IMG/VR virus record: IMGVR_UViG_3300020034_000006
Span: 1-64,000 of that record
Source of the DNA: a virus
Taxonomy: Duplodnaviria > Heunggongvirae > Uroviricota > Caudoviricetes
Length of the DNA: 64,000 nucleotides
Strand: one strand, 5' to 3'
The notes below the pieces were generated by a model. The model was not told where the DNA came from. It searched no databases and worked only from the letters and a program-made list of their open reading frames with translations. Both the position numbers and the translations under genes were made by a program. Shown piece after piece: positions 1 through 64,000 of this stretch (position 1 is the stretch's first letter; every line of letters begins with the position of its first letter).

Positions 1-417
1 GTCTGTACCCCCCGGGGGTACCCCGGAACCTTTCGCGGCCCCCTACCCTCTGACCTGGGCATTAGCATCAGGATACTCGGTATCGTCCATACCCTACCCA
101 GGTATGTGACCTCGGATCGATATACGGGGGTGGGGTATGTGCACCGTGAGCATGCGCTCGCTCTGCATAAGTATGCAAGCCATCGAATAATGAGAGTGAC
201 TATCAACTAGATGACCACACAAATATGAGACGATGACTCATCATGCTGTGTACCCCATGTTGTCACTACCTGTCACGTACACCCTGTCCCACCTACTGGG
301 CCCAGCCGCGAGGCTTAGAGCCTGGCCCTGGTCAGTCGAGCTAGTCACTGTACTGTGCCGAGCCGAGGCAACTAAGTAGTTGACTGCGCAACTAACAAGT
401 ACCCGGGCGCGCAAGTA

Positions 418-441
418 GGGCCGGCCCCGAAGGGCCGGCCC
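418..441. terminator. Perfect 10-bp GC hairpin (GGGCCGGCCC-cgaa-GGGCCGGCCC) downstream of the last leftward gene
   Basis: Inverted repeat read directly from the sequence. It lies just past the stop of the 505..1032 gene. No U-tract, as is common for actinobacterial intrinsic terminators. Confidence 0.4.
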
Positions 442-504
442 TACGTAGAAGGGGCTTAGCTCTCTTAGGGGTTAGCGCTTAGGGGAAAGCCCTAGCGCTT
501 GCGA

Positions 505-1032
505 CTAGGGAGCAACCGCGACGGGGGAAGTCGTCGCATTGTCCCAAACGATGAGGCATGACGTTGCCCCCTCATTCGCACACTGGCCCGGAGTGGAGAT
601 GGGGGTATTGTCCCAGTACCACACTCCGGAGCGATAGGCGATCCCCTGTGCGGCCAGCGCTCCGTTGCCGTAGACGCACGTGCCACCGTTGCACGTCACG
701 TCCGAGAACCGACCGTCGTTGTCGGAGTCATCGCCATAGGGGGTGTCCCCCGTGCCGTCCCATGCTCCGAAGCGCTCCGCCTCGGTAGGTGTCATGGTGG
801 CAGGGTTGGTGCCAGGTGCACGCTCCGACGCGGTAGGAGCGATCGTAGGGGCCTGTGACGGGACGTCGGTACGATCGACCGCGGGTCCGTCGGTATCACC
901 CGCGGTCACGGGCGGAGTGTCGTAGCTCACTGCCGCGGGAGGGGGAGCGCTCGCTCCCTGGTCGTCAGGGTCGCACGCTCCGAGGGTTGCCACGATGATC
1001 GCGGCACCGATGAGGGGAAAGAACTTGCGCAT
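505..1032 (-). CDS. Putative secreted lipoprotein
   Basis: N-terminal MRKFFPLIGAAIIVATLGAC is a signal peptide with an LGAC lipobox. Pro/Ala/Thr-rich linker. RBS context ACAAAGGATGAAACCC upstream. Confidence 0.5.
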   Translation of the reverse strand: MRKFFPLIGAAIIVATLGACDPDDQGASAPPPAAVSYDTPPVTAGDTDGPAVDRTDVPSQAPTIAPTASERAPGTNPATMTPTEAERFGAWDGTGDTPYGDDSDNDGRFSDVTCNGGTCVYGNGALAAQGIAYRSGVWYWDNTPISTPGQCANEGATSCLIVWDNATTSPVAVAP

Positions 1033-1110
1033 TTGGGTTTCATCCTTTGTTTCGGGGTCAAGCGCTTAACGGTGCGCTCGGGTACCGGAGATCCTAGCGC
1101 CTACTAGCGA

Positions 1111-1608
1111 CTATCCGCACAGAAGGCAATTGCAATCGTGGTCTGTGTGCTCGCACGGTTCGTGGCCACCGTTGCAAGGCTTGCCATTGTCGCGTTCGCA
1201 GTTGCGCTCTATCCCGTGAACTAGATCGCGCAGCTCTACACAATCCATAGGCGTTTCGCCGCGGCCGTTGACGTACCCGCCGCGGGTTGGGTCGTCAGGG
1301 TCGACCCTTAGAGCGTACTGCGCTCCACACTGAAAGCATGACTCGTTCTCGTCCTCATGCGAGAAACGATGTCCGTAGGCGGACCAAACGACAGTAACGA
1401 GCGAAGTGCCCGCGGGTTCGTGACCGTTGTCATTGAACCCGCAAACAGACTGTGCACTAGGGCTAGCGATGGGATTGGTAACCCATAGCTCGACGTCATC
1501 CGCGGGCGGTAGCCCTGGCAACGGAGTAGGCGCGCCATACAGCACTAGCGCAATGCGCTCGCGGCAGTGAGCGCACCAATCGCGCTCTAGGACAGTAACT
1601 GTCGTCAC
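1111..1608 (-). CDS. Hypothetical Cys/His-rich protein
   Basis: 165-aa ORF with many Cys/His clusters (CAHCRER, CFQCG, CEHTDHDCNCLLCG). Confidence 0.4.
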   Translation of the reverse strand: MTTVTVLERDWCAHCRERIALVLYGAPTPLPGLPPADDVELWVTNPIASPSAQSVCGFNDNGHEPAGTSLVTVVWSAYGHRFSHEDENESCFQCGAQYALRVDPDDPTRGGYVNGRGETPMDCVELRDLVHGIERNCERDNGKPCNGGHEPCEHTDHDCNCLLCG

Positions 1609-1838
1609 TACGTCACTCCTTGCTCCGCGTAGTAGGCATCTAGCCTCGCCTCATGAGTCTTTAGGCACTTCTTCGTATGGCCTGTCCCGTCGCACTCGCG
1701 ACATGTCCAGTCGGTAGGAATCCAACGATTGGTGTCCTCATCGAATACCGCGCCGCGAATCATTCCGTTGTCGCATTCGCCGAAATCGGGATGTCGATAG
1801 GGGCAACATCCCCCGCGGCAGATAGGGCTAAGCAACAT
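1608..1838 (-). CDS. Hypothetical Cys-rich small protein (start probably the internal MLLSPICRGG)
   Basis: C-terminal 76 aa of the 1608..2018 ORF. Motifs CRGGCCPY and CRECDGTGH. The longer N-terminus overlaps the neighbouring gene. Confidence 0.3.
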   Translation of the reverse strand: MLLSPICRGGCCPYRHPDFGECDNGMIRGAVFDEDTNRWIPTDWTCRECDGTGHTKKCLKTHEARLDAYYAEQGVT

Positions 1839-2346
1839 GGTCGTTCCTTCCCTCGTTACCCCACCAGTAGTCCGGCCAGACATCATCGGACCGCGACTGC
1901 CACGGGACTGCGAAATACTGCAACTTGTCATGCGGCCGATGTCGCATGAATCGAGGCTTAAGGTTGACAGTCCACACAGGCCACACATAGAGACCTGACC
2001 GCACGTACTCACCATCAAACGAGAAGTGAGAGAAGTACTCTAGGACTAGGTCACGCTCGTAACGAGACATGCCTAAGCCTCCCGCGTGCTGATGTTCGCT
2101 CGCGTGATCCTTGAACCATGCCAGCGCTTTAGCCTCATGGTTCGCGGCAAGTCGGACAGGGCGAGCCTTGACGCGTCGGAAGAGCCTTAGGCGCTCATCC
2201 CCTGTCAGGGCTGACTCTCTTCCGCTCGAATCTTCGCCTACCGCCACGGTAGAGATAGCCGCGGCGAATTGGCGAATCTGAGACACAGTGAGAGTGTTTG
2301 TGCTCAAGCGCTCTAGCCACACGCGGTAAGCCCTAGTAGACGTCAT
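1828..2346 (-). CDS. Hypothetical protein
   Basis: ORF 1828..2361. The internal start MTSTRAY at 2346 gives an ATGA overlap with the upstream gene stop at 2343. Confidence 0.4.
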   Translation of the reverse strand: MTSTRAYRVWLERLSTNTLTVSQIRQFAAAISTVAVGEDSSGRESALTGDERLRLFRRVKARPVRLAANHEAKALAWFKDHASEHQHAGGLGMSRYERDLVLEYFSHFSFDGEYVRSGLYVWPVWTVNLKPRFMRHRPHDKLQYFAVPWQSRSDDVWPDYWWGNEGRNDHVA

Positions 2347-2891
2347 GGCGCGGCCCACCAATCAATAGCGGTACTACCCGCTTCCCGAACCGACGCGCCG
2401 TCAACGGGACCGTCGTTAGGGTCGACTACTGGCAAGTGATCTACGGTGCGCTCATCGCCAACACCAACACCCGCGGGATGGTGCTCATCGTGCACCTGGT
2501 CGCGAGCCTCGGTAAGTAGATCACTAAGGATCGTACCGAAGTAGTCGTTAGCGTTCCCTCGCGCCTTCTCGTTACGACAGTAGGTCTCACTGTCCCAAAC
2601 GTCTATTCCCCAAAGGGAAGCTCTTACAACGTTGTCGGGTTGTGAAGTGACGACTACCCCAACCTCTCCCCATTGCTTGCCATGCCTCGCACGCATAATC
2701 GCGTCTGTACGCACGGCGGAGCGGATCGCGGGATCGGGGTGGTTTATCTCGCTTGCACTCACGCCATCGTGACGACCGTCAAGATACGAGATGTCTTGAA
2801 CGTCGTCTACTTCAACGGTCACCACGAACCGAGCGATTGTGTGCGTAGTGCTCGTTTCGTACGTGATCGCTACTTCTGTCTCTTCCACCAT
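2343..2891 (-). CDS. Hypothetical protein
   Basis: 182-aa ORF in the leftward operon. 22 nt overlap with the FtsK-like gene. Confidence 0.4.
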   Translation of the reverse strand: MVEETEVAITYETSTTHTIARFVVTVEVDDVQDISYLDGRHDGVSASEINHPDPAIRSAVRTDAIMRARHGKQWGEVGVVVTSQPDNVVRASLWGIDVWDSETYCRNEKARGNANDYFGTILSDLLTEARDQVHDEHHPAGVGVGDERTVDHLPVVDPNDGPVDGASVREAGSTAIDWWAAP

Positions 2892-4066
2892 TGCACTACC
2901 TTTCCGATTTCGGAGTCTGTGACTAGTGCACCTTGTGCACGCGTCAGGGTCGGCCCGCCATCGCTATAGAGTAGATCACCCTTACCGGTAAGGTTCTCCG
3001 CTCCGATGGCATCTAGGATCACTCTGCTATCTGTGTTGCTCGATACTGCGAAAGCGACCTTTGACGGAATGTTCGCTTTCAAGTCTCCGGTAAGAACCTT
3101 GATACTTGGACGTTGGGTAGCTACCACTAGGTGAACACCAGCGGCCCGCCCTAGCTGCGCGATGCGCAGTAGGGCAGGCTCTACGTAAGCCTTAGCTTGC
3201 ATCATGAGGTCTGCAACCTCATCGATGATGACAATTAGGTAAGGCGTTTCCAAACCACTAGCCCTAGCCTCGCTGATGTTGCGAAAGCCCTTGCTCGCTA
3301 AGAACTTGTAACGCTTATCCATTTCGTCCACTACTTCCAAGAGCGAGCCGATAGCCTCACCCCCCTCGGTAACCACCGGTCGCCACAGATGGGGCAAGCC
3401 CTGGTATTGCGCTAGCTCTACCCGCTTCGGATCGATGAGCAGTAGTTGCAAGTCACGCGGGCTTGCTCCCATGAGCAGACTCACGATTAGCGAGTTAAGG
3501 AACGTTGACTTACCCGCTCCCGTCGCGCCAGCAATGACAACGTGCGGTAGCTCAGTGACGTTAGCGACCATCGGCGCACCATCGGCCGTAAGCCCTATCG
3601 CTATGTCCAGTAAGCGCAAGCGCTCGGAAGCTAGGACGCTTCCGAGCGTGACTAGTTGTCGATTGGGTCGCGGTATCTCGATTCCCATGACCGACCTACC
3701 GTCAACGGTGGTCAGGATGCGCGGGTTAGGCGCTCCGAGTATGTATCCGATATCCGCCTTAAGAGCGGTCAACCGTGACACTCGCTCCGAGAGACCTAGG
3801 GCCAGCTCAAACCGAACGACCGAAGGGCCCGCGACGATGTCGACCAGGGCCACGGATACGCCGCGGGAGGACAGGCCAGTAACCAGCCTGTCCGCATACC
3901 CGCCTAGATCGCTCCCTAAGGCTCTCGGAGCGCTTCCGAGGGTATGTAGGGGCGGAAGCTCCCACGCGCGGCCCCTACGACGTCTAGGGCCATCCCTCGC
4001 GGCGTGCGCTCGCCGCGCCTTGACGACCGCGGCGACACCCGCGCCCGCTAGGGCAAATTCAAGCAT
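2870..4066 (-). CDS. FtsK/SpoIIIE-family DNA translocase ATPase
   Basis: Walker A VIAGATGAGKSTFLNSL and Walker B LIVIIDEVADLM. VVATQRPS motif and motor-domain pattern VVRFELALGLSERVSRLTALKADIGY typical of FtsK. Confidence 0.85.
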   Translation of the reverse strand: MLEFALAGAGVAAVVKARRAHAARDGPRRRRGRAWELPPLHTLGSAPRALGSDLGGYADRLVTGLSSRGVSVALVDIVAGPSVVRFELALGLSERVSRLTALKADIGYILGAPNPRILTTVDGRSVMGIEIPRPNRQLVTLGSVLASERLRLLDIAIGLTADGAPMVANVTELPHVVIAGATGAGKSTFLNSLIVSLLMGASPRDLQLLLIDPKRVELAQYQGLPHLWRPVVTEGGEAIGSLLEVVDEMDKRYKFLASKGFRNISEARASGLETPYLIVIIDEVADLMMQAKAYVEPALLRIAQLGRAAGVHLVVATQRPSIKVLTGDLKANIPSKVAFAVSSNTDSRVILDAIGAENLTGKGDLLYSDGGPTLTRAQGALVTDSEIGKVVQWWKRQK

Positions 4067-4322
4067 TGTCGTTCGCGTCCAACATGTCTGCGATGTCGCT
4101 TAGCTCTTTGGGAGTGAGGTTAAGCGTGCGAGTCATCTCCTTACCGGCGAACCGAACGCGAAACCAGTCCTCATCATCCGCGGGACCCATGTCGACTACG
4201 CGGCGAATCTCGTTACGTCGGTAGTGGTCACTCATTCCGTCACGCTTTCCATGTCTTCCACCATGGCCTGTGTCGTTAGCCATGCCTCGATAGCGCGGCC
4301 CTGCTCGACTACTGCGCGCCAC
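4059..4322 (-). CDS. Hypothetical protein
   Basis: 87-aa ORF with tight spacing in the operon. Confidence 0.4.
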   Translation of the reverse strand: MARSSRAGPRYRGMANDTGHGGRHGKRDGMSDHYRRNEIRRVVDMGPADDEDWFRVRFAGKEMTRTLNLTPKELSDIADMLDANDNA

Positions 4323-4690
4323 GTGCGCTCTTGCTCGCGATACGCGGCGACCGTCATCGCTCCGACGTCGGAAAAGAAATCGGACAGGTAGTCATCAAAC
4401 TCTCGCTCACGATTGCGGAGACTGTCCGCGACGTTGTCGACAACTTCCGCGACAGTCTTGCTTGGAAGTAAGTCACTGCCACCGGTGAATTCGCCTACGT
4501 CCCAACCGATACCGACACTAAACGGGATGTCGATATCCGTTCCCTTGTGCGAAAGCCGGATATTGAAGTCGTAACCCTCCCAGCCATCGCGTTGGAACGC
4601 GTCCGGACCGCTGATCATTTCACCAGTTATCCGATACTTCTTGACAAACTCAATCGCTCGCATGTTCGTTGCCTCTTTCCGTAGTGCCAT
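4232..4690 (-). CDS. Hypothetical protein
   Basis: 152-aa ORF. Confidence 0.4.
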   Translation of the reverse strand: MALRKEATNMRAIEFVKKYRITGEMISGPDAFQRDGWEGYDFNIRLSHKGTDIDIPFSVGIGWDVGEFTGGSDLLPSKTVAEVVDNVADSLRNREREFDDYLSDFFSDVGAMTVAAYREQERTWRAVVEQGRAIEAWLTTQAMVEDMESVTE

Positions 4691-4731
4691 GACGCGTACC
4701 GAACCGAGTAGGGCCCGCTACGCGTGTAGGT

Positions 4732-5058
4732 CTACGAATTGGAGCGTTCGCGTCTTGCCTTCAACTGTTCGTCATTCTCTACCGAGAGAATGCCAGCCTT
4801 GACGTAAACGCGCTTACCGACGTCGGTAGCGAGAATACGGCCGATGAATCCGACGACCGACCACGATTCGCCGAACGCGTGAATTGAGCGCTTGCCAACG
4901 TCTTCGGGTTGCAGCTCGTAATACGAGCGCTCTTCGGTCGACCAATGAATAGCGCGCCGAACGTCGTTGTGATGTCCGTAGACCATCATTCGTCGGAGCG
5001 CTAGCCGCGCCTGATACGCGGTAAGCCCTTCAATGACATCACGCAAGTTGTCAGCCAT
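4732..5058 (-). CDS. Hypothetical protein
   Basis: 108-aa ORF. Confidence 0.4.
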   Translation of the reverse strand: MADNLRDVIEGLTAYQARLALRRMMVYGHHNDVRRAIHWSTEERSYYELQPEDVGKRSIHAFGESWSVVGFIGRILATDVGKRVYVKAGILSVENDEQLKARRERSNS

Positions 5059-5404
5059 CGGACTCCGGCCCGCCTTTCGCTAGTTTGTATCCCTCGTAAG
5101 CGTTCTCAAAGTTCGCGTGATCCCATCCGCGGTGATAGTCGGCACGCTCGCTCTTTGCGTAGAGAACGGCCGATGCTTTCTCGTCGTCTGTCATGAGCGG
5201 AGCATTGGCGAACATGTTGGCATCGGGATCAGGGTCAACTAGATCCCCGTCGTCAACCCATGAGTAGAAGTCGTCGTAGCCTTGCTGCCACGCCGCGGAC
5301 TGTTCATCGTAGGTAATGGTCACTTGTGGCACTCGCATTCGCACTTTGGCGCTTCCGGCCAATCGGTCGGGTTGGCGAGATGCGCATCGTATTTGGTGAC
5401 GCAC
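5051..5404 (-). CDS. Hypothetical protein (true start may be internal MRVPQV near 5338)
   Basis: 117-aa ORF. The N-terminus overlaps the upstream gene in another frame. Confidence 0.35.
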   Translation of the reverse strand: MRHQIRCASRQPDRLAGSAKVRMRVPQVTITYDEQSAAWQQGYDDFYSWVDDGDLVDPDPDANMFANAPLMTDDEKASAVLYAKSERADYHRGWDHANFENAYEGYKLAKGGPESDG

Positions 5405-5688
5405 TTGTCATGGTCCAAACGGAGACAATGCAACGAATGCGAGAACAGTTCTCCCGCGATACGCTTAGCCTCTTTGGCATCCTTCGCATGAGTCCGGCCC
5501 GGATACATTACGGGGTTGATGAAATAACCGCCAACCGCTGGCTTGAACGGTGCAGTGATGAACTTCAACTGTCCGTTCTGATATGGGCCCCATTGCACAG
5601 TGACCGTGACGTCGGTTAAGTCTTTCCCCTCATCAGGGAAAAAGTAGAGATCACCTAGACCCGCGTCAACCTTGCGAATCTTGCTCAT
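5320..5688 (-). CDS. Hypothetical protein
   Basis: ORF 5320..5724. The internal start MSKIRKV at 5688 gives an ATGA overlap with the stop at 5685. C-terminal CECECH. Confidence 0.4.
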   Translation of the reverse strand: MSKIRKVDAGLGDLYFFPDEGKDLTDVTVTVQWGPYQNGQLKFITAPFKPAVGGYFINPVMYPGRTHAKDAKEAKRIAGELFSHSLHCLRLDHDKCVTKYDAHLANPTDWPEAPKCECECHK

Positions 5689-6149
5689 GACTCCTCGCTT
5701 TCGATACCGATAGCCACGGTCCAACGCTCGCCATAGGACCGCGTCTCTTTGACAAGGTCCACACGGTAAAGGTGCTCATGTCCCATATAGGCGACTAGGT
5801 CGCGATCATCTCCGAGTGACGTACCGGTATCGCGAACCGCGTAGTAGAGCGTCATCTCGTCGCGCACGTGCTTGGCGAGCCAATGCGCATCGTGATAGAG
5901 ATCCGAGTGATAATGCTTCACTACCCCATCGGTCAGGGGGACCATGGCACCGAAGAGGAGCGCTAAGAGCGAATCCCATAACCCTTCGGTACGCGTGTCT
6001 TCGGTATCGGATCGCAAGAAGTGTCGACCGATGAAACGGAAGCCATCTTCTCGCATATTCTCCGCGAGGCTTTCGTTCTCTTGCTCCTCGCGCATCGCGA
6101 CGGTTTGCGCTTGCTCTTCCGCTGAGTCTCTTTCATCGTTGTTATTCAC
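5685..6149 (-). CDS. Hypothetical acidic protein
   Basis: 154-aa ORF with an acidic N-terminus. Confidence 0.4.
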   Translation of the reverse strand: MNNNDERDSAEEQAQTVAMREEQENESLAENMREDGFRFIGRHFLRSDTEDTRTEGLWDSLLALLFGAMVPLTDGVVKHYHSDLYHDAHWLAKHVRDEMTLYYAVRDTGTSLGDDRDLVAYMGHEHLYRVDLVKETRSYGERWTVAIGIESEES

Positions 6150-6275
6150 TGTCGTTCCCTTCCTACTGCCCTAGGTACGTCATGGTCTGAACGTTGCCCA
6201 GCCATGCAATTAGTTCGTAGACGACCCATACCGGAGTGATCACGATTGCCACGCGTCGCCAGTAGGTGCGCACAC

Positions 6276-6479
6276 TCATTCGATAACCTCCAAATAGGCA
6301 ATGCCACCGTTCTTAGATGGCACTTGCGCAACGCGGCCCGCCGCTATGGCCTGCTCTATCTCTGACATTAGCGCGGGATGGTGAGTCCGGTAATCCGAGC
6401 CAGAACGCTTTAGGTAAGTGCTGAGCGTCCACCTATGCATTTCCGACGCGGCAAGGTACCCGTCAAGTAGCTCGCTCAC
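6276..6479 (-). CDS. Hypothetical small protein
   Basis: 67-aa ORF. Confidence 0.3.
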   Translation of the reverse strand: MSELLDGYLAASEMHRWTLSTYLKRSGSDYRTHHPALMSEIEQAIAAGRVAQVPSKNGGIAYLEVIE

Positions 6480-6644
6480 TGCAACGTCTTACAACGGTGG
6501 TCGTAGTAGCTCACCAATCCGAGAACGCGACCCATGGTGTCAATCCGAGTGTCATCGGTCGGATTGCTTTCGTACTGAGTCATTAGCTCATGGACGCGGT
6601 TCCAAACGTTGGTGGTCAATTCCTCGATTGTCATAGCCATGGGT
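6480..6644 (-). CDS. Unlisted small ORF (54 aa, MAMTIEELTTNVWNRVHELMTQYESNPTDDTRIDTMGRVLGLVSYYDHRCKTLQ)
   Basis: Hand-translated from the minus strand. Preceded by AAAGGATGAACCC, the same RBS context as the 505..1032 gene, and by the conserved intergenic module. Confidence 0.35.
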
Positions 6645-6662
6645 TCATCCTTTGTCCCTAAT

Positions 6663-6714
6663 AACTAGGTGTCCGGACAGGAACAGTGTTCCTGTCCAGA
6701 GATCTAGCGACTAG
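6663..6714 (-). promoter_or_regulatory. Conserved intergenic module copy 2: TAACTAGGTGT - palindrome GGACAGGAACA-g-TGTTCCTGTCC - AGATCTAGCGACTAG
   Basis: Shares both flanks with the copies at 1085-1114, 7997-8046 and 8446-8495. Lies immediately upstream (minus sense) of a gene start. Confidence 0.45.
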
Positions 6715-7022
6715 TCCCCATCGTTGCCTTGCAAGGAAAGAGGCCAGCGCTTAGGCACCAATCCCTTAGCGCGATGCTCTTTGTCCGATTGACGCAAGTA
6801 ATTCGCGTAAAACTCCCCGTAGCTCGATTGGGCTTTCTCGTATCCCTCTTCGATGACACGCCCGTAAGCCTCTTCGGACATCCAACCCTCACCCGCGAGG
6901 CAAACACCACACATATCGCCAGAAAGCGCTAATGCCTCTCCGTTGTCGCGGTAGGCGATACCGGTGGGCAGGCCACCGGGCCGGACACTCTTACGGTTGC
7001 AGATTGAACATCGTCCGGCCAT
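6711..7022 (-). CDS. Hypothetical zinc-ribbon protein
   Basis: 103 aa with CSICNRK...CGVC Cys pairs. Confidence 0.4.
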   Translation of the reverse strand: MAGRCSICNRKSVRPGGLPTGIAYRDNGEALALSGDMCGVCLAGEGWMSEEAYGRVIEEGYEKAQSSYGEFYANYLRQSDKEHRAKGLVPKRWPLSLQGNDGD

Positions 7023-7025
7023 GAC

Positions 7026-7202
7026 TTAACCCCGTAGCTCGATTGTCTCGATGAACGGCACTTCGATATAGATAGCGTTCCCATCCTGGTCTTGACCGAC
7101 TTGAATCAATTTGATTCCGCCGTCATGCCCCATACAGAGCACGTACTCGCTATCGATACTGTGTTGCCTACGGTCAGGACATCGCACGTTTGTTGCTTCC
7201 AT
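7026..7202 (-). CDS. Unlisted small ORF (58 aa, MEATNVRCPDRRQHSIDSEYVLCMGHDGGIKLIQVGQDQDGNAIYIEVPFIETIELRG)
   Basis: Hand-translated. It fills an otherwise empty 180-nt gap. Codon usage is lower-GC than the neighbours. Confidence 0.3.
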   Translation of the reverse strand: MEATNVRCPDRRQHSIDSEYVLCMGHDGGIKLIQVGQDQDGNAIYIEVPFIETIELRG

Positions 7203-7206
7203 GTCG

Positions 7207-7911
7207 CTAGCCCTTCCTAAACGTGAGGTCGCACGTTTCGCATTTGATCTCGCTCTTTGGCATGGCGAGAATTCCGATTATCCCGAACATGGCACCAAAC
7301 GCTTTCGCACCCGCGGAGCGCTTAGCCTTGAACGACGAACCGTGGCACCGCGGGCAAGTGCCATCCGCGGCAGCTTCGCTAAAGCGGAGTAGCCCTAGAG
7401 CGGACAGGGCTGCAACGCGGCGGCGCGTCGAGCGCTCCGCCCTGGCACGTGCGTACTCAGCGGGAACCTGTCCGGAGTGAAGGATTGGGGACCCTGTCCG
7501 CGGCAGCTCACCGCGCTCGCTCGCGGTGTGGTCGTTCATCCTGTGTAGGTAGAGCGCACGTGCGCTAGCGAACTTGCGAGGACATCCCCCGATGTCGCAA
7601 GCGGTCACGGGGTCACCGCGTGAAAGGCGTTTGCCAGCCAATCCGCATAGAGCGCAAGCGCTCCGATGCGCCAAACGATGGCAACGGTTGCGAGCGCTCC
7701 GCTGGCAGCAAGGAACGCGGCTAGGCGTTCCCTCATCGTGCCGCGTCGACACTGAGAGCGGAGTCATCAACGTTGTAGTCAAAGTCCGCGAGAACAATGA
7801 CAAACGTTGAAACGTCTTCCACGTCCGACCAATCGCTAGCAGTCCGCTCTTCCACGATGGCGCGCAGCCTGGTCGGGTTGGAAGGCAGATAGCGATGCAT
7901 CGCCATATCAA
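7207..7911 (-). CDS. Hypothetical protein with a C2H2-type zinc-finger motif (true start probably internal, about 7767)
   Basis: CDIGGCPRKFASARALYLHRMNDH fits C-x4-C-x12-H-x4-H. C-terminal CPRCHG zinc ribbon plus a hydrophobic segment FGAMFGIIGILAM. Confidence 0.4.
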   Translation of the reverse strand: MIWRCIAICLPTRPGCAPSWKSGLLAIGRTWKTFQRLSLFSRTLTTTLMTPLSVSTRHDEGTPSRVPCCQRSARNRCHRLAHRSACALCGLAGKRLSRGDPVTACDIGGCPRKFASARALYLHRMNDHTASERGELPRTGSPILHSGQVPAEYARARAERSTRRRVAALSALGLLRFSEAAADGTCPRCHGSSFKAKRSAGAKAFGAMFGIIGILAMPKSEIKCETCDLTFRKG

Positions 7912-7987
7912 GAGCGGCGGAGGTCACGGTATGCGTACCGTGACCCTTAATGGTCACGTTGACGATATCGAGCATTGCGTTTCTCAC
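7733..7987 (-). CDS. Hypothetical protein
   Basis: 84-aa ORF. The conserved module lies directly upstream. Confidence 0.4.
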   Translation of the reverse strand: MRNAMLDIVNVTIKGHGTHTVTSAALDMAMHRYLPSNPTRLRAIVEERTASDWSDVEDVSTFVIVLADFDYNVDDSALSVDAAR

Positions 7988-7996
7988 TTTCGTCAG

Positions 7997-8046
7997 TAAC
8001 TAGGTGTAAACGCACTCCGGAGAGTGCGCTTAGATCTAGCGACTAG
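7997..8046 (-). promoter_or_regulatory. Conserved intergenic module copy 3 (TAACTAGGTGT - hairpin CGCACTC-cgga-GAGTGCG - AGATCTAGCGACTAG)
   Basis: Near-identical to copy 4, read directly from the sequence. Confidence 0.45.
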
Positions 8047-8130
8047 CGAGCATGTGTGCGATGGGTGGCCACCACGTAGCGTAGATCGCTACGGATACCA
8101 GCAAGCCGATTCCGCATTGCATGCGAGCGC

Positions 8131-8427
8131 TCATCCTAAGTCGTATTCGGGATGACCAGGGAAGCGCATTGAAACCGCTCCAGCGTCTTTCATTGCCCAC
8201 GCGAGAACGTCATAGGTCTCTTCTTCCGTGATCCCGTCGCGGTTGTCGGTAAAGAACCGTCCGGAGTAGTAACGCACGTTGTCGTCGTCCCACAGAGTGA
8301 ATCGCACGCTCTCGCGCTTCACTCCCGCGGGCGGAATCTCTCCGTACTCGTTACCGGACCTGTCCGGTAACCCCTCAATGGGCATTTCTTCCGCTAGATG
8401 GTCCTTGTCGATAACCCAACCGAACAT
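8131..8427 (-). CDS. Hypothetical protein
   Basis: 98-aa ORF with RBS GGAGGA upstream. Confidence 0.45.
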   Translation of the reverse strand: MFGWVIDKDHLAEEMPIEGLPDRSGNEYGEIPPAGVKRESVRFTLWDDDNVRYYSGRFFTDNRDGITEEETYDVLAWAMKDAGAVSMRFPGHPEYDLG

Positions 8428-8445
8428 GTCGTGTCCTCCGTTTAG

Positions 8446-8495
8446 TAACCAGGTGTAAGCGCACTCCAGAGAGTGCGCTTAGATCTAGCGACTAG
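8446..8495 (-). promoter_or_regulatory. Conserved intergenic module copy 4 (TAACCAGGTGT - 10-bp hairpin AAGCGCACTC-caga-GAGTGCGCTT - AGATCTAGCGACTAG)
   Basis: Read directly from the sequence. Upstream of the 8131..8427 start. Confidence 0.45.
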
Positions 8496-8751
8496 CGAAA
8501 GCGTCGATATCGAGCGACCAACTAGCAACGCTCCGACCATCGTGATCTACGGCCGGACGTTCCCCCTCGGACCATCCGCACCATGAGAGTGACTGCGCAA
8601 CATGGTGAACGATCCGAGCGACTTGCTCACGCTCTTCCACAGTAGGAAATTCGGTCTCGATGTCCGGAATATCGATGATGATTCGCACGTGCCTTGCCTC
8701 TTTCAATCGACCAGCGAGCCGCGACGTTCTGACGCGTTGAAGTGAGCGCAT
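8485..8751 (-). CDS. Hypothetical protein
   Basis: 88-aa ORF. First gene to the left of the 900-bp non-coding region. Confidence 0.45.
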   Translation of the reverse strand: MRSLQRVRTSRLAGRLKEARHVRIIIDIPDIETEFPTVEEREQVARIVHHVAQSLSWCGWSEGERPAVDHDGRSVASWSLDIDAFASR

Positions 8752-9523
8752 CGGTCAGACGACGTCCGACCTAGCCTCGCTAGCGCGGCCCGGGTATTCG
8801 GTCCCTGACGTATCGAGCTAGGTACTGGTCGCTCGCGTCGAATGGCGGTCAGGGGTGTTACTGGCCTGACCTACGCATTCCCGTAGACCCTTCGCGCCTC
8901 CGGTTAAGTGCTCCCTACTGCCCGCGTACGGGAAGAGCTGCCGAACCATCATCGGTCGCTAAGTCTGGCCTGCCCAATTTCCGGCTTGGCACTAGCCGTC
9001 ACCCCCTACGTCCCGTTTCGTGCGAGCGGAGCGCTCGCCGCGGGTGGAGTGATTCCCTGCCTATGTGCGGGCCCTTCGCCTCGCCCCCGGGTAGACCGAG
9101 CAAGCGTAGCGATCAGGGTGACTTACGGGACATCCAGAGAGTACCCCCGATGGCGTACCCCTGTGTCTAGAACCTGTGACGATTGGGTTACGAAACCGAG
9201 CGTTTCCCCTAGGTGCGTACTGCCCTAGACGTGGGATGGCCGGAGTACCCTCTAGAGCGTCCCCTAAGCGATTTCGTACGCTGGCGGCCCCTAGTACCCA
9301 TGGCGGAGGCTCGCGGGAGATCTCCGGCCAATCGCCTCTTGTCAAGAGGCTTGACCAGGGGATCTATAACCTGCACGTACGTACAACTACCGCTCATGGT
9401 GGTAGCGCGTCGACACAGAGTGCCGGAAACGTACGCGTGTTCGCATCGCACCTAGGCGAGCGCTTGCTTGGACCCTAGCGCTTGCTTGCAAGGCGAACGT
9501 GCGTTCTGTGACGGATTTCTCAA

Positions 9524-9552
9524 AGTTTCTACTTGACTTCCGCCGCGATCCG
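9524..9552 (+). promoter_or_regulatory. Candidate sigma-A-like promoter TTGACT-N17-TAGACT
   Basis: Hexamers read directly from the sequence with 17-nt spacing. Points rightward into an AT-rich non-coding stretch. Function unknown. Confidence 0.25.
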
Positions 9553-9607
9553 TAGTAGACTGGAGGGTTGGCCCCCTGGGCGAGGGTGGCCGGCGGAGCG
9601 GCGGCCC

Positions 9608-9680
9608 GATATAGGGTCGATATCGGGCGCCTAAATTATATAATATAATATATAATATTATAAGAAATTTCTAGCTAGCC
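9608..9680. other. Palindrome CCCGATAT-N-ATATCGGG followed by a ~45-bp pure A/T tract (TAAATTATATAATATAATATATAATATTATAAGAAATTT)
   Basis: This is an extreme local composition for a ~65% GC genome. Candidate origin/DNA-unwinding element or a strong promoter region. Confidence 0.4.
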
Positions 9681-10217
9681 GCGGAGCCCGGCGAGAGCCG
9701 GCTCGATGGCTTCGACTGCCGGGGCCAGGCCCAGGCGGACGTCGACCTCGACGCAAAGGTAGCCGGCTCGCCTAGATCGCTCGACCATGTCCTTCGTGCC
9801 ACGAGTGGACCACAGGGGCCTGTCCAGGACGGCCATGACGAACAGCGGGTGGTAGCGGTCGAGCATGAGCTGATTGCGCCGTAGACCGGCAGCAGGGCAG
9901 TAATCAGAGCCATTGCCGCGCCGGCGTCGATGGCCAGGGCTACACCAACCAGCCTCGAAGTCGCAGGGAGCCTGCCAACAGGCAGGCTCCGTAATGCAGG
10001 GGATGCGCAGAGCTGCACACGCAGCCTTCACGTAGCCATCTGAGCCGTGAGCGCCACCCTGCACGACATTGAGGCCAGGCCCTAGCACTAGGCGTAGGTG
10101 GCTCATCAAGGCGTTGATGGTGTCGCTCGGCTGGCAATCCCGAGGACCGGTGGTGACTACGGTCAGCTTTTCCAAATTCCCTCCCGGAGAATTCCGAAAA
10201 AACGAAAACACCCCCAT
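9675..10217 (-). CDS. Hypothetical protein (first ~40 codons are AT-rich and probably non-coding; real start likely internal near 10106)
   Basis: 180-aa ORF containing a GGAHGSDGYVKAACAAL motif. The N-terminal codons (ttttcgttttttcggaattct) do not match the genome's codon bias. Confidence 0.4.
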   Translation of the reverse strand: MGVFSFFRNSPGGNLEKLTVVTTGPRDCQPSDTINALMSHLRLVLGPGLNVVQGGAHGSDGYVKAACAALRIPCITEPACWQAPCDFEAGWCSPGHRRRRGNGSDYCPAAGLRRNQLMLDRYHPLFVMAVLDRPLWSTRGTKDMVERSRRAGYLCVEVDVRLGLAPAVEAIEPALAGLRG

Positions 10218-10235
10218 ACGGTTTCTGGGGGCGCG

Positions 10236-10309
10236 GCGACCCCCCTTAGGGGTCTTTTCAAATCCGGCTCGGCAGAATCCCGAAACCCTGGCGACCCCCC
10301 TTAGGGGTC
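10236..10309. repeat. Two direct copies of GCGACCCCCCTTAGGGGTCTT, 51 bp apart, with further copies at about 10541 and 10712
   Basis: Identical 21-mers at 10236-10258 and 10287-10309. The core palindrome CCCCTTAGGGG recurs at 10541-10553 and as a variant at 10710-10728. Confidence 0.5.
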
Positions 10310-10537
10310 TTCCACGAGACGCAGCCGGCGGGCATGACCGCCCATGCCACAGGCCTCGAACACCTCAGCATCGAACTCGGAGTGTTCCCACTCGTGATCA
10401 GCAGCATCACAGCAGTGCTCAAGTGAGCAGGCACGACCATCTTCGAGGATGATGAAGTCCCCGTCACGCTCGGCTATGCGAAGGTGTTGGTAGCGACAGT
10501 CACAGACGAGGTCGCCTACCTGAGGATCGAAGGGCAT
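10301..10537 (-). CDS. Hypothetical Cys-rich small protein
   Basis: 78 aa with CDCRYQHL...CSLEHCCDAADHEWEH. Confidence 0.4.
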   Translation of the reverse strand: MPFDPQVGDLVCDCRYQHLRIAERDGDFIILEDGRACSLEHCCDAADHEWEHSEFDAEVFEACGMGGHARRLRLVEDP

Positions 10538-10540
10538 CCC

Positions 10541-11113
10541 TTAGGGGTCCACTGTGATGTTGACCGTGCTCGACTCGCCGGCCATGCGAGCGACCGGCAT
10601 GGTGAACTCGCCGAACACCTTCGGCTCGCCCTCGACCATGGTCCCGACAACGACGGTCATGCTGTCCTTCACCGGTTCCCCGTCGCGAGTAACCACGAGG
10701 TCATCAGACCCCCCTAGGAGTCCGCCTAAGAGCCAGGGAATCCAGAAGGCGGCAGCTACACGCCTGATGTTCTGGCGGACCACACGCTCGAACTCAGCCA
10801 GCTCTAGGCGATTCTTGCGCCGTGCCCCCTCGATGTAGCACCAGATCGGCACCAGCTCCCGCAGGGAGGCAACGCTCGTGTTGGCCTGGCGCTGCCGGCC
10901 GATGAAGACCAGGAGATCGATGGACAGCACCGGCCATTGCCCTGGTCCGGTGCCGAAGCGGGCACCCTGAGGGAACACACCCTCGCCTATGATGCTTGTC
11001 AGTTGGCGCTCGGAGAGACCGGCGCCGCGATCGTTGGCCTGCCGAAGCAGCTCCTCTCTGCTCACTGCGGCAAGGCTGCCCTGGATCGTCAGTAATTCGG
11101 TTAACAGGTTCAC
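10541..11113 (-). CDS. Hypothetical protein
   Basis: 190-aa ORF. Confidence 0.45.
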   Translation of the reverse strand: MNLLTELLTIQGSLAAVSREELLRQANDRGAGLSERQLTSIIGEGVFPQGARFGTGPGQWPVLSIDLLVFIGRQRQANTSVASLRELVPIWCYIEGARRKNRLELAEFERVVRQNIRRVAAAFWIPWLLGGLLGGSDDLVVTRDGEPVKDSMTVVVGTMVEGEPKVFGEFTMPVARMAGESSTVNITVDP

Positions 11114-11428
11114 TTAGTGCTTGCCCTTCCGTGCGATGCTGAAGTTGGTCTTGACCCACTTACGGGCTGCGCTCAGCTTGTTCTTCGCCTCGCGCTCCGT
11201 GAGACCGCCACGTTCCATGAGCAGGTTAATAGCTGGACCGTTCAGCATCTGCCCGGTCCACGCCCTGTCATCATACAAGTAGATGGCATAGAGCCAGAAC
11301 AGGCCCTGCTCGTCCTCATAGGGATACGCCCTAACCCTCGGCCGTTGGACCTGGCTCATTGCTCGCGCCGTTCTCCATTGCTCGCACTTCAGACAGCATT
11401 TGCTCTTCGGTCTTCTTGTAGAACTCAA
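11114..11428 (-). CDS. Hypothetical protein (start probably the internal MSQVQRP)
   Basis: 104-aa ORF with a CCLKCEQW motif. Confidence 0.4.
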   Translation of the reverse strand: MSSTRRPKSKCCLKCEQWRTARAMSQVQRPRVRAYPYEDEQGLFWLYAIYLYDDRAWTGQMLNGPAINLLMERGGLTEREAKNKLSAARKWVKTNFSIARKGKH

Positions 11429-11735
11429 GCGATCGCTCGATCACGCCTACCGCCCACGGGGCGATGGCCTCTCGCCATGTCGACGCATCGACTCCCTCGG
11501 TACACAGAGCCACCACGTTGAGCACGATCCACCACGCGTCGATGCCCTTCTCAAGACAGCTAGCGCAGTACGCCTCGCTCACGGGTTGTTGAAGCATGCA
11601 GTTGCAGACACCTATGGCGTCCTCGCCACAGCACGAGCACTTCAGTTCAAGTGCCACGTCACCCGTCCCGGTTAACCCGACAGAAGAAGGGCACCACGTA
11701 GAAGTAGCCAGGTTCGGCGACCTGCACCTGGCCAT
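11331..11735 (-). CDS. Hypothetical Cys-rich protein
   Basis: 134 aa with CSCCGEDAIGVCNC and CASC. Confidence 0.4.
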   Translation of the reverse strand: MARCRSPNLATSTWCPSSVGLTGTGDVALELKCSCCGEDAIGVCNCMLQQPVSEAYCASCLEKGIDAWWIVLNVVALCTEGVDASTWREAIAPWAVGVIERSLEFYKKTEEQMLSEVRAMENGASNEPGPTAEG

Positions 11736-12027
11736 CGTTTAGCAGCTCGATGAAGCGTCGGCGTTGTTCCATGCTGAGGTGCTGGAAGTAGAACTTGACG
11801 TGCCCAGGGCCGGCGTAGGCCTTGTAGTTCTTGTCGGTGGGCACTATCTCGGCCCCGCCCTCGACCAGCTCCATGAACAGCTCGGGCTTCATCGAGCCAC
11901 AGAACGAGCAGCGCGGTGCTGGGTCGCCGTGGAACTGGGCCCACTTGTCCTGGCCCTCGACGCGGTCCCAGTCCCCGATCTCTTCCATCCGCCGGGGACA
12001 GGACTGGCGCTTACGCTTCGATATCAT
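11659..12027 (-). CDS. Hypothetical Cys-rich protein
   Basis: 122 aa with CSFCGS. Confidence 0.4.
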   Translation of the reverse strand: MISKRKRQSCPRRMEEIGDWDRVEGQDKWAQFHGDPAPRCSFCGSMKPELFMELVEGGAEIVPTDKNYKAYAGPGHVKFYFQHLSMEQRRRFIELLNDGQVQVAEPGYFYVVPFFCRVNRDG

Positions 12028-12577
12028 ATCGAGACTCTACGCCCTGGCTGCGGCGCACACGAGCGATGTAGTCGGACCGTGTCTCTCCGCGGTTCTTGGC
12101 CCGTGACCAGCCCCGATTGTGAGTCGGACAGAAGCCGTCCTTGATCCGGTTCTCCTCCCCGCCTGGCATCCACAGGTTGCAGGCCACGCAGTGGCCCGAG
12201 CCCGGAACCCGGGCCTCCTCCTCAAGGATGCGCTGAGCCTCGCGACGCTTGGCCCTGCCCATGATGTCCTCGTACACCCCGTCGACCCGCGTGAGGCTCA
12301 GGTCGAGGCCGGTGAGGGCCTTGGTGAACGAGTCGTACAGGGTGCCCTTGCGCATCGAGCGAGTGCACGCCACCGTGCCAGTCTGGTCGTTGTAGCCGGG
12401 GTCCTCTGCGGAGTGGTCGTGGCCACCATGAGCCCGGTCAGAGCTGTAGTGACGTCCCCTCAGGGGGGACTGCTGTTCCTTCGCCACACTCAAGGCGGTG
12501 TCTCCACCGTCGATCAGCTTCTTGGCCACCGTGATCAGATGCCGAGCGATGTGCTTCGGCCGGGGTGCTTGTTGCAT
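12011..12577 (-). CDS. Hypothetical protein
   Basis: 188 aa. The CVACNLW...CPTHNRGW spacing could reflect a metal-binding nuclease-like site, but this is not established. Confidence 0.4.
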   Translation of the reverse strand: MQQAPRPKHIARHLITVAKKLIDGGDTALSVAKEQQSPLRGRHYSSDRAHGGHDHSAEDPGYNDQTGTVACTRSMRKGTLYDSFTKALTGLDLSLTRVDGVYEDIMGRAKRREAQRILEEEARVPGSGHCVACNLWMPGGEENRIKDGFCPTHNRGWSRAKNRGETRSDYIARVRRSQGVESRYDIEA

Positions 12578-12580
12578 GGG

Positions 12581-12817
12581 CTAGCTCCAAGGGTGGAAGA
12601 CCAGTCGTCGGGGCCACTTCGATCTGCTGTTCACGCGATCCATGAACCTCTTGCATTGCTCGCACACAAGGAAAGGGTCGAGCTGTGTCGTGCGGTGGAA
12701 GTCGGGCTTCAGTCGACGCGTCAGGTACAGGTGCCAATAGACGTGCTCCCTGTCCGACAACGCCACCCATTTCGCCTCTCCCTTGCGGCAGAGCTGACAG
12801 ACGTCACGCAGTGCCAT
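12581..12817 (-). CDS. Hypothetical zinc-ribbon protein
   Basis: 78 aa with CQLCRKG ... CEQCKRF. Confidence 0.4.
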   Translation of the reverse strand: MALRDVCQLCRKGEAKWVALSDREHVYWHLYLTRRLKPDFHRTTQLDPFLVCEQCKRFMDRVNSRSKWPRRLVFHPWS

Positions 12818-13189
12818 CGAAAGAACTACAGAAATGTAAGAACATAGGTGTAACTTGGGAATGGATGGGGTAGTCTTATGGTTGTGGAGATCAAGCAGAG
12901 TTTCCCGAACGGTCGGGGAACGGTCATGCGGACCTCAGAGGTTTGGCCACCCGAGGTCGCTTCGCCCGTCAGAGGGGCTTCGAGCACCGCGGCTTTGGAG
13001 CTTGCTTCGAGGCCGAAGGGAAAGGGTGCTGGCTTAGCGAGAACGGCTATCCGAGGTCTCCGCAGTACGCTGCGATTCACTCGGTAAACGGTTCGGTGGG
13101 CCTCCCCAGGGCGGGGAAATCTGAGATCTCTTAGAGAGCTGGCGCCTCCGCTGGAGGCTCCGGCGCCAGCATTCGAGGAAGTCATCGAA

Positions 13190-13215
13190 GGTCGCCCGCC
13201 TTACGGCGGGCGACC
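13190..13215. terminator. Perfect 11-bp hairpin GGTCGCCCGCC-ttac-GGCGGGCGACC
   Basis: Read directly from the sequence. It sits 20 nt past the stop of the 13235..13570 gene at the edge of a 420-bp non-coding island. Confidence 0.45.
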
Positions 13216-13234
13216 TGCATAGCAGCCGCTTGCT

Positions 13235-13570
13235 TCAAGGACAGCAAGGAACATCCTCGATGGCGCTAGGGCAAGCTCTGCTCAGATCCTCATGGCAGTC
13301 GGGGCACAGCCCGAGGTCGTCGGCCAGAGCGGCCACCAGGATCACTCGATAGCTGTAGACCTTGATGTCCGAGGGGTGGAGAGAAAGCTTCTTCTCATCG
13401 AGCCAGGCGTACTGCGCTGGGTCAGCAGCTCGCACCTTGCTCTGAGCCTCAGCGACCGCCGGCAAGATCTCTCCGCACACCCAACAGAACACCGCCTCGG
13501 TCGTCGCCGTGTAGATAGGGCTCAACGTCGAGCCAGAACCACGCGATGGGCATGCCGCCGGCAGGTTCAC
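13235..13570 (-). CDS. Hypothetical Cys-rich protein
   Basis: 111-aa ORF. Confidence 0.4.
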   Translation of the reverse strand: MNLPAACPSRGSGSTLSPIYTATTEAVFCWVCGEILPAVAEAQSKVRAADPAQYAWLDEKKLSLHPSDIKVYSYRVILVAALADDLGLCPDCHEDLSRACPSAIEDVPCCP

Positions 13571-13815
13571 AGCTCGTCCTGTTCGTCTACCTCAAGGAGA
13601 TCTTGAGGCGTCTCATCGAAGTCCGTGAGACCACGCAGCTCCATGACGTAGCCGACGATCTGCGCTTCCATCACTCGCAGCTCTTTCGACGCAGCGTGGA
13701 GCGTCTTCAATACCTCAACGGCTTGCTCGTCGGACGGGCGTCCTCCGACCAGCCAAGCGACGTTGTCGGCGACAGCACTGCCAGAGCCGAGCCAACCTGT
13801 GGGTACCCAGCTCAT
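13567..13815 (-). CDS. Hypothetical protein
   Basis: ORF 13567..13932. The internal start MSWVPTGW at 13815 gives an ATGA overlap with the stop at 13812. Confidence 0.35.
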   Translation of the reverse strand: MSWVPTGWLGSGSAVADNVAWLVGGRPSDEQAVEVLKTLHAASKELRVMEAQIVGYVMELRGLTDFDETPQDLLEVDEQDEL

Positions 13816-14105
13816 GCGCTGCAATCCTTCATCACTCGTTGCTTCGCACGGCATATGTCGGCCTGGCCCAAGTAGAAGTGCTTGAGACACACGGGGAACT
13901 GGGCCTCGGACAGCTCTCGCGCTCGCCACCAATCCTCAGTGCCGTCGCTGCTTGCGCCGAGGTCTACCCAGCAGGTGTGAATGCCATCCTTGTGATGATG
14001 CACGATGACGTCACCGTCGGCACCGAGCTTGTATCCGGCTTCGCTCATGCACATGCGAAGCTTCTCCGCCATCGCCTCTGCCTCTTCGAGGGTGGCGTAG
14101 GTCAT
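13812..14105 (-). CDS. Hypothetical protein
   Basis: 97-aa ORF with a 4-nt overlap with the primase gene. Confidence 0.4.
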   Translation of the reverse strand: MTYATLEEAEAMAEKLRMCMSEAGYKLGADGDVIVHHHKDGIHTCWVDLGASSDGTEDWWRARELSEAQFPVCLKHFYLGQADICRAKQRVMKDCSA

Positions 14106-15874
14106 GCGTAGCTCCTGCGCAGCTCGAAGCGAATAGGGGAGTCCGACTCCTCACCCATTGCGTTCTGCACGCCGATGTTGAAATCGATTTGCCACTGGCT
14201 CCCGCCCCACTGGCGGGAGCCGAACTCGACATCGATGAAGAAGTCCCCGGTGTTGAGGTTCGCCGGTTCGCGTTCAGCGGTGAACATCCACGAGTCGACC
14301 CACTCACCCGAGCCCGCCATCGTGATGCGGTTCAGGCCCCTCGACTCCGCGCCCTTCTTGAAGTGGTTGACGATGAGCAGGTTGCTGCCGTGCTCGATGA
14401 ACGGAGCGGCCACTGCGGTGAGCAGTGCGCCCTCCTCGTGGATGTTGGCCGAGTTCGTCTCGGACCCGTGGTAGGCGTAGAACGGGTCAATGACCGTGAG
14501 CACCGGGTCTAGGTGTTCGAGGGCGTTCTCGATCGTTCCCTTGAACGCCGGGCTCAACAGCGGTGCTGTCTGGAACACCGAGTGGATAGGCACGTCACGG
14601 ATGTCACGGATGTCAACCGACTCGGCGATACGAGGCATGCGCCTCGTCCACGGAATGCGCCCACCCTCGCCGATGAACATCACCACGTTGCCTTGCTTCT
14701 CCACCGGGAACTGCCCGAGGAAGGGACTACCCGTCGCCACCGCCAGGGCGAGGTACTGGGACAGGTAGGTCTTCAAGGTTTTCTTCTCGCCTGCGATTTG
14801 ACCATAGGTCGGGATGCACACAACGTTGCGCACAAGCCAGTTCAACTTGAGGTCAGACGCCATCAGCTCTTGCATCGTCCACATGCGCAACCGTGGCTGC
14901 TCCATCGCCAGCACCTTCTCGACGTCATCCTCGTTCCCGCCGGCATCGAGGATGATCTGCTCGATGAAGGTTCGATCCTTGTCGCGCTCTTCGAGCCCGA
15001 CGCTGACGTTGGCCCTCACTCTTGTGCGTGCGCCTTCGAGCGCACGCCGGTACTCCCGCGTCGCCTTCACTGCGTCCGCCCGATCCCTCACAGCGCTCGT
15101 GAAGGCCATTTCGAGGCTCATCAGGGCCAGGGTCGCCCCGGCGTAGCCCAGCAGCTCGTGGCTGCACAGAGCGGCCACTGCGAGAGTCATGGAAGTGTGT
15201 CGGTCACCACGAGGGTCGAAGCTGTTGAAGGCCTCGGTCACCCGGGGGTGCCAGGCGTCCATGGGCTCAAGGCGAGCCTCAGGCGAAGCGTACGGATCAT
15301 CGAGCTTGGCCTCGGCCTCCGCTACCGCTGCGGTCCTGAGGCGTTGCATCACCCAGTCCGGCGCTTGGATCATTGCCGAGAAGTCATGGCCGTAGGCGTA
15401 GTAGTAGCCATCATTGTCTGGGGCCACCACATAGCCGGCGTCGCTGCGGACGTTGACTCCTTTGCAGAGATCATGGTTGCCGACGTGCTCCGAGCGATCG
15501 GGCTTGTTGAGGTAGATGTGAGAGCCACCGGATGGCGTGCGCACCATCGCCGTCCGCCCATCCCACAGTCCGCTCTTTGAGGAAGTAGCAGCGAAGCAAA
15601 CGGCTTCGAGGTTGTTGGGGCCGCTCACACCGCCCTTGACGTCAACATCGAGGACGATGTACCCAAGGCTCCCGGGCACCAGGCCAACCATCATCGTGTC
15701 CTCGTGCTCGAACCACCAGAGGTCGCGGGTCTCGCTTGAGGCGTCCTCGAACCCTCTCTTGACCAGGTGCGTGACCGGGCTCTTGTCGCCACGCAGGGGC
15801 AGCACCTTGCCTCCCATGACCATGAGGGACAGCGCTAGCTCACGAGGGATCATCGGGGTGGAACTCCCATGCAA
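14102..15874 (-). CDS. Bifunctional DNA primase/polymerase (PrimPol-like) domain protein
   Basis: The N-terminal region carries the acidic beta-strand motif GYIVLDVDVKGG and the surrounding pattern typical of the PrimPol N-terminal domain. 590 aa with a long C-terminal domain. No Walker A motif was recognised. Confidence 0.65.
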   Translation of the reverse strand: MHGSSTPMIPRELALSLMVMGGKVLPLRGDKSPVTHLVKRGFEDASSETRDLWWFEHEDTMMVGLVPGSLGYIVLDVDVKGGVSGPNNLEAVCFAATSSKSGLWDGRTAMVRTPSGGSHIYLNKPDRSEHVGNHDLCKGVNVRSDAGYVVAPDNDGYYYAYGHDFSAMIQAPDWVMQRLRTAAVAEAEAKLDDPYASPEARLEPMDAWHPRVTEAFNSFDPRGDRHTSMTLAVAALCSHELLGYAGATLALMSLEMAFTSAVRDRADAVKATREYRRALEGARTRVRANVSVGLEERDKDRTFIEQIILDAGGNEDDVEKVLAMEQPRLRMWTMQELMASDLKLNWLVRNVVCIPTYGQIAGEKKTLKTYLSQYLALAVATGSPFLGQFPVEKQGNVVMFIGEGGRIPWTRRMPRIAESVDIRDIRDVPIHSVFQTAPLLSPAFKGTIENALEHLDPVLTVIDPFYAYHGSETNSANIHEEGALLTAVAAPFIEHGSNLLIVNHFKKGAESRGLNRITMAGSGEWVDSWMFTAEREPANLNTGDFFIDVEFGSRQWGGSQWQIDFNIGVQNAMGEESDSPIRFELRRSYA

Positions 15875-15897
15875 GAGATGTCGTGTTGGCCGCTCAC

Positions 15898-16362
15898 CTA
15901 GTACGGGCCCTGGTAGACGTACAGCGCAGCGCGCTTGTCGTTGAAGACCCTCTTCAGCCTGTATTGGTGGTGATCCCAGATCGGCAGGTCAAGAGGATCG
16001 GGCCCCTTGCCGAGGAGGTACGGCAGGTAGTCCATGACCTCCGGTGTCTTCACGAGAACGATGGATTCCTCTAAGCGGTCGCCGTGCGCCTCTCTGATCT
16101 CGCCATGGAAGGGTCCATCGAAGAGGACCATTCGCATGGCCAGCGATTTGAACTGAGAGAGGTGAAAGGCCGAAGCGAAGTCCCTCATCGACACCGACGC
16201 AGCGGCGAAGGCCGCTGCGGATTGCCGGCCGATGCGAAGCTGGTCCTTGAGAGCACGCGTATTACCTGAGATGTTGATGTTGAGGGTGGGCTTCGGCGGC
16301 TCGATGAGAGCCTTGATGCCTTCCTTCTCCTTCTTCTTCCTCACCCCAGCGCCGCCTTCCAC
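15898..16362 (-). CDS. Hypothetical protein
   Basis: 154-aa ORF with a GTG start. Confidence 0.4.
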   Translation of the reverse strand: MEGGAGVRKKKEKEGIKALIEPPKPTLNINISGNTRALKDQLRIGRQSAAAFAAASVSMRDFASAFHLSQFKSLAMRMVLFDGPFHGEIREAHGDRLEESIVLVKTPEVMDYLPYLLGKGPDPLDLPIWDHHQYRLKRVFNDKRAALYVYQGPY

Positions 16363-16493
16363 AGAATGATCACGAGAGCGACGACACCGGAGATGACCAG
16401 CCCCGCGTAGACCAGCCAGATCAAGGCGCAGCCCCCTACGGCGCAGCCAGCGGCGTTCTCTTCATCGCTTCGTCGGGACGGCGGAACTCTCAT
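16341..16493 (-). CDS. Unlisted small membrane protein (50 aa)
   Basis: Hand-translated: MRVPPSRRSDEENAAGCAVGGCALIWLVYAGLVISGVVALVIILWKAALG. The ATG overlaps the methyltransferase stop (ATGA). One predicted TM helix. Confidence 0.35.
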   Translation of the reverse strand: MRVPPSRRSDEENAAGCAVGGCALIWLVYAGLVISGVVALVIILWKAALG

Positions 16494-17470
16494 TTCTTGT
16501 CCTCCTGGATTCGCTCGAACACCAACAACGTGGATGGACGCCCGTGGGCGTGCTTCTGTTTGCGACCGTTCATCGGCTGCGGTATGTGGTGACCCAACAT
16601 GTCGAAGCGATCAACCAGCCTGGCCTTCGGTACATGGCGCCAACCGGTGGGCTCGTCCTTCGACATGTAGATGCCCATCTCGGCGACGTTGGTCAGCGTG
16701 CGCGTCTGCCACCGCAACTGACCGCTCACCACCTGGTCCTGACACTTGACGAGGATCTTCCCGCCGGGTGCCGTGAGGCGGATGCACTCAAGTAGTCCGT
16801 CCACCATCATCAGCAGGCGGTCCTGCCACTTGGCGGGGACGTCGACTCCGTAGCGCTCGCTCAGCTCGGGCAATCCGTCGGGGTTGCCGTTGAACTTGTA
16901 GGGCGGGTCATAGGCGACGGTGTTGAAGGCTTCGTCGTTGTAGTAGGTCTCTCGGAAGTCGCGGCGCTCTCCATCACTTATGCCGTTGAGAGTGAGGCTG
17001 TCGATGCCATCAGCAACGTCGCCTTCAGGGGAGATCAGCCGGCGCCACCAGAGACCGTCATGGCCTGGCGTCGCGTCGTAGACGTGTCCCCTGACGTGGC
17101 CCATTCGCCATAGGTCGAAGATCAGATCTGAGTTGTTCGCCCAGGGGTAGGCGGCGAGCACTTCGTCGCGTCTCGGGAACAGGGCCTCGATGGCCGCATG
17201 AGCGGCCACGCTGGCGATCATCGGCAGATCGGGATGAGGCGGAGCCCACATCCCGCTGTTGCGCGTGCGTTCGAGGGCAGCGATGGCTTCTTTGATTGCC
17301 TTGGGCTCTCTCCACATCTTCATGGCGTCCATCCCGGGTAGGGCGGGTTCTCGGCTTCCATGCAATCGATAACGCTCTGGCCCAGCTCGTGAGTGAGTAT
17401 TTCTTCCTCCTGCTCCCCGGTGAAGTAGAAGCCGACGACCGAACCGTAAAGAGGGTCTGTCATCCACCAC
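16490..17470 (-). CDS. DNA amino-methyltransferase (N6-adenine or N4-cytosine), beta-class
   Basis: DPPY motif IV (DPPYKFNG) with a downstream AdoMet-binding-like LTAPGGKILVKCQD. That order (IV before I) defines the beta-class. Confidence 0.65.
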   Translation of the reverse strand: MVDDRPSLRFGRRLLLHRGAGGRNTHSRAGPERYRLHGSREPALPGMDAMKMWREPKAIKEAIAALERTRNSGMWAPPHPDLPMIASVAAHAAIEALFPRRDEVLAAYPWANNSDLIFDLWRMGHVRGHVYDATPGHDGLWWRRLISPEGDVADGIDSLTLNGISDGERRDFRETYYNDEAFNTVAYDPPYKFNGNPDGLPELSERYGVDVPAKWQDRLLMMVDGLLECIRLTAPGGKILVKCQDQVVSGQLRWQTRTLTNVAEMGIYMSKDEPTGWRHVPKARLVDRFDMLGHHIPQPMNGRKQKHAHGRPSTLLVFERIQEDKK

Positions 17471-17682
17471 TCGCCGGCATAGGGCCAGTGCTCGGGGAAT
17501 GCGAGCCCGTGAGGGCGGGCGGGGGCCTTGCGGCCCCCGCCCTTGACCTCAGCCACCTTGCTCCTGCCACTGCCACTGACCGGGCTGATCGCCCTTGCTG
17601 ATGGCGTACTCGCGGTAGGTCTTGCCGAGTCCGAACACGGCCAGGTCGACCGTGTCATCGTCTGGCAGCTCGTTGAGCACAC
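17320..17682 (-). CDS. Hypothetical protein
   Basis: 120-aa ORF. Confidence 0.35.
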   Translation of the reverse strand: MCSTSCQTMTRSTWPCSDSARPTASTPSARAISPVSGSGRSKVAEVKGGGRKAPARPHGLAFPEHWPYAGEWWMTDPLYGSVVGFYFTGEQEEEILTHELGQSVIDCMEAENPPYPGWTP

Positions 17683-17887
17683 CAGCGGGTCGAGCCGATG
17701 TCATGTGCTTCACGCTGCTGTCGGAGAGCGACACCACTTCGGTGGGGTCTGGGCCCCACTGCTCGATCACGGCTGGCACGTTCGTGTCCCGCGTCCTGAT
17801 GACAATCGCCGGGCAAACCACGTCGTTGCCGGGGCCGTTGTCGATCTTCGAGCGGTAGATGACGATGCGTCCGATGGTGGGCTTCAT
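17549..17887 (-). CDS. Hypothetical protein
   Basis: ORF 17549..18028. The internal start MKPTIGRIV at 17887 gives an ATGA overlap with the SPFH gene stop. Confidence 0.4.
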   Translation of the reverse strand: MKPTIGRIVIYRSKIDNGPGNDVVCPAIVIRTRDTNVPAVIEQWGPDPTEVVSLSDSSVKHMTSARPAGVLNELPDDDTVDLAVFGLGKTYREYAISKGDQPGQWQWQEQGG

Positions 17888-18891
17888 CACTCGCCGGCCG
17901 GGATCGGTAGCTGAAGGATCGAACTCGGGTCGTCCGGTACGACCACGACATTGCCGTTCTCGCTCATCTTGCTGAGTGCATCGATCCACTTGCTGATGAG
18001 CACCTGCGCGTTGAGGCGGTTCTGACACTTGTCGTTCGGAACCGGGATGACCTCGACCACCTCGACGTCCTCGCCGGCCACCTCCTGGGTAGCGGTGCGA
18101 GTGGTGGCACCACAGCGCTGGATCTGATCGGCGTCGGCCTGGGCCTGGGCCTCGGTCCTCGTGGTGTTGGCCTCGATGCGAGCCCGGTTCAGGTCAGCCC
18201 GAGCTTCCTCGACCAGCGCTTGGCTCTGGTTCACTCGGTCGAGCGATTCCTTCACCGAGGGCGGGAGGTTGATGTCGCCCACCTCGACCCGTTCGACGTC
18301 GACCTCGGTCAGCTCGGCGTCCAGGCGACGGGTCAGCTCTTCTTGCAGGTTGTCGCGCTGGGTGCTGATCTCGAAGGCGTTGTAGCCCGAGGCGACCGTG
18401 GCGGTGACGTCACGCAGCGCCAGGCGGAGGCGGTTGTCTTCGAGCTTGGTCTGATCGCGATGCTCGTTGTCGAGCGCAGCGATCTCCTTCTTGCCCCCAG
18501 GGATGTTGTAGACGAGCGCCACGTTGACCGAGGCGTCGTTGCCGAGGCTCGGCACGGGCACGGCAGGCCCATCGAGATCCTCGCCGTCGCCGGCCAGCTC
18601 GATGCGCTGAAGGCGGGTGTTCCAGGTCTCTCGCTTGTTCCACGGAGCGGTCCAACCGAAGCCCGGAGTGGTGTCGACATCGAGCACATCGCCGCCGGCT
18701 CCGCGGATGAGCACAGCCTCGCCGGTCGACTGGGTGTAGGAGCCGGATATGCCGATGAGCATCACGGCGAAGAACAAGATGATGAAGCCACCGAGGCGCA
18801 CCATCGTCTTGTCTCTGCTGGGTACACCAGGGGCAATCACACATACAGCCCCGATGAGGGCGACGAAGATTGCAAGTACGAACCAGAACAC
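17887..18891 (-). CDS. SPFH/band-7 (prohibitin/HflC-like) membrane protein
   Basis: N-terminal TM helix, then an SPFH-like core. Long Glu/Arg/Ala-rich coiled coil (EARADLNRARIEANTTRTEAQAQADADQIQR) and a C-terminal tail. Confidence 0.6.
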   Translation of the reverse strand: MFWFVLAIFVALIGAVCVIAPGVPSRDKTMVRLGGFIILFFAVMLIGISGSYTQSTGEAVLIRGAGGDVLDVDTTPGFGWTAPWNKRETWNTRLQRIELAGDGEDLDGPAVPVPSLGNDASVNVALVYNIPGGKKEIAALDNEHRDQTKLEDNRLRLALRDVTATVASGYNAFEISTQRDNLQEELTRRLDAELTEVDVERVEVGDINLPPSVKESLDRVNQSQALVEEARADLNRARIEANTTRTEAQAQADADQIQRCGATTRTATQEVAGEDVEVVEVIPVPNDKCQNRLNAQVLISKWIDALSKMSENGNVVVVPDDPSSILQLPIPAGE

Positions 18892-18896
18892 TTAGT

Positions 18897-19214
18897 TCAT
18901 TCTCCTCTTTCGTTGTAGAACGCCCTGACTAGGCGCTCCGCTTCAACCCGGTCCTCGATGGTGAGAATCGGGATGGCGCGGTCTTGTTGGAGGATTCGTT
19001 CGATCAGCCGCGTTGATTGCTGGGAGTGGCTGTAGAGAGCCAACAGCTCGGTTGGCCGAACTAGATCGGCACCGATCTTCACGAGGGTCTGACGCCTCCA
19101 TCTAGACCTGAACACCGACAACCACACAGATGCCAACCCACCAAGCACCAGGCAGGCGATAACCAGCTTCAACGTCATTCGCCGTACCCATCGTCTGTGG
19201 TGAGGTCGGCCCAC
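18897..19214 (-). CDS. Small single-TM membrane protein, possible partner of the SPFH protein
   Basis: 105 aa with TM LVIACLVLGGLASVWLSVF. Stops 6 nt before the SPFH start. Confidence 0.4.
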   Translation of the reverse strand: MGRPHHRRWVRRMTLKLVIACLVLGGLASVWLSVFRSRWRRQTLVKIGADLVRPTELLALYSHSQQSTRLIERILQQDRAIPILTIEDRVEAERLVRAFYNERGE

Positions 19215-19423
19215 GTGTCGCTGTTGAACAACGGTTCGTCCTCAACGAACAGGGCGTACAAGAGGTCTTCGACATCTACGCCCATGCCACCGGCCATTGT
19301 CTTGAGGTCTTCGACGTGGTTGCCGGTTGCCGGCACGCCGACTATCGCCAGCATGTCGGCCATTCCCTCGTCGCCGACCTCGGCATAGAGGATGGTGGCA
19401 ATGTCCTCGTCATCGAGGCTCAT
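19175..19423 (-). CDS. Hypothetical acidic protein
   Basis: 82-aa ORF, highly acidic. Confidence 0.4.
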   Translation of the reverse strand: MSLDDEDIATILYAEVGDEGMADMLAIVGVPATGNHVEDLKTMAGGMGVDVEDLLYALFVEDEPLFNSDTWADLTTDDGYGE

Positions 19424-19766
19424 CCGTCACCTCGATCACGCCGGCCAGCGCTAGTAGGCGGAGCCCGTCCTCGACGGTCATGATGAAGTAGTGCTCGCCG
19501 ACGTTCGTCTTCTTCGGCCGCTTGGCGATGACTGCTCCGAAGCGGGCACCACAGGCCCGCTTCTCTTCTTCCATCTGATCGACCCACTCACCAAGGCGCC
19601 ACGTGCGAGCGTTCTTGCACTCGGACACGAAGTCGGGGCTGGTGTGAACATCGCCGGAGTTGTTGCCGCGCTTGGCTCGACGGGCTCCATGGATGCCGAA
19701 GGCGACGCAGTACTTGGCATAGGCCCGTTCGTATTCGTCACCCTTGAGGCGCGACGTGTTGCTCAT
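19410..19766 (-). CDS. PD-(D/E)XK nuclease, Holliday-junction-resolvase-like (Hjc/RecU-type)
   Basis: GDEYERAYAKYCVAFG ... GDVHTSPDFVSECKNAR follows the E...D...E-x-K arrangement of archaeal-type resolvases. Confidence 0.5.
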   Translation of the reverse strand: MSNTSRLKGDEYERAYAKYCVAFGIHGARRAKRGNNSGDVHTSPDFVSECKNARTWRLGEWVDQMEEEKRACGARFGAVIAKRPKKTNVGEHYFIMTVEDGLRLLALAGVIEVTDEPR

Positions 19767-20419
19767 ACCGGAATCCCCAGTCGCGAGGAGACCCAGTGGC
19801 TCTCTGCCTCCCAGGCAACAGCGACGTGCTCGGCCTCGGTCAGTTCGAGGAGAGGGACCTCGTACGACTCCGCCAGTGCTTCCGCTTGAGCGGATAGCTG
19901 ATAGAAGGGCCTGAACTCGAAGTAGCGTTCATACCTGATGAACGTGTCTGGCCCATAGAGGCCAGCGATCTTGGCCTTCTCAGCGCGATAGCCGTTCTCG
20001 TGGGGCCATACCTTGCCTCCGAGCAACACCTTGCCCATGACGCAGTCGTGGCCCATGTTGGAGAGCGCACCGGTCAGGGACTTAAGGGCATAGATGCCGC
20101 AGCCGTGCCCAACCACGCCCGGGTTGGCGGACTTGTCACCTAGACATGGCGGGCCGTCGCAAGCCGGCATTGCCCGTTCATAGCCCCGTTGGAAGGAGTA
20201 GAGCTGGCCGCTCTCCATACATGGCAAAGCCGTCATCTCTGGTTCCCACGAGACACCGAACGACAGCGCTCCGAGAGTCAATGCGCGGTTGCCGACAGCA
20301 CCCCCAACTCGCCAGCACCGGTAGGCCTCGATGGGTTCGGCTAGGTCGTAGAACGTCGTCATTCCGGACACTTCTTCCCAAGAGGGCAACTGCTGTGCGT
20401 CTGGTTGAGCTGTTGGCAC
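19763..20419 (-). CDS. Hypothetical protein
   Basis: 218-aa ORF with no recognised motif. Confidence 0.45.
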   Translation of the reverse strand: MPTAQPDAQQLPSWEEVSGMTTFYDLAEPIEAYRCWRVGGAVGNRALTLGALSFGVSWEPEMTALPCMESGQLYSFQRGYERAMPACDGPPCLGDKSANPGVVGHGCGIYALKSLTGALSNMGHDCVMGKVLLGGKVWPHENGYRAEKAKIAGLYGPDTFIRYERYFEFRPFYQLSAQAEALAESYEVPLLELTEAEHVAVAWEAESHWVSSRLGIPV

Positions 20420-20580
20420 GTTGCGCAGAGAACGGCGTCGTCTCCGAGGACGATCCAGGACGCGCCGGTCATGTCCTCACCACAGAAGGCACGGTCCCCG
20501 TCGATGCAACAGACAAGGTGGACGAGGTCGTCATCCGCATCCGCATAGGCGTCGAGTGGTCTCTCTAGAGTCGCTGCCAA
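20359..20580 (-). CDS. Hypothetical Cys-rich small protein
   Basis: 73 aa with CCIDGDRAFCGED...CATCQQ...CPLGKKCPE. Confidence 0.35.
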   Translation of the reverse strand: MAATLERPLDAYADADDDLVHLVCCIDGDRAFCGEDMTGASWIVLGDDAVLCATCQQLNQTHSSCPLGKKCPE

Positions 20581-20771
20581 TTGAGTCCTCCTCTCGGTCC
20601 TCTGATCTGCACTTGCACGAACTCACGACGTATGACGTACAAGCCACCCGTGCGGTCATCTCTGATCGCAGCATCGGAGACGTCTTCGTCGTATCGGGCC
20701 CGGGGATTCATGATGAGCCCATAGCGCCAATGCTTGCCTTCGACCCCCGGTCGCTTGAAGCGCGCTCTCAC
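20565..20771 (-). CDS. Hypothetical small protein
   Basis: 68-aa ORF. Confidence 0.35.
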   Translation of the reverse strand: MRARFKRPGVEGKHWRYGLIMNPRARYDEDVSDAAIRDDRTGGLYVIRREFVQVQIRGPRGGLNWQRL

Positions 20772-21028
20772 TTCAGTTCGCCACTGATATAGAGAAGGTG
20801 TACGTCCTTCATCGCTTGGAGCAGGTCACCGGAGTCGAGGTAGTGCTTGGAGACAGCGATGCGCACAGGGTGAGCGTCTTGCGGGGAAACAACTGCCTTC
20901 AGCCGGCAGGCCTCTTCCTCGATCTCCATGTGCCGTTTGAACCCATCGAAGTGACTGCAAGCCAGGCTCGCTAACACCAGAGGCAAGCTGCTGATTTCAG
21001 ACCCCATGATCTGCCTCGACTTGGTCAC
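20768..21028 (-). CDS. Hypothetical small protein
   Basis: 86-aa ORF. Confidence 0.35.
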   Translation of the reverse strand: MTKSRQIMGSEISSLPLVLASLACSHFDGFKRHMEIEEEACRLKAVVSPQDAHPVRIAVSKHYLDSGDLLQAMKDVHLLYISGELK

Positions 21029-22379
21029 ACCACCCCTCGATCAAGTCGAGCTGGATGTTGGTGAGGCCGCCCTCGGTCAGCGTCGGCATGTTGCGCGGCC
21101 AGAGGGCAAGCAGCGCTTGCTTGGCGGGAGGGTCCTGCACGATGGAGGAGACCCGCTCGCGCAGGCCCTCTTCGCGATCGGCCGAAGGAGTCGGGACAGC
21201 GTCAGCGGTGATCTCAGTGAAGAGGTGCTTGCCCCTTCCCGAGCGGAGCTGACGCACTTCCATCGACTGGTTCAGGATGCGCCAACCTTCAGCGATGTTG
21301 ACCTTGTAGAGCTTTGGCTCTTCGTCGGTCTCTGCCGGCAACCACATCACGAGAGCGATCTCTCGGTTGAATGGCGGCAAGGGCAGCCACTTCTTGGCCT
21401 GCCTGTCCCAGACGTACTCCCCGTTGGCGTAGCCGGCGAGCTGCTGGGCGATCTTGACCTTGGCGTAGTCGAGCGAGCCGGTTTTGAGGTCGTAGATGAT
21501 CCGTTCCCGCGAGTGGGGCCACTCGGCCCCACGGTCTGTCGATCCGCAGAGACCAAGATCGGGCAGGCAGACAATCGCCTCGATCAGCTCCGGAGGGAAC
21601 TTCAACTGATGCTGAGCGACCGCCGTCTTGTAGCGAATGATCCGGTCACGGTGCTCGGGTGGGATGCGTACTCCGACGTCACCGCGGTCGACCTTCTGTG
21701 TCAGCTTGTGCAGCGTCGTCCCGATGTTCGCCTTGCGGGTAGCAGCGGCCCGCTGCTCGGCCTGTTTGATCACATCGTTGAGCGTGTCCTTGTCGTCAGC
21801 GTTCTCTGCTGACATGGCAAGGTTGACGAGGTCGGGGCTGATGGCGAGTCCATAGGCCACCATCCGCGACTTGTAATCAATGAGGCCGTACTTGTCTTCG
21901 AGAGCGTCCGCCGCTGTCGTCATCCGAGTCCAGTGCATCAACTTGCCGGTGATCGGATGCGGCAGTTCGTAGCGGTTCCATCTGTCTACGGGGATGTTCA
22001 CATCAACATTCCAAGGGTCCTTGAGATCAGCGGGTTCGAGATAAAGACTTGTGTTGCAGTCCTGGCAGGGACGCTCCTTGGTGGCTGGCCATTGCCACCC
22101 ACACGAGGGGCACCGGCAGCTACGGCAGGCGTTCGGGGGCGCGCCTAAGCCGTCCCACTGCCAAGCGCAGCGCTTACACGTTGGGATGTTGTGACGCGGA
22201 TTGACGCAGGCGTCCTGGTTCACGCACTCGGTAGTACCGATAGTGAACTGACACCAGGGCGTGCCATCGGGCGCGTAGGCGCGCTGATCCAATGGTCCTG
22301 GTCGTTTGGCTAGCTCTTCCTCTGCTCGCTGTATCCCGCGAGCCTCAGGGCTCGTGGTTGAAGAGGTAGAGCGGTCCAT
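20997..22379 (-). CDS. RecB/Cas4-family PD-(D/E)XK exonuclease with an N-terminal Cys cluster
   Basis: RIIYDLKTG is the (D/E)xK motif and QLAGYANGEY the QxxxY motif. The N-terminus (CKRCAWQW...CRSCRCPSCGWQW...CQDC) is a zinc-binding region. Confidence 0.65.
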   Translation of the reverse strand: MDRSTSSTTSPEARGIQRAEEELAKRPGPLDQRAYAPDGTPWCQFTIGTTECVNQDACVNPRHNIPTCKRCAWQWDGLGAPPNACRSCRCPSCGWQWPATKERPCQDCNTSLYLEPADLKDPWNVDVNIPVDRWNRYELPHPITGKLMHWTRMTTAADALEDKYGLIDYKSRMVAYGLAISPDLVNLAMSAENADDKDTLNDVIKQAEQRAAATRKANIGTTLHKLTQKVDRGDVGVRIPPEHRDRIIRYKTAVAQHQLKFPPELIEAIVCLPDLGLCGSTDRGAEWPHSRERIIYDLKTGSLDYAKVKIAQQLAGYANGEYVWDRQAKKWLPLPPFNREIALVMWLPAETDEEPKLYKVNIAEGWRILNQSMEVRQLRSGRGKHLFTEITADAVPTPSADREEGLRERVSSIVQDPPAKQALLALWPRNMPTLTEGGLTNIQLDLIEGWCDQVEADHGV

Positions 22380-22430
22380 CGCAGACTGCGTCTGCGAGTG
22401 CCGTTGGCGTTAGAGCATTCGCAAGAACAC

Positions 22431-22565
22431 TCAGACGGGCGTCGGCACTCGCTCCGGCTCGCGCTCGGGCTGCTGAACCGGCACTTCTTCCTTCTTCGGC
22501 TCAGGGAACTCCCACGTGGCTGGCACCGAGATGGGCTCTGCCGCGGGCTTACCGATCTGCGTCAT
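22431..22565 (-). CDS. Unlisted small ORF (44 aa, Pro/Glu-rich) with an AAAGAGG RBS
   Basis: Hand-translated: MTQIGKPAAEPISVPATWEFPEPKKEEVPVQQPEREPERVPTPV. Alternative coding in the 345-bp gap between the exonuclease and HicA-like genes. Speculative. Confidence 0.2.
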   Translation of the reverse strand: MTQIGKPAAEPISVPATWEFPEPKKEEVPVQQPEREPERVPTPV

Positions 22566-22724
22566 GGCTGGCCTCTTTCAGTAGAAGTCGTTCGATCAGA
22601 AGGCGGGCGCTGCGCATTACCTTCCTGCACGAGCTACAGCTCGCATGGTCAGCGCCATCAAGTAACCCGGCGACGATGACCCCAGGGTCATCGCCGTACA
22701 GCTCTGATGCGTCTACCGTCATGC

Positions 22725-23216
22725 TCATCGCCTCACCTTCTCGTGTGAGCGAAGTGATCCCCGAGCACGCCCCGCAGCGTCTCGGACACGCCGGTAAACA
22801 ACAGGGTCACGATCGCCGTTGCAGATGGTGTCCTTGAGTACTCGTGCTTCTCCGATAAGCTGGTCGAGGGAGGCCAACGCCTCCTTCTTGGTCACGACCC
22901 GCTGGGAATGCGTCTGGGTCCTGAACCGAGGTCTGTTCCTCTTCTGGATCGGAGCGATTTGAGACCGCAGCGCCGCGTACGTCATCCCGAGCACCTTGGC
23001 GTTCCAGCGCATGAGAACCTTGGTGACCAGGGTTCTGTCATCCATGCAGCGCAGGACGCGGCCGTCGGGCATCTCCATCGAGACATGCGAGCCGGTCTGC
23101 CTGACGAACCGAGCCCCGTACTCGCGCTCGAAGTAGCGGCGCAGCTCGGCTCCGGTGAACGGCTCGACCCCGTCGCTCACGACCCCACCTTGAACAGGCG
23201 GAACCAGCCACCACAT
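22725..23216 (-). CDS. HicA-fold (YcfA-family, mRNA-interferase-like) domain protein with a basic C-terminal extension
   Basis: ELRRYFEREYGARFVRQTGSHVSMEMPDGRVLRCMDDRTLVTKVLMRWNAKVLGM matches the HicA pattern (G-f-x-v-RQ-GSH ... dl-x-g-tl-x-IlkqAGl). About 70 extra C-terminal residues are rich in R/K. First gene of the leftward operon, divergent from the repressor. Confidence 0.5.
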   Translation of the reverse strand: MWWLVPPVQGGVVSDGVEPFTGAELRRYFEREYGARFVRQTGSHVSMEMPDGRVLRCMDDRTLVTKVLMRWNAKVLGMTYAALRSQIAPIQKRNRPRFRTQTHSQRVVTKKEALASLDQLIGEARVLKDTICNGDRDPVVYRRVRDAAGRARGSLRSHEKVRR

Positions 23217-23415
23217 CCCTTGTGGCGGCCGTCCTCGATCGGCAGGTACGTCGTGGGACCTCTAGGAGTGAGGCGCGCTGTACCTGTTGCCTTGCAACGC
23301 CTGCATTGGGCGAGCAGGGACGCGGTGGGAACTCCCCCGGAGCCACGGGGTCGGCGGCGACGCACAGACGGCACTGCTGTTCCCCTCCTCCCAGGTTCGG
23401 TCTCATCGGTACGAT

Positions 23416-23430
23416 GCGATACCGTATCAT
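23416..23430. promoter_or_regulatory. Operator copy a (GCGATACCGTATCAT)
   Basis: 12-bp core CGATACCGTATC (GATAC-N-GTATC inverted repeat) in the divergent HicA-like/repressor intergenic region. Confidence 0.5.
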
Positions 23431-23520
23431 GGCGATTTTCCCTGGTCAAACGCTACGGCCACGGTATGCGGTCGATGTTTTGGCGGAGAGAACGGTGACA
23501 TCGGGCTCGTTGCAAAGCTC

Positions 23521-23537
23521 GATGCGATACCGTATGT
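23521..23537. promoter_or_regulatory. Operator copy b (GATGCGATACCGTATGT), 12 nt upstream of the repressor ATG
   Basis: Same core with one substitution. It shares the extended GATGCGATACCGTAT with copy a. Confidence 0.5.
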
Positions 23538-23548
23538 TGGATCACGAT

Positions 23549-23977
23549 ATGACCATCTCTGAAATGGAGTCCGCGGCAATGACGCTCGACCCGACGCTCG
23601 ACCCGAGTGCTCGCATTACTCAGCGCGGCTTGGAGCTGTCGGAAGCACTAGGCGCGCTTATCGCCGAAGAGCGCAGGGCGCGCAAGTGGAGTCAGACAGA
23701 ACTAGCCGACAAGCTCGGCATGCGTCAGTCCACCCTCGCCACCTACGAGAGTGGAAGCCGTCAGCTCGGGCATCTGCACGTGCACATCATCGAGGCGCTT
23801 GGTGTCGCCTTGGAGATGCCACGGGGCTCGATCCTGGAACGGCTCGGCTTGGTCGAACGCGACATCGACTTCATCACCTTCGTGATGTCTCGACCAGAGC
23901 TGGACAAACGCATGCAGATGGCGTTCTGCGATCTCTACGTGCTCTTCACGGAGAAGGGCGAGTTGCCAGAGGGCTAG
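23549..23977 (+). CDS. XRE-family HTH transcriptional regulator, candidate immunity repressor
   Basis: HTH segment RKWSQTELADKLGMRQSTLATYESGSR. The ATG at 23549 is in frame with the 23222 ORF and lies immediately after operator b. 142 aa. Confidence 0.65.
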   Translation: MTISEMESAAMTLDPTLDPSARITQRGLELSEALGALIAEERRARKWSQTELADKLGMRQSTLATYESGSRQLGHLHVHIIEALGVALEMPRGSILERLGLVERDIDFITFVMSRPELDKRMQMAFCDLYVLFTEKGELPEG

Positions 23978-24046
23978 CGAGAGAGTAGGGTCGCTCGTTA
24001 CCAGCCCTCGCGGGCGGGTTTCGTGAGGCTGGGGTGGCTGGTCATT

Positions 24047-24113
24047 GGCGGCCCTCTCACCAGAGAACTTTGGACTTACTCATCCTTTGTCCCAGGGGTC
24101 TCTCTCGGTGAGA
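24047..24113. terminator. Long-range 13-bp inverted repeat CGGCCCTCTCACC ... GGTGAGAGGGCCG between convergent genes
   Basis: Read directly from the sequence. It sits after the repressor stop and after the stop of the 24129..24377 minus-strand gene. Confidence 0.4.
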
Positions 24114-24128
24114 GGGCCGCTGCTGCTG

Positions 24129-24377
24129 TCAAGGCAGGAACACGTCCACCATGGACATGAGGTTGCCGGCTTGACGGAAGAGCGAGAAAGCCCTCCGCAT
24201 CATCTCGTTCTGGGAGCGCAGGTTCTCGACGTGCTCTTCGAGCATGCCAACGCGTATGCCCTCCGCTTTCAATAGCAGTTCGAGCGCGTCGACACGCTCG
24301 GCGAGTTCCAGTTCGTCCGCCGCCATCGCCTCTGGGGCGGGGGCGTGTCGTACATCATTGTCCACCACGGCCACCAT
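24129..24377 (-). CDS. Hypothetical small coiled-coil protein
   Basis: 82-aa ORF. Plausible but weak RBS. Confidence 0.3.
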   Translation of the reverse strand: MVAVVDNDVRHAPAPEAMAADELELAERVDALELLLKAEGIRVGMLEEHVENLRSQNEMMRRAFSLFRQAGNLMSMVDVFLP

Positions 24378-24532
24378 CTTCGGTCCACCCTCAGGTCAAG
24401 ATCAGGTTTCCCCCAGGTGGCTCAGTCTGCCAGCGGCCATTCTAAGAGTCAAGCGATTGCGATGACGAACGTTCTCCCAGCTCAGGGCACAAGTTACCCG
24501 GTGGTTGCAAGAGCCCCGGCTATTACGATACG

Positions 24533-24937
24533 GTGTCGCTCGTGAGCGCTGCTCGGTCGCCTCTAGGTGAGGCCATCCGCTGGGCCTACCAGCAGGCCGG
24601 CCTGAAGCAGAGTGATGTGGCCAAGGCCCTGCACGTCCATCAGACGATGGTCTCGCAGTGGACGGTCGGCAGGGTCGAGCCGAGCCTCGATCAGATCCGC
24701 CTAATCGAGCAATTCTGCCGAGTCCAGATCGGAGCAGTCCTCGCTCGGGCTGGCTACATCTCCGTCGAGGCAGCCCTCGATCACGTCAAGGAGGTCTTCC
24801 GCGCTGGCAGTGTCGTCCCCGATCTCAGCCGCCAGGATGTTCGCGAGATCATGAACCTCGCCCTCCCCGAACACACCAAACTGAACCTCGTCGCCCACCT
24901 GCAAGGCGATAAGGATCTGACCCAGGCTGTCGGGTAG
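24533..24937 (+). CDS. XRE-family HTH DNA-binding protein
   Basis: LKQSDVAKALHVHQTMVSQWTVGRVEPSLDQIRLIEQF is a canonical HTH_XRE pattern. 134 aa. Confidence 0.6.
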   Translation: MSLVSAARSPLGEAIRWAYQQAGLKQSDVAKALHVHQTMVSQWTVGRVEPSLDQIRLIEQFCRVQIGAVLARAGYISVEAALDHVKEVFRAGSVVPDLSRQDVREIMNLALPEHTKLNLVAHLQGDKDLTQAVG

Positions 24938-25492
24938 GGGTGCTGTCGTAGGGGGCGCGGTCGTAGTAGGCTGCGTCGCAGTTACCGGAGGCCGCGTGGG
25001 TGTGGCAGTCGGGGGAGCCTTCGCCGGGGGCTCCCCCGCTCCGGTCAGAGAGGTCGTAGTCGGCAGTGTGGGGGGTGTCGTGGTTGTTGGCGCGGTCGTG
25101 GCCACAGCAGAAGCGGTAGGCGGGCTCGGCCGGGGCTCGGAGCTGTCGGGCCAGTCGTTGACCACAGCGGCCGAGCCGATGAGCGCCAGGGCCACGACGA
25201 CCCCGGTGATCCGCCTGTCTCGCCCAGCCTGGTTGGCGACCCAGCGAGCGGCAGGAACGACGTACACGGTCCGATCCCGAGGCTCGACCTCGGAGAGGAT
25301 GCGCTTGGCCTCGGTGGCCGCGCCAACCTCGGCATCGAGCACGTCGAGCGCCGACAGCACCCGCTCTTCGAGGGCCTGGACATCCCGAGCCGCCGCTTCG
25401 GCGGCTCGCATCGCCCGCGCAGCTATGAGGGCCGCCACAACCGCCACAGTGACCGCAACTACCACGGCGAGTGAAGCTACTACGTGCAGCAT
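24701..25492 (-). CDS. Membrane protein with a Pro/Thr-rich low-complexity region (the 3' 240 nt overlap the convergent HTH gene and may be a non-coding readthrough of the ORF)
   Basis: N-terminal TM LHVVASLAVVVAVTVAVVAALIAA, a coiled segment, a second hydrophobic stretch, then PT-repeats. The antisense frames here look like junk. Confidence 0.4.
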   Translation of the reverse strand: MLHVVASLAVVVAVTVAVVAALIAARAMRAAEAAARDVQALEERVLSALDVLDAEVGAATEAKRILSEVEPRDRTVYVVPAARWVANQAGRDRRITGVVVALALIGSAAVVNDWPDSSEPRPSPPTASAVATTAPTTTTPPTLPTTTSLTGAGEPPAKAPPTATPTRPPVTATQPTTTAPPTTAPLPDSLGQILIALQVGDEVQFGVFGEGEVHDLANILAAEIGDDTASAEDLLDVIEGCLDGDVASPSEDCSDLDSAELLD

Positions 25493-25770
25493 CGGTGGGC
25501 TAGGTGTCGGTCGAATGCCTCGCACCGCTTCTCGCAGGCGCAGCCCGTTCGGAACTCACAGGCGTGGAACGGACCGTTCCAGCCTTCGAGCGGCTTGCAC
25601 GTGCTGCACGGGTGGAGGCCAATGCCGGGCATGGCGATCGCCGCCTCGATGTCGGTCCGATCCTTGTTCTCGGCCCACCGCCAGGGCGTGGCCTTGGAGC
25701 GCAGTTGCGGGCACTCAGCCTTGTGGATCGTTCCCGCGCCCTTGCCCGAGCGGACTAGACGAGTCTCCAT
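25480..25770 (-). CDS. Hypothetical Cys-rich protein
   Basis: 96 aa with CPQLRS...CSTCKPLEGW...CEFRTGCACEKRC. Confidence 0.35.
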   Translation of the reverse strand: METRLVRSGKGAGTIHKAECPQLRSKATPWRWAENKDRTDIEAAIAMPGIGLHPCSTCKPLEGWNGPFHACEFRTGCACEKRCEAFDRHLAHRCCT

Positions 25771-26075
25771 TACGTGTGATTCCTTGAATCGTTGGCGTGC
25801 AAGAACGCACCGGCCAATCCGATATCAACGAGCTGTTCCCACATGCGAATCGCCGTAGACCTGTAAGGGCAATTCGGGCTGTGATCAAGATGCTCGAACA
25901 GCCCTACGAGCATCGCGTCGGCGACCTGCTCTTGGTGGAGTGGACAGAAGCCGGCCCTCGCCGTCATGGAGATCTTGGCGCGCATCTTGATGGCCACCTG
26001 ATCGCCGTCAGAGGCGGCCGGGCTCAGGGCCCGGAACATCGTCGCTGCTCGGCTCTGTCTCACCGCTGTCTCCAT
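25770..26075 (-). CDS. Hypothetical protein
   Basis: 101-aa ORF. Operator copy c lies about 20 nt upstream of its start. Confidence 0.4.
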   Translation of the reverse strand: METAVRQSRAATMFRALSPAASDGDQVAIKMRAKISMTARAGFCPLHQEQVADAMLVGLFEHLDHSPNCPYRSTAIRMWEQLVDIGLAGAFLHANDSRNHT

Positions 26076-26091
26076 CCTGGTCGCGTACGGC

Positions 26092-26103
26092 TCGATACCG
26101 TAT
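26092..26103. promoter_or_regulatory. Operator copy c (GGCTCGATACCGTATCACGGCG)
   Basis: Same 12-bp core. It shares the upstream CGGCTCGATAC with copy d and sits in a divergent promoter region. Confidence 0.5.
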
Positions 26104-26281
26104 CACGGCGTCGATCGGAGTGTCCGGTGGACTATCGAGCCCCTGGACAGGCGGCAAGGACGGCCGGTACTCTGGCGCTCGTGCGAGCGGAGGTTTTACT
26201 CGCCGACCGAAGCTCGCTATTTACCGGGGGCCGTGGGTTCGCCCACGGCCCCCTCGCCTTTCCTCCCCGCGAAGGAAGCCG

Positions 26282-26449
26282 ATGCAGGCCCCGCCCTCTC
26301 AAGCTCCCAGCATGCCGAACCCTGACGCGGTGCCCGCTCCGTACCTGGGGTTCATCGTGGTGGCCCTCGGCGTCGTCACGGCTCTCCTGGGGCTCTTGTA
26401 CGTGTGTTGGCTGGTTCGAGAGCGTCTTGACCGTCATCGCGAAAGCTGA
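26282..26449 (+). CDS. Small membrane protein (55 aa)
   Basis: Internal start of ORF 26120..26449 with RBS GAAGGAAG. Hydrophobic LGFIVVALGVVTALLGLLYVCWLV. Confidence 0.35.
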   Translation: MQAPPSQAPSMPNPDAVPAPYLGFIVVALGVVTALLGLLYVCWLVRERLDRHRES

Positions 26450-26741
26450 TAGACCATCGAACAAGCGATACTGAACGAGCCGCCCTCCTGATCCCTGTTC
26501 CATTGGGGCGAGCTTCCGCTGCTGCCTTCCGCCGATCGTTAGTCAGCGAATGCCACTGGTAACGGCTCAATCGGATCGCCCACCAGGAGATGCCCCGCCT
26601 GAGCGGGGCATCTCCGCGTTCTCCCCTTGTCAAGTCGGGAACTGTGTGGCACGCTGAAAGTTGCGAAAACCTGCACGGTGCGCCCTGGGCACCGCGGGCA
26701 CGGCACCCAGGGCCTGTCGGACCTATTAGGAGGTCGACAGT

Positions 26742-27002
26742 ATGAGCAAGCCTACTGATGCTCCCCGGGGGGGTTGCGTCACGGTCACGGGGTTCGGCGG
26801 GGTGGGATTCCAAGTCGCTCCGCTCGCTGGTCGAGCCGGGTGGTACCGGATGCTCCATCCGGAGTGCGCCGCTGAACTACACCTGACGAACCCGACCGAG
26901 CACAGGGTCACCCACTTCGCCGACATCCACGACTGTGACGCTCGGGAGTGGTGGACCCGCGAGGGATTGGCGTCGAGGTCGGACTCATCTGGGCCCAACT
27001 AG
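26742..27002 (+). CDS. Hypothetical protein
   Basis: 86 aa, preceded by a strong AGGAGG RBS 7 nt upstream. Confidence 0.5.
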   Translation: MSKPTDAPRGGCVTVTGFGGVGFQVAPLAGRAGWYRMLHPECAAELHLTNPTEHRVTHFADIHDCDAREWWTREGLASRSDSSGPN

Positions 27003-27007
27003 CGCTG

Positions 27008-27229
27008 CGGGTGCGGGCCTGGTGCCGCAGTTCGAGGTGTGAGTTCCCTCGATGCACCAGGCCCGTCACGGAGTACGACGCTGCGCTCGACGCTCGGACC
27101 TGTCGCCGGCACTCGGAGTTGGCCGGGGTGGTGGACCTCACGGTCGCCGTCTCGGGCGATCCAGTCATGGTCGAGGCCGCTCGCGTGGTGCTCGACGCCC
27201 TACTTGCTGAGCGTCGCAAGAGCGCATAG
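27008..27229 (+). CDS. Hypothetical small Cys-rich protein
   Basis: GTG-start sub-ORF of 26948..27229 with CRSSRCEFPRCTRP...CRRH. Confidence 0.3.
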   Translation, partial: RVRAWCRSSRCEFPRCTRPVTEYDAALDARTCRRHSELAGVVDLTVAVSGDPVMVEAARVVLDALLAERRKSA

Positions 27230-27665
27230 GGTCACCGTCGTGTTCCCGCTCCGTGGCGAATCGGGCGGGTACACACTCCGAGTGATGTGACGGCTCTCCC
27301 CATAAAGCAGGTCCATCACGAGGGCAGCGGTGGAGAGGCCCGGGGGGCGGCCCCCGGGCCTCTCCTATTTGCTACGCTCGCAGTGCCCACCTCAGGTCGG
27401 GGTTGGCATCTGAACAACGTTGTGACTTCGGGCCCGGCCTATTGAAGGGCTGGATGGTCGCACGGGGTTCTTTCATCAGGAAACGGCCCCCGCGCTGCGA
27501 TCGGGGGCCGTTTCTGTGTTATGCTGCCGGCGTTGCCTGAGGCAGGAGCCCCCTCCTCCAACGGAAACAAAAGGTAATTGCGACGGTTTCTAGGTCGCGG
27601 CCTAGACCTGAATCCAAAGTCAATGCCCATCAGGAAGCGGGGCGATACCCCTCGCCCCGCTTCCT

Positions 27666-27738
27666 GCGTTTTGGGGCCCTCGTAGCTCAGGGGACAGAGC
27701 GGTCGCCTCCTAAGCGACAGGCCGCAGGTTCGAGTCCT
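27666..27738 (+). tRNA. tRNA-Arg (anticodon CCU, reads AGG)
   Basis: Hand-folded cloverleaf. Acceptor GCCCTCG/CGAGGGC, D-arm GCTC-AGGGGACA-GAGC, anticodon stem GTCGC/GCGAC with loop CTCCTAA, T-arm GCAGG-TTCGAGT-CCTGC, discriminator G. No encoded CCA. Confidence 0.8.
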
Positions 27739-27782
27739 GCCGAGGGCGCTGTGACAATTGTCTTGCCTCTCGGCGGACGGCT

Positions 27783-27795
27783 CGATACGGTATCG
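27783..27795. promoter_or_regulatory. Operator copy d (CGATACGGTATCG, perfect 6-N-6 palindrome), 5 nt upstream of the GTG at 27800
   Basis: Opposite orientation to copies a-c. It shares the GGCTCGATAC flank with copy c. Confidence 0.5.
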
Positions 27796-27799
27796 CATC

Positions 27800-28534
27800 G
27801 TGACGAGACTCAACCAGCTCCTAGGCGTCGAAGCCGGCGTCCGAGACCGCGCTGAACAGGCCCTCGCCGCTGCCAGGTCGGACGTCACCAAGGACGGTCC
27901 CCTCAGCGGCCTCGCTCGCAAGTACGAGCCCCGACAGGAGGGCGGCGAGCAGGTGCCGCCTCAGAGCACGCAGGTGCAGTTGACGGTGAACCACATCACC
28001 GATCAGCTTGCCAAGCACCTCAGCCGCCTGTGGGACGTCACAGCGACGAAGGACTTGACCAACACCGAGGCCAGGGCCGACATCGTCGTTGAGGGCCGCA
28101 CCCTGGTTCCCCAGGTTCCCGCCAGCTACCTGGTGTGGTTCGAGAAGCAGCTCACAGCGCTGCGAGGCGTGCTGGCCAAGCTGCCGGTGCTCGACCCTGC
28201 CGAGATCTGGACCTACGATGAGGCGACCGGGGTCTACCGCACGGAGCCGACGGTCAGCATCCGCCCCAAGAAGGTCTTCAAGAACCACGTCATCGCCGAA
28301 GCGACCCAGTACCACCCCGCCCAGGTGCAGGTCTACAGCATCGATGAGCCCGAGGGTGAGTGGACGACCACCAAGTTCTCCGGCGCCATCTTCGCGACCC
28401 GTCGCCGGCTCCTGGTCGAGCGGATTGACACGCTCATCGAGGCTGTCGCTTTCGCAAGAGGAGAGGCCAACGGGACCACGGTGACTGACCTCGAAGTCGG
28501 TGCCGCGGTGTTCGATTACCTCTTCGCCACCTAG
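27800..28534 (+). CDS. Hypothetical protein (operator-controlled, between the two tRNA genes)
   Basis: 245 aa from the in-frame GTG at 27800. The ORF track's ATG at 27758 would place the operator inside the coding sequence. No recognised motif. Confidence 0.5.
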   Translation: MTRLNQLLGVEAGVRDRAEQALAAARSDVTKDGPLSGLARKYEPRQEGGEQVPPQSTQVQLTVNHITDQLAKHLSRLWDVTATKDLTNTEARADIVVEGRTLVPQVPASYLVWFEKQLTALRGVLAKLPVLDPAEIWTYDEATGVYRTEPTVSIRPKKVFKNHVIAEATQYHPAQVQVYSIDEPEGEWTTTKFSGAIFATRRRLLVERIDTLIEAVAFARGEANGTTVTDLEVGAAVFDYLFAT

Positions 28535-28779
28535 ATCTCCCGAAAGGGAGCGGAGCAAAAGTTGAAGTTGAAGCTGAAGCTAACCTGGCCAACAAATCAG
28601 GTCGGTGAAGCTAAGACTCTCGCTCCTAAGCTAAAGCTCAAGCTAAACCTTCGGATAGAGCGCAGATCAAACCACCGCAATGCGGGTTCGATTCCCGTTC
28701 CGGCCTCCACATGGCTGGATGGTCCAATGGCAAGACTCGGTGGCTCATAACGAGCCTGTGCTCATACGTCCGAACCTAG

Positions 28780-28853
28780 TGTGATGTAGCTCAGTTGGAT
28801 AGAGCACTCGCCTTCTAAGCGAGAAGTCACGGGTTCGACTCCCGTCATCTTCA
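28780..28853 (+). tRNA. tRNA-Arg (anticodon UCU, reads AGA)
   Basis: Canonical D-arm TAGCTCAGTTGGATAGAGCA, anticodon stem CTCGC/GCGAG with loop CTTCTAA, T-arm ACGGG-TTCGACT-CCCGT. The acceptor stem shows two mismatches (positions 1-72 and 3-70) as read, hence the reduced confidence. Confidence 0.55.
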
Positions 28854-28924
28854 AACACTTTCACCGGACCGGGGGGCAAGGGTATGTCCCCCGGTCCACT
28901 TAACGTTTGTGAGCGAATTCAAGA

Positions 28925-29395
28925 ATGAGAAAGATCAACTGGGCTTACGTCTTCGTTTTCGTTCCGATATCGGCACTGGCACTCATCAACCTTGCCCTCG
29001 GCAACTACGGCGGCGCCCTCATCGACCTGCTGGCCCTGACTGGGTTCCTGCTCTACGCCCGCTACGTCAGATCCCATTCCCGTCGAGCGAAGTCTTTCGA
29101 CGCCGAGCTAGCAGCCGAGCTAGAGGCGGCTCCGCCGCCTCCCAGGGACTGGCATCTGACGGTCCGAGGCGAGCGCTACTCGAACCTAGAGTTCACGTAC
29201 CTGGGCTTGGTCATGGGACCAGACGGCATGACGCCGTGTCACCACTGGGTGGTCTTGCGTCCCGTCGACTTGCCGGCCGACGTGGACCCGAGTGAGATCA
29301 ACTTGGTCGGCCACGCCACGGTGGGGGTCAACCCTGACGGTGGCGTGGGGCTCGGCGTGCTCATCAGTGTCGCGTGGGCTGACGGCCCGAGCTGA
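28925..29395 (+). CDS. Membrane protein, first gene of the rightward integrase-side operon
   Basis: 156 aa with two N-terminal TM helices (VFVFVPISALALINLALG and LIDLLALTGFLLYARYV). Confidence 0.5.
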   Translation: MRKINWAYVFVFVPISALALINLALGNYGGALIDLLALTGFLLYARYVRSHSRRAKSFDAELAAELEAAPPPPRDWHLTVRGERYSNLEFTYLGLVMGPDGMTPCHHWVVLRPVDLPADVDPSEINLVGHATVGVNPDGGVGLGVLISVAWADGPS

Positions 29396-29422
29396 AGGGC
29401 GTATCATCCCGGCCATGGGAGC

Positions 29423-29674
29423 ATGGACCGAGGAAGCGTGAGCGTCGAGACCCTGAAGGCCGAACTCCACCAGGCGGCGGACGACCCGAATAGCCCGCTA
29501 GCCACTCTCCCCGAGGGCGATCCTCACCGGCCCACGCCAGAGGCCTTGGCCGAGAAGCACGGGATATCCATGGAGCAGTTCTACGTCGCTGTTGATGAGG
29601 TGATCGCCAGCAGGCTTCCGCTGGCGGGGTCGACGTTCTATCAACGCTGGGTCAAGGAACAGGGGCTTGAGTGA
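29423..29674 (+). CDS. Hypothetical protein
   Basis: 83-aa ORF. Confidence 0.45.
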   Translation: MDRGSVSVETLKAELHQAADDPNSPLATLPEGDPHRPTPEALAEKHGISMEQFYVAVDEVIASRLPLAGSTFYQRWVKEQGLE

Positions 29675-29704
29675 GCTTCATCCACCTCTGGAACCTGGCG
29701 CTCT

Positions 29705-29977
29705 TTGAGCGGGGAGATGGAACCGATGACCAGAGAGCTACCGGCAGCGAGGGACGAGTTCATCATCATCGAGGCCCTTCGCAGCTACGCCAACCACTGC
29801 CTGAACGACCTCCCGATGCACCGCCACACCGACCACGGGTTGGAGCTGGCTCGCCGGGCAAGGCGCGTCCGCGTGTTGGCTGACGAGTACGAGCGAAGCT
29901 TGCCCAGCGACGTCCACGCCAGTCTCGGCCGAGCACGTCCAGCGTCGCTTACCCGCCTCTCGCGGCCCTCGACATGA
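29705..29977 (+). CDS. Hypothetical protein
   Basis: 90-aa ORF. Confidence 0.45.
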   Translation: MSGEMEPMTRELPAARDEFIIIEALRSYANHCLNDLPMHRHTDHGLELARRARRVRVLADEYERSLPSDVHASLGRARPASLTRLSRPST

Positions 29978-30186
29978 CAGACCGTCCCCGCTACGTCTCC
30001 GAGGCTCCGTTGGCCGAAGTACTCGAAGAGCTGCGCGACTACGCCAACGCAGGGCAAGCGGTCAGCAGAGCCGCCTGTGGGCGGATAGTGGTCGAGCTGG
30101 ACAAGCTGCAAGAGGCAGCCGATTCGACCGACCCCATCGCCCTGGCGGGTGTCTATGACGTCCTGGCTCGGTCCCTCGATGAGTGA
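29974..30186 (+). CDS. Hypothetical protein
   Basis: 70 aa with an ATGA overlap with the upstream gene. Confidence 0.45.
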   Translation: MTDRPRYVSEAPLAEVLEELRDYANAGQAVSRAACGRIVVELDKLQEAADSTDPIALAGVYDVLARSLDE

Positions 30187-30429
30187 CAGAACGGGGACCC
30201 CACAGGGTCCCCGTTCACACGCCCGATCCGCAGCTCACGCCATGGCACTGACATCCGGTGTCCCTGCGAAAGGCCGAAGCTCGTGACGCCCTGGGACGGT
30301 GGACCGTTGAAGGAGGCTCAGAGACCGGTTTAAGAACCTGTGCCGGTTACTACGTGCTGTCGAGGTGCACTTTGGCGCCTCGACCTCGCCAAAGTCAATA
30401 TGACCTTCGTCACAAAGGTGATCTCATAG

Positions 30430-30624
30430 GTGAGATGCAAGTTTGCGATCAAGTTCGGCACGACACTCCACACGCGGTGCATGTTCGAGCACGAAGTGAC
30501 GCCCACGTCGCACATCGGCAAGGGGCTCGAAGAGTTCCCGTTTCAGCGCATCGAGTGGTTCTCCGGTGATCGACGCGAGTACGAGACCGACCGTGATGAC
30601 GAGTTCGCTTGGGAAGCTCCCTAG
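30430..30624 (+). CDS. Hypothetical protein
   Basis: 64-aa ORF. Confidence 0.4.
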   Translation: MRCKFAIKFGTTLHTRCMFEHEVTPTSHIGKGLEEFPFQRIEWFSGDRREYETDRDDEFAWEAP

Positions 30625-30795
30625 ATGGCCTGGATAACCCGCAAAGACCCAACGACGCGACTCGACTTCGATTTGCTTAAACGCGGCAGCCTGACCATCG
30701 AGGGGTGCGTCATCCAGGGCCCGGTGGGTGACGTAGTCGCTGTTCTGCTCGAACTGATGGGCGAGTCACGAGATGGAAAGAAGGACGAGTCATGA
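30625..30795 (+). CDS. Unlisted small ORF (56 aa, MAWITRKDPTTRLDFDLLKRGSLTIEGCVIQGPVGDVVAVLLELMGESRDGKKDES)
   Basis: Hand-translated. The ATG directly follows the TAG of the upstream gene, and the TGA overlaps the ATG of the next gene. Confidence 0.35.
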   Translation: MAWITRKDPTTRLDFDLLKRGSLTIEGCVIQGPVGDVVAVLLELMGESRDGKKDES

Positions 30796-31037
30796 GCGAA
30801 ACCCCGACAGAACGCAATCGACGCATCTTCGAGGAAGCAACCGGTAGCGGCGAACCAGTGTTCGTCATCCGAGCCAAGGACATCCTCGGCCCCGCTGCGA
30901 TCCTCGCCTACGCGAGTCTGGCCGACGACACAGCTACTCCCGAGTTCATGGAAGCCCTCCATGACCTTGAGGGCGAGTTCCATGCTTGGAGAGCGGCGAA
31001 TCCTGATGAGATCAAGGTCCCCGATCTCAGGAAGTGA
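30792..31037 (+). CDS. Hypothetical protein
   Basis: 81-aa ORF. Confidence 0.45.
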   Translation: MSETPTERNRRIFEEATGSGEPVFVIRAKDILGPAAILAYASLADDTATPEFMEALHDLEGEFHAWRAANPDEIKVPDLRK

Positions 31038-31231
31038 ACGTGACAAGGTCCGTTGAGGTCATCGAGGGCGACCCACTCACGGGCTTCAAGGACTGCTTCC
31101 TGACCCTGCACGGCTACGACGACGGGACCGTGAGTCTCGTCATCGAGTCGCCCTACGACGACAGAGCAGTCATCCGGCTTGATCCCGAGGGGACGCAACT
31201 ACTCGTGAACTTCGTCACACGACCCCAGTGA
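31034..31231 (+). CDS. Hypothetical protein
   Basis: 65 aa with a GTGA overlap. Confidence 0.45.
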   Translation: MNVTRSVEVIEGDPLTGFKDCFLTLHGYDDGTVSLVIESPYDDRAVIRLDPEGTQLLVNFVTRPQ

Positions 31232-31271
31232 ATGCCCTGGTCAGAGCAGTCGTACCATTCGAGGGTCGCCG

Positions 31272-31796
31272 TTGGGCGAGGTGCGAATGGTACGACCCCT
31301 GTACGCTGGGGTTATGACCGATACCGACACCAACACCACCACCTACTACGCCGCCTACTCCAACCACGGAGGCAAGCGAGTCCATGCCTCCACGGTGCTC
31401 GGTGGCAGCAGCCTCGACAAGGTCGTCGCTGTCTGCGGGGCCGATGTCCACACCACTCGCAAGGGCATGCACTTCGACACACCGGACCTTACGTCCCCGC
31501 GTTGCCGCTCCTGTGCCCAGGTGACGGGGTTCCAGACGGCGCCCCCTCCGGGTCCTCCCGCTGCGCTCAGGATCTGGCGACTCTTCGGCCAGCTTCCGCA
31601 TTGCGGCGGAACGCTGCCCCACTACGACGATCTCGACATGGAGGACGTGGCCGACAAGCTCGACGCACTGGTGAAGTGGTTCGAGTCCAGCCGAGATCAC
31701 CAGGCCGCCCGCGACGCCGAGCTGGTCCGTCACCAGACCGCCGTGCAGGGCCTCCGTTCGTTCCTGTCGCTGCTCAAGGAAGGCGACGAGCTGTGA
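31272..31796 (+). CDS. Hypothetical protein (start possibly the internal MTDTDTN)
   Basis: 174-aa ORF with CRSCAQ...HCGG. Confidence 0.45.
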   Translation: MGEVRMVRPLYAGVMTDTDTNTTTYYAAYSNHGGKRVHASTVLGGSSLDKVVAVCGADVHTTRKGMHFDTPDLTSPRCRSCAQVTGFQTAPPPGPPAALRIWRLFGQLPHCGGTLPHYDDLDMEDVADKLDALVKWFESSRDHQAARDAELVRHQTAVQGLRSFLSLLKEGDEL

Positions 31797-32098
31797 GCCC
31801 CCGCCACCCCCATCATCCCGGAACGATGGACATCGGCTTGGTTGTTAGAGAGATGAACGACGCCTGCAACAGCGTCAGTGGCAAGTCCGGCTGGGCCCTG
31901 CTCGTGTCCCCCACAGAGGACGGCACTGTCAAGTTCAGGGTCTCGGGCAGCGTCCTCCCTCTCCGCCCTCTTCGCTCTGATGGTGAGCGCTACCGGCGGG
32001 GCCATGTCCCGTTCTACGGCGATCAGCACGCCGACGTCTTTCAAGCTCTCCGGTCCGGTCTGGTCGACATGCGCAAGGCACAGGAGTCGCGGCGATGA
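31793..32098 (+). CDS. Hypothetical protein
   Basis: GTG-start sub-ORF of 31232..32098 (101 aa) with a GTGA overlap. The longer 288-aa reading overlaps real genes in other frames. Confidence 0.4.
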   Translation: MSPRHPHHPGTMDIGLVVREMNDACNSVSGKSGWALLVSPTEDGTVKFRVSGSVLPLRPLRSDGERYRRGHVPFYGDQHADVFQALRSGLVDMRKAQESRR

Positions 32099-32457
32099 GT
32101 CCCCGCCCCATGCTCGTCTACGGCGGCTGGGTCATCCGCCAGGTCCCGGGTCACCGCAACCAGGTCCGCGCAGTGGTTGCCACGACCACGAAGAAGGCGG
32201 CGATGGAAGCGCTCGGCGTCACCCGCGGCCATTTCGCTGACTTCTTCAGCGACACCAGCCACGAGCTGGATGTCGAGGCGGCGATGAGCAGCCCCGGCGA
32301 TGTGTTCTGGATGCCGATGGATCTCAAGTTCACCGATCGCAGGTTCATCCCATGGGGTCAGGACTGGAAAGACGACCCTCGGACCACTGATCCCGACGCG
32401 GTCAACCGTGGCTACGAGCGGCGGGCCAAGGAGCTGAAGGGGCAAGGCAATGGCTGA
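32095..32457 (+). CDS. Hypothetical protein
   Basis: 120 aa with an ATGA overlap. Confidence 0.45.
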   Translation: MSPRPMLVYGGWVIRQVPGHRNQVRAVVATTTKKAAMEALGVTRGHFADFFSDTSHELDVEAAMSSPGDVFWMPMDLKFTDRRFIPWGQDWKDDPRTTDPDAVNRGYERRAKELKGQGNG

Positions 32458-32767
32458 GCACGAGATGATCATCCGGGTCAAGGTCAGCGACGACATCGAC
32501 CCGACCACCATCGACCCCGAGGACATCGCGGCCGACGTCATCGACACCTTCACCGACGACCTGCGGCACCGGATCTCCACCGACATCGGTGGGGTCAAGC
32601 TGCTCGGCGCCGAGTGGGTCGCTGAGTGGGACAAGGCTGACACGGTCGCCCAGGCAGAGGCCAGGCGCCTCAGAGGCGTCCTCCACAACCACCCGAGGTC
32701 CGAGCACGTCCGGATGGCCCGAGGCCCTGCCGAGTTCGTGATCGCCGCTCTGCTGGGAGAGAAGTGA
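32450..32767 (+). CDS. Hypothetical acidic protein
   Basis: 105-aa ORF. Confidence 0.45.
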   Translation: MAEHEMIIRVKVSDDIDPTTIDPEDIAADVIDTFTDDLRHRISTDIGGVKLLGAEWVAEWDKADTVAQAEARRLRGVLHNHPRSEHVRMARGPAEFVIAALLGEK

Positions 32768-33096
32768 TGACGTCACCCACCCGCCGCCCCCGGTTCACCG
32801 AGATCGACACCCACGCCGTCATCGGCCGGCTGGTCTTGGACACTACCGAGAGCCTTCGCCTCTGGTCCGACGGGCTGATGAAGATCGAAGACATGTTCGA
32901 TGAGGGCAACGGGGACGAGATCGAGATGACCGTTGAGAACCGAGGCGCCGTGGTGCGCATCGGTCGGCGCCAGCGCCTTACCTGGACCCCGCCGAATGGC
33001 GACCCGGAGGTCTGGTTCGGCATCAACACCCGCGAGGTGTATCTCCGGGTGTGGCACGACGGTTCCGTCAGCATCGAAGGCCAGGTCGACCGATGA
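32764..33096 (+). CDS. Hypothetical protein
   Basis: 110 aa with an ATGA overlap. Confidence 0.45.
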   Translation: MMTSPTRRPRFTEIDTHAVIGRLVLDTTESLRLWSDGLMKIEDMFDEGNGDEIEMTVENRGAVVRIGRRQRLTWTPPNGDPEVWFGINTREVYLRVWHDGSVSIEGQVDR

Positions 33097-33389
33097 GCGG
33101 CAACATCGAGCTGTCGATCCGTCTTCCGGACGCAGCCCGCAACCACGAAGTTGAGCAGTTGATGTTGAGCAAGCCTGGCCTGACGCCCGCTCAGGCATGG
33201 GCGGAGGTCGTCAAGAGGCTGACCGGCGGATGGGCCACCGTCACCATCATCAAGGACCCGACGGTGCCCTTTGCGCACCGTCGGGGTCGCCCCCTCCTGC
33301 ACGGGCTGATCAAGTTCGATACGGATCGGCTCTGCTCGGACGGCCAGTGCGGCGAGTGCTGGGGTTGCCGCCAGCTTGGGCAGGACTGA
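33093..33389 (+). CDS. Hypothetical protein with a C-terminal CxxxxCxxCxxC cluster, immediately upstream of the integrase
   Basis: ATG at 33093 (ATGA overlap). 98 aa ending CSDGQCGECWGCRQLGQD. 3-nt gap to the integrase start. Confidence 0.45.
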   Translation: MSGNIELSIRLPDAARNHEVEQLMLSKPGLTPAQAWAEVVKRLTGGWATVTIIKDPTVPFAHRRGRPLLHGLIKFDTDRLCSDGQCGECWGCRQLGQD

Positions 33390-33392
33390 ACC

Positions 33393-34919
33393 ATGGCTGA
33401 TCTCATCGGTTTCAAGAGGGTGTCCCGCATGGGTAACCGGGACAAGGACGACGACGACTTTCGCTCGGATCAGGAGCAGGAAGACTCGGGCGAGGCCTAT
33501 GCGAAGGCCAACGGCCACCGCATCCTCTACTGGATCGATGAGACCAACTCCGTCTCAGGCAAGACGCTCGATCGCAAGGGCCTGCAAGAGGGCCTGGGGG
33601 ACATCTACGCCGGCAATGCGGACGGCGCCATCGTCATGAAGATGAGTCGCTTCGGGCGTGACGCCGTCGCCGCCATCTCCGAGATCCGCAAGCTAAAGGA
33701 CGCCGGGAAGATCTTCATCGCCGTCAAGGACGGCATCGACACCACCAACGACAGCATCGCCACCCGCATCCTGATGTGGTTCATCGCCACCATGGATGAG
33801 TGGTTCCTCGAAGACATCACCAAGAACTGGGACGACATCACCCGTATCCGGGTGATGGTCGACGGCATCAACACCACCGAGCCCTACGGCTACCGCAAGG
33901 ACCAGATCTTCGATGACCACGGCAAGCGCGTCGGCGGTACCCGCCTCCTGGTGCCCGTGGCGGAGGAGGCTGAGTGGGTCGTCAAGATGTTCAAGAAGCG
34001 CAAGCTCAAGATGTCGTGGCAGAAGATCGCCGACTACCTGAACGAAGAGGGCGTCCGCACCCGGGCGGGGAAGCACTGGACTCACAACAGCGTCAGCGGC
34101 GTCGTCAGCTGCCGCACCTACCTCGGTGAGGTGCGCTCGGGCGACTACGTCAAGGAAGGGGCCCACGATGCGATCGTGGGCCTGGCCCTGTGGACCGCGG
34201 CGAACGCCCACCAGCACACCAACCCTCGCTTCGAGAATATGGACTACCCGCTGTCGGGCATCATTCGCTGCTCGTCCTGCGGAGTGAAGATGGTGGGCCG
34301 CACCAACCGTAAGGCCAACAAGACCTACCGCTACTACGACTGCCGACGTAAGCACGGCTTCGGCAAGTGCCCCAACCCCATGCGGGTGCGGGCAGACATC
34401 GTAGAGGCGGAGATCGACTCGATATTTGTCGAGCGGTTCATCAACGCCTGCTGTGACGTTACGGCCGAGGGCAGCACCACCGGCGTCGACCTAGAGGCCG
34501 CTGTGTTGGTCCTAGAGGACGCCGACGCCGACCTGCACGACTTCCTCACGTCGGAGACCACGGCGGAGCTGAGGCGGGAGCTGGGCCAGAAATACGTGAA
34601 CGAGGGGACGCGGGCTCGCATGGATCGCGTCAAGGTGGCCCGCAAGGCCGTCACCGAGGCGCAGAACGCCATGCTCGGCGTCGAGCTGCCCGAGAACCTG
34701 GCCGAGATCTGGGAGACGCTGGGAGCCCAGGAGCGCCACGTCTTCCTAGACGCTGCCTTCGCCATCATCGCCGCCCACCCCGGCAACGTCGTTAGCTTCT
34801 GGACCGTCAACGAGCCCGGCACCCCCGATGGCCTCCCTACCAGGGGCTTTGAGGTCAGTGAGGCGACACCGATCCCGATGCGTAATGCGCCAGCGGGTGC
34901 CCGGGTGACGACGGGCTAG
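33393..34919 (+). CDS. Large serine recombinase (serine integrase)
   Basis: Resolvase-like N-terminal domain with catalytic-Ser motif FKRVSRMG and VMKMSRFGRD. Recombinase domain. Zinc ribbon CSSCGVKMVGRTN...YYDCRRKHGFGKC. Long coiled-coil C-terminal region. Confidence 0.85.
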   Translation: MADLIGFKRVSRMGNRDKDDDDFRSDQEQEDSGEAYAKANGHRILYWIDETNSVSGKTLDRKGLQEGLGDIYAGNADGAIVMKMSRFGRDAVAAISEIRKLKDAGKIFIAVKDGIDTTNDSIATRILMWFIATMDEWFLEDITKNWDDITRIRVMVDGINTTEPYGYRKDQIFDDHGKRVGGTRLLVPVAEEAEWVVKMFKKRKLKMSWQKIADYLNEEGVRTRAGKHWTHNSVSGVVSCRTYLGEVRSGDYVKEGAHDAIVGLALWTAANAHQHTNPRFENMDYPLSGIIRCSSCGVKMVGRTNRKANKTYRYYDCRRKHGFGKCPNPMRVRADIVEAEIDSIFVERFINACCDVTAEGSTTGVDLEAAVLVLEDADADLHDFLTSETTAELRRELGQKYVNEGTRARMDRVKVARKAVTEAQNAMLGVELPENLAEIWETLGAQERHVFLDAAFAIIAAHPGNVVSFWTVNEPGTPDGLPTRGFEVSEATPIPMRNAPAGARVTTG

Positions 34920-34957
34920 GAGTTCGCAGAAGAGCTGAAAGACCGCCTCTTGAGGAT

Positions 34958-34983
34958 CGGGCCGGCTCCTGTGGGAGCCGGCC
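34958..34983 (+). terminator. Intrinsic terminator hairpin GGGCCGGCTCC-tgtg-GGAGCCGGCCC followed by TTCC
   Basis: 11-bp perfect stem 39 nt after the integrase stop. Confidence 0.5.
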
Positions 34984-35064
34984 CTTCCGCGTCTGTGACG
35001 ACTTTTCTCCTCTATTTCGTCACTATCCATTGCGTTCATCTCCTATAGCGCTAGAGTCGCCCGC

Positions 35065-35658
35065 ATGGTCAAAACCACCACCACCCCCGCACCCGATGCC
35101 GAAGACACCGTCCGCCGCTTCATGCTCTTCATCGAGGACCCGAGCCAGCTCATCGACCAGGCCGCGGTCGACAAGTACACGAAGGCCGTCGCCGACGCCA
35201 CGGACCCGATCGACAAGCTGAAGGCCATGGCCGACCTGGACAAGGCCAAGAACATCGATGAGGGCCCACTGCGCGACGGCTTCGTCAAGGTCGCCAAGGC
35301 CTACGCCGACGCCGAGGGCCTGCCGACGACGGTCTTCCAGCACATGAAGGTGTCGGACGACGTCCTCAAGGACGCCGGCTTCGAGATCACCACGCCGACC
35401 AAGACGCTCCGGACGAGGAACGGCACCGAGCGCCAGCGAGCCAAGTCCGTGCCCCTGGACGACATCAAGGCCTGGATCGGCAAGACGACCAGCACCTTCA
35501 TCCTGAACGACGTGATCAGCGGCATCGGCGGCAGCCCCGCCACCGTGCGCCTGGCGATCACCGAGATGACCGCCGATGGCAAGGTCGAGAACCTGGGTGT
35601 CCTGCCCAACTACACGGGTCGAGGCCGGGCTCCCTTGCACTACCAGCTCAAGAAGTGA
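35065..35658 (+). CDS. Hypothetical protein, possible winged-helix DNA-binding C-terminus
   Basis: 197 aa. The C-terminal STFILNDVISGIGGSPATVRLAITEMTADGKVENLGVL resembles a wHTH. Last rightward gene before the convergent terminator. Confidence 0.45.
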   Translation: MVKTTTTPAPDAEDTVRRFMLFIEDPSQLIDQAAVDKYTKAVADATDPIDKLKAMADLDKAKNIDEGPLRDGFVKVAKAYADAEGLPTTVFQHMKVSDDVLKDAGFEITTPTKTLRTRNGTERQRAKSVPLDDIKAWIGKTTSTFILNDVISGIGGSPATVRLAITEMTADGKVENLGVLPNYTGRGRAPLHYQLKK

Positions 35659-35681
35659 GCCTTAGCTCCCGGAACAACAAA

Positions 35682-35707
35682 GGAGCCCGCCCCAAGGGGC
35701 GGGCTCC
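35682..35707. terminator. Bidirectional terminator GGAGCCCGCCCC-aa-GGGGCGGGCTCC between convergent operons
   Basis: Near-perfect 12-bp inverted repeat where plus-strand and minus-strand operons meet. Confidence 0.55.
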
Positions 35708-35792
35708 TTCGCGTCTGGCGAGACATGTGGGGGACGATCCCGTTCCGGGACGGGCGTGTCGGCGGAAAAGGACCGCCCCCACGACCGAGATC

Positions 35793-35927
35793 TTACAGCA
35801 CGGCGTTGGCCGCGAGCATGCCGGCGACGAAGCCGATCAGCAGGCCGCCGACCAGGAAGTGCAGGAACATCCACTTCCCCGGCAGGGCTACGGATACCTT
35901 GGACTCGCCCAGGCGCCGGTCAATCAT
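35793..35927 (-). CDS. Small membrane protein (44 aa)
   Basis: Internal start MIDRRLGE of ORF 35793..36044, with an ATGA overlap with the upstream gene. Hydrophobic WMFLHFLVGGLLIGFVAGMLAANAVL. Confidence 0.35.
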   Translation of the reverse strand: MIDRRLGESKVSVALPGKWMFLHFLVGGLLIGFVAGMLAANAVL

Positions 35928-36069
35928 CGCGCTAGCGCTTGCTCTCGCTTGCGCAGCTCGTAGGCACGCTGCTTGTGGGAGGGGCAGCAGAACTTCGGCT
36001 TGCGCCCCCGCTTGTTCGTCGGCGTGAAGGGGTCGCCGCACCACTCGCAGATCAGCTTGACCACGAGCG
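35924..36069 (-). CDS. Small zinc-ribbon protein (about 48 aa)
   Basis: C-terminal segment of ORF 35924..36391: ICEWCGDPFTPTNKRGRKPKFCCPSHKQRAYELRK. GTG start overlapping the upstream stop (GTGA). Confidence 0.35.
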
Positions 36070-36519
36070 TCACTCCGACCTCACGCCCTCGAAGCGGCCG
36101 TCCTGGCCGAGCGGATGGTCGTAGTACGCCTCCCACTGCCCCCGACGGTCGACGTAGCCCCAGGTGCGGCGCACCGGACCCGCCAACAGCAGTGACCGGG
36201 TTGGGTGCCTGTGGAAGTGGGCGATGTAGTGCGCGTCGGTGGCGTGCTTGAAGTTGAACCAGCGCATCGAATGGCGCATGTGTCCGTACGACCTGCACTC
36301 GTCGTAGCCGCCCAGGTAGATGAAGGAGAGGAAGCCACGGGGGTGGTCGTGCAGGACGCCCGCGTCGGCTTCGTAGTGCGTGTGATGCCACAGGGCGAAC
36401 CAGGGCGTCTCGATGAGCCGCCGTCGTCTGAACGTGATCTCGTGGGTCTCGACGTCACGAATGACCGTGAGGTCCCAGAGCCGCCACTGCTTGGTCTTCG
36501 GTCCACTGCCTAGCTTCAT
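36070..36519 (-). CDS. Hypothetical His-rich protein (possible metal-binding)
   Basis: 149 aa with WHHTHYEADAGVLHDHPRGF and HYIAHFHRHP His clusters. Confidence 0.45.
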   Translation of the reverse strand: MKLGSGPKTKQWRLWDLTVIRDVETHEITFRRRRLIETPWFALWHHTHYEADAGVLHDHPRGFLSFIYLGGYDECRSYGHMRHSMRWFNFKHATDAHYIAHFHRHPTRSLLLAGPVRRTWGYVDRRGQWEAYYDHPLGQDGRFEGVRSE

Positions 36520-36533
36520 TTCTCTTCTCCGCC

Positions 36534-36809
36534 TTACGACCGCGGCAACCGCGGTGGTTTGCTTCGGTCACGTGGTAGTCGAGCCCGACGTTCCATCGTG
36601 CGGTTGACCGCAGCCTCGATACGGTCGAAGACCCAGTCGATCAGCCGGTGGGTGAGCACCCAGAATGCGACGCAGAAGACGACGCAGAGGGCGAGCACGA
36701 GGATGGCCGTGTCGAGGGCTATCTGAGCAGCGGTCAACAACGGAACTCGCCCGCTATCCAGTCGCCGCGCTTGATCCAGCCGACCATCGTGGAGGTGCAC
36801 TTGCGACAC
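36534..36809 (-). CDS. Small membrane protein (start probably downstream of the 36734 overlap)
   Basis: Hydrophobic ILVLALCVVFCVAFWVL. Confidence 0.35.
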   Translation of the reverse strand: MSQVHLHDGRLDQARRLDSGRVPLLTAAQIALDTAILVLALCVVFCVAFWVLTHRLIDWVFDRIEAAVNRTMERRARLPRDRSKPPRLPRS

Positions 36810-37054
36810 GGGAGATGCCGGCGCATGTCTTGCGAGTCCGCCGGCCTGTAGTAGTCGATCTCTATCTTGCCGAGCTTGCAGAGCGGGACATATGGATTCT
36901 TGGCGGTCGCTCCGTGCACGCGGGCTTCATCTACGTGGACCGCGCTCGGGTCTACGACGATGATCGGCGAAAGGCCTCGTTCCTCAAACCAGGCAGAGAT
37001 CTGATCAGCGACGTAGGGAGCCCACCGGGGCCCGAAGTACACAGCTCCCATCAT
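36734..37054 (-). CDS. Hypothetical protein
   Basis: 106 aa with a CRKC motif. Confidence 0.4.
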   Translation of the reverse strand: MMGAVYFGPRWAPYVADQISAWFEERGLSPIIVVDPSAVHVDEARVHGATAKNPYVPLCKLGKIEIDYYRPADSQDMRRHLPCRKCTSTMVGWIKRGDWIAGEFRC

Positions 37055-37503
37055 TCGCCCCTCAGGGCCGCTCTGGCGGCCTCGTAGGCGATGGTGAGCC
37101 GTCGCCCCGCGGAGTTCATCTGCATGGCCCCCAGGATGCCCTCAGGGGTCGCCTCGGAGATCCCCGCGATGGGGTTCTTCTCGACTAGAGCGGTCATCTC
37201 GTCGTGGACCGAGACCAGCCTGCTCAGCAGCTCTCGGAAGTCCGTGGCCGCGCGCATGGCGACGACAAGAGCGGCCACCGCTGACTCCCCAGCTTTCGTC
37301 AGCTCGGGGTCGATGTCGCGAGTGATGTACTCCCACTCCTCGAACTCCCACCAGGCGAGCGCCGGGGCTGTCGCCCACAGACCGTCGATGCGGTCATGGT
37401 CATGGACCTTCCGGGCCACTGCCCACAGGTACTCGGCAGTGGGATCGTCCATGCTTAGGCCGGCGGGCAACCCCGCCGGCCTCGGAGGCTGATCGGCCAT
37501 CAC
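37051..37503 (-). CDS. Hypothetical protein
   Basis: 150 aa with an ATGA overlap. Confidence 0.45.
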   Translation of the reverse strand: MMADQPPRPAGLPAGLSMDDPTAEYLWAVARKVHDHDRIDGLWATAPALAWWEFEEWEYITRDIDPELTKAGESAVAALVVAMRAATDFRELLSRLVSVHDEMTALVEKNPIAGISEATPEGILGAMQMNSAGRRLTIAYEAARAALRGE

Positions 37504-37853
37504 TTGTTGTTCAGCCTCATCTCGCGGTAGATCGTGTGGATCTCCTCGCGGGTGTACCCGATCTCAAGGCCGTCGAGGCAGTCCCGCATCAGCTTGTCGT
37601 GGTCCCAGCCCGGAGGGGCGAGCCCGTCATCCCACTCGCCCTGACACCACTCCTGGTTCGTGCCGGCGTTGCGCGGGGCGTCGCCTCCACCTCCATCGTC
37701 GTGGCACGCCACGATCGTAAGCATGCTGATGACCAGCACTGCTATCCGCCTTCTCATCGCCACTCTCCTTTGGCATGTCGGTGCACAGCACGTGCACCAC
37801 GACTGCTGCTCCCAGCATCGTGCCGACAGTACGCCGGTTGTCGGGCTCGACAC
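37500..37853 (-). CDS. Putative small lipoprotein
   Basis: MRRRIAVLVISMLTIVAC is a signal peptide with an IVAC lipobox. Confidence 0.45.
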   Translation of the reverse strand: MSSPTTGVLSARCWEQQSWCTCCAPTCQRRVAMRRRIAVLVISMLTIVACHDDGGGGDAPRNAGTNQEWCQGEWDDGLAPPGWDHDKLMRDCLDGLEIGYTREEIHTIYREMRLNNK

Positions 37854-38006
37854 CGACGTAAACGAGCACTAATGGCTCGAATCCGTTGCGCTTCCCGCAG
37901 ACGGGGCAATCGCGCCTGAAGAAGGGGTGCGCCTTGTTGACGCGGAACACCTGGCCCACGCTGTGAACCTCGGCGTCGGCCGGGACCCTGACGGGCTCGG
38001 GGGTGG

Positions 38007-38423
38007 TCAACCCCCAGCTCCGTTCCCGGACTCGCTGACTTCGATGGGCGCCGGCACGAGCACGGTCTCGCCCGAGTGGGAGTGGCTGCCGTTCGTCGCC
38101 CGGCGTATCACGGCGCCTGTGTAGTGCCGGTGGATCGCTTCTTGGAGATCGTCTTGCAGGCCGCTGAAGGCGGCCAGCAAGTCGTCGCGTTCCTCCCTCA
38201 GGGAGGCGATCTCGCCGTCCTTGACCTCGACAGCGACACGCATCGCCTCGAACCGCCGCTCCCACTCCAACAGCAGGCGCTCTAGATCTTCCGCCTCGGG
38301 GCTCAGTGCCCCGTAGTCGCGGCGGAGGATCTTCCGCACTTCTGCGACTCGCCTCTGCTCGTCGTCCGCCTCGGTCAACTCCACCTCCCCCGGGTCCGCC
38401 TCATCGTCTCGATGCGATATCAC
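38007..38423 (-). CDS. Hypothetical acidic coiled-coil protein (start may be downstream of the GTG overlapping the promoter-like motif)
   Basis: 138-aa ORF. Confidence 0.4.
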   Translation of the reverse strand: MISHRDDEADPGEVELTEADDEQRRVAEVRKILRRDYGALSPEAEDLERLLLEWERRFEAMRVAVEVKDGEIASLREERDDLLAAFSGLQDDLQEAIHRHYTGAVIRRATNGSHSHSGETVLVPAPIEVSESGNGAGG

Positions 38424-38468
38424 ACCGCGCGACCGTAGCAGCCCCTCCCGCTCGGGGGAAGGGGCTGC
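38415..38468 (-). promoter_or_regulatory. Terminator-promoter module: imperfect hairpin GCAGCCCCTCCC...GGGAAGGGGCTGC, then CGCGCGGTGTGATATCG (minus sense)
   Basis: The 17-mer is nearly identical to the copy at 41600-41616 and resembles an extended -10 (TGnGATAT). Confidence 0.4.
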
Positions 38469-38478
38469 TACTTGCCTT

Positions 38479-38649
38479 CTACTTGCCCGTCAGCAGGCGC
38501 TCGATCTTCCCCAGTAGATCCCGGCTGAAGGGCGTGTTCGCCCTCTTCAGGGCCGTCACGAGGCCGTCGACCTCGGCGTCACGGACGACGACCTTGATCT
38601 CTCGCCGACCACCGACCAGCCACGTGGGAGCCTTGCTGACGTCGGCCAT
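38479..38649 (-). CDS. Hypothetical small protein (56 aa from MADVSKAP)
   Basis: Internal start of ORF 38479..38805. TGATG overlap with the upstream gene. Confidence 0.35.
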   Translation of the reverse strand: MADVSKAPTWLVGGRREIKVVVRDAEVDGLVTALKRANTPFSRDLLGKIERLLTGK

Positions 38650-38858
38650 CAGTCTCTCCGTTCGCTGCGCTTGCCGAGCCGGGTCCGCTTGCACGAGCCC
38701 TTGTCCTCGCACACCGGGCCGACGCCGTTGGCGTCGACCTCGAACCTGTAGGGCCGAGCCCGGCAGGGGCCGGTCCTGCCGACCGGCCGCGAGCACCGAG
38801 TGCACGTCAGCTCGGGCACCCGGGCGCTCTCCTCTACTGACCGCCTATCCGCCATCAC
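38649..38858 (-). CDS. Hypothetical zinc-ribbon protein (about 69 aa from MADRRSV)
   Basis: CTRCSRPVGRTGPC ... CEDKGSC within ORF 38649..38942. Confidence 0.35.
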   Translation of the reverse strand: MMADRRSVEESARVPELTCTRCSRPVGRTGPCRARPYRFEVDANGVGPVCEDKGSCKRTRLGKRSERRD

Positions 38859-39091
38859 CCACCTCTTGACCAGTCGACGTCTCGATAGCACGGGACGACG
38901 ACACCGTTGACGCGATTGGGATTGCCAATCTCCTCGACCCACTTGTCAACCTCAGCGAGGTTTGCAAACGGTCCGAAGGTGAGCACGTCGCCAGCTCGAT
39001 AGTGCATGATGACAAAGCCACTGGCGCCGGCCCAAGGATGCGTTGCTTCAGCCACCATCGACTCTTCCAACTTCCGTCCGCATGCGATCAT
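38855..39091 (-). CDS. Hypothetical protein
   Basis: 78-aa ORF. Confidence 0.4.
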   Translation of the reverse strand: MIACGRKLEESMVAEATHPWAGASGFVIMHYRAGDVLTFGPFANLAEVDKWVEEIGNPNRVNGVVVPCYRDVDWSRGG

Positions 39092-39329
39092 CGATCGTAG
39101 ACTGGCGTACCTCGGTCAACATGTCGAGCATGTCCTCGCGAGCAAAGACGACGTAGACCGTGCGGCCGACCATGGACGGGGGCTGAACACAAGCGCATTC
39201 GACCACGAGTGCCCCGTCGCTATTGGGGATCGTGACAAGGTCGTCACCACGGCGCTTTGGCACAACGTTCATGGTGTCGCCTCCGCCTCCGTCGGGCGCC
39301 AGGTCGTGAACACGGAATCCGTTCCCCAT
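39048..39329 (-). CDS. Hypothetical protein
   Basis: 93-aa ORF. Confidence 0.35.
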   Translation of the reverse strand: MGNGFRVHDLAPDGGGGDTMNVVPKRRGDDLVTIPNSDGALVVECACVQPPSMVGRTVYVVFAREDMLDMLTEVRQSTIDDRMRTEVGRVDGG

Positions 39330-39678
39330 GTGAACTTGATGCCGGGGCCTTCGGCGTCGCGGAAGATCAGGCCCACCAACTGGCCTCGACGCCCTAGAGC
39401 CCGGTCGGTGAAGTAGCCACGCAGCAGTAGAGCTTCGTCGCTGTCGGTGTCCTCGGAGTCCTTGCGGCAGCGGGCGATGATCGAGCGCACCTCAGCGAAA
39501 GAGGTGAACGGCAGGCCATCGAGGCTGACCTTGAACCCTGGCTCGATCTCATCGACGCCGAGCGCCTGCACGGCGTAGGCGATGCCGTCAGCGAACTCGC
39601 CGCGACCCTCGCCCCTGTACTCGGCCACCGAGTTGATGATGTGGAACAGGAGGGATTCTCGCTCGGAGTCGGTCACTC
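39269..39678 (-). CDS. Hypothetical protein
   Basis: C-terminal 136 aa (from VTDSERES) of ORF 39269..39964. The upstream part of that ORF is antisense-like and Arg-rich. Confidence 0.4.
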
Positions 39679-40077
39679 CGTCACCTCGTCGGTGTCGCTG
39701 TCCTCGGGGAAGTCCTGTCGATCGGCCCGAGCCATGTCCTTGAGGGCACTCTCGTTGCTGGCAGCCTTCGCTGCGCAGGCTTCCTTGTCGTTGCAGTACC
39801 AGTAGACGGCCCCGCCGTGCTCGCCCGCCCACATCGTGGCCTCGGGGTGGGATCGGAGGCAGTTCGTGCAGATGCGACGGGGGGTCAGGTAGGCATCGAG
39901 GGCTTCCCTGCACTCGCTGATCTTGACCATGTGGCCACCCATGGCAAGCCGCACACTGAGCCACTGAGCGGACAGTTGACGATCACCCTCGTGGCCCTCG
40001 GGGTTGGCCAGCATGGGCGAGTCCGGCGAGCAGTCGGCCAGCTCGATCAGTTCGAGGTATCGCTGCTTGGTGCTCAT
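39673..40077 (-). CDS. Hypothetical Cys-rich protein
   Basis: 134 aa from MSTKQRY, with an ATGA overlap with the upstream gene. CSPDSP...CREALD...CTNC...WYCNDKEAC. Confidence 0.45.
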   Translation of the reverse strand: MSTKQRYLELIELADCSPDSPMLANPEGHEGDRQLSAQWLSVRLAMGGHMVKISECREALDAYLTPRRICTNCLRSHPEATMWAGEHGGAVYWYCNDKEACAAKAASNESALKDMARADRQDFPEDSDTDEVTE

Positions 40078-40523
40078 TCCGCCACCGCCTTCGGCATGAC
40101 CTTGCGCACCCAGAGGACGCCCATGGTGTTGAGGCTGTTGCCGGTGCTCGACATGACCTTGATGGTGTCGCGGAGGATGATCTCGAAGTAGGCCCCGTTG
40201 TTCTCCGCCGGGTAACCGCTCTTCGGTCCGAACGCCTTGACCAGGTCTCGGGCGACGTTGGCCCTGACGATGGCCTGCTCGCTCTCGGGATAGGTGATCC
40301 AAGGTCCGACCGTGGCTTCCTTGCCGCGGATCACCTCGACCTGGGTCTCCTTGCTGGCCCTCTCGTCGGCCATGACGACGTAGGCCACCCACTTCGACGG
40401 GCGTCGCTCTCGTCGCGATCGGCCGTGGGTCGGCGGCGGGTCGAAGCCGACCTTGACGCTGTCCCGATCGATCTCGGCCGGGTCGACCATACCGAGATCG
40501 CCGGGCTCGATGGTTCGTGCCAC
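40074..40523 (-). CDS. Hypothetical protein
   Basis: 149-aa ORF. Confidence 0.45.
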   Translation of the reverse strand: MARTIEPGDLGMVDPAEIDRDSVKVGFDPPPTHGRSRRERRPSKWVAYVVMADERASKETQVEVIRGKEATVGPWITYPESEQAIVRANVARDLVKAFGPKSGYPAENNGAYFEIILRDTIKVMSSTGNSLNTMGVLWVRKVMPKAVAE

Positions 40524-40597
40524 TAGTGTCTCCTCTCATAGGTTCCTGAGGAGAGCGTACCACCAATGTCAATCAACGCTGGCTTACCCCGGTGTCC

Positions 40598-40837
40598 TTA
40601 GTTCTCGACGGCATCTGCTTCACGCACCCACTTAACGTGCGGGAACTCGTGTCCCCCGGAAGTCGCTGTTCCGTCCTGTTCGCACTCCACCCAGCGGCAT
40701 CGAGCGACAAAGAAGACATCGCCGGCCTTGGCCTCGGTTAGCCACTTCTCGAAGTTTCTGAGCGCGATCGTCTCGTTGGCGGACCCATCGGCGCGTTCGC
40801 GCCTATAGAGATAGACGTTCCTATTCTCCGCCGCCAC
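40598..40837 (-). CDS. Hypothetical protein
   Basis: 79-aa ORF. Confidence 0.4.
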   Translation of the reverse strand: MAAENRNVYLYRRERADGSANETIALRNFEKWLTEAKAGDVFFVARCRWVECEQDGTATSGGHEFPHVKWVREADAVEN

Positions 40838-41105
40838 GTCTGTTCAGATCTCTCATAGCTCGCAAGCTGCATCGGCACAGCTCGTTCAGTGCAAGTGGCC
40901 ACAGGAGTGGGCTTACACTCATGAAGATCCTCGCCACTGCCAGGATGGCGCGATAGGTCCTAGGATCTTCGGGGTTGGCGCCACAGGTGCCGAGAGCGTC
41001 ATGGAGGGCAACGACGCCATCCTCCAAGCCTTCCGTGTCAAGGTCGCCAGCCCGGTCGAACTGTTGCAATACAGCATCGACGTCTTCTGGACGTTCGATT
41101 CCCAA
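40821..41105 (-). CDS. Hypothetical protein
   Basis: 94-aa ORF. Confidence 0.4.
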   Translation of the reverse strand: MGIERPEDVDAVLQQFDRAGDLDTEGLEDGVVALHDALGTCGANPEDPRTYRAILAVARIFMSVSPLLWPLALNELCRCSLRAMRDLNRRGGGE

Positions 41106-41117
41106 GTCTAAAACTCC

Positions 41118-41516
41118 CTAGTCGCCAAAGTGGGGCTTCCACGTGTCAGGGAAACTGCAATTGCCAGGCGCCCCTATGAACATCGGGGCGATCTCACTAG
41201 GCGCATAGCCGGCGAATCCACAACCGATCGAGGTCACGAAGAACCTCGTGCTGAGCACTCGGAGCCTGGCGAAGACAATGAAGCCGCTCACCCATGGCCT
41301 GATCTCGGCGAGAGTGAGCGGCGTGCGGACGTCGCGGTCCTTGGTGGGGATGGCGTAGGCCTGGCCCCTGAGACCGCTGTTCACGAACATGGGGAACCCG
41401 TACTCAGAGCAGGCGACCCGGGCCGCTCCTGCGCCGTGGCGCCCGGCCAGGTTGCTGCCGAACACGAAGATCTCTCCATGCTGGGGCAGCGTGCCATCCC
41501 TGTGGTACGTCCTCAT
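41118..41516 (-). CDS. Hypothetical protein, possible Rossmann-like (SLOG/DprA-like) nucleotide-binding fold
   Basis: GEIFVFGSNLAGRHGAGAARVA...GQAYAIPTKD glycine-rich pattern. Assignment is tentative. Confidence 0.4.
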   Translation of the reverse strand: MRTYHRDGTLPQHGEIFVFGSNLAGRHGAGAARVACSEYGFPMFVNSGLRGQAYAIPTKDRDVRTPLTLAEIRPWVSGFIVFARLRVLSTRFFVTSIGCGFAGYAPSEIAPMFIGAPGNCSFPDTWKPHFGD

Positions 41517-41544
41517 GGTTCGTCTACCTTCTCCGGGCGCGAGA

Positions 41545-41616
41545 AGAGCCCTCGGCCCGGGGGGAGAGGCCGAGGGCTCTGGGTCCCGTCAATGCGGTAC
41601 GATATCACACCGCACG
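41545..41616 (-). promoter_or_regulatory. Terminator-promoter module: 13-bp hairpin AGAGCCCTCGGCC...GGCCGAGGGCTCT, then CGTGCGGTGTGATATCG (minus sense), 84 nt upstream of the 41516 start
   Basis: Read directly from the sequence and paired with the copy at 38415-38468. Confidence 0.45.
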
Positions 41617-41634
41617 CCAGGGTCAAGCCGCTGA

Positions 41635-41820
41635 TCAGGCTCGGTTCTTGGGCGACAGCGCCACGCCAGCGGCCACGAGGACCGCCAGCGCAGCCGCCTT
41701 GAGCAGGTTCACCTCGTCCAGCGAGATGGCATCGTCCGCCAGGACGAGGCCCAGGGTGGCCACGAAGGTCGACGCCGCTGCGGCGATCGCCTTGCTGTAT
41801 CGAAGAATGTTTTCAAGCAT
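41635..41820 (-). CDS. Small membrane protein (61 aa)
   Basis: Internal start MLENILRYSK with a strong RBS GAGAAGGAG. Hydrophobic AAASTFVATLGLVLA and AALAVLVAAGVAL. Confidence 0.45.
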   Translation of the reverse strand: MLENILRYSKAIAAAASTFVATLGLVLADDAISLDEVNLLKAAALAVLVAAGVALSPKNRA

Positions 41821-41837
41821 CTTTGACTCCTTCTCAA

Positions 41838-43790
41838 TCAGGCGATCTTGTCGACCACCGCGCGTACAAACCTGATCGCTCCTGTAGTTGATGTCTTGCG
41901 AATGACGAGTGGGCACCACCCCGCTATCTCGTTGACCACGGTCGTTGACAGACGAGTCGTGACCACAGTCGGGCTGCCCGCGACATTCGCCTTGGTCCCA
42001 CAAGAGACGAGGGATTGAGTTGCGCCGAGCCAACGGCCCAGAAGCGCCTCGATCGTGCCGAGCCCGGTGTCTTCTTGAGTGGTGACTGTCACGCGGTAGG
42101 TGCCAGGGTCGAGCCAGATGCGATGGCGCCGTTCACCCACTGTCGTGCCGCCGCCTGATTGGTCATAACCGCCAATTCCACCCGTCAGAGCGGTCCATGC
42201 TTCTGTCCAGGAGGACCGGAATGTGGGGAAGCGTGACGAGTCGATGATCAACTGGGTCGGCGTCACTGGCTGTTGAGAGATCGGTGTCGGATCGAGCACC
42301 TGTCCCATGGCGTCAGCGAACCAAATGTTGCCAGCCTCGTTGGGATGAACGGTATCGGTCGTCAGATCCGCACTCCACAGGCGGTCTGGCCGCATCGCTC
42401 CGAGGTCATAGACCGAAGCTCGGTCGGTCCCGAGCTGCACCGCTGCCGCTCGTGCGGCATTGACATAGGTCAGATCGGTGCCGGGCACCATAACGAACAG
42501 GACACCTGCGTCGGTGCTGCTGACCCGAGCGTCGATCCGGTTGACGATCGTCACCAAATCGTTCTGGAATTGCGTCGGCGTCCGACCGGTCTGATCGTCG
42601 TTGTAGCCAAGGAGGATGACGATGCCTCCAAGGAACAGGTCGCTGCCCGCTAGCATTGCCGACCACGCATTGGTCGCCTGCCCGGCCCAGGCGTCAGCGC
42701 CGAAGCCCGCGTGGGTGCCGTCGAGCAGGATCACGCTGTTGTTGCTCAGGAACGCGAGATCCCCGTCGTACCACTCGACACCTTCGAGGATGAACGTGCC
42801 GGAGTTTGGCGTCATCACCAACGTGTGGAACCCGTATTGTGCGTTTGTTCCAAACGTCGCCGATTGCCCCGGAAGCTCAGCACCGTTGGCGTTGATCACC
42901 GTCTGAGAAACACCATCCAGCGTGACAGCGCAAGCGGTGGGTCCGCCGGTCGAGCGGGTGTAGAAGACAGAGATCTTGTCGCCGAAGTACGAGATGGTCG
43001 CGCTGCCGGCCCCGGCGCTCGGGATGTTGGCAGCATGGAAGCCGAGGCCGTGGTCAATGTTGCCGGTGACCGAGCCAGTGAACGTCCAAGGATCGTCTGC
43101 GCCTGGCCAGTTGGCATCTCCGACCTGCGAGAAGACGTTGGCCGATGCTGGCAGTAGTCCGTGAGTTCCGGGCTGGTTACCCATGAAGCGTCGCCGCAGT
43201 CGGTCCATCATCCGGTTGCGGTACTTGCCTCCACCGAAGCCTTCGGTCATCGAGTCGCCGATCATCACGAGCTGGACCGAGAGACCACCCGTGCTTCGAG
43301 CGATGGCGAGCTTCTGCCGCCAGCGCATGACGGCTGCCTGATGCTCCAGGAACTCGATGCGCGGGATGTGTTCCAGACGGCTTGCCGCGTGTGCGATGAC
43401 TGAAGCCTGACCACTGCTGACGTCAACGGTGACGGTCACTGCTCCAGCAGAAACGTCGAAAGACGTTGGAGCGGTAAGTGTCTCCCTGGCCTTGTCCGAC
43501 GGAGTCCACTTGCCGATGATGAGCGGTTCCATGGTCCCATCGATGTCCTCGTTCAAGAAGAACTGGGCGATCGTATGGAGGAAGTTGTCAGTGATTGTGT
43601 CGTCGGCGATCACGGTCATGACATCGCCGTTGATCGTCAGGTCGAGAAACTCGGAGCCCAGCTTCGCCTCGAACGCACGGCCGGCGAGCGAGCCCGCAGG
43701 CCACCCCGTGATCGTGAACGTGATCGTGGTGCCCGGCCGGAACGTGAGGTTAAGGCCAGGCGGTCGGACATCATTCGTCATGATTGCCAC
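41838..43790 (-). CDS. SGNH/GDSL-hydrolase-domain protein (650 aa), putative virion-associated esterase
   Basis: Block I VQLVMIGDSMTEGFGG, block III LLGYNDDQT and block V DTVHPNEAGN (DxxH). About 250-aa non-catalytic regions flank the catalytic domain on both sides. Confidence 0.7.
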   Translation of the reverse strand: MAIMTNDVRPPGLNLTFRPGTTITFTITGWPAGSLAGRAFEAKLGSEFLDLTINGDVMTVIADDTITDNFLHTIAQFFLNEDIDGTMEPLIIGKWTPSDKARETLTAPTSFDVSAGAVTVTVDVSSGQASVIAHAASRLEHIPRIEFLEHQAAVMRWRQKLAIARSTGGLSVQLVMIGDSMTEGFGGGKYRNRMMDRLRRRFMGNQPGTHGLLPASANVFSQVGDANWPGADDPWTFTGSVTGNIDHGLGFHAANIPSAGAGSATISYFGDKISVFYTRSTGGPTACAVTLDGVSQTVINANGAELPGQSATFGTNAQYGFHTLVMTPNSGTFILEGVEWYDGDLAFLSNNSVILLDGTHAGFGADAWAGQATNAWSAMLAGSDLFLGGIVILLGYNDDQTGRTPTQFQNDLVTIVNRIDARVSSTDAGVLFVMVPGTDLTYVNAARAAAVQLGTDRASVYDLGAMRPDRLWSADLTTDTVHPNEAGNIWFADAMGQVLDPTPISQQPVTPTQLIIDSSRFPTFRSSWTEAWTALTGGIGGYDQSGGGTTVGERRHRIWLDPGTYRVTVTTQEDTGLGTIEALLGRWLGATQSLVSCGTKANVAGSPTVVTTRLSTTVVNEIAGWCPLVIRKTSTTGAIRFVRAVVDKIA

Positions 43791-44007
43791 CCATCTCTTC
43801 GAGTACGTGTATGACCTGATTCGTCAACCACTCAGCCGCTTCCACTCTGCGGTCGGGATGTGAGATATCCCAGTCGGCGTAGAGCGTGTAGTGGATCGAA
43901 TCGAGATAGCGCTCAGCGGCGCTTCGGATCTTCCGGCGGTCGCGAATATCCCTCACGAGGTGTGCTCGCCGGGATACCTCTTTCCGCAAGTTGTTGAGCA
44001 TGATCAC
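43771..44007 (-). CDS. Hypothetical small protein
   Basis: 78-aa ORF. Confidence 0.35.
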   Translation of the reverse strand: MIMLNNLRKEVSRRAHLVRDIRDRRKIRSAAERYLDSIHYTLYADWDISHPDRRVEAAEWLTNQVIHVLEEMGGNHDE

Positions 44008-44058
44008 GCCTGTGTTGGTCGCGGATGAAGATCTCTTCGAGGACTTCTCTGGTCGGGA

Positions 44059-45099
44059 TCATTTGTGTTGCTCCTTGACTGCATCAGCCCATGCCTCGAT
44101 CCATCGCATGGCGTTGCCTTCGATGGTGTTCAACTTCGCTATCGCTCTGCCGGCGTCGGCCATCTCGTCGCGCAGAAAGCGATCGCACACGAGAGACCAC
44201 AGGTGGGTCTCCCATTCCTCAGGAGTCGAAGCGAGCAGGCCAACTCCAAGGTCGTGGAACTTCTTGTAATCCGCCGTTGGCGATGCCACCCAGGGAACGC
44301 CCACAGCGGAGTACTCCAACGGCCTCAGTCGAGACTTCGACGCGTTGAACTCCGACAGCAGGAGTGGAGCAATGCCAATGCCGAGCTTGCTCAACTCGGT
44401 GGGCCAGTAGGTGAGCGGGACCCCGTCGGTGGCGAAGGGTTCTTCTTTCAGCTTCAACACCCGAGCTAAGCCACCCTTCGGCCCAACAACCTTGAAGGTG
44501 ACGCCTTGAGTGACGATGTTCGCTATCGCGTGTCCGAGGACTTCGAGATCGCCAGGGTGGGTCCTGACCGCTCCGCCCCAGCCGACCACTCCACTGTCCC
44601 GGTGCGGGATCTTGAGATAGGACCGGGGGACGCAGTTGGGGAGGATGCGGAAGCGCCCGTGGGGCGCATAGCGCTTGGCGAGTGCTTCGGTAGTGACAGT
44701 GACGAGGCTGGCTTGAGCGCAGGCCTTGACGGCGAACTCGTTGTACTCCCGAGCCCAGCAGAACGCTGCGTTGTCCACGTGGACGCAGGACAGGTCGTCG
44801 TCCATGTCCACCACGACAGCGATGCCCCGAGCCCGGAGCTTGGGCACTGCGTCCACCGTGGCTTGCGTGGCCGGGCGCTGGATGACCACGACGTCAGCGT
44901 CTTTGACGGTGAGGTAGTTGATGTAGTTGTCCATCCGCCAGCCGACGTAGCGATCATCGGCGACTTCGACCTGGGCCTCACCGGTAGCGCCTGCGGCGCG
45001 ACCGGGCCAGATCAGGCGGTAGAACCCGCACGGTCCACTGTCACCCGGCGAGATGAAGACCTTCACAGCACCATCGGGGCGGGGATCGGAACGATCCAC
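44059..45099 (-). CDS. GT-B fold glycosyltransferase (GT4/GT1-like)
   Basis: C-terminal LRPLEYSAVGVPWVASPTADY resembles the E-x7-E / G-x-P-V-V-A motif of GT4 enzymes. 346 aa. Confidence 0.55.
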   Translation of the reverse strand: MDRSDPRPDGAVKVFISPGDSGPCGFYRLIWPGRAAGATGEAQVEVADDRYVGWRMDNYINYLTVKDADVVVIQRPATQATVDAVPKLRARGIAVVVDMDDDLSCVHVDNAAFCWAREYNEFAVKACAQASLVTVTTEALAKRYAPHGRFRILPNCVPRSYLKIPHRDSGVVGWGGAVRTHPGDLEVLGHAIANIVTQGVTFKVVGPKGGLARVLKLKEEPFATDGVPLTYWPTELSKLGIGIAPLLLSEFNASKSRLRPLEYSAVGVPWVASPTADYKKFHDLGVGLLASTPEEWETHLWSLVCDRFLRDEMADAGRAIAKLNTIEGNAMRWIEAWADAVKEQHK

Positions 45100-46343
45100 C
45101 GCCCCTTGAAGTCAGGGTGGTTCCTGATGATCGCGGGTGCGTAGTTCCAAGCCAGCACGAGGATGTCATCGACCCCGCTGAGGTCTTCTCGCGGAGGGAT
45201 GATCTTGATTCCCGTGCCAGGGACGAACCGGCCCTGCTTGGCAGGAGTCGAGTCGATGATCGAGGCGAGGTCGTAGCTGTCGAGCCCGCAGTAGTTCAGG
45301 AGCGTTGTTGCCTTGGCTGGTGCTCCATAGCCGATGGTCGTGCCGCCCTCCGGCCCCGTGTACAGCAGCTCGACCAGGCGATCGCGGATGCGCTCGATAC
45401 GCCCCTGGAAGCCCCTGTAAACGCCTGGCTGACACAGCCAGGTCTCCTTGGCCACCACGGCGTCCTGTGCCCTCTGGTTGGGTCCTAGGGGCCGCTTGGT
45501 GGCAGTGACCCGAAGGGAGCCGCCCTGGCGGTCGGTCAGCTCGACCCGAGCGACGTTCAGGCCCCATTGAGCCAGGGCGCTGCGCAGGCTCGTGAGCGAG
45601 AAGAAGTTGCGGTGCTCGTGGTAGACGAGATCGAACGCGTTGTTGACCAAGAGGTCTGGGAGGTACTGCACCTCGATGAACGCAGCGCCGTCGTCGGCCA
45701 GGAGATGGGCAATCCCTCGAACGACCTCGCTGACCGACTCGACATGAGCGAGGACGTGGTTCGCCACGATGACGCCAGCAGGGCCAAGCTGCTCCCGGAT
45801 GTCGTGAGCCACGTCCATGTTGAACGGCTCTTCAGTGACGTCAAGGCCTCGCTCGCGTGCCACTGCCACCGGGCCCGAGGCCGGGTCTACTCCGACCGCC
45901 TTGCAGCCGGCCTTGGCAAAGTGGCGGAGCATGTCGCCGTCGTTGCAACCGATCTCGACCGTCAGCCGCTTCGCTTCAGGCTTGTGGTAGTCGAGGATGA
46001 AGCCGGCGTAGCGCTCGTGGTAGTCAGACAGCGGCGCCGAGGCCGAGCTGTAGAAGGAGTAGCCGGTGCCGAACAGCGTCTCGTGGTCTACGACCTCAAG
46101 GAGCTGAACGAGCCAGCATCCGGTGCAGACAGCGACTTGCAACGGGTAGCGGGGGCTGACCTCGCCGTGGGTTGACGTGTACGCATCAGCGATTGGCGAC
46201 AACCCCAGATCGAGGAACATCTCAAGGTCGTCGTAACCACAGGCGGCACAGGTGGTGCGCTTCATCCGTTGAACCCCAATCTCGATGCGATGGCTTGGAC
46301 TGTCCCCCTCAGGACTGCGTCGAAGACGTAGGGCGGCGTCCAC
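45063..46343 (-). CDS. SAM-dependent sugar C-methyltransferase-like (zinc-finger + MTase + C-methyltransferase C-terminal architecture)
   Basis: N-terminal CAACGYDD...CTGCW Cys4. Motif I VEIGCNDGDML. The three-domain layout matches TylCIII/NovU-type deoxysugar C-methyltransferases. Confidence 0.65.
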   Translation of the reverse strand: MDAALRLRRSPEGDSPSHRIEIGVQRMKRTTCAACGYDDLEMFLDLGLSPIADAYTSTHGEVSPRYPLQVAVCTGCWLVQLLEVVDHETLFGTGYSFYSSASAPLSDYHERYAGFILDYHKPEAKRLTVEIGCNDGDMLRHFAKAGCKAVGVDPASGPVAVARERGLDVTEEPFNMDVAHDIREQLGPAGVIVANHVLAHVESVSEVVRGIAHLLADDGAAFIEVQYLPDLLVNNAFDLVYHEHRNFFSLTSLRSALAQWGLNVARVELTDRQGGSLRVTATKRPLGPNQRAQDAVVAKETWLCQPGVYRGFQGRIERIRDRLVELLYTGPEGGTTIGYGAPAKATTLLNYCGLDSYDLASIIDSTPAKQGRFVPGTGIKIIPPREDLSGVDDILVLAWNYAPAIIRNHPDFKGRWIVPIPAPMVL

Positions 46344-47284
46344 CCGGCGTCAGTGATCTTCGAGGTGTCGAGCGCGTAGCGCAGCTCGTGCCCCGGGCGG
46401 GCGTCGTTGCTCTCAATCCAGTTGAGAGTTGGCTGCTTACCCATGTAGTGCCCAATGGCGATGATCAGCTCTCGGCAAGAGACTTCTGGGCCGGCGATGT
46501 TCCAGCGCGAAGGCTTGGTGAAACGCGGCCAGCGCTGCGGAGGCTCGCCGAGTAACCACCTGAGGGCGTCGGCATAGTTGCGAACGTGGGTCCAACACCG
46601 GCTAGCCGAGATCCAGTCGCCCTCGCTGTTGCGCTTGCCGTAGACGTCGACAGGCTCGTTGGCGGCAATCCGTTGCACGACGCTGGGGATGAAGCGCTCG
46701 GCGGGCTGGTCGAGGCCGAAGAGCTGCATGGTGTTGGTGATCACCAGGGGCACCCCATAGGTCCGCCACCACGCGATGGCAAGAGCCTCTTGAGCTGCCT
46801 TGCTCCCCGAGTAGGGAGTGGGCGGCGCAATCGCCGACCACTCCATCTCGCCACCCGTGAACATCGAGGGTCCGTAGACCTCGTTGGTGGAAGCGAGAAC
46901 AAAGTGAGTGAGGTTGCGCCGCTCTCGGGCCCATTCGAGCATCGTGAGGATGCTGTTGATGTTATTGAGGACGTGGTTGACTGGGCCTTCCTTGAGAAAG
47001 GCGTGGACGTCTGCCGACGCGGCTAGATGGAGCACGCAATCGACTTCGCCGATGGCCTCATCGAGCTGCCAGGAGATCGGTGCTCTGAGGTCGTGATACA
47101 GCCGGGTGACGCGTTCGCGGTTGGCCGAGTTACCACGGGGCGAATCGAGAGCGACGATCTCCCAGTCGGTGGTTTCGAGTAGGTGGTCGATCGTGTGGCG
47201 GCCGGCGAAGCCCCGGCCGCCCGTGATCAGGACTCGCACGGCTTTCCCCATTTCGACTCGAATAGGAGTTCGGATCGATCCCAC
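46262..47284 (-). CDS. NAD-dependent epimerase/dehydratase (extended SDR; nucleotide-sugar 4,6-dehydratase/epimerase family)
   Basis: Rossmann motif VLITGGRGFAGRH and catalytic YSGSK (YxxxK). Confidence 0.75.
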   Translation of the reverse strand: MGSIRTPIRVEMGKAVRVLITGGRGFAGRHTIDHLLETTDWEIVALDSPRGNSANRERVTRLYHDLRAPISWQLDEAIGEVDCVLHLAASADVHAFLKEGPVNHVLNNINSILTMLEWARERRNLTHFVLASTNEVYGPSMFTGGEMEWSAIAPPTPYSGSKAAQEALAIAWWRTYGVPLVITNTMQLFGLDQPAERFIPSVVQRIAANEPVDVYGKRNSEGDWISASRCWTHVRNYADALRWLLGEPPQRWPRFTKPSRWNIAGPEVSCRELIIAIGHYMGKQPTLNWIESNDARPGHELRYALDTSKITDAGWTPPYVFDAVLRGTVQAIASRLGFNG

Positions 47285-47886
47285 ATCGCCTTGACCTCTT
47301 CGGACTTGAAGCCAAGCGTCGAGTGGTGATGGGTGTGGATGTCGGCGACGACCACGCGCATGCCCATGTTGCGGGCCTCCATGCAGACATCGTCGTAACC
47401 CAGGAACTCGTACCGAGCGTCAAAGCGAAGATCCCTGATCGCCCATGGCGTGAACACCATGAAGCTGCCTTCGATCATGTCGACGTCGCCAACGCGCTGT
47501 TCACCGAATGCCACCATCCGCGTATCGGTCATCTGATGCCCGATGGGATCGTGGTTCCACCACCAGAGACTCGGACCGCCGCCTGCCACGCCGATGAGTC
47601 CTACGCCTGGCTCGATGGCAGCCCGGATCTTGTCCTCGATGTCCGGATCGATCATCTCAAGGTCGTCGTGCAGCAGCACGACGGCCTCAAGTTGGTCTAG
47701 ATCGTTGGGTCCTTGGTATCCGGCATACGCATTCAAGATCTTGTTGTAGGCGACGCTGATCGACTTCTGTCCGGAGATGGCGATGAAGGGTCGCTGCTTG
47801 ATGTTGGGAGCGACGAACCGGCCGAACTTCTCCCACGAACCTACGCAGCACCCATACGCGATCATGGGTGGCCCATCGACTGCCAC
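47227..47886 (-). CDS. Glycosyltransferase-like (GT-A fold) protein
   Basis: VLLHDDLEMIDPD is a DxD-like acidic motif. 219 aa. Confidence 0.4.
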   Translation of the reverse strand: MAVDGPPMIAYGCCVGSWEKFGRFVAPNIKQRPFIAISGQKSISVAYNKILNAYAGYQGPNDLDQLEAVVLLHDDLEMIDPDIEDKIRAAIEPGVGLIGVAGGGPSLWWWNHDPIGHQMTDTRMVAFGEQRVGDVDMIEGSFMVFTPWAIRDLRFDARYEFLGYDDVCMEARNMGMRVVVADIHTHHHSTLGFKSEEVKAMWDRSELLFESKWGKPCES

Positions 47887-48506
47887 AGCTTCATGTCGTT
47901 GGCCGTAGCTTCACCGACACCCGGTATGGAGTTGAGGGTGTGAGACCAGAGGTGTTTGGCACTGACGCCTTCGAGCGTCGCTACCACCTTGCCGTTCCTT
48001 TCGATCTTGCGAACAAGGTCATCGTCGCCACACCAGAACTGGAACCGCTCATCGATCGCACGCCAACAACCGCTCTTGACCATGAACACCCAGGAGTTGA
48101 TTCCCCCGAGACGAACAGTCCCAGAGGTGCGCCTCACCCGTCGCGGCTGGCAGCGGGTGTTCTGGTTGTCTCGATCGACGGAGATCAGACCGAGATCGAC
48201 GTTGCCATCAAGCTCGGCGGCGAGGGCGTCGAGGCTGCCAGGCGCAAGCTCGATGTCGTCGTTCAGGAACGCCAGGTGCGCGTGGGTGTTCCACTCATCA
48301 CCGAACTCGTTGAACTCCTGATAGATGGTCTGACCGGGGCGATGCTTGGAGTACTTGATGTGGCACGTCGCATCGTCGCTGTTGTCGTAGACGCCGATGT
48401 AGACCACTCGGCGCTCGTTGAGGCAAACCTCGATCAGGTCATCGAGCATCTTCCCCGAGCGGCCGATGGACGGGATGCAAACCGCTATGTACTTCATCGC
48501 AGCCAC
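47862..48506 (-). CDS. Family-2-like glycosyltransferase
   Basis: YIAVCIPSIGR N-terminus with AFLNDDIEL and CGDDDL acidic motifs. Confidence 0.5.
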   Translation of the reverse strand: MAAMKYIAVCIPSIGRSGKMLDDLIEVCLNERRVVYIGVYDNSDDATCHIKYSKHRPGQTIYQEFNEFGDEWNTHAHLAFLNDDIELAPGSLDALAAELDGNVDLGLISVDRDNQNTRCQPRRVRRTSGTVRLGGINSWVFMVKSGCWRAIDERFQFWCGDDDLVRKIERNGKVVATLEGVSAKHLWSHTLNSIPGVGEATANDMKLWQSMGHP

Positions 48507-49117
48507 AACGTGTCGTGCTCGTGCGTGTAGCCAGCAGGCGGTTCAGGTGAAGAGAAGTAACCGGCGGCGCTGTAGCGCCACCGGTCAGCCGGCAGGGGAT
48601 GCCCGTGCCAAGCCCTGTCGCTGGCCTCCAATACAACCGTCCGGTTGAACTCGGGAGCGATGCGGATCTCCTGCGGGGGCTCGACACCTTCGAGGTGCAG
48701 ACGACCGCCCTCATCCGTCCACCCCTCGTTGAGGTAGACGAGCACGTTCAACCGCCGATAGAGCTTGGTCACCTGACTGCGGTTCCAGTCGGTGTGAACA
48801 TCGAGGTAGCCGCCTGGCGGGATCAGATGGCACCCGCTGTTCTCTTCCATCGTCAGATCCGGGACACCGAAGGCCTCGCTGAGTACAGGAGTCAGCGCAC
48901 GAATGCCATCGAAGAGAACGCTCGTCTGAGGACCAAACAGGTCAGCCGGCGCGTCGAACTTGTTCTCGCGGTCGTTGTCGTATTGGCGACAGTGAGAGAC
49001 ATCGATGAGACCGACCTCTTCACGCACGGCTTTGAGGACATCCTGATCCCAGTAGCCATCGACAACGGCGTGGGGGAAGGGCTGCTGGTTGACTTCCAGC
49101 ACCAGGGACTTCGTCAC
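48494..49117 (-). CDS. 2OG-Fe(II) oxygenase superfamily protein (prolyl-4-hydroxylase-like)
   Basis: GTG start at 49117 (GTGA overlap). HLIPPGGYLDVHTDW gives H-x-D, and a distal WHGHP...R completes the facial triad. Confidence 0.5.
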   Translation of the reverse strand: MTKSLVLEVNQQPFPHAVVDGYWDQDVLKAVREEVGLIDVSHCRQYDNDRENKFDAPADLFGPQTSVLFDGIRALTPVLSEAFGVPDLTMEENSGCHLIPPGGYLDVHTDWNRSQVTKLYRRLNVLVYLNEGWTDEGGRLHLEGVEPPQEIRIAPEFNRTVVLEASDRAWHGHPLPADRWRYSAAGYFSSPEPPAGYTHEHDTLWLR

Positions 49118-49770
49118 TTGCTGTCTCCTCTCGCGTCGTAGGCCCACTGCTTCGTCCCGATGTGTTCCCTCCAAGAAAGACCGGCCGTGTTCTCGCCATT
49201 GCGGACAGCCGCCCACGTCTTGTGTGGGCAATGCGCGAAAGTCGCTCCGGCGCGGAGCAGCTTTCGCCAAGCGTCGAGTACTTCGCAGTAGCGAGGGTCC
49301 CATCGTTCGAGCCTGAAGTCGTGAAAGCCGCCAATGCTCTGCATCAGCCTGCGTCGCACGAGCACCGGAATGGGGATGAAGTTGCCGTAGTCGAGGATCT
49401 GGCGTCGAGCATCTAGATCGAAGGGACGCTTGAACGGGTCCTTGCCTCTAATGGCAAGTGGGTTCTTGGCGGGTGGCAGGATGTCGTGCCACGGATAGAC
49501 GAGGTCGGCCCCGGTCTTCTGCTGCGTGCGTTCGAGCTGTTCGAGATGACGCGGGTACATCTCGTCATCGTCATCAAAGAAAGCGATGAAGTCGGACGTG
49601 GCCCAACCGATACCGGCATTGCGGGTCACGGCGGCACCCTTGCCTTCCCTGTCCGTGACGACGATGACCTCATCTGGCTGTCGCGTCTGAGCGTCGATCT
49701 GACGACGCACGGCCTCGACCGCCTCGGCCCTCGGTGGGATCGTCGGGATGACAACAGCGATGCTCACCAT
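49114..49770 (-). CDS. Family-2 glycosyltransferase
   Basis: SIAVVIPTIPPR N-terminus and FFDDDDEMYP DxD. Confidence 0.65.
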   Translation of the reverse strand: MVSIAVVIPTIPPRAEAVEAVRRQIDAQTRQPDEVIVVTDREGKGAAVTRNAGIGWATSDFIAFFDDDDEMYPRHLEQLERTQQKTGADLVYPWHDILPPAKNPLAIRGKDPFKRPFDLDARRQILDYGNFIPIPVLVRRRLMQSIGGFHDFRLERWDPRYCEVLDAWRKLLRAGATFAHCPHKTWAAVRNGENTAGLSWREHIGTKQWAYDARGDSK

Positions 49771-50366
49771 CGGTCGCCTCGGCCGCTGGTGTTACCGGCA
49801 TGGGCGGAGTAGTGCCACGTCACCCGCGGGTCGTGCGCCCACTGGCTCGGCTCGGTGAGCTTGATCAGTTGCAGGAGGAAGATGTAGTCCTCGTTGCCGT
49901 AGAACTCTTCGCCCGGAGCGGGCCCCGGGAAGTAGCACTGCTGGGCCAACTCGGTGTTCACCAAGTACGTGATGCCGAAGAGGTGCGGATGCTCGAAGTC
50001 CATCGCCTTGTGGCGATGGCACCTATCGGGGCATCGCTGTTGCTCGCACTCGTAGTCCCAAACCGGGTTACCATCCCACCACGACCAACAGACCAAAGCC
50101 CCGGTCTGCTCTTGCACCTTCATGAGCGTGTCGAGGTGGCTCGGGTAGAGGTAGTCGTCGTCGTCTAGGAACGCTGTCCACTCCGTAGAGACGTTGCGGA
50201 GGGCTCGGGTCCTGGTGGGCCCCGCTCCCTCGTGGCGGAGGTCTAGGGCGACGCTGATGGCCTCTGGGGGCCTTACCTGGTCGAGGGCCGAGCTGATCGC
50301 TCGATTGAGCATGTCCACCCGCGGAGGGATCGACGGGATGGCGACGGTGACGCCGGGTGTCATCAC
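49764..50366 (-). CDS. Family-2 glycosyltransferase
   Basis: VTVAIPSIPPR N-terminus and FLDDDDYLYP DxD. Paralogous to the 49114..49770 gene. Confidence 0.65.
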   Translation of the reverse strand: MMTPGVTVAIPSIPPRVDMLNRAISSALDQVRPPEAISVALDLRHEGAGPTRTRALRNVSTEWTAFLDDDDYLYPSHLDTLMKVQEQTGALVCWSWWDGNPVWDYECEQQRCPDRCHRHKAMDFEHPHLFGITYLVNTELAQQCYFPGPAPGEEFYGNEDYIFLLQLIKLTEPSQWAHDPRVTWHYSAHAGNTSGRGDRW

Positions 50367-50644
50367 TCGCTCCCTGCCTTCTCGAACTCGACCACCTGGA
50401 TGTCGATGTTGCTGGTAAGAACGAGAACCCGGCAGTCTTCCGGGAAGTGCCTTTTGACATGCTTCGAGATCTCGTGGAACTGCTTGGCGCTCGCGTTCTC
50501 AGGCAGCGTGATGACGAGAATGTCATCGGGTCCGACGACGAGGCGCCTGACGTCCTCGATCTTGATGTCACTCACGGGTGCCACTTCCGTAAGGGCACTC
50601 GGTGCAGACCTCGTCTTCTTTGCCGGGCCAGACGATGTGACCAA
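50363..50644 (-). CDS. Hypothetical protein
   Basis: 93-aa ORF. Confidence 0.4.
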   Translation of the reverse strand: MVTSSGPAKKTRSAPSALTEVAPVSDIKIEDVRRLVVGPDDILVITLPENASAKQFHEISKHVKRHFPEDCRVLVLTSNIDIQVVEFEKAGSE

Positions 50645-50954
50645 CCGTCCAGGTGCTCACGGATGCAAGTCCGGTGTCGCCGGCCATCCGCTCGACGTGG
50701 CGGCGGTACTCGTCGCTCCACGGAGCTACCGAGTCGTCCTGCTCATCGAGCCGACGTCCCCACTGCTCCGCGTGGGTCTCCTCGATCCGTACGAAGCCGT
50801 TCCGCTGGATGTCATCGACGTACTCGCCTGGCACCTTGATGCCATGGCTGTAGTCGGAGAACCGCCAGGGGCGTCCTTGGCTGTCCGTATCGGCGTAGCT
50901 CTCCCGCTCGTAACGCGTGATGTGGGTGGGGTTGGGCTTACGTGACCCTGCCAT
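50568..50954 (-). CDS. Hypothetical protein
   Basis: 128 aa with CTECPYGSG. Confidence 0.4.
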   Translation of the reverse strand: MAGSRKPNPTHITRYERESYADTDSQGRPWRFSDYSHGIKVPGEYVDDIQRNGFVRIEETHAEQWGRRLDEQDDSVAPWSDEYRRHVERMAGDTGLASVSTWTVGHIVWPGKEDEVCTECPYGSGTRE

Positions 50955-51222
50955 CGGCTTCCTTCTTGTGAGGTTCGAGTTCGGTCCGGGTGACAGTCAC
51001 TTCGCTGCCGAAGCGAGAATGGAACTCGCTCAAGCGGCCGGCGACTAGCGCCTTCATGCAGGTGCCACAGAGCAAGATCTGTTCTCGATAGGGGTCACGT
51101 TGAGTGCCCTGCTGCCCCCCGACCGGACAGGAGAAGATCTCGCCAAATGCCATGCAGTTAGTGCAGAGGCCTCTCACTAGTGCCACTCCTCTGTCGGTCG
51201 TCGTAGTGCGCATATTGCTCAA
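50938..51222 (-). CDS. Hypothetical zinc-ribbon protein
   Basis: 94 aa with CTNCMAFGEIFSCP...CGTC. Confidence 0.35.
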   Translation of the reverse strand: MSNMRTTTTDRGVALVRGLCTNCMAFGEIFSCPVGGQQGTQRDPYREQILLCGTCMKALVAGRLSEFHSRFGSEVTVTRTELEPHKKEADGRVT

Positions 51223-52081
51223 GGTCTCCGCCGTAGGTCATCAACGTGAAGCAATGGAACGTGGCGTGGGCGAGATGGTGCAGGCCGCTCTGATCATCGA
51301 AGTCATGCCCAGCCCAGAAAGCGTTGACGTGCCGCATGAGGGCATCGTGCGAGAGATGCCACGAGTAGCCCCTGCGCCAGTTGTCGCGGTCGTACTTGTC
51401 AGCACCAAAGCCGTAGACCCGGGCCACCTCTGCCAAAGCGGCCACAGGGATCATCGAGTACTGCTCGGGCTTCGAGCCCTTCTGTCCGCCGGTTGGCGAG
51501 GTCTGGCGGACCTCGCCACCGATGTGTGAATCAGCGGTATACGCACTTCGATGCATCACGAGGTCAACGAACTCGGTCCAGGTCGACACCCGAGGCGTCC
51601 ACTCGAACTCAGCGTTCCAAGGCCTAGTCATCAACACGCACGGCACACCCGACTCAACAACGTCGTTAGCGTTGTCGATGTTGTCCTCGATGCAGATATC
51701 GACCGGGTAGCCCGCCTTGTCCTCGCTGAAGGTCAACGTGTCATGAGGAACGTCGTTCGCCGCCAGCCAGCCAATGGTGCTCGTCTGGGCGGCTGGGCGA
51801 GTCCGGTGGGTGATGATATGAATCGAGTGATCAGCGTCCTTGAGGCTCTGCAAGGCGGCGATCGCACCTTCGTACGCCTGCCCCTGGTGGAACAGGCCAG
51901 CGGCTTCTGCCTCCAACATCGACTCCATGAACTCGGCCTGGCTGATGCCCCAGGACTGCCACAGCTCCCACATCAAAGGCTCGGGCATCGACTCGAAGGG
52001 GATGCCCCTAGAGACGCGGTAGTTGCGAAGAGCGGCAACGAAGTTGTAGACGCAGCCATCGAGGTCTATGCCGATTCGCAT
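51158..52081 (-). CDS. HAD-superfamily 5'(3')-deoxyribonucleotidase-like domain fused to a C-terminal domain of unknown function
   Basis: Start MRIGIDLDGCVYNF at 52081 (HAD motif I DxDG). C-terminal segment YGFGADKYDRDNWRRGYSWH...HHLAHATFHCF. Confidence 0.5.
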   Translation of the reverse strand: MRIGIDLDGCVYNFVAALRNYRVSRGIPFESMPEPLMWELWQSWGISQAEFMESMLEAEAAGLFHQGQAYEGAIAALQSLKDADHSIHIITHRTRPAAQTSTIGWLAANDVPHDTLTFSEDKAGYPVDICIEDNIDNANDVVESGVPCVLMTRPWNAEFEWTPRVSTWTEFVDLVMHRSAYTADSHIGGEVRQTSPTGGQKGSKPEQYSMIPVAALAEVARVYGFGADKYDRDNWRRGYSWHLSHDALMRHVNAFWAGHDFDDQSGLHHLAHATFHCFTLMTYGGDLEQYAHYDDRQRSGTSERPLH

Positions 52082-52266
52082 CACGTCTCCTCGCCTAGAT
52101 CGCAGGTCGGACAGGCTCGAAAGCCCATGTTGAGAATCCAGAAGGTCTTGCTGCACCAGCCACATCGCTTGATGTACTTCGGCGGACTCTCGCGGAATGC
52201 CTTGGGGTGCTTGAAGAGCCAGGAGACCGGCGGCAGAGCGCTGGATGGATCGAGTTGTCTCGGCAC
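52081..52266 (-). CDS. Hypothetical small Cys-rich protein
   Basis: 61 aa with CGWCSKTF...CPTC. Confidence 0.3.
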   Translation of the reverse strand: MPRQLDPSSALPPVSWLFKHPKAFRESPPKYIKRCGWCSKTFWILNMGFRACPTCDLGEET

Positions 52267-53366
52267 TACCAGCCCTCTGCGCCGCGGTCGATGCGGCCGT
52301 CGGGCAGCATGGGTGCGCAGAAGATGGGTGTATGGCCGAAGGGTCCGTAGTCGGCCGTCTCAAGCCAGAGCGCTTGCTTCGGTGCCTCGATGCCGAAAGA
52401 GCGGCTATAGGCGTACTCGTCGGTTCCCTTGAGCGAGCCGTTCAGGACGAACTCGCCTCCGGTGCGGTAGGTGTGCCAGTGACCGACAAGCAGGATGTCG
52501 TAAACCTCGCCGGCAGCGCCCTCGCGCTGCCGGCGTCGGAGGTCCCCTCGAACGATCGGTGTCCAGGCCCCAGCAATGCCACCACCGCCACCAAACCCGA
52601 GGTTGCCATGCGTCAGGAGATAGCGAGTGTTTTGCACCTGTACCCGAGCGTCCGTCTCCTCCGGAATCTGCCAAGTGACACCGGGGGCCGAGCCGGCCCT
52701 TTGTGTCATATGAGCAAGCAGCCAGTCGTAGTTGTCACGGGCACGGAGCTTCGCTCGCTCTTTGCCCGTGCGACGACCGTGATTGCCGCAAACGCTGACG
52801 ATGTGTACGTTGCCGTAGAACTCCGCGAGCATGTCGAAGCCGGCGGCCAATTGCTCAGACCAGTAGAGGCACGTCCCGAGGATCGTGTCCTCGTTCGTCT
52901 GCTGAAGTTCTTCATGGATGTCGCCAGAGATCGAGTCGCCAGCCATGAAGATCACGGCGCCCTGATACTCGTGACCACCGAAGTGGTCACGAGGCAGAGA
53001 GATGACCTTGTCGAAGAATCGGCGTAGCCGCTGTGTGCCGATCTCACGGTTGTAGGCATTGATGCCATTGACCTCGCGAGGGTTGACGACCTCATCGAAG
53101 TGCATGTCCGACAACATGGCGCAGACGGTGACGTCCCTAGTCCGCAGCGCCGGCTTCTCGGTGATCCAGGTGGGAGGCTTCGGGCTCGCTGTGAAGAACG
53201 CTTCGTTGAAGCTGACGTGTCGCTCTAGCTCGGTCAGCTTCTTCGAGGCCAGACGGAAGGCAGCGCTCTTCGCTGCGAGCTTGGCCTTCTGCTGTTCAAG
53301 CTGAAGCTCAAGTTCGGCAACACGTTGCCCGTATTGCATGTCTGCGATCTCATCAGCTACACCCAC
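52266..53366 (-). CDS. Calcineurin-like metallophosphoesterase
   Basis: MPE motifs D-x-H (LSDMHFD), GD (FMAGDS), GNH (VCGNHGRR) and GHxH (VGHWHTYR). Confidence 0.75.
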   Translation of the reverse strand: MGVADEIADMQYGQRVAELELQLEQQKAKLAAKSAAFRLASKKLTELERHVSFNEAFFTASPKPPTWITEKPALRTRDVTVCAMLSDMHFDEVVNPREVNGINAYNREIGTQRLRRFFDKVISLPRDHFGGHEYQGAVIFMAGDSISGDIHEELQQTNEDTILGTCLYWSEQLAAGFDMLAEFYGNVHIVSVCGNHGRRTGKERAKLRARDNYDWLLAHMTQRAGSAPGVTWQIPEETDARVQVQNTRYLLTHGNLGFGGGGGIAGAWTPIVRGDLRRRQREGAAGEVYDILLVGHWHTYRTGGEFVLNGSLKGTDEYAYSRSFGIEAPKQALWLETADYGPFGHTPIFCAPMLPDGRIDRGAEGW

Positions 53367-53550
53367 AGAGTCCTCTCCGATGGCTAGTCACGGCCGATGC
53401 CGTGATACCGGGGATTTCGCGCTTGTCCGTGAACCAGACAGCGATGATGTGAGAGGCGATGCCGTTGGCGAGAATGGCCCGCATCTCTTCGCGTTCTCGC
53501 TCGGTTAACTGCTGCATCGCTTTGCCGACCGAGCAAGGTCCGCTTGTCAC
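53353..53550 (-). CDS. Hypothetical small protein
   Basis: 65-aa ORF. Confidence 0.3.
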   Translation of the reverse strand: MTSGPCSVGKAMQQLTEREREEMRAILANGIASHIIAVWFTDKREIPGITASAVTSHRRGLCGCS

Positions 53551-53957
53551 TGAGGCTCCAATGAACGTGGCGCTTCTAGCTTGGACTGCGCCTTGTATCG
53601 ATCCCTCAACTGCGCCGTCAGTTCGCTGATACGAGCCTCGATGACTTCTACCGTCGGATCGACGGCTGTCTCGCCGGTCAGCGCCGACAGCTTGTTCATC
53701 AGAGCGAGCTGGCCTTGTAGCGAGTTCAGCTCGGACTGCATCGCAGCGGTCAAGTTGCTGTTGACGAGAACGTGGATCTCATCGAGCTTGTGGTCTGTCA
53801 CCGCGTTGGCCTTAACAAGGCGAGCAGCGACTTCGTCTTGTCGGCGCCAGTCCTCACGCTTCTCGACCATGCGCTGCCGTCCTGTCAGGTACGCCAGGAA
53901 CACGGCGCCAAGTGGGCTGGCGAAGGCAACGATGGCCGCCACAACGATGGTGCTCAT
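53547..53957 (-). CDS. Single-TM coiled-coil protein, lysis-associated (holin/spanin-like candidate)
   Basis: N-terminal TM IVVAAIVAFASPLGAVFLAYL then a long coiled coil. Downstream of the endolysin. Confidence 0.4.
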   Translation of the reverse strand: MSTIVVAAIVAFASPLGAVFLAYLTGRQRMVEKREDWRRQDEVAARLVKANAVTDHKLDEIHVLVNSNLTAAMQSELNSLQGQLALMNKLSALTGETAVDPTVEVIEARISELTAQLRDRYKAQSKLEAPRSLEPQ

Positions 53958-54313
53958 CCCTCTCGCACCCTCGCCCGAGCCGCTTCGAGATCGCAGGTTG
54001 GATCGGGATAGATCGCGAGAACTTGGCGTTGTACCGACTCACGAAACACCCGGACCACCTCCGGATCAATGCGGGGAATCGCTTCGATGATCGCCTCGCC
54101 TGGGACAGCGATCGCCTCACGGATCTGACGCCGGCTCTCCCAAGAAGTCACGCATCGCCGAGCCTCGTCCAGCTCGGCCCCTTGCTGGTTGTCCTCGGTC
54201 AACGTTCGGGTTTCCAGCAGCGTGTAAGCCCCCCCTCCCATCAGTACGGCCTGGATGATCGCCATGGCGACGAACCCCTTGGTGATCCAACCGGGTGTCC
54301 GTTCACCGTTCAT
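53954..54313 (-). CDS. Single-TM membrane protein, holin candidate
   Basis: TM FVAMAIIQAVLMGGGAYTLL. Immediately follows the endolysin gene. Confidence 0.4.
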   Translation of the reverse strand: MNGERTPGWITKGFVAMAIIQAVLMGGGAYTLLETRTLTEDNQQGAELDEARRCVTSWESRRQIREAIAVPGEAIIEAIPRIDPEVVRVFRESVQRQVLAIYPDPTCDLEAARARVREG

Positions 54314-54314
54314 C

Positions 54315-55190
54315 TCAAGTAGCCAGCCGTGCGCTCAGCAGGTTGAGCACTTCAACGGCGATGGAGTCATCGAGAGCGTTGGCGATCGCCTGGGGAGTGA
54401 GCACGGCAAGCATCCTCGACGCCACCTCGGCCTCGTCCACGGAGTCCACAGCCGCTACAGCCCCCGCGAGGGCGTTCAGCTTGTTCGAGTTGACCTGCAC
54501 GGTGCCGAGGATTGCCTTCTCGGTGCCGGCCCAGGTGCTTTGCCCCTTGCCGGTGCCCTCGTTCATGACCTTGCGAACGACTGCTTCGATCTCTTCCTTT
54601 GTTGCCATCTCGTCCCACTCCTTTGGTACCGCCGCAGCGGAAGTAGACCCGGGAATCAATTGCGACTTGATGTCCTCGATCCGATTGTCGCCAGGACAAA
54701 CCTTGCCGGCAGAGCTTGAGAACCTGGTGCAGTCGGGGAAGCGCCAAGGGTCGATCCCGAGGCGGTGGTAGCTGATGCCATTCCGTTCGCAGGAGTCCTT
54801 GAGTAGATGCCGGCGAATGCTGAACCTGGCGCACAGCCAGGTCAGCAGCTTGTCGAGAGCCATGAGCTGAGCTGGCGTGAAGCTGGGCACGTTCGATCCC
54901 GTCCACCTGGGAAAGCTCGCACTGCTGTCTTCACACTCGATAGAGATGCAGAAGGGGTTGCCGTTGAGGTCAGAAGCCGCTCGGTAGCGGAGGTCTTGCC
55001 ATTGCCGCACGGCACCTGAACCACCGACACCGAAGTGCGAGTAGGCGCGCCCGCTAGGAGTGAACCACGACTCCGTTCCAGCGAGAGTGCCGACCATCGT
55101 GTGGATGTTGATGACAAGCGGGGTGAGCAGGGTCGTGGACTTGCCCCGGAGCTGGCGATACTCAGCGCCGGGATAGACGACGGCCGTCAC
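54315..55190 (-). CDS. N-acetylmuramoyl-L-alanine amidase (Amidase_2/PGRP) endolysin
   Basis: Pattern INIHTMVGT...SHFGVGGSG...NPFCISIECED resembles T7-lysozyme-type amidases. The C-terminal half may be a cell-wall-binding region. Confidence 0.6.
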   Translation of the reverse strand: MTAVVYPGAEYRQLRGKSTTLLTPLVINIHTMVGTLAGTESWFTPSGRAYSHFGVGGSGAVRQWQDLRYRAASDLNGNPFCISIECEDSSASFPRWTGSNVPSFTPAQLMALDKLLTWLCARFSIRRHLLKDSCERNGISYHRLGIDPWRFPDCTRFSSSAGKVCPGDNRIEDIKSQLIPGSTSAAAVPKEWDEMATKEEIEAVVRKVMNEGTGKGQSTWAGTEKAILGTVQVNSNKLNALAGAVAAVDSVDEAEVASRMLAVLTPQAIANALDDSIAVEVLNLLSARLAT

Positions 55191-55558
55191 GGCTTGTCCT
55201 CAGTCGGGCCGCGTTCACAGGAGATGCCGTTCGTCACCGGATCAAAAGCGTCTTCCCACCGCGCGACCTCGGCGACCACGCTCGGGTCGCCGAGTCGTGA
55301 CAGGTCGTGGTGCGCAGCTTCCTGGGCGTCGCTGACCGCCTCGTGGAGGTCAAACTTCAGCGCTCGATTCAGCCGCTTCCGCAGCCAGTTGGCGATATCC
55401 ATAAGCCCTCCTAAGTTGTGCAGGGGAGTGAGCGCAGGCGTTGTCAAGCGATAGACCGAAGGTCGCCCCGGCCTTCCCGCAGAACCAACAATTGGACGAG
55501 TTACGCCAAAGCACCATGCAGTCAATGCAGATCTTGGTGGGGTCCACCTAGTAGCCAT
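55187..55558 (-). CDS. Hypothetical protein
   Basis: 123-aa ORF. Confidence 0.35.
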   Translation of the reverse strand: MATRWTPPRSALTAWCFGVTRPIVGSAGRPGRPSVYRLTTPALTPLHNLGGLMDIANWLRKRLNRALKFDLHEAVSDAQEAAHHDLSRLGDPSVVAEVARWEDAFDPVTNGISCERGPTEDKP

Positions 55559-57470
55559 AGAGGTAAACGCGGGAGCCGGCTGCGAATAGGTGCGAGCCGC
55601 TATTCACCTCGATCGTCAGTCGGTTGATAGCGGAGCCCGAGTATTGGCCACTTAGCAGTCCGTTGCGAAGGTTGATGCCAGCATCGGATGCCCAGAACTC
55701 ATGCCCAAGCATGATCTTGCGGCTTCCGGTTCGGGAGTACCCGAGAATGTTGAACTGAGCGCTTGATGCAGCGCCATTGACCGCCGACAGACCGCCTAGC
55801 AGTATGCGGTCGGTGATGAGCGCAGCAGCGGCGGTGTTGATCGCCGCTACGTTGCTCTGTACATCGAAGAGTTGGTAGAAGTAGTTGTTGCCCGTGTCCG
55901 CGTTGTAGCGAAGCCGGATTCTGACGTTGCCAACTCCACCGTTCTGGACAGATAGCGAGTCGTAGATGACTTCGAGGTTGTCGTAGCTCTGAGGGATGTT
56001 CTGGAAGTCACAGAGCGTCGCTGAGTTCGCTGGCAATTCAACGAAGTCGAGCAGCCGGCGAATGGGGTGCCCCGCGAGACGGATCTGCACGCCACCGTCA
56101 ACCAAGAAGGGGTCCTGGACTGCCACCATCGTGCCCTGGATGGCCTTTAGACCAGCCGGAAGGTTGATGGTTGTGCTGTAGTCGGTGGGCTCCGATGCGC
56201 CGGCCAGCTTGGCCCAGACGCCCACTGCGAGGGTCGAGGCCGTCGCTCCCGCACCTGAGGTGTTGAACGTCGCGCCCAAGAAGACGAAGCCATCGGGGGT
56301 GGTCCACCCTGTTGGCACCAAGCCACCGCTGGTACCCATGGTCACGAAGATGATCAGTGCGTCACCTTGAGCAGTACCGGCCGGCTTCGGAATGGTCACC
56401 GTGGCTATCGCCCCGGCAAGGGCGGTGTCGGCCACCGAGATCGAGCGGTACGAAGGAGAGGAAGCGCCTCCGCCCTTGATGACGACGTGAGTACCAACGC
56501 CGTGCTGCCAGTTCGTCTGCGTGCTGGTGAAGGTGCCAGCCGTGCCGGTAGCGACATCCCGCGTGGCTACCGAGGTCTGAAGGGTTCCGGCGTCGCTCGT
56601 GTCGTTCTCGTCTGAGCGCTCGGTCCACGTTGCCGGTGGCGTCATGGTCGCCGCTTGGTTGGTCACCCTGAGCCAAGCGGCCACGTGGGCGATCTCGATG
56701 TCGTCGGCTGGCGTAGTGAAGAGAGGGGCGGACGGAGCGACTAGCGAGCCCCCGGGGCTGGTCTCAACCGCCTGCCGCGACGCCGGGTTCGGCAGGGTGC
56801 CGTCCGAGCTGGTGACGATCTCGACATCGTCAACACCGTTGGGGTCAACGATGCGTAGCGAGCCTGGCTTGATCTCGGCCGTGACGATGCCGGTCTCCTG
56901 GTCCCTCAGCGTGTAGCCCTGTTGGTCCACGATCGTGACGAGCTGATCTGAGGCATCCCTGATGCGGAAGCCACCGATGGGATCGAGCGTGACCCTGGCC
57001 CCCGTGTTGCCCACGTCACCGATCTGCCATTGCGAGCCATCGAGGAGGCCGACCAACTCGCCGTTCTCGTCATAGAAGGCGATGAAGCCTGGATCGCCAC
57101 CTTCCAGAACGACGCGCTGGCCGTCCTCCGCACCGAACGGGAGCACCACTCGCGTTTGTGCGCTCGTGCGCATGGCGCTAGCTCCGGCAGAACCGTCGAA
57201 CTCGACTCGCACCTCTTCATCGGTGAACGTCTCGCCGAGGCGCGTGGCGGGGATGACGCCAGGGTCCTCGTAGTTCATGCTCAGCGCCGGGTTGCCGCTG
57301 ATGACCTCGTCATCCATTCGCACGAACACGACATCGAGGTCTTCGTTGTCCAACTGCTCGACCGTGCCCGAGAGCAGCTTGGATGTCCGCGTCTGCTTGA
57401 CGCCTTCAGTGATCGCGGACTTGACCGCACGTCGGATGATCCGAGACAGCGCTTCCTCAGATAGTTGCAT
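55548..57470 (-). CDS. Minor tail / tail-fibre protein (Gly-rich)
   Basis: 640 aa, Gly/Thr/Ser/Ala-rich with beta-rich repeats. Position between the tail and lysis genes. Confidence 0.55.
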   Translation of the reverse strand: MQLSEEALSRIIRRAVKSAITEGVKQTRTSKLLSGTVEQLDNEDLDVVFVRMDDEVISGNPALSMNYEDPGVIPATRLGETFTDEEVRVEFDGSAGASAMRTSAQTRVVLPFGAEDGQRVVLEGGDPGFIAFYDENGELVGLLDGSQWQIGDVGNTGARVTLDPIGGFRIRDASDQLVTIVDQQGYTLRDQETGIVTAEIKPGSLRIVDPNGVDDVEIVTSSDGTLPNPASRQAVETSPGGSLVAPSAPLFTTPADDIEIAHVAAWLRVTNQAATMTPPATWTERSDENDTSDAGTLQTSVATRDVATGTAGTFTSTQTNWQHGVGTHVVIKGGGASSPSYRSISVADTALAGAIATVTIPKPAGTAQGDALIIFVTMGTSGGLVPTGWTTPDGFVFLGATFNTSGAGATASTLAVGVWAKLAGASEPTDYSTTINLPAGLKAIQGTMVAVQDPFLVDGGVQIRLAGHPIRRLLDFVELPANSATLCDFQNIPQSYDNLEVIYDSLSVQNGGVGNVRIRLRYNADTGNNYFYQLFDVQSNVAAINTAAAALITDRILLGGLSAVNGAASSAQFNILGYSRTGSRKIMLGHEFWASDAGINLRNGLLSGQYSGSAINRLTIEVNSGSHLFAAGSRVYLYGY

Positions 57471-58551
57471 AGGACACTCGCTTCATCGTGTGCTGCATCT
57501 GGCCACCGGAGCGAAGTTCGAGAGACCATGCGGTTTCGAGCCATCGTTCGCCGAAGGCGTCAACGACGTCCAAGGTCTCATGGCGGGGGTCGGCTGTTGA
57601 GTTGAATGTCAGCCACTCGAAGGCAGCGCCACTACGGGCAAGGTTCTTCGCAGCTCGATTGGCCAACGTCTGGTTGTCGATGCCCTGTACCGATTCCACC
57701 TGAGCGATCTCGAAGCCGCGTTTGGCGTAGCTGTGCGGCGCCGATGATGGGATGTCGTAGCGCCCGGATCGAAGCCGGTCCGTGCCCGAGTCGTAGACGG
57801 AGAAGACGTTGGGGGCAGAGAGCATGTCGTCCGAGTGCACGATCGAATCGGCGATCACGCGGGTGCCGGCTTCATACGCCGGCACTGTCGGTTCATCGAG
57901 ATCAGGGTCGGGCGGTTGGTCGAAGTGGCAGCGACCGTTTCTGTCAAACCACGGGGAGATGAAGCCCACGAGCCCGCCGAGGTCGGTGAGCATCTGCATC
58001 CACGTCGTGCCTGGCTCCCATGCCTTTGCGTCAGCCAGCCCACGGGCGGCCTCGTCGCCAAGCACCGCGATGTCATTCAGCTCGAACCCGGCACGGAACA
58101 TCAGGAAGAAGATGATCAGCATGATGTTGGCGCCCTTGCTAAAGCCATAGGCGTTGGCGGAGGGCTGGTTGAGGATGTAGCTGAAGTCGACTAGCTCTGC
58201 ATTCTGCTCGATGCCCCATGATCTCTGCGGCCGACTGTCGTCGGCCCAGAGGAAAGTGCCAAGCAGGAAGTCGGCGCCGTTCTGCAATTGCATGTAGACC
58301 CGGACCCGGTCGCTCAGCGTGTTGACATCAGCCGACTCGTCTGGTGTGAGCTTGAGCCCTGTCAGCCGCCGGGAGGTGTTGTCCGAGGTGTCGTTCTGGA
58401 TCTGGGGCGTGGATGCCGAGTCGGGGTGAAGCTGACCGATCGGGCTCAGCTCGCGGTCCATCAGGTAGAACTTGAACTTGTCGATCCGGTGGCGGACACC
58501 ATCGAGATCGAGGATCTGATCAGTTGTCGGCTCCCAAATCGTCGTCGGCAT
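57457..58551 (-). CDS. Minor tail protein
   Basis: 364 aa. Position and composition only. Confidence 0.5.
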   Translation of the reverse strand: MPTTIWEPTTDQILDLDGVRHRIDKFKFYLMDRELSPIGQLHPDSASTPQIQNDTSDNTSRRLTGLKLTPDESADVNTLSDRVRVYMQLQNGADFLLGTFLWADDSRPQRSWGIEQNAELVDFSYILNQPSANAYGFSKGANIMLIIFFLMFRAGFELNDIAVLGDEAARGLADAKAWEPGTTWMQMLTDLGGLVGFISPWFDRNGRCHFDQPPDPDLDEPTVPAYEAGTRVIADSIVHSDDMLSAPNVFSVYDSGTDRLRSGRYDIPSSAPHSYAKRGFEIAQVESVQGIDNQTLANRAAKNLARSGAAFEWLTFNSTADPRHETLDVVDAFGERWLETAWSLELRSGGQMQHTMKRVSYATI

Positions 58552-60992
58552 CAGGCCTCCACCTCGACAGGGACTTCAACGCTGTGAGTTGGCGTGACTT
58601 CGATCGACGCGGTGTAACGGTGGCCGGGCTCTTGCTGCTGAGCGTCCGACGGCCGCACGTGGCCGAGGATGCGAGTGCCCTGGAAGTCCATGGCACAGAC
58701 AAAGGGGATATCCATCGACCGGGTGATGCTGAGCAGGTCGGTGAAGAGCCGCTGTCCGGAGGACACCACTGGCGTCTCGTTGCCGAAGTTGAGTTCGATG
58801 CTGGCTTGCCAGCCAACGCCTCGGTCCTCGGACTCAGTGAAGACAACCTGGTAGTCCGCACCGTGCAGGAGAACCACCTCATCGCGCTCGGGCGAGAGGA
58901 ACGTGTAGGCCGAGCCCTGATCGGGGATGTCGAACACGACTTCGAGGCTGGGGTCGTGATTCGACGTCAGGACGATGTCGTAATCGCCCTGCTCGGGCGT
59001 GACCGCGTTGGAGAGCGCCCAGCCGCTCACTCGACCGTCGAGGGCTGCTGAGCGCACTCGATAGGTGGCCTCGAAGCCGCGGGGCACGAGGTGGTCAACG
59101 AAGGAGAGCAGGGACTCGTCGTTGAGGTGAGCCACCCGAGTCCAGGTCGACTCGCTGCTGAACTGACGCTCCAACTCGAAACGCCTGAACGCAGCGCTCA
59201 GCGGTGAAGCCGGAGCCACCCACTCGATCTCTGCGTGCTCGACCTCGCGAGTGGACTCATCCGGCATGGTCGCCAACGTCTGTGTCACCGACGCGGTAAC
59301 ACCCGTCGCCGGGTCGGGCTGCTTCACCAGAGTGACGGCCATGTCGCGACCGGTCTGGTGAACACCAGCGACCATCGCTCCATTGGTGAGACCACCGAAG
59401 CTGTTGACCGGGCTCAGCGAACAGTCCGGGCCGAAGATGATCCAGTCCTGTCCGGTGACGTTGGTGGTGAACCGGATCTCGTATTGCGTCAAGCCGGTGA
59501 GTGCGACGCTTGAGGAGAAGACGCCTTCGACGTAGCGCACGCCCTCGGACGACGCCGGCAGTGCTCGAACCGTGTCGGCGCTGATGACGAAGCTCCCGCC
59601 GACCTGAGCCCCACCAGAGACCGCATGGACGGCAACCGTGAGGTTGCCGTCTCTACTAGCCGGCGGGATGATCGGGAACCTGGCGCCGATGTAGGTCTGC
59701 GTCGAGGCAGGCGTGAGGCGCTGGCCCGTGGTACCAGTGCCCGACCGGAAGAGGACAAGGTCGGAGAGATCGAGGCGGTAGGGATAGCTGTCAACGCTGT
59801 CGATCGAGAGGCTGCCGACCTGGCTCACAAGAGCGATGGCGTAGGCGGCGCGTGAGTCGCCCACGAAAGCCTCCTGAGGCCGCCCGTACTGGTCATAGGC
59901 GATGGTCTGGCTAGCAAGGCCCGTAGCAGCCGGCGGGAACTCTCCTGAGGTCGAGAGAGGGAAGACGATGCCAGGTGGATGACCACCAGGGCCCAGCTCT
60001 TGGTATGCGCCGTTCCAGCGAACATCGGCGGAGACCACTGGGCCGTATTCGCTTGGGCTGACTGTCTGACGCCAGTAGAAGAGGTAGTTCTTAGCACTAG
60101 CCTTGTTCCAGTTGGCAGTTCCCGCCGGCAGCTTCCGCAAGGCGTCAGTGGTGACGTTCACCAAACCCGCTTCGCCGATGTCCTCAGGGCGGCGCCAGAC
60201 GCCCACGGCAGCGCGGTTCTCGGTCTCGGAGTAGGCGACATTGAGGCTGAGCGCCACCACGGTTGGATAGTGCGCCGTCGTGGCCGCTGTGCCCGAGCGG
60301 ACACGGATGCCCCAGTCGGCTTGCGTGTCAAAGTTGGCGATGTCGGCCGGCGTCCAAGGCAAGCTCGTAGCGGGGTTGATCTCACCCCACCAGAAGTCGT
60401 AGATGTTGCCGAAGCCATGGACGTCGCGCGTTGCACCCGCGGCCGGGTCGTAGAGGTTGCCGTCGATCAGGAGCTTGACGGACAGCTTGCGGTAGCCGGT
60501 ATTGGCTTGGAGGATTGCGCCGACGCCGACCCAGAAGATGCGCCCACTGGCTGCTGCTCCACCGTTGAACAGAGCGGCGTTGACGCCACAGGCGTAGGCG
60601 GTACCCGGCGAGAAGGTGCGGATGTGGGTGACGTCTGCTGGATTCGGCCACTTCGTGGTGGCCTCATCGATCGAGTTGAAGAGGTTCGACCCACTCGCTG
60701 CCTCGGTCTCCCAGCCATCGTTGACGTTGTCGCTGTTCGGAAGGAGTCGAGCCAGCTTCGGGAGGCCAACGAACTCGTTGCCCTCCTCGATGACGTCAAT
60801 GAGGGTGGGGATGCTCGCATGCGACAGGGGGTCGACAGCAGCCGAGAGCTTCAACGCACTGATGGTTTCGGCCGCAGTCGACGGAATGCGCATCATCCGA
60901 GCTGGCGATCCCGCCCACACCCGGTTCTTCTGATCATGCGTCAGGAACAGCTCGTTGCCGAGCAGGTTTGAGAACCCCGGGTTGAAGTCCAC
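58551..60992 (-). CDS. Minor tail protein (large, 813 aa)
   Basis: Immediately follows the tape measure gene. Gly/Thr/Ser-rich. Confidence 0.55.
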   Translation of the reverse strand: MDFNPGFSNLLGNELFLTHDQKNRVWAGSPARMMRIPSTAAETISALKLSAAVDPLSHASIPTLIDVIEEGNEFVGLPKLARLLPNSDNVNDGWETEAASGSNLFNSIDEATTKWPNPADVTHIRTFSPGTAYACGVNAALFNGGAAASGRIFWVGVGAILQANTGYRKLSVKLLIDGNLYDPAAGATRDVHGFGNIYDFWWGEINPATSLPWTPADIANFDTQADWGIRVRSGTAATTAHYPTVVALSLNVAYSETENRAAVGVWRRPEDIGEAGLVNVTTDALRKLPAGTANWNKASAKNYLFYWRQTVSPSEYGPVVSADVRWNGAYQELGPGGHPPGIVFPLSTSGEFPPAATGLASQTIAYDQYGRPQEAFVGDSRAAYAIALVSQVGSLSIDSVDSYPYRLDLSDLVLFRSGTGTTGQRLTPASTQTYIGARFPIIPPASRDGNLTVAVHAVSGGAQVGGSFVISADTVRALPASSEGVRYVEGVFSSSVALTGLTQYEIRFTTNVTGQDWIIFGPDCSLSPVNSFGGLTNGAMVAGVHQTGRDMAVTLVKQPDPATGVTASVTQTLATMPDESTREVEHAEIEWVAPASPLSAAFRRFELERQFSSESTWTRVAHLNDESLLSFVDHLVPRGFEATYRVRSAALDGRVSGWALSNAVTPEQGDYDIVLTSNHDPSLEVVFDIPDQGSAYTFLSPERDEVVLLHGADYQVVFTESEDRGVGWQASIELNFGNETPVVSSGQRLFTDLLSITRSMDIPFVCAMDFQGTRILGHVRPSDAQQQEPGHRYTASIEVTPTHSVEVPVEVEA

Positions 60993-63931
60993 TATGAGAT
61001 CCTTGCGTCCGTCAGCACGCGCCGTTCCTCCAAGACACTTAGGAAGGCCTTGCCTGCGGCACGGGCCTTCCTGCGGGCGTCATCGATAGAGCCAGCTCCA
61101 TCGATGTTGATGTTGAAGTTCTCGATATGGACGGTCGTTCCCCCGCGCCCGCCACGGCCCTCCATGACGTCCCTCGTCGCATCGGCGGCATCCGCCGGCA
61201 GGACCATCTCCTTGCGATGCAACATCGCCGGGAAGTTGTCTGAAGGGACTTGGTAGAGCCCAGTGGCGAAGCTCGGAAGCAGACCGCCCATGCCGTACCA
61301 GTTGTGGGACCTCTTGAAGTTCCAGGCGGCGTTGGGGTTCCCATATCGGCTAGCGATATAGGCGAGCATGGCGAGGATCTGCGTCTGCGGATCGCTCGTC
61401 TTGCTGTAGCCGACACCGGCCCAGGTCGAGTTCAAGAACTGACCGATGCCGTAAGCCGTCGAGGTCGGGTTCTGGGCGTTGTTGTTCCAGCCCGACTCCG
61501 ACATCACCAGGGCGTCGAGGGCGTTCCACATGAACGCCCAGCCGCGGGCAGCATTGAGCTTCATGCCGAGGCGCCTGTTGGCCGCTGGGTTGCCACCAAG
61601 GCCAGCGCCCGTGCGCCCGACAGCGCCGCCGGGGCCAGCGCCGGCTGCTACCTCGGGGAAGCCACCATCAGCTCCCGTGATGACCTGCCACAACAGCTCT
61701 CGGAAGCCCTGGGCGATACCGCGAAGTCGCATTGCCTCGGGGACGGCGTTGAGCGCACCCTTAGCGGCTTCGTTGAAAGGCGAAAAGGCTGCCTTCAGTG
61801 CCCCACGAGAGAGGTCTTCGACAAACCCACCGGCCGCATCGATCGCACCCCTGATGCCATCTCCGACACTGTCGATGATCCCGCCGAACTGATAGCCAAT
61901 ACCGAGATCGCTAGCGAGCCCGGAGAACAGCGAGTTCGCCCGCCCTCGGAATCGAGGGTCGGTCGGGATGACGTATTCGGGATAACGCGGGTCGCCCTCG
62001 CCCACGATCGCCCGTGCTCCGTCCGTCTTGAACGGGCCACGCTTGGCGAGGTCGTAGGTGCCCATGGCGTGGTGGACCAGCGCTCCACCTTCGCCGGGGT
62101 TCTGCGCAGCGTTACTGCCACCACCGCCGATGAGGGGAATCGACGGGATCTTGGGGATAGCGACACCCGGGATCTTGTTGATCAGATCGATCACGGTGTT
62201 CATGCCGCTAATCAGGGAGTTGATGATGCGAATGATCGCGTTTACCGGCGTCTTCACGGCGCCGACGATCCCTCGCCAGATGGCGGCGGTATTTTCCTTG
62301 ATGCTGGCCCAGACGATGCTGATCCAATCAGCAAAGTCCGAGATCTTCGGCATGATGTGATCGGCCCAGTAGTTCGCTACCGGCTTGAGCACGTTGTCGC
62401 GAATCCAGTGCCACGATGACGAGAAGGCGACCTTCAGCGCATTCCAGATAACAACAGCGCCTCGCCAGAACGTTCGCAGCTTGGGCAGGATCAAGCCTTC
62501 CCAAACAACCGCAAAGGGCTTGATCACCCGATCACGAATCGCGTGCCAGCTAGCGAAAATAACCGCCTTGATCGCATTCCAAAGAAATGTGACTACCGCT
62601 CGCGCTATGCCGAACTGAATGCGCATGTATTGAACCGTCGCCTTGAGCCTCAAGACGATAAAGCGATAGATCAGATCCCAAACGAACTTGATTCGAGGCC
62701 AGATGATCTCATTCCACGTGAAGGTCGTTATCGTGACAATGGCCTTCCAGACTGACGAGATCACGCGCCAGATCTTCGGCCAGTTGGTGTCAAAGAACTT
62801 GATGAGCTGACGGACGATCGCGATGATGATGCCGGTCGAGATGATGAACGGAGCCAGCACGATTCCGAGTGCAACGCTGAAGATGACTTGAAGCACTCGC
62901 AGGAAAACTCGCAGCGGTCCTTCGACCGCGTGCCACACGCCCTTCCAGAATCGGGGGAACGTTTGGGTGAAGAAGCGGACGATCGGCATGACGAAGCCGC
63001 TATAGATGTCGTCCCAGAGGCGGACGAAGAAACGCCCCACAGCTTGAAGAGCATCAACGATCTCGGCTCGGAAGATGTAGATCGCTGCGACTACGGCGAT
63101 TACAGCAACGACGATGAGGAGCAACACGCCGACCGAGACTCCGAGGGCGGTGGCGAGGGCTTCAAGCACTGGAATGATGGCTGTGACGATGAAATAGCGG
63201 ACGGCGAAGAGGGCGAATCGCAGTTCGCCAAACACCATCGCCGCGAACTTGACGATTGCCACTAGCGGTGCGATGACCGTCGTGAAGATCTTGACCGCCT
63301 TTGAGCCCGCAATCATCACTAGAAGGAAGCCAGTGAGCGCAGACAGGAACTTGATCACCACCGGGTTGTCGAGTGCCTTCGCCATCTCGTCAAACGCGGG
63401 GCGAAGCTCGTCGCGAACAAGGCTCGACACCTCAACGAGGGCCGGCATGAACTTGGTCTCGAACCACGGGAAGAAGACGTCGACAAGCCAGATGGCAATC
63501 GGCTCGCCAAAGTCGATCATCAGAACGTTCAGGCGGTTCTTGATCAGGTCGATCTTCGACCGCAGCGACTCCATCTGGTTGTCGGCGACGCTTTGCGTCG
63601 CCCCACCCGCGTTACGCAGAGCCATCTCGTAGCCCTTGATGGCGCCGCTGCCGCCCATCAACTGCCGGATGACGTCACCCACGGACCGAGTGAGGCCGAG
63701 CTGTTCGAGCGTGACTGCACGCTCCTTGTCGCTCATGGGGCCGAGCGCTCCCTCGAACTCACCGACCACGTCGGCGAGGTTCTTGAGGTTGCCGGAGGCG
63801 TCGAAGACCTCAATTCCGAACTTGCGGAAGGCGCCCTTGAAGGTGGGGTTACCCGCAGCACGCGAGACGTCACGAATGAAGATGGCCAGGGACTCGCCAG
63901 CTCGGGAACCACGGATGCCCTGCTCGGCCAA
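60992..63931 (-). CDS. Tape measure protein with a C-terminal lytic-transglycosylase-like motif (N-terminus may extend beyond the listed ATG)
   Basis: 979 aa. Hydrophobic/TM-rich central region with multiple Trp-containing repeats (WHAIRDRVIKP / WHWIRDNVLKP). Motif SESGWNNNAQNPTSTAYGIGQFLNSTW typical of SLT-type lysozyme domains in tape measure proteins. Confidence 0.8.
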   Translation of the reverse strand: MAEQGIRGSRAGESLAIFIRDVSRAAGNPTFKGAFRKFGIEVFDASGNLKNLADVVGEFEGALGPMSDKERAVTLEQLGLTRSVGDVIRQLMGGSGAIKGYEMALRNAGGATQSVADNQMESLRSKIDLIKNRLNVLMIDFGEPIAIWLVDVFFPWFETKFMPALVEVSSLVRDELRPAFDEMAKALDNPVVIKFLSALTGFLLVMIAGSKAVKIFTTVIAPLVAIVKFAAMVFGELRFALFAVRYFIVTAIIPVLEALATALGVSVGVLLLIVVAVIAVVAAIYIFRAEIVDALQAVGRFFVRLWDDIYSGFVMPIVRFFTQTFPRFWKGVWHAVEGPLRVFLRVLQVIFSVALGIVLAPFIISTGIIIAIVRQLIKFFDTNWPKIWRVISSVWKAIVTITTFTWNEIIWPRIKFVWDLIYRFIVLRLKATVQYMRIQFGIARAVVTFLWNAIKAVIFASWHAIRDRVIKPFAVVWEGLILPKLRTFWRGAVVIWNALKVAFSSSWHWIRDNVLKPVANYWADHIMPKISDFADWISIVWASIKENTAAIWRGIVGAVKTPVNAIIRIINSLISGMNTVIDLINKIPGVAIPKIPSIPLIGGGGSNAAQNPGEGGALVHHAMGTYDLAKRGPFKTDGARAIVGEGDPRYPEYVIPTDPRFRGRANSLFSGLASDLGIGYQFGGIIDSVGDGIRGAIDAAGGFVEDLSRGALKAAFSPFNEAAKGALNAVPEAMRLRGIAQGFRELLWQVITGADGGFPEVAAGAGPGGAVGRTGAGLGGNPAANRRLGMKLNAARGWAFMWNALDALVMSESGWNNNAQNPTSTAYGIGQFLNSTWAGVGYSKTSDPQTQILAMLAYIASRYGNPNAAWNFKRSHNWYGMGGLLPSFATGLYQVPSDNFPAMLHRKEMVLPADAADATRDVMEGRGGRGGTTVHIENFNINIDGAGSIDDARRKARAAGKAFLSVLEERRVLTDARIS

Positions 63932-64000
63932 GTAGGCCAGAGAAGCAGCGCCTTCCTCGATGTCCTTGCCGACCGTCTTGAGGGCACCACCAGCCTTGTG

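Follow-up and report, generated by a model that had tools for sequence, protein, structure and literature searches.

The region between the gene for an HTH protein (23549..23977) and the divergent, leftward early operon of a phage contains two short palindromes that recur elsewhere in the same DNA, and the question is whether these palindromes are operators of one regulator or only parts of the promoters with which they coincide. The region lies in a 64 kb stretch of DNA (the window), which has a G + C content of 62% and is phage throughout. On the minus strand, tail genes, a lysin-like gene, and a tape measure gene (60992..63931) occupy the part between 64 kb and about 41.8 kb, and an exonuclease gene (20997..22379), a primase/polymerase gene (14102..15874), and an FtsK-like gene are found between 23.4 kb and 0.5 kb; a serine integrase gene (33393..34919, PHROG 95 at 2e-68) is located on the plus strand. 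This layout is typical of a temperate siphovirus, and the regulatory region is central, at about 23–28 kb. Because the relatives of the exonuclease, with identities of at most 34%, are all found in phages of Actinobacteria, the host is probably an actinobacterium.

The lineage of this phage is sparsely sampled and has no cultured relative. A DNA search of the region from 21 to 29 kb against cultured phage genomes yielded no near match, and the distant matches were confined to tRNAs and the gene of the DUF7873 family. Scanning of genome contigs did not reveal any relative, a search of viral contigs with the 16-mer TTTTCCCTGGTCAAAC resulted in 49 matches, all of them unrelated, and scans of viral and metagenome sequences returned only an 89-kb viral contig (loci L005, L007, L010, and L068), the proteins of which are 49–67% identical to those of the window. 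The other relatives are L001 (5.3 kb), L004 (1.8 kb), the near-identical fragment L002/L003, and L065 and L066, which share one sample. All of them are syntenic with the window wherever they overlap it. The comparisons described below are based on five metagenomic relatives, most of which are short contigs and which are not independent of the window.

The original prediction described four copies of a palindrome with the core GATAC-N-GTATC. The recurrence is real: in the window, GATACNGTATC has three exact matches (23418, 26094, and 27784) versus 0.03 expected, CGATACCGTATC with at most one mismatch is found at five distinct places versus 0.13 expected, and an unbiased repeat finder ranks the palindrome family first. 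All four copies listed originally belong to the family, but the total was too low, as there is a fifth strong site, and about three to four weaker sites can be added. The strong sites start at 23417 (a), 23525 (b), 24526 (e), 26093 (c), and 27783 (d). Copy c is located at 26093..26104/5 instead of 26092..26103, and copy b does not contain the exact 12-mer core, from which it deviates by one mismatch (two with respect to the 13-mer). The five strong copies (strict form CGATAC-N-GTATCG) are all intergenic and span no more than 4.4 kb (23.4–27.8 kb). A position weight matrix (PWM) built from them gives scores of 17.6–22.3 bits for the sites themselves and 12.2 bits for the next best sequence in the 64 kb. 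The arms that are constant in the relatives were used to draw a relaxed family consensus, YGATA-N3-TATCR, which has 8 hits in the window when one mismatch is allowed, versus 1.83 expected, a count that was reached by none of 100 shuffles. The sites c2, f, g, h, and 12019 come from this relaxed pattern, for which about two chance hits are expected. The family is thus likely to consist of the five strong copies and about three to four weaker ones, extending to 41.6 kb; the relatives lengthen the consensus to CCGTGATA-N3-TATCACGG. Apart from the copy at 12019, all sites are found in the regulatory third of the phage, and the 40 kb of structural and replication genes have none. One site is present per promoter, sites a and b are 108 bp apart, and a search for tandem operators yielded no extra site above 2.3 bits within 45 bp of any copy.

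The similarity between the copies extends into their flanks. The flank TATCGCATCG is common to a, b, d, and h, TATCGAGCC is common to c, c2, and d, and the a and d sites match at 21 of 23 nt. The shared flanks of a/b and of c/d that had been noticed originally are therefore real, and d also bears the a/b flank on its other side. However, the two affinity classes that had been deduced from them do not hold up, because the flank types swap at orthologous sites in the relatives: the d site of L005 has GAGCC where the window has CATCG, and the a site of L001 has AAGCC.

Site a (23417..23429, minus strand, leftward reading TGATACGGTATCG) is contained in the predicted leftward promoter Pa, which is composed of a −35 box TTGACC (23449..23444), a 17-nt spacer, and a −10 hexamer TACGGT (23426..23421). 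The −35 box and the palindrome are kept in L001, L002, L004, L005, and L065. The first target of Pa is a conserved zinc-ribbon gene of 65 aa (23177..23374, minus strand, CxxC...HxxC), followed by the leftward early operon, which indeed carries exonuclease and primase genes and diverges from the HTH gene as originally described. The divergent region had been given as 23217..23548; its part from 23375 to 23548 is intergenic, but the remainder belongs to the zinc-ribbon gene. This gene has a GTG start preceded by a strong ribosome-binding site, GGGAGGAGGGG, and the next gene (22725..23183) starts with a GTG that overlaps the stop codon of the zinc-ribbon gene. The differences at codon positions 1/2/3 are 2/2/26 in comparison with L001 and 9/7/21 over 45 codons in comparison with L005; on the contigs of the relatives, the gene callers left the gene uncalled. 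On the other side of the intergenic region, site b (23525..23537, plus strand, CGATACCGTATGT) is part of the predicted promoter Pb (TTGCAA 23510..23515, 17 nt, TATGTT 23533..23538, plus strand), which would drive the HTH gene with its ATG at 23549. Site b is out of register with the other copies and covers the Pb spacer and the first bases of the −10 hexamer. Both boxes of Pb are conserved in six loci, and the palindrome of the relatives has either degenerated or is displaced by 5 bp.

The other three strong sites are also found at predicted promoters. Site e (24526..24538, plus strand, CGATACGGTGTCG), which the original prediction did not list, is located in front of the gene for a second HTH protein, within promoter Pe (TTGCAA 24505..24510, 18 nt, TACGGT 24529..24534, plus strand), which is followed after 7 nt by the GTG at 24542. 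L001 and L005 keep both promoter boxes as well as the 7 nt between the −10 hexamer and the start codon. Site c (26093..26105, minus strand) has the same leftward reading as site a, TGATACGGTATCG, and is contained in the leftward promoter Pc (weaker −35 box cGGACA 26126..26121, 18 nt, −10 hexamer 26102..26097), which would drive the leftward genes 25770..26075 and 25480..25770. It lies inside a 21-nt block, CGGCTCGATACCGTATCACGG, that is identical in L005 despite diverged flanks. A weak, degenerate member of the family, c2 (26125..26137, CGGTGGACTATCG), is situated 32 bp from c, and its orthologue in L005, TGATGACGTATCA, 30 bp from c. Site d (27783..27795, plus strand) is the perfect palindrome CGATACGGTATCG and belongs to promoter Pd (TTGCCT 27763..27768, 17 nt, TACGGT 27786..27791, plus strand), followed after 8 nt by the GTG at 27800. 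Downstream of Pd are the DUF7873 gene and a rightward block of which the integrase gene is the last. The Pfam match of the DUF7873 protein begins at profile position 1, which supports the GTG at 27800 as the start codon. In L005, CGGTACGGTATCG precedes the ATG of the DUF7873 gene by 4 nt, although the DNA further upstream is unrelated.

The weaker sites are more dispersed. Site f (26447..26459, plus strand, TGATAGACCATCG) overlaps the stop codon of a gene for a 55-aa membrane protein (26282..26449) and is associated with TTGACC (26427..26432), a spacer of 17 nt, and TAGACC (26450..26455); its orthologue in L007, gCCGTGATAGACCATCACGGc, has perfect 8 + 8 arms with TTGATC 17 nt upstream. Site h (38410..38422, minus strand, leftward reading TGATATCGCATCG) lacks a TANNNT hexamer and is located directly past a terminator-like hairpin (38437..38469) and directly before the gene 38007..38423; the L068 orthologue, TGATGCGGTATCA, occupies the equivalent intergenic gap. 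Site g (41595..41607, minus strand, leftward reading TGATATCGTACCG) lies upstream of the gene 41118..41516, at a predicted minus-strand promoter with the −35 box TTGACC (41626..41621), a spacer of 16 nt, and the −10 hexamer TATCGT (41604..41599). Its orthologues are TGATACCATACCG in L068 and cCGTGATAGGTTATCACGc, with perfect 7 + 7 arms, in L066. The gene 41118..41516 (minus strand) encodes a 132-aa protein of a very widespread phage family, named ‘A1S_2505 family phage non-structural protein’ in one source, with more than 7,900 protein matches at E ≤ 0.001, some of them from proteobacterial phages. Directly downstream of site g and upstream of this gene, a GC-rich hairpin (41545..41580, minus strand) is kept in three phages (L068, about 5305..5340; L066, about 1041..1078); it could be a late-operon terminator, an attenuator, or a small RNA.

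Two further palindromes are of lesser weight. The 12019 variant (12019..12031) is a perfect palindrome, CGATATCATATCG, that fits the relaxed consensus, is located in a gene junction of the early operon, and includes the ATG of 11659..12027 (minus strand). An orthologous copy was sought in the relative and was not found, and the 12019 copy may be due to chance. The element GATAC-TCG-GTATC, which had been regarded as related to the family, is present, but at 72..84 in the non-coding left end rather than at 76..88, and it was rejected as a member on account of its 3-nt spacer. The first 500 nt of the window (1..500) are non-coding and of mixed composition and contain, in addition to this element, the near-palindrome GTACCCCCCGGGGGTAC (5..21) and several short repeats; they may represent a genome end or a packaging region.

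In a, c, d, e, f, and g, palindrome positions 4–9 are the −10 hexamer (TACGGT in a, c, d, and e), a −35 box is found 16–18 nt before the hexamer, and in most copies a gene start follows closely downstream. With both strands considered, the window has just 16 occurrences of the combination TTGNNN-N16-19-TANNNT, and the sites a, b, e, and d account for 4 of them. A TTGNNN box, a spacer of 16–18 nt, and a TANNNT hexamer, as in sigma-A-type promoters, are present at a, b, d, e, and g; deviations are seen at c, which has cGGACA, and at f, which has TAGACC. The upstream TG is compatible with an extended −10 element. The predicted sigma-A-type promoters are presumably active. An E. coli-type promoter scanner did not pick them up, because TACGGT fits TATAAT at only three of six positions. 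The start codon follows the −10 hexamer after 7–9 nt at site e in three phages, at site d in two phages, and at site c in L005. This distance leaves no space for a ribosome-binding site and implies leaderless mRNAs; the transcripts of the second HTH gene (24542) and of the DUF7873 gene (27800) would thus be leaderless. Not every promoter of the region carries the palindrome. The gene for an 82-aa protein between the two HTH genes (24129..24377) has an element of its own, TTGACT-17-CAGACT (24378..24470, minus strand), which is conserved in three phages and is devoid of the palindrome, so that the motif is not merely the promoter consensus of the phage. Expression of the 82-aa gene may be independent of the proposed repressor.

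The relatives make it possible to compare the palindromes with their surroundings. Sites a, c, and d are found at the same places in the relatives. Between the window and the 89-kb relative, 55 of the 65 positions of the 13-mers are identical (85%), versus 234 of 439 other intergenic columns (53%; Fisher 8e-7), and 30 of the 36 positions of the 13-mers outside of the −10 hexamer are identical (p = 3.9e-4). At b and e, the −35 and −10 boxes are kept in the relatives and the palindromes have decayed. Across 24 aligned sites, the arms carry 0.95–1.97 bits per position and the central 3 nt carry 0.23–0.26 bits. Among 20 promoter-oriented sites counted by hand, C at position 12 is found in 19, and the −7 T of the −10 hexamer in 17. 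Perfect arms of 7–8 bp (CCGTGATA...TATCACGG) are present in the a site of L065, the f site of L007, and the g site of L066. Site h lacks TANNNT in both phages, and f reads TAGACC in both. The b site of L065 lies wholly within the Pb spacer, yet 13 of its 14 positions equal those of the L065 a site. The palindromes are thus operator-like, as had been proposed: they are located at promoters, are conserved in relatives, and are as symmetric as operators should be.

The favored explanation is that the palindromes are putative operators for one dimeric, phage-encoded DNA-binding protein, to which we assign a probability of about 0.6. The overlap of palindrome and −10 hexamer, which was not part of the original prediction, confounds promoter and operator signals, and because of it the promoter alone accounts for some of the conservation. 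It is conceivable, although doubtful, that the copies are duplicated cassettes of an extended −10 element (TGnTAnnnT) and a conserved discriminator that serve the host RNA polymerase without any dedicated protein, in which case the palindromy would be a by-product of TAC-N-GTA. The constant register of the hexamer at positions 4–9 in six copies and the −35 box 16–18 nt upstream are in line with such cassettes, as is the near-identity of the a and d sites, and the similarity that runs past the palindrome in four and three copies, respectively, suggests that cassettes have been copied. However, positions 10–12 (ATC), which mirror positions 2–4, are conserved approximately like the −10 hexamer, and the perfect arms in the relatives likewise exceed what a promoter would need to keep. 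Sites h and f and the b site of L065 retain the arms without a usable −10 hexamer, b is out of register with the −10 hexamer of Pb, and other conserved promoters of the region lack the motif. Because of the arm information, the perfect arms, the palindromes without a usable −10 hexamer, and the conserved promoter without the motif, the evidence together favors, with reasonable though not high confidence, a site for a dimeric protein over a bare promoter motif. A chance repeat, or a host-wide repeat without a role in phage regulation, is a negligible alternative: the scans of genome contigs returned no relative, which leaves some room for it, but the observed counts were never reached by shuffles, with the exception of 12019, sites occur in no part of the phage other than its regulatory third, and the orthologous promoters in five phage contigs keep them.

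If the sites are operators, the best-placed repressor candidate is the product of 23549..23977 (plus strand; HTH#1), a 142-aa protein of the XRE family. Its assignment as an HTH protein was confirmed by profile matches to HTH_31 (4.8e-9, 36.8 bits, cut-off 27) and HTH_3 (1.6e-8, 34.9 bits, cut-off 23). The PHROG matches are transcriptional repressors, and weak similarities to Stl/Orf20 and to the N-terminal domain of lambda repressor were observed; the score against Phage_CI_repr (19 bits) is under the cut-off of 22. The profile search revealed no domain besides the HTH families and, in particular, no S24 autocleavage/dimerization domain, so that induction would not use LexA-like autocleavage. 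A scan of the window for actinobacterial LexA boxes yielded 13 hits versus 3.5 expected, none of them perfect, and did not contribute anything usable. The AlphaFold model of HTH#1 is poor (pLDDT 55). M58-x-Q60-S61 of the recognition helix is the same in all homologues, two of which have G or Q instead of R59. A covariation of this helix (R59G, P0006) with the operator of L065 was considered and discarded, as the arms are unchanged and the center alone differs. The second candidate, HTH#2 (24542..24937, plus strand), is a 131-aa XRE-family protein (HTH_3, 2.9e-10, 40.5 bits) with homologues in L001 and L005 that are 64–66% identical. A 274-codon open reading frame with a Pro/Thr-rich tail (24701..25525, minus strand) overlaps the 3′ end of the HTH#2 gene by about 237 nt and has a similar counterpart in L005; both its status as a gene and its extent are tentative. 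The 89-kb relative has a third regulator near its integrase gene, with HTH_31 and a BldD-like C-terminal domain (L068 11113..11601), of which no counterpart was found among the open reading frames of the window scanned from 35 to 41 kb.

HTH#1, the gene of which points away from the early operon with sites a and b in between, is the most likely candidate for the binder of the palindromes, and it is position alone that sets it apart as a candidate from HTH#2, the zinc-ribbon protein, and a host factor. The motif being tied to HTH#1 by position only, it is rather unlikely, yet worth consideration, that the operators are real but are bound by HTH#2, by the zinc-ribbon protein (23177..23374) acting in a Cro-like manner, or by a host regulator. 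HTH#2 is also of the XRE type and its own promoter bears a palindrome, and the zinc-ribbon gene heads the early operon, the usual place of Cro-like genes. By comparison, HTH#1 occupies the classic position of a repressor, divergent across two sites, and two weaker arguments point in the same direction: its recognition helix is mostly constant in the homologues, as are sites a, c, and d, whereas that of HTH#2 has changed in L005 (VHQTMVSQW versus VQQSAVSDW) while c and d are unchanged there. It is highly improbable that the promoters with the palindrome form a phage-specific class turned on in early or middle infection by an activator, a sigma-like protein, or an appropriator protein. Nearly all non-structural promoters bear the palindrome, and the weak −35 or −10 elements at c, f, and h might need help; however, a site centered on the −10 region normally blocks the polymerase, the spacers of 16–18 nt differ from the 19–20 nt typical for MerR-type activation, and no sigma-like or MotA-like protein was found among the scanned proteins. 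More unusual arrangements are unlikely, be it a self-contained cassette of promoter and operator (about 17 bp, symmetric, with an extended −10 element on either strand) that has been copied to at least eight units, several of them leaderless, and is given its direction by the −35 box alone, or an element through which a phage factor switches on, instead of off, promoters of a phage-specific class. Most likely, this new phage lineage controls lysogeny in an ordinary way.

With HTH#1 as the repressor, regulation could be envisaged as follows, where we infer protein binding, the identity of the binder, and the direction of regulation from the DNA. Each operator would be embedded in the −10 region of a sigma-A-type promoter, and the bound dimer would span roughly −16 to −4 and thereby exclude RNA polymerase. 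The promoters covered in this way would be Pa of the early replication operon, Pb and Pe in front of the two HTH regulator genes, Pc of the leftward three-gene unit, and Pd of the block from the DUF7873 gene to the integrase gene, and three further units (at f, g, and h) would probably be covered as well, so that a single repressor would silence most of the non-structural transcription in a lysogen. The strong, conserved sites a, c, and d would be tightly shut, and the weaker sites b and e in front of the regulator genes would allow negative autoregulation. The split into strong, conserved sites (a, c, and d) and weaker, fast-evolving sites (b and e) is better supported than the classes deduced from the flanks. 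The regulatory map that the analysis provides for this phage lineage comprises about eight promoters, two or three candidate regulators, and a single operator consensus. Its confirmation would contribute a further example of single-repressor, multi-promoter immunity in actinobacteriophages and would offer a compact set of repressor, operator, and leaderless promoter that is usable as a genetic tool in high-GC hosts; the understanding of lysogeny control is unchanged by it.

A literature search did not find the motif as an operator, but only primer-like matches. The nearest documented parallel appears to be gp33 of phage BPs, which binds copies of the 12-bp palindrome 5′-CGACATATGTCG in five regions with four promoters, where each palindrome makes up only one half of a full site and has a degenerate partner at a distance of 5 or 8 bp; BPs has integration-dependent immunity, with attP inside the repressor gene and an adjacent tyrosine integrase (PMC4557955). 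Both are actinobacteriophages (this one probably) with a small HTH repressor (here a candidate) and a short palindrome, of 12 bp in BPs and 13 bp here, in scattered small intergenic regions, and in both the early lytic promoter and additional promoters are controlled, or are proposed to be. In contrast to BPs, there is no partner within 45 bp here, with the exception of c2 at 32 bp, the integrase is a serine integrase and its gene is not adjacent but 9.4 kb from the HTH#1 gene with about 15 genes in between, and the proteins and sites have no sequence similarity. The description of the locus as a lambdoid-style network was partly appropriate. As with CI and Cro of lambda, the candidate repressor gene is divergent from an early operon, the operators overlap both promoters (Pa and Pb) and have a palindromic sequence suited to an HTH dimer, and a second outward promoter (Pd here, PL in lambda) points toward the integrase gene. 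However, single sites are found here instead of three tandem operators per promoter, the S24 autocleavage domain is absent, the early operon is headed by a zinc-ribbon gene and not by an HTH Cro gene, and at least eight sites are dispersed instead of forming two clusters. On balance, the architecture seems closer to BPs than to lambda.

Two other kinds of actinophage immunity have features in common with the arrangement proposed here. The Streptomyces phage phiC31 is a temperate actinophage with a serine integrase, the repressor c of which is thought to bind many copies of a conserved inverted repeat of about 17 bp that are placed between the genes of the early region, in several cases at promoters; its early promoters are not sigma-A-like. 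The serine integrase, the temperate actinophage lifestyle, and one repressor (proposed here) for many intergenic inverted repeats are shared with phiC31, whereas the repeat sequence and the repressor family differ and the palindrome described here carries a sigma-A-type −10 hexamer. In the cluster A mycobacteriophages (L5 gp71, TipsytheTRex), one repressor acts on stoperators that are spread through the genome; these are asymmetric, have a length of 13–14 bp, are bound by a monomer, are oriented in the direction of transcription, lie inside transcribed regions, and stop elongation. Many sites across the genome and, as proposed here, one repressor are again common to both, but the sites of this phage are symmetric and are located at promoters, with 12019 and h as possible exceptions.

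That the palindrome travels with the DUF7873 gene was considered and rejected, since the palindrome is absent upstream of the DUF7873 gene in Arthrobacter phage Racecar (L008) and Gordonia phage GodonK (L009). In the window, a tRNA-Arg gene is found on either side of the DUF7873 gene (27800..28534; whole arrangement 27676..28853), and its homologues in these two unrelated, large lytic actinophages are also located within tRNA arrays. This recurrent embedding among tRNA genes in unrelated actinophages suggests that the DUF7873 family has a tRNA-related function.

Follow-up and report, generated by a model that had tools for sequence, protein, structure and literature searches.

The region between the second tRNA gene and the end of the integrase gene in this viral DNA (positions 28925–34919 of the window, the whole 64,000-nt stretch analysed) looks, on a modest balance of probability, like an ordinary, fast-changing array of small phage genes split by conserved non-coding elements, rather than a single 15-gene system, with the integrase gene most likely placed at the distal end of an operon. 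The source is a new temperate siphophage-like genome of about 83–89 kb, probably of a phage infecting an Acidimicrobiia-type actinobacterium. The comparison drew on four relatives, of which two were short contigs, and was made mainly with those designated L011, L015 and REL.

Every credible ORF between the second tRNA gene (28780–28853) and the integrase lies on the + strand, as originally predicted for all genes from the tRNA island to the integrase, and the sign change in AT skew is confined to 28–36 kb. The genes are:

28925–29395, + strand: g01, 156 aa, hydrophobic (membrane) segment at the N-terminus
29423–29674, + strand: g02, acidic ORFan of 83 aa, absent from all relatives
29717–29977, + strand: g03, about 83–86 aa (start at 29717 or 29726), absent from all relatives
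29974–30186, + strand: g04, acidic ORFan of 70 aa, in ATGA overlap with g03, absent from all relatives
30430–30624, + strand: g05b, uncertain gene of 64 aa
30625–30795, + strand: g06, ORFan of 56 aa, adjoining g05b with no gap
30792–31037, + strand: g07, acidic, 81 aa
31034–31231, + strand: g08, acidic ORFan of 65 aa, absent from all relatives
31314–31796, + strand: g09, 160 aa (start set by the L011 homologue)
31793–32098, + strand: g10, 90–101 aa
32095–32457, + strand: g11, 120 aa
32450–32767, + strand: g12, acidic, 105 aa
32764–33096, + strand: g13, ORFan of 110 aa
33093–33389, + strand: g14, 98 aa, abutting the integrase gene
33393–34919, + strand: large serine integrase, 508 aa (Pfam, PHROG)

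Four-nucleotide ATGA or GTGA overlaps occur at 29974, 30792, 31034, 31793, 32095, 32764 and 33093, and the junction at 32450 is an 8-nt overlap. These eight junctions are as first described; the one at 30625, also listed as an overlap, is an abutment (TAG then ATG, 0 nt). The integrase ATG (33393) does lie 3 nt downstream of the g14 stop. Gaps are 3 nt or less at 10 of the 14 block junctions, the others measuring 27, 42, 243 and 82 nt. The two longest (243 nt, 30187–30429; 82 nt, 31232–31313) hold structured non-coding sequence that the relatives conserve. Genes, strand and overlaps are real, but the continuous, translationally coupled chain of 15 genes proposed in the original prediction is broken at these two gaps, and also at those of 27 and 42 nt, so that overlap or abutment does not run throughout. 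Nor is the tightness of the chaining above background: among − strand genes called independently, junctions of 3 nt or less account for 12 of 20 in the window (35.8–45.7 kb) and 20 of 27 in the relative L015, and overlap is the norm across the genome.

Comparison with the relatives showed that the content between conserved landmarks is almost entirely different, with turnover gene by gene at gene boundaries; this is variable content between conserved flanks of the Cluster N type. All long relatives keep the DUF7873 gene, the tRNA, hairpin I1, element B (these elements are described below), the integrase gene, the spacer between it and g16, and g16 itself. L011 has 94% nucleotide identity in the flanks, yet lacks g11 and has g13 and the C-terminus of g14 replaced. 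Only g01, g07 and g10 are shared with L015, and only the TM region of g01 and the N-terminus of g12 with REL. The only genes that recur in the three relatives are g01, g07, g10 and g12, never all together.

The g01 homologue in L015 occupies the same position (41% identity over 141 aa), while similarity to REL is confined to the TM region. By Kyte-Doolittle analysis (19-residue window, threshold 1.6), residues 3–28 are the sole segment to pass; a second hydrophobic segment, which follows it, is weaker, so that the two transmembrane segments first assigned to this protein are plausible. g01 has no family match (Pfam, PHROGs, PADLOC etc.). The g07 product matches, at 95% identity, the C-terminal portion of L015 5783–6154, which has an additional N-terminal TM segment. 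Nearer the integrase, g09 is 91% identical in L011 and absent from L015 and REL. g10 is 96% identical in L011 and 57% in L015, where it abuts the integrase gene, is absent from REL, and has only three relatives in databases of billions of proteins. g11 is missing from L011 through a deletion precisely at its gene boundaries. By eye, a possible distant g11 relative follows g12 in L011, which was not significant in BLASTP. g12 is 78% identical in L011, its N-terminal 52 aa are 77% identical in REL, it is absent from L015, and only six matches were found among 1.84 billion representatives. g13 is replaced by another gene in L011 and absent from L015 and REL.

Consistent with the initial statement that none of the products carries a recognised motif, the 14 small proteins had no match in Pfam, PHROGs, NCBIfam, PADLOC, PDB or GenBank phages, and 16 proteins searched against the PADLOC-DB protein models gave no match at E up to 0.01. 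In-depth searching covered two families (g10 and g12); most others were searched via a concatenated protein query, which is probably insensitive.

The conserved parts of the region are the head of the + strand island and a series of non-coding elements:

27676–27749, + strand: first tRNA, tRNA-Arg(cct) (ARAGORN, Rfam)
27763–27799, + strand: P_DUF, promoter-like site predicted from sequence
27800–28534, + strand: DUF7873 protein (Pfam PF25283, 4.5e-90, HMM 1–242 from residue 1)
28780–28853, + strand: second tRNA, tRNA-Arg(tct) (ARAGORN, Rfam)
28866–28896, + strand: hairpin I1 (−29.3 kcal/mol, z −3.4)
30183–30474, + strand: element A, conserved non-coding element (91% nucleotide identity with L015 5450–5737)
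31204–31313, + strand: element B, conserved non-coding region before g09 (window, L011, L015, REL)

P_DUF comprises a −35 TTGCCT (27763–27768), a 17-nt spacer and a −10 TACGGT (27786–27791), followed after 8 nt by the GTG at 27800; L015 and REL retain both hexamers and their spacing. An operator-like palindrome, CGATACGGTATCG (27783–27795; CGATAC-N-GTATCG), overlaps the −10. The window holds five copies of CGATAC-N-GTATCG against 0.66 expected, all within 23.4–27.8 kb, including one at the start of the XRE gene (24526–24538), and two palindrome positions are conserved in REL. P_DUF thus has an operator-like site overlapping its −10, common to an immunity regulator gene and conserved in position in REL, the expected signature of a repressor-controlled early promoter with a predicted operator. 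The DUF7873 gene opens the coding part of the + strand island and is kept in all relatives (60–61% protein identity in REL and L015). Hairpin I1, immediately 3′ of the tRNA and 28 nt upstream of g01, recurs in L015 and REL, its stem preserved by compensatory changes, and looks like a terminator or processing site. A search for promoters of g01 or g05b found none.

Element A is a single-copy element conserved in L015 although the flanking genes there differ. It contains a perfect 12-bp hairpin (30189–30216) directly after the g04 stop; ~210 nt of structured sequence follow, and after them come the g05b RBS and the first 15 codons of that gene. Its folding z-score is −3.9 on the + strand versus −2.0 on the − strand, and its hairpin has one compensatory pair. 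Indels of 1–2 nt relative to L015 exclude a conserved ORF within the element, and the ORF at 30258–30569 was ruled out as a gene because the homologous L015 sequence carries them. Conservation of g05b is limited to its first 15 codons, and both substitutions in the conserved 45 nt are synonymous in its frame; as just a 17-codon ORF is left in L015, the ORF at 30430–30624 is uncertain. Neither element matched Rfam, at gathering score across the window or at E up to 1 across 30100–31400.

Element B precedes different genes in the window, L011, L015 and REL. It carries a GTGA-N6-GTCAC palindrome (31204–31219), an invariant CCTGGTCAGAG box, a long hairpin (31249–31296) and an invariant TACGCT (31302–31307) 6 nt upstream of the g09 ATG. 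The fold is stable (−41.1 kcal/mol, z −4.2), and 6 of 31 predicted pairs keep pairing via changes on both sides across four phages. This covariation speaks for a role at the RNA level, and a DNA promoter accounts for it no better than a long polycistronic transcript would. As neither hairpin I10 of element A nor the element B hairpin has a U-tract, these hairpins may not terminate transcription. In Actinobacteria, leaderless units have a −10 TANNNT about 6–8 nt upstream of the start codon. The pattern TANNNT-N6-8-[AG]TG has just 12 occurrences on the + strand, four of which are the starts of HTH2, DUF7873, g09 and g16, each exactly at a conserved gene head downstream of an intergenic region; it is also present at at least three − strand gene heads. 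At g09 the −35 element is weak or absent, and a GGGG 2 nt from the ATG is too near for a Shine-Dalgarno site. Element B is probably the control region of the integrase-proximal unit, with predicted promoter activity. Three very stable conserved hairpins (28866–28896, 30189–30216 and 31249–31296) and the −10-like motif at g09 are candidate boundaries that would divide what was first described as one 15-gene operon.

The gene at 33393–34919 does encode a serine integrase of the large class, with catalytic, recombinase and zinc-ribbon domains (Resolvase PF00239, 5–142; Recombinase PF07508, 191–273; Zn_ribbon_recom PF13408, 286–341), a match to PHROG 95 integrase (2e-68) and a visible R9-V10-S11 motif. 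Its identity is 78% in L015 and 48–50% in REL. Homology between the window and L015 begins just 7 nt upstream of the integrase ATG, and this comparison revealed no conserved promoter directly upstream, in agreement with the original placement of the gene at the tail of an operon. The preceding gene is 3 nt away in the window, 35 nt away in L015 and overlaps by 1 nt in REL; it differs in each relative, that of REL also having four Cys. With no conserved adjacent promoter and a preceding gene that abuts or nearly abuts, the integrase gene most likely lies distally in an operon. The hairpin covariation in element B and the invariant TACGCT-N6-ATG would make it most likely the last of a unit running from g09, probably of seven genes here, five in L015 and six in REL. 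Such a position was originally called unusual, but lambda int likewise sits at the far end of the long PL operon, and overlap is ordinary in this genome. Nor does the integrase gene end the + strand run, since g16 follows past a conserved hairpin:

34959–34984, + strand: perfect 11-bp GC hairpin, predicted terminator of the integrase unit (−30.7 kcal/mol, z −4.4)
35030–35064, + strand: predicted promoter-like site of g16
35065–35658, + strand: g16, 197 aa, predicted winged-helix DNA-binding protein
35680–35709, no strand assigned: perfect 14-bp palindromic hairpin (−30.1 kcal/mol, z −5.6)

The hairpin at 34959–34984 lies 40 nt past the integrase stop, with arms invariant in REL and about 80% intergenic nucleotide identity. 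The g16 site comprises −35 TTGCGT, 16 nt, −10 TAGAGT (35052–35057) and 7 nt before the ATG; REL has TAGGGT-N7-ATG. g16 (AF2 pLDDT 90.4, C-terminal wHTH) is 52–58% identical in REL and L015 and has 136 homologues in a family mostly chromosomal in Acidimicrobiales, whose chromosomal neighbourhoods held no phage genes. The hairpin at 35680–35709 is predicted to be a bidirectional terminator between the + strand island and the convergent − strand late genes.

The gene calls, the mosaicism, the conserved and covarying non-coding elements, the promoter-like motifs and the integrase domains are observations; we infer promoter and terminator activity, unit boundaries, expression timing and every protein function in what follows. 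The block would be the variable part of an integrase-strand arm, whose fixed scaffold consists of an operator-controlled leaderless promoter with DUF7873, tRNA and hairpin; element A; element B; and the integrase gene, terminator hairpin and g16. Slots between these landmarks are filled by small, mostly acidic ORFan genes, swapped singly at gene boundaries. The integrase unit would begin at element B (TACGCT-N6-ATG, with leaderless g09) and end at the hairpin at 34959–34984, the integrase being translationally linked, as last gene, to the one before it. Upstream of it, g01–g08 would form one unit or two, transcribed by polymerase that starts at the DUF7873–tRNA promoter and reads through I1 and I10. 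The small genes may act individually, in accessory or early roles such as host takeover, exclusion or anti-defence, rather than as parts of one machine, and may be co-expressed with the integrase at infection or induction.

It is possible, though we doubt it, that the whole region is one long early operon in the style of lambda PL, running from the operator-controlled DUF7873 promoter through the tRNA and g01–g14 to the integrase gene. Hairpins I1 and I10, like elements A and B, would then act in the RNA, as sites of processing, stabilisation or translational control or as attenuators overcome by antitermination. The genes are all co-oriented and closely spaced, g01 and g05b lack promoters of their own, and P_DUF is the sole promoter with both hexamers and a conserved operator common to XRE regulator genes. 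Pairing in I1, I10 and element B has been kept through compensatory changes, which points to selection on RNA structure, and the missing U-tracts of I10 and the element B hairpin also suit a through transcript. Against such an operon, TACGCT is invariant and lies exactly 6 nt from the g09 ATG in four phages, fitting the leaderless pattern of three other gene heads, and the GGGG before the g09 ATG is too close to serve as a Shine-Dalgarno site.

The original prediction also put forward two functional readings. The first, an accessory island like the variable central regions of Cluster N, expressed in lysogeny and serving superinfection exclusion, defence or anti-defence, we consider unlikely, even though the block is hypervariable between conserved flanks, lies on the integrase and repressor strand, encodes many small, acidic products, and has the g01 membrane protein at the same position in three phages. 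The head promoter bears at its −10 the palindrome of the XRE gene promoter, the signature expected of a repressed early promoter; tRNA genes fall within that promoter's unit; and no PADLOC, Pfam or PHROG match or recurring gene set was found. Singly swapped gene content and the negative PADLOC search speak against any coherent accessory system. Least probable of the readings weighed here is an integration/excision control unit in which g14, g10 or g12 is a recombination directionality factor (RDF) or integrase regulator. g14 is translationally linked to the integrase and does end, as first noted, in a Cys4 cluster (residues 81, 86, 89 and 92). Its single-sequence AF2 model places a strand at residues 4–9 and helices at 14–26 and 32–44 (pLDDT 61–80; overall only 56.5), so that the N-terminal 45 aa resemble an RHH-like strand-helix-helix topology, although g14 had no Pfam match even at E up to 10. 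In REL, too, the gene next to the integrase has four Cys, and g10, common to the window, L011 and L015, abuts it in L015. No gene of the integrase unit is present in all relatives, however, g14, g10 and g12 each being missing somewhere. In the near-identical phage L011 the N-terminal 35 aa of g14 are 91% identical and the C-terminal 62 aa, with the Cys4 cluster, are replaced; g14 is absent from L015 (integrase 78% identical) and REL (50%), and is thus not co-inherited with its cognate integrase as an RDF would be. The RDFs of large serine integrases do not belong to one fold, and a replication protein encoded at another locus can fill the role (PMC11795197), so adjacency to the integrase weighs little. 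The variable abutting gene and the lack of a recurring set argue against the genes forming one coherent system, and also against a conserved directionality role for g14. Of the original interpretation, the distal position of the integrase in an operon is supported; its 15-gene extent, its unusualness, the coherent system and the role proposed for g14 are not.

The preferred arrangement, a variable array ending in an integrase unit, resembles lambda PL, a leftward repressor-controlled early unit with many small non-essential genes, the integrase last and a structured element downstream of int. It differs in that the integrase is a serine recombinase where that of lambda is a tyrosine recombinase, neither Xis nor an antitermination system of the N/nut kind was identified, the conserved promoter-like element lies 2 kb upstream of the integrase gene rather than inside the adjacent gene, and transcripts here appear, from the start-site motifs, to be leaderless. 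Actinobacteriophages carry phage morons and mosaic accessory arrays; the central regions of Cluster N mycobacteriophages, which vary in content, are among them. As there, small ORFan genes are swapped singly between otherwise collinear genomes, adjoin the integrase/immunity region and are flanked by promoter-like and terminator-like elements. Lysogenic expression and a defence phenotype are features of Cluster N and for this block would be putative ones; its cassettes, unlike morons, mostly overlap in frame-shifted chains without a promoter and terminator each. The full LSI domain set is shared with the integrases of known integrase/RDF pairs (Bxb1 gp35/gp47, TG1, phiC31 gp3; PMC11795197), and because known RDFs share no fold (PMC11795197), an RDF here would not be recognisable by sequence. 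In contrast to those pairs, none of the candidate RDFs here stays with the integrase across the relatives. Finally, while the pattern is a predicted one here and the −35 is weak or absent at g09, the leaderless units of Actinobacteria have their likeness at four + strand gene heads (HTH2, DUF7873, g09 and g16) and at least three on the − strand.

The integrase (int) lies in DNA of about 62% G+C and has phage genes on both sides:

60992-63931, − strand, tape measure (phage structural gene)
41838-43790, − strand, GDSL lysin (phage lysis gene)
14102-15874, prim-pol/AAA protein (replication gene)
2870-4066, FtsK (FtsK/SpoIIIE-like; replication gene group)

Such flanking is expected in a free or assembled phage genome, not at the end of a prophage. 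Megablast of 28-36 kb against GenBank phages found no relatives at the DNA level. AT skew is positive solely at 28-36 kb, in agreement with a + strand island (27676-35658) in which the gene order is tRNA-Arg(cct), DUF7873 (identified by Pfam, 4.5e-90), tRNA-Arg(tct), 14 small ORFs (g01-g14), the large serine integrase and a further gene, g16. Elsewhere in the window, G+C falls to 56-58% at 2000-8000, compared with 61-65% in the remainder, and a codon-usage model gives poor gene scores there. The dip takes in the FtsK/SpoIIIE-like gene, and the segment may be a recent acquisition.

The original prediction treated the block between the second tRNA and int as a translationally coupled 15-gene operon ending in the integrase. 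The gene overlaps it named all exist except that at 30625, which is an abutment. The chain is nevertheless broken by four gaps of 27, 42, 243 and 82 nt, and int is not the last gene of its strand, since g16 follows on the + strand. In the block, 10 of 14 junctions have a gap of at most 3 nt, against 12 of 20 for − strand genes at 35.8-45.7 kb of the window and 20 of 27 for those of the relative L015, both sets having been called independently by databases. These similar shares indicate that tight coupling is the normal style of the genome and is not specific to the block.

Four related sequences were found:

REL, IMGVR_UViG_3300021976_000008 (89 kb; L001/L002/L009): DUF7873 61%, int 48-50% and g16 52% identical
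L015, Logan SRR8487021 (19.7 kb): DUF7873 60%, int 78% and g16 58% identical
L011 (1997 bp): 94% nucleotide identity
L018, a short and more distant contig: carries a relative of g10

Two further sequences (L013 and L014) agree with their counterpart stretches of the window at 99.98-99.99% identity. All long relatives share a common scaffold, and the genes between its landmarks nearly all differ. Only g01 (41%), g07 (95%) and g10 (57%) are common to L015 and the window block, while the likeness of REL is confined to the transmembrane region of g01 and the N-terminus of g12 (77%). In L011, g11 is missing, cut exactly at the gene boundaries, the g13 slot holds another gene, and only the first 35 residues of g14 are retained. 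The position abutting int is taken by g14 in the window, by a g10 relative in L015 and, in REL, by an unrelated Cys4 protein of 77 aa. The variable block of REL (L001 11061-12161 and 12158-12358) holds a ParB-nuclease-like gene, judged by eye, and DUF397-like small proteins; the latter also occur in that of L015 (4168-4362), with a weak match to Pfam PF04149. Genes of both kinds are characteristic of mobile elements in actinomycetes. Three phages have homologous tRNAs after DUF7873 (window 28780-28853, L015 2870-2942, L001 10958-11031), but the anticodon stem-loop varies. It is that of Arg(tct) in the window as in L015, and of Gln(ctg) in REL, which is suggestive of an anticodon switch.

Within the block, conservation is highest in the two larger gaps. 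The first holds element A (30183-30474), which is 91% identical to L015 though the genes to its left are unrelated. An ORF at 30258-30569 was rejected as a gene: indels of 1-2 nt relative to L015 break its frame, so that no ORF spans the element. The g04 stop is followed at once by the opening part of element A, a perfect 12-bp hairpin in which one compensatory pair is seen. The element folds with a z-score of −3.9 for the + strand and −2.0 for the − strand. Element B (~31204-31313) is present in all four phages (window, L011, L015 and REL) ahead of differing genes; in its hairpin, six predicted pairs are maintained despite changes on both sides, and its motif TACGCTG(G/C)GGTTATG is invariant except for the one G/C base. 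Neither element matched Rfam, nhmmer found no further copies in the window and related loci, and exact-word scans of IMG/VR returned none. Hairpin I1 (28866-28896), 3′ of the second tRNA, is kept in three phages with compensatory changes, and the int-g16 spacer, which holds a post-int hairpin, is ~80% identical to REL.

Several further structures lie in the island and at its edge. The hairpins after int and g16 share a near-identical tail, (C)TTC(C)GCGTCTG (34985-34995 and 35710-35718), which suggests a common terminator design. Three perfect GC hairpins of 13-15 bp stand in series a short way upstream of tRNA-Arg(cct) (27332-27365, 27480-27514 and 27631-27666), each with a T-rich + strand tail; they have no above-threshold Rfam match and may represent stacked terminators or genes for small RNAs. 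Between DUF7873 and the second tRNA (28540-28780) are tRNA-like remnants, including a T-arm/acceptor end (GGTTCGATTCCCGTTCCGGCCTCCA), AAGCT-rich short repeats and a weak YrlA-like Rfam match (28659-28765; 21.9 bits, below the gathering score of 69).

A scan for E. coli-type promoters gave two matches against 1.7 expected, which is chance level; the sole + strand match in 22-38 kb (29379-29407, CTGACG-17-TATCAT, 9/12) sits at the end of g01, 15 nt ahead of the g02 start. The + strand of the 64-kb window has just 12 copies of the pattern TANNNT-N6-8-(A/G)TG, and four of these are the exact starts of an XRE gene (24542), DUF7873, g09 and g16, each after an intergenic region. The pattern also falls exactly at three predicted − strand gene starts (12027, 25465 and 38423), and leaderless units may be general in this phage. 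The promoter-like site ahead of DUF7873 has, in three phages and with its spacing conserved, a −35 of TTGCCT, TTGACC or TTGCCC. Its −10, like that of the XRE gene at 24542, is overlapped by the palindrome CGATAC-N-GTATCG, a putative operator found at:

23417-23429
23525-23537
24526-24538
26093-26105
27783-27795

These five occurrences, against 0.66 expected, all lie within 23.4-27.8 kb, and two of the positions are kept in REL; a weaker copy is present at 12019-12031. The integrase strand also carries two HTH genes of the XRE family (23591-23977 and 24533/24542-24937; Pfam HTH_3/HTH_31, 1e-8 to 3e-10). Both are conserved in REL (51-65%), and their products are candidate immunity regulators. 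Together, the small set of putative leaderless promoters and their shared putative operator offer a candidate map of the lysogeny switch.

On balance, we lean towards a conserved scaffold of control elements that separates exchangeable single-gene cassettes, the whole being transcribed in several units. The first would start at the promoter-like site ahead of DUF7873 (27763-27799), pass through DUF7873, the tRNA and hairpin I1, and read through into g01-g04, the hairpin at 30189-30216 with element A, and g05b-g08. The second would comprise element B, g09-g14, int and a predicted terminator, and the third g16, from its own predicted promoter to a predicted bidirectional terminator. With the second unit running from element B to the terminator, int would be the distal gene of seven in the window, five in L015 and six in REL. 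Rather than standing at the tail of a 15-gene system, int thus probably closes a short operon whose control region is conserved. The main alternative, which we regard as rather doubtful, is a single long transcript of the lambda PL type, on which the elements would act as RNA signals; the covariation accommodates it at least as well.

The original prediction also proposed a lysogeny-expressed defence or exclusion island. This reading gained no positive support, and the operator-like palindrome over the head promoter of the block tells against it; we consider it improbable. Elements A (~250 nt) and B (~85-110 nt) might be new phage cis-regulatory or non-coding RNAs that form fixed 'docking' boundaries between exchangeable cassettes and control int post-transcriptionally, with the acidic cassettes as a rotating anti-defence/exclusion set timed with the lysis-lysogeny decision, a speculative and unlikely proposal as a whole. 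Such control could involve RNase III-type processing, attenuation or a leader-peptide switch at a conserved 15-17-codon ORF. The useful leads are non-coding. Both structured elements show stronger conservation than the surrounding genes, and they are the sole parts of the block that deserve follow-up.

Homology between the window and L015 upstream of int begins just 7 nt before its ATG, so there is no conserved promoter adjacent to int, and element B is the closest conserved non-coding element upstream. An exact look-up of the int sequence found no record, and alignment against genome contigs gave a single unrelated Bacteroidota recombinase and no prophage copies. No site for attP could be located. 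The conserved int-g16 spacer, with its 26-bp dyad, was considered and rejected for this role, since its invariant arms and variable centre (TGTG, compared with GATGA in REL) fit a terminator better. That one gene of the int unit is the recombination directionality factor (RDF), as had been suggested for g14, is very unlikely: none co-varies with the integrase among the relatives, and LSI RDFs share no common fold and sit at no fixed location (PMC11795197). The integrase itself, which has no close characterised relative, is a possible tool once attP and attB are located.

Most g01-g14 products are acidic. None matched Pfam (seven were also tried at E up to 10), PHROGs, PADLOC or PDB sequences; eight submitted to NCBIfam (g01, g07 and g09-g14) gave no match, nor did tblastn of the concatenated proteins against GenBank phages. 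The same concatenate found nothing among the 8000 candidates taken from 5.8 billion proteins, an uninformative result as the query missed even the g12 relatives. Individually, a g10 profile recovered three proteins among 5.8 billion clusters, and an exhaustive HMMER search with g12 six among 1.84 billion representatives. The g14 product has a strand-helix-helix N-terminus, modelled at low confidence, and a Cys4 tail.

For g16 (35065-35658; 197 aa), 136 homologues were found, many of which sit on large chromosomal contigs of Acidimicrobiales and have no phage genes as neighbours, and tblastn against GenBank phages gave no match. Members of the family are ~195 aa long and combine a helical domain at the N-terminus with a winged helix at the C-terminus; the confident AF2 model of g16 (pLDDT 90.4) contains the winged helix. 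Acidimicrobiales MAGs commonly carry the family as a chromosomal gene, and its C-terminal GRGRAP-type motif is invariant; the variable block of L015 holds an additional, partial paralogue of the N-terminal domain (3705-4133). The motif hints at an Lsr2/H-NS-like silencer, which is only a lead, as the fold search backs the winged helix alone. The distribution of the family points to the lineage of the host and to capture of the gene from it; the source lineage probably consists of phages that infect Acidimicrobiia.

Coming from a lineage that has been sampled little, the block is a typical reservoir of phage 'dark matter' genes. Actinobacteriophages routinely carry mosaic ORFan arrays beside the integrase, and lambda PL is the classic multigene operon in which the integrase comes last, after small genes of early or accessory type. 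The int-terminal multigene operon is an already known arrangement, of which this block would be a further case from an unsampled lineage.
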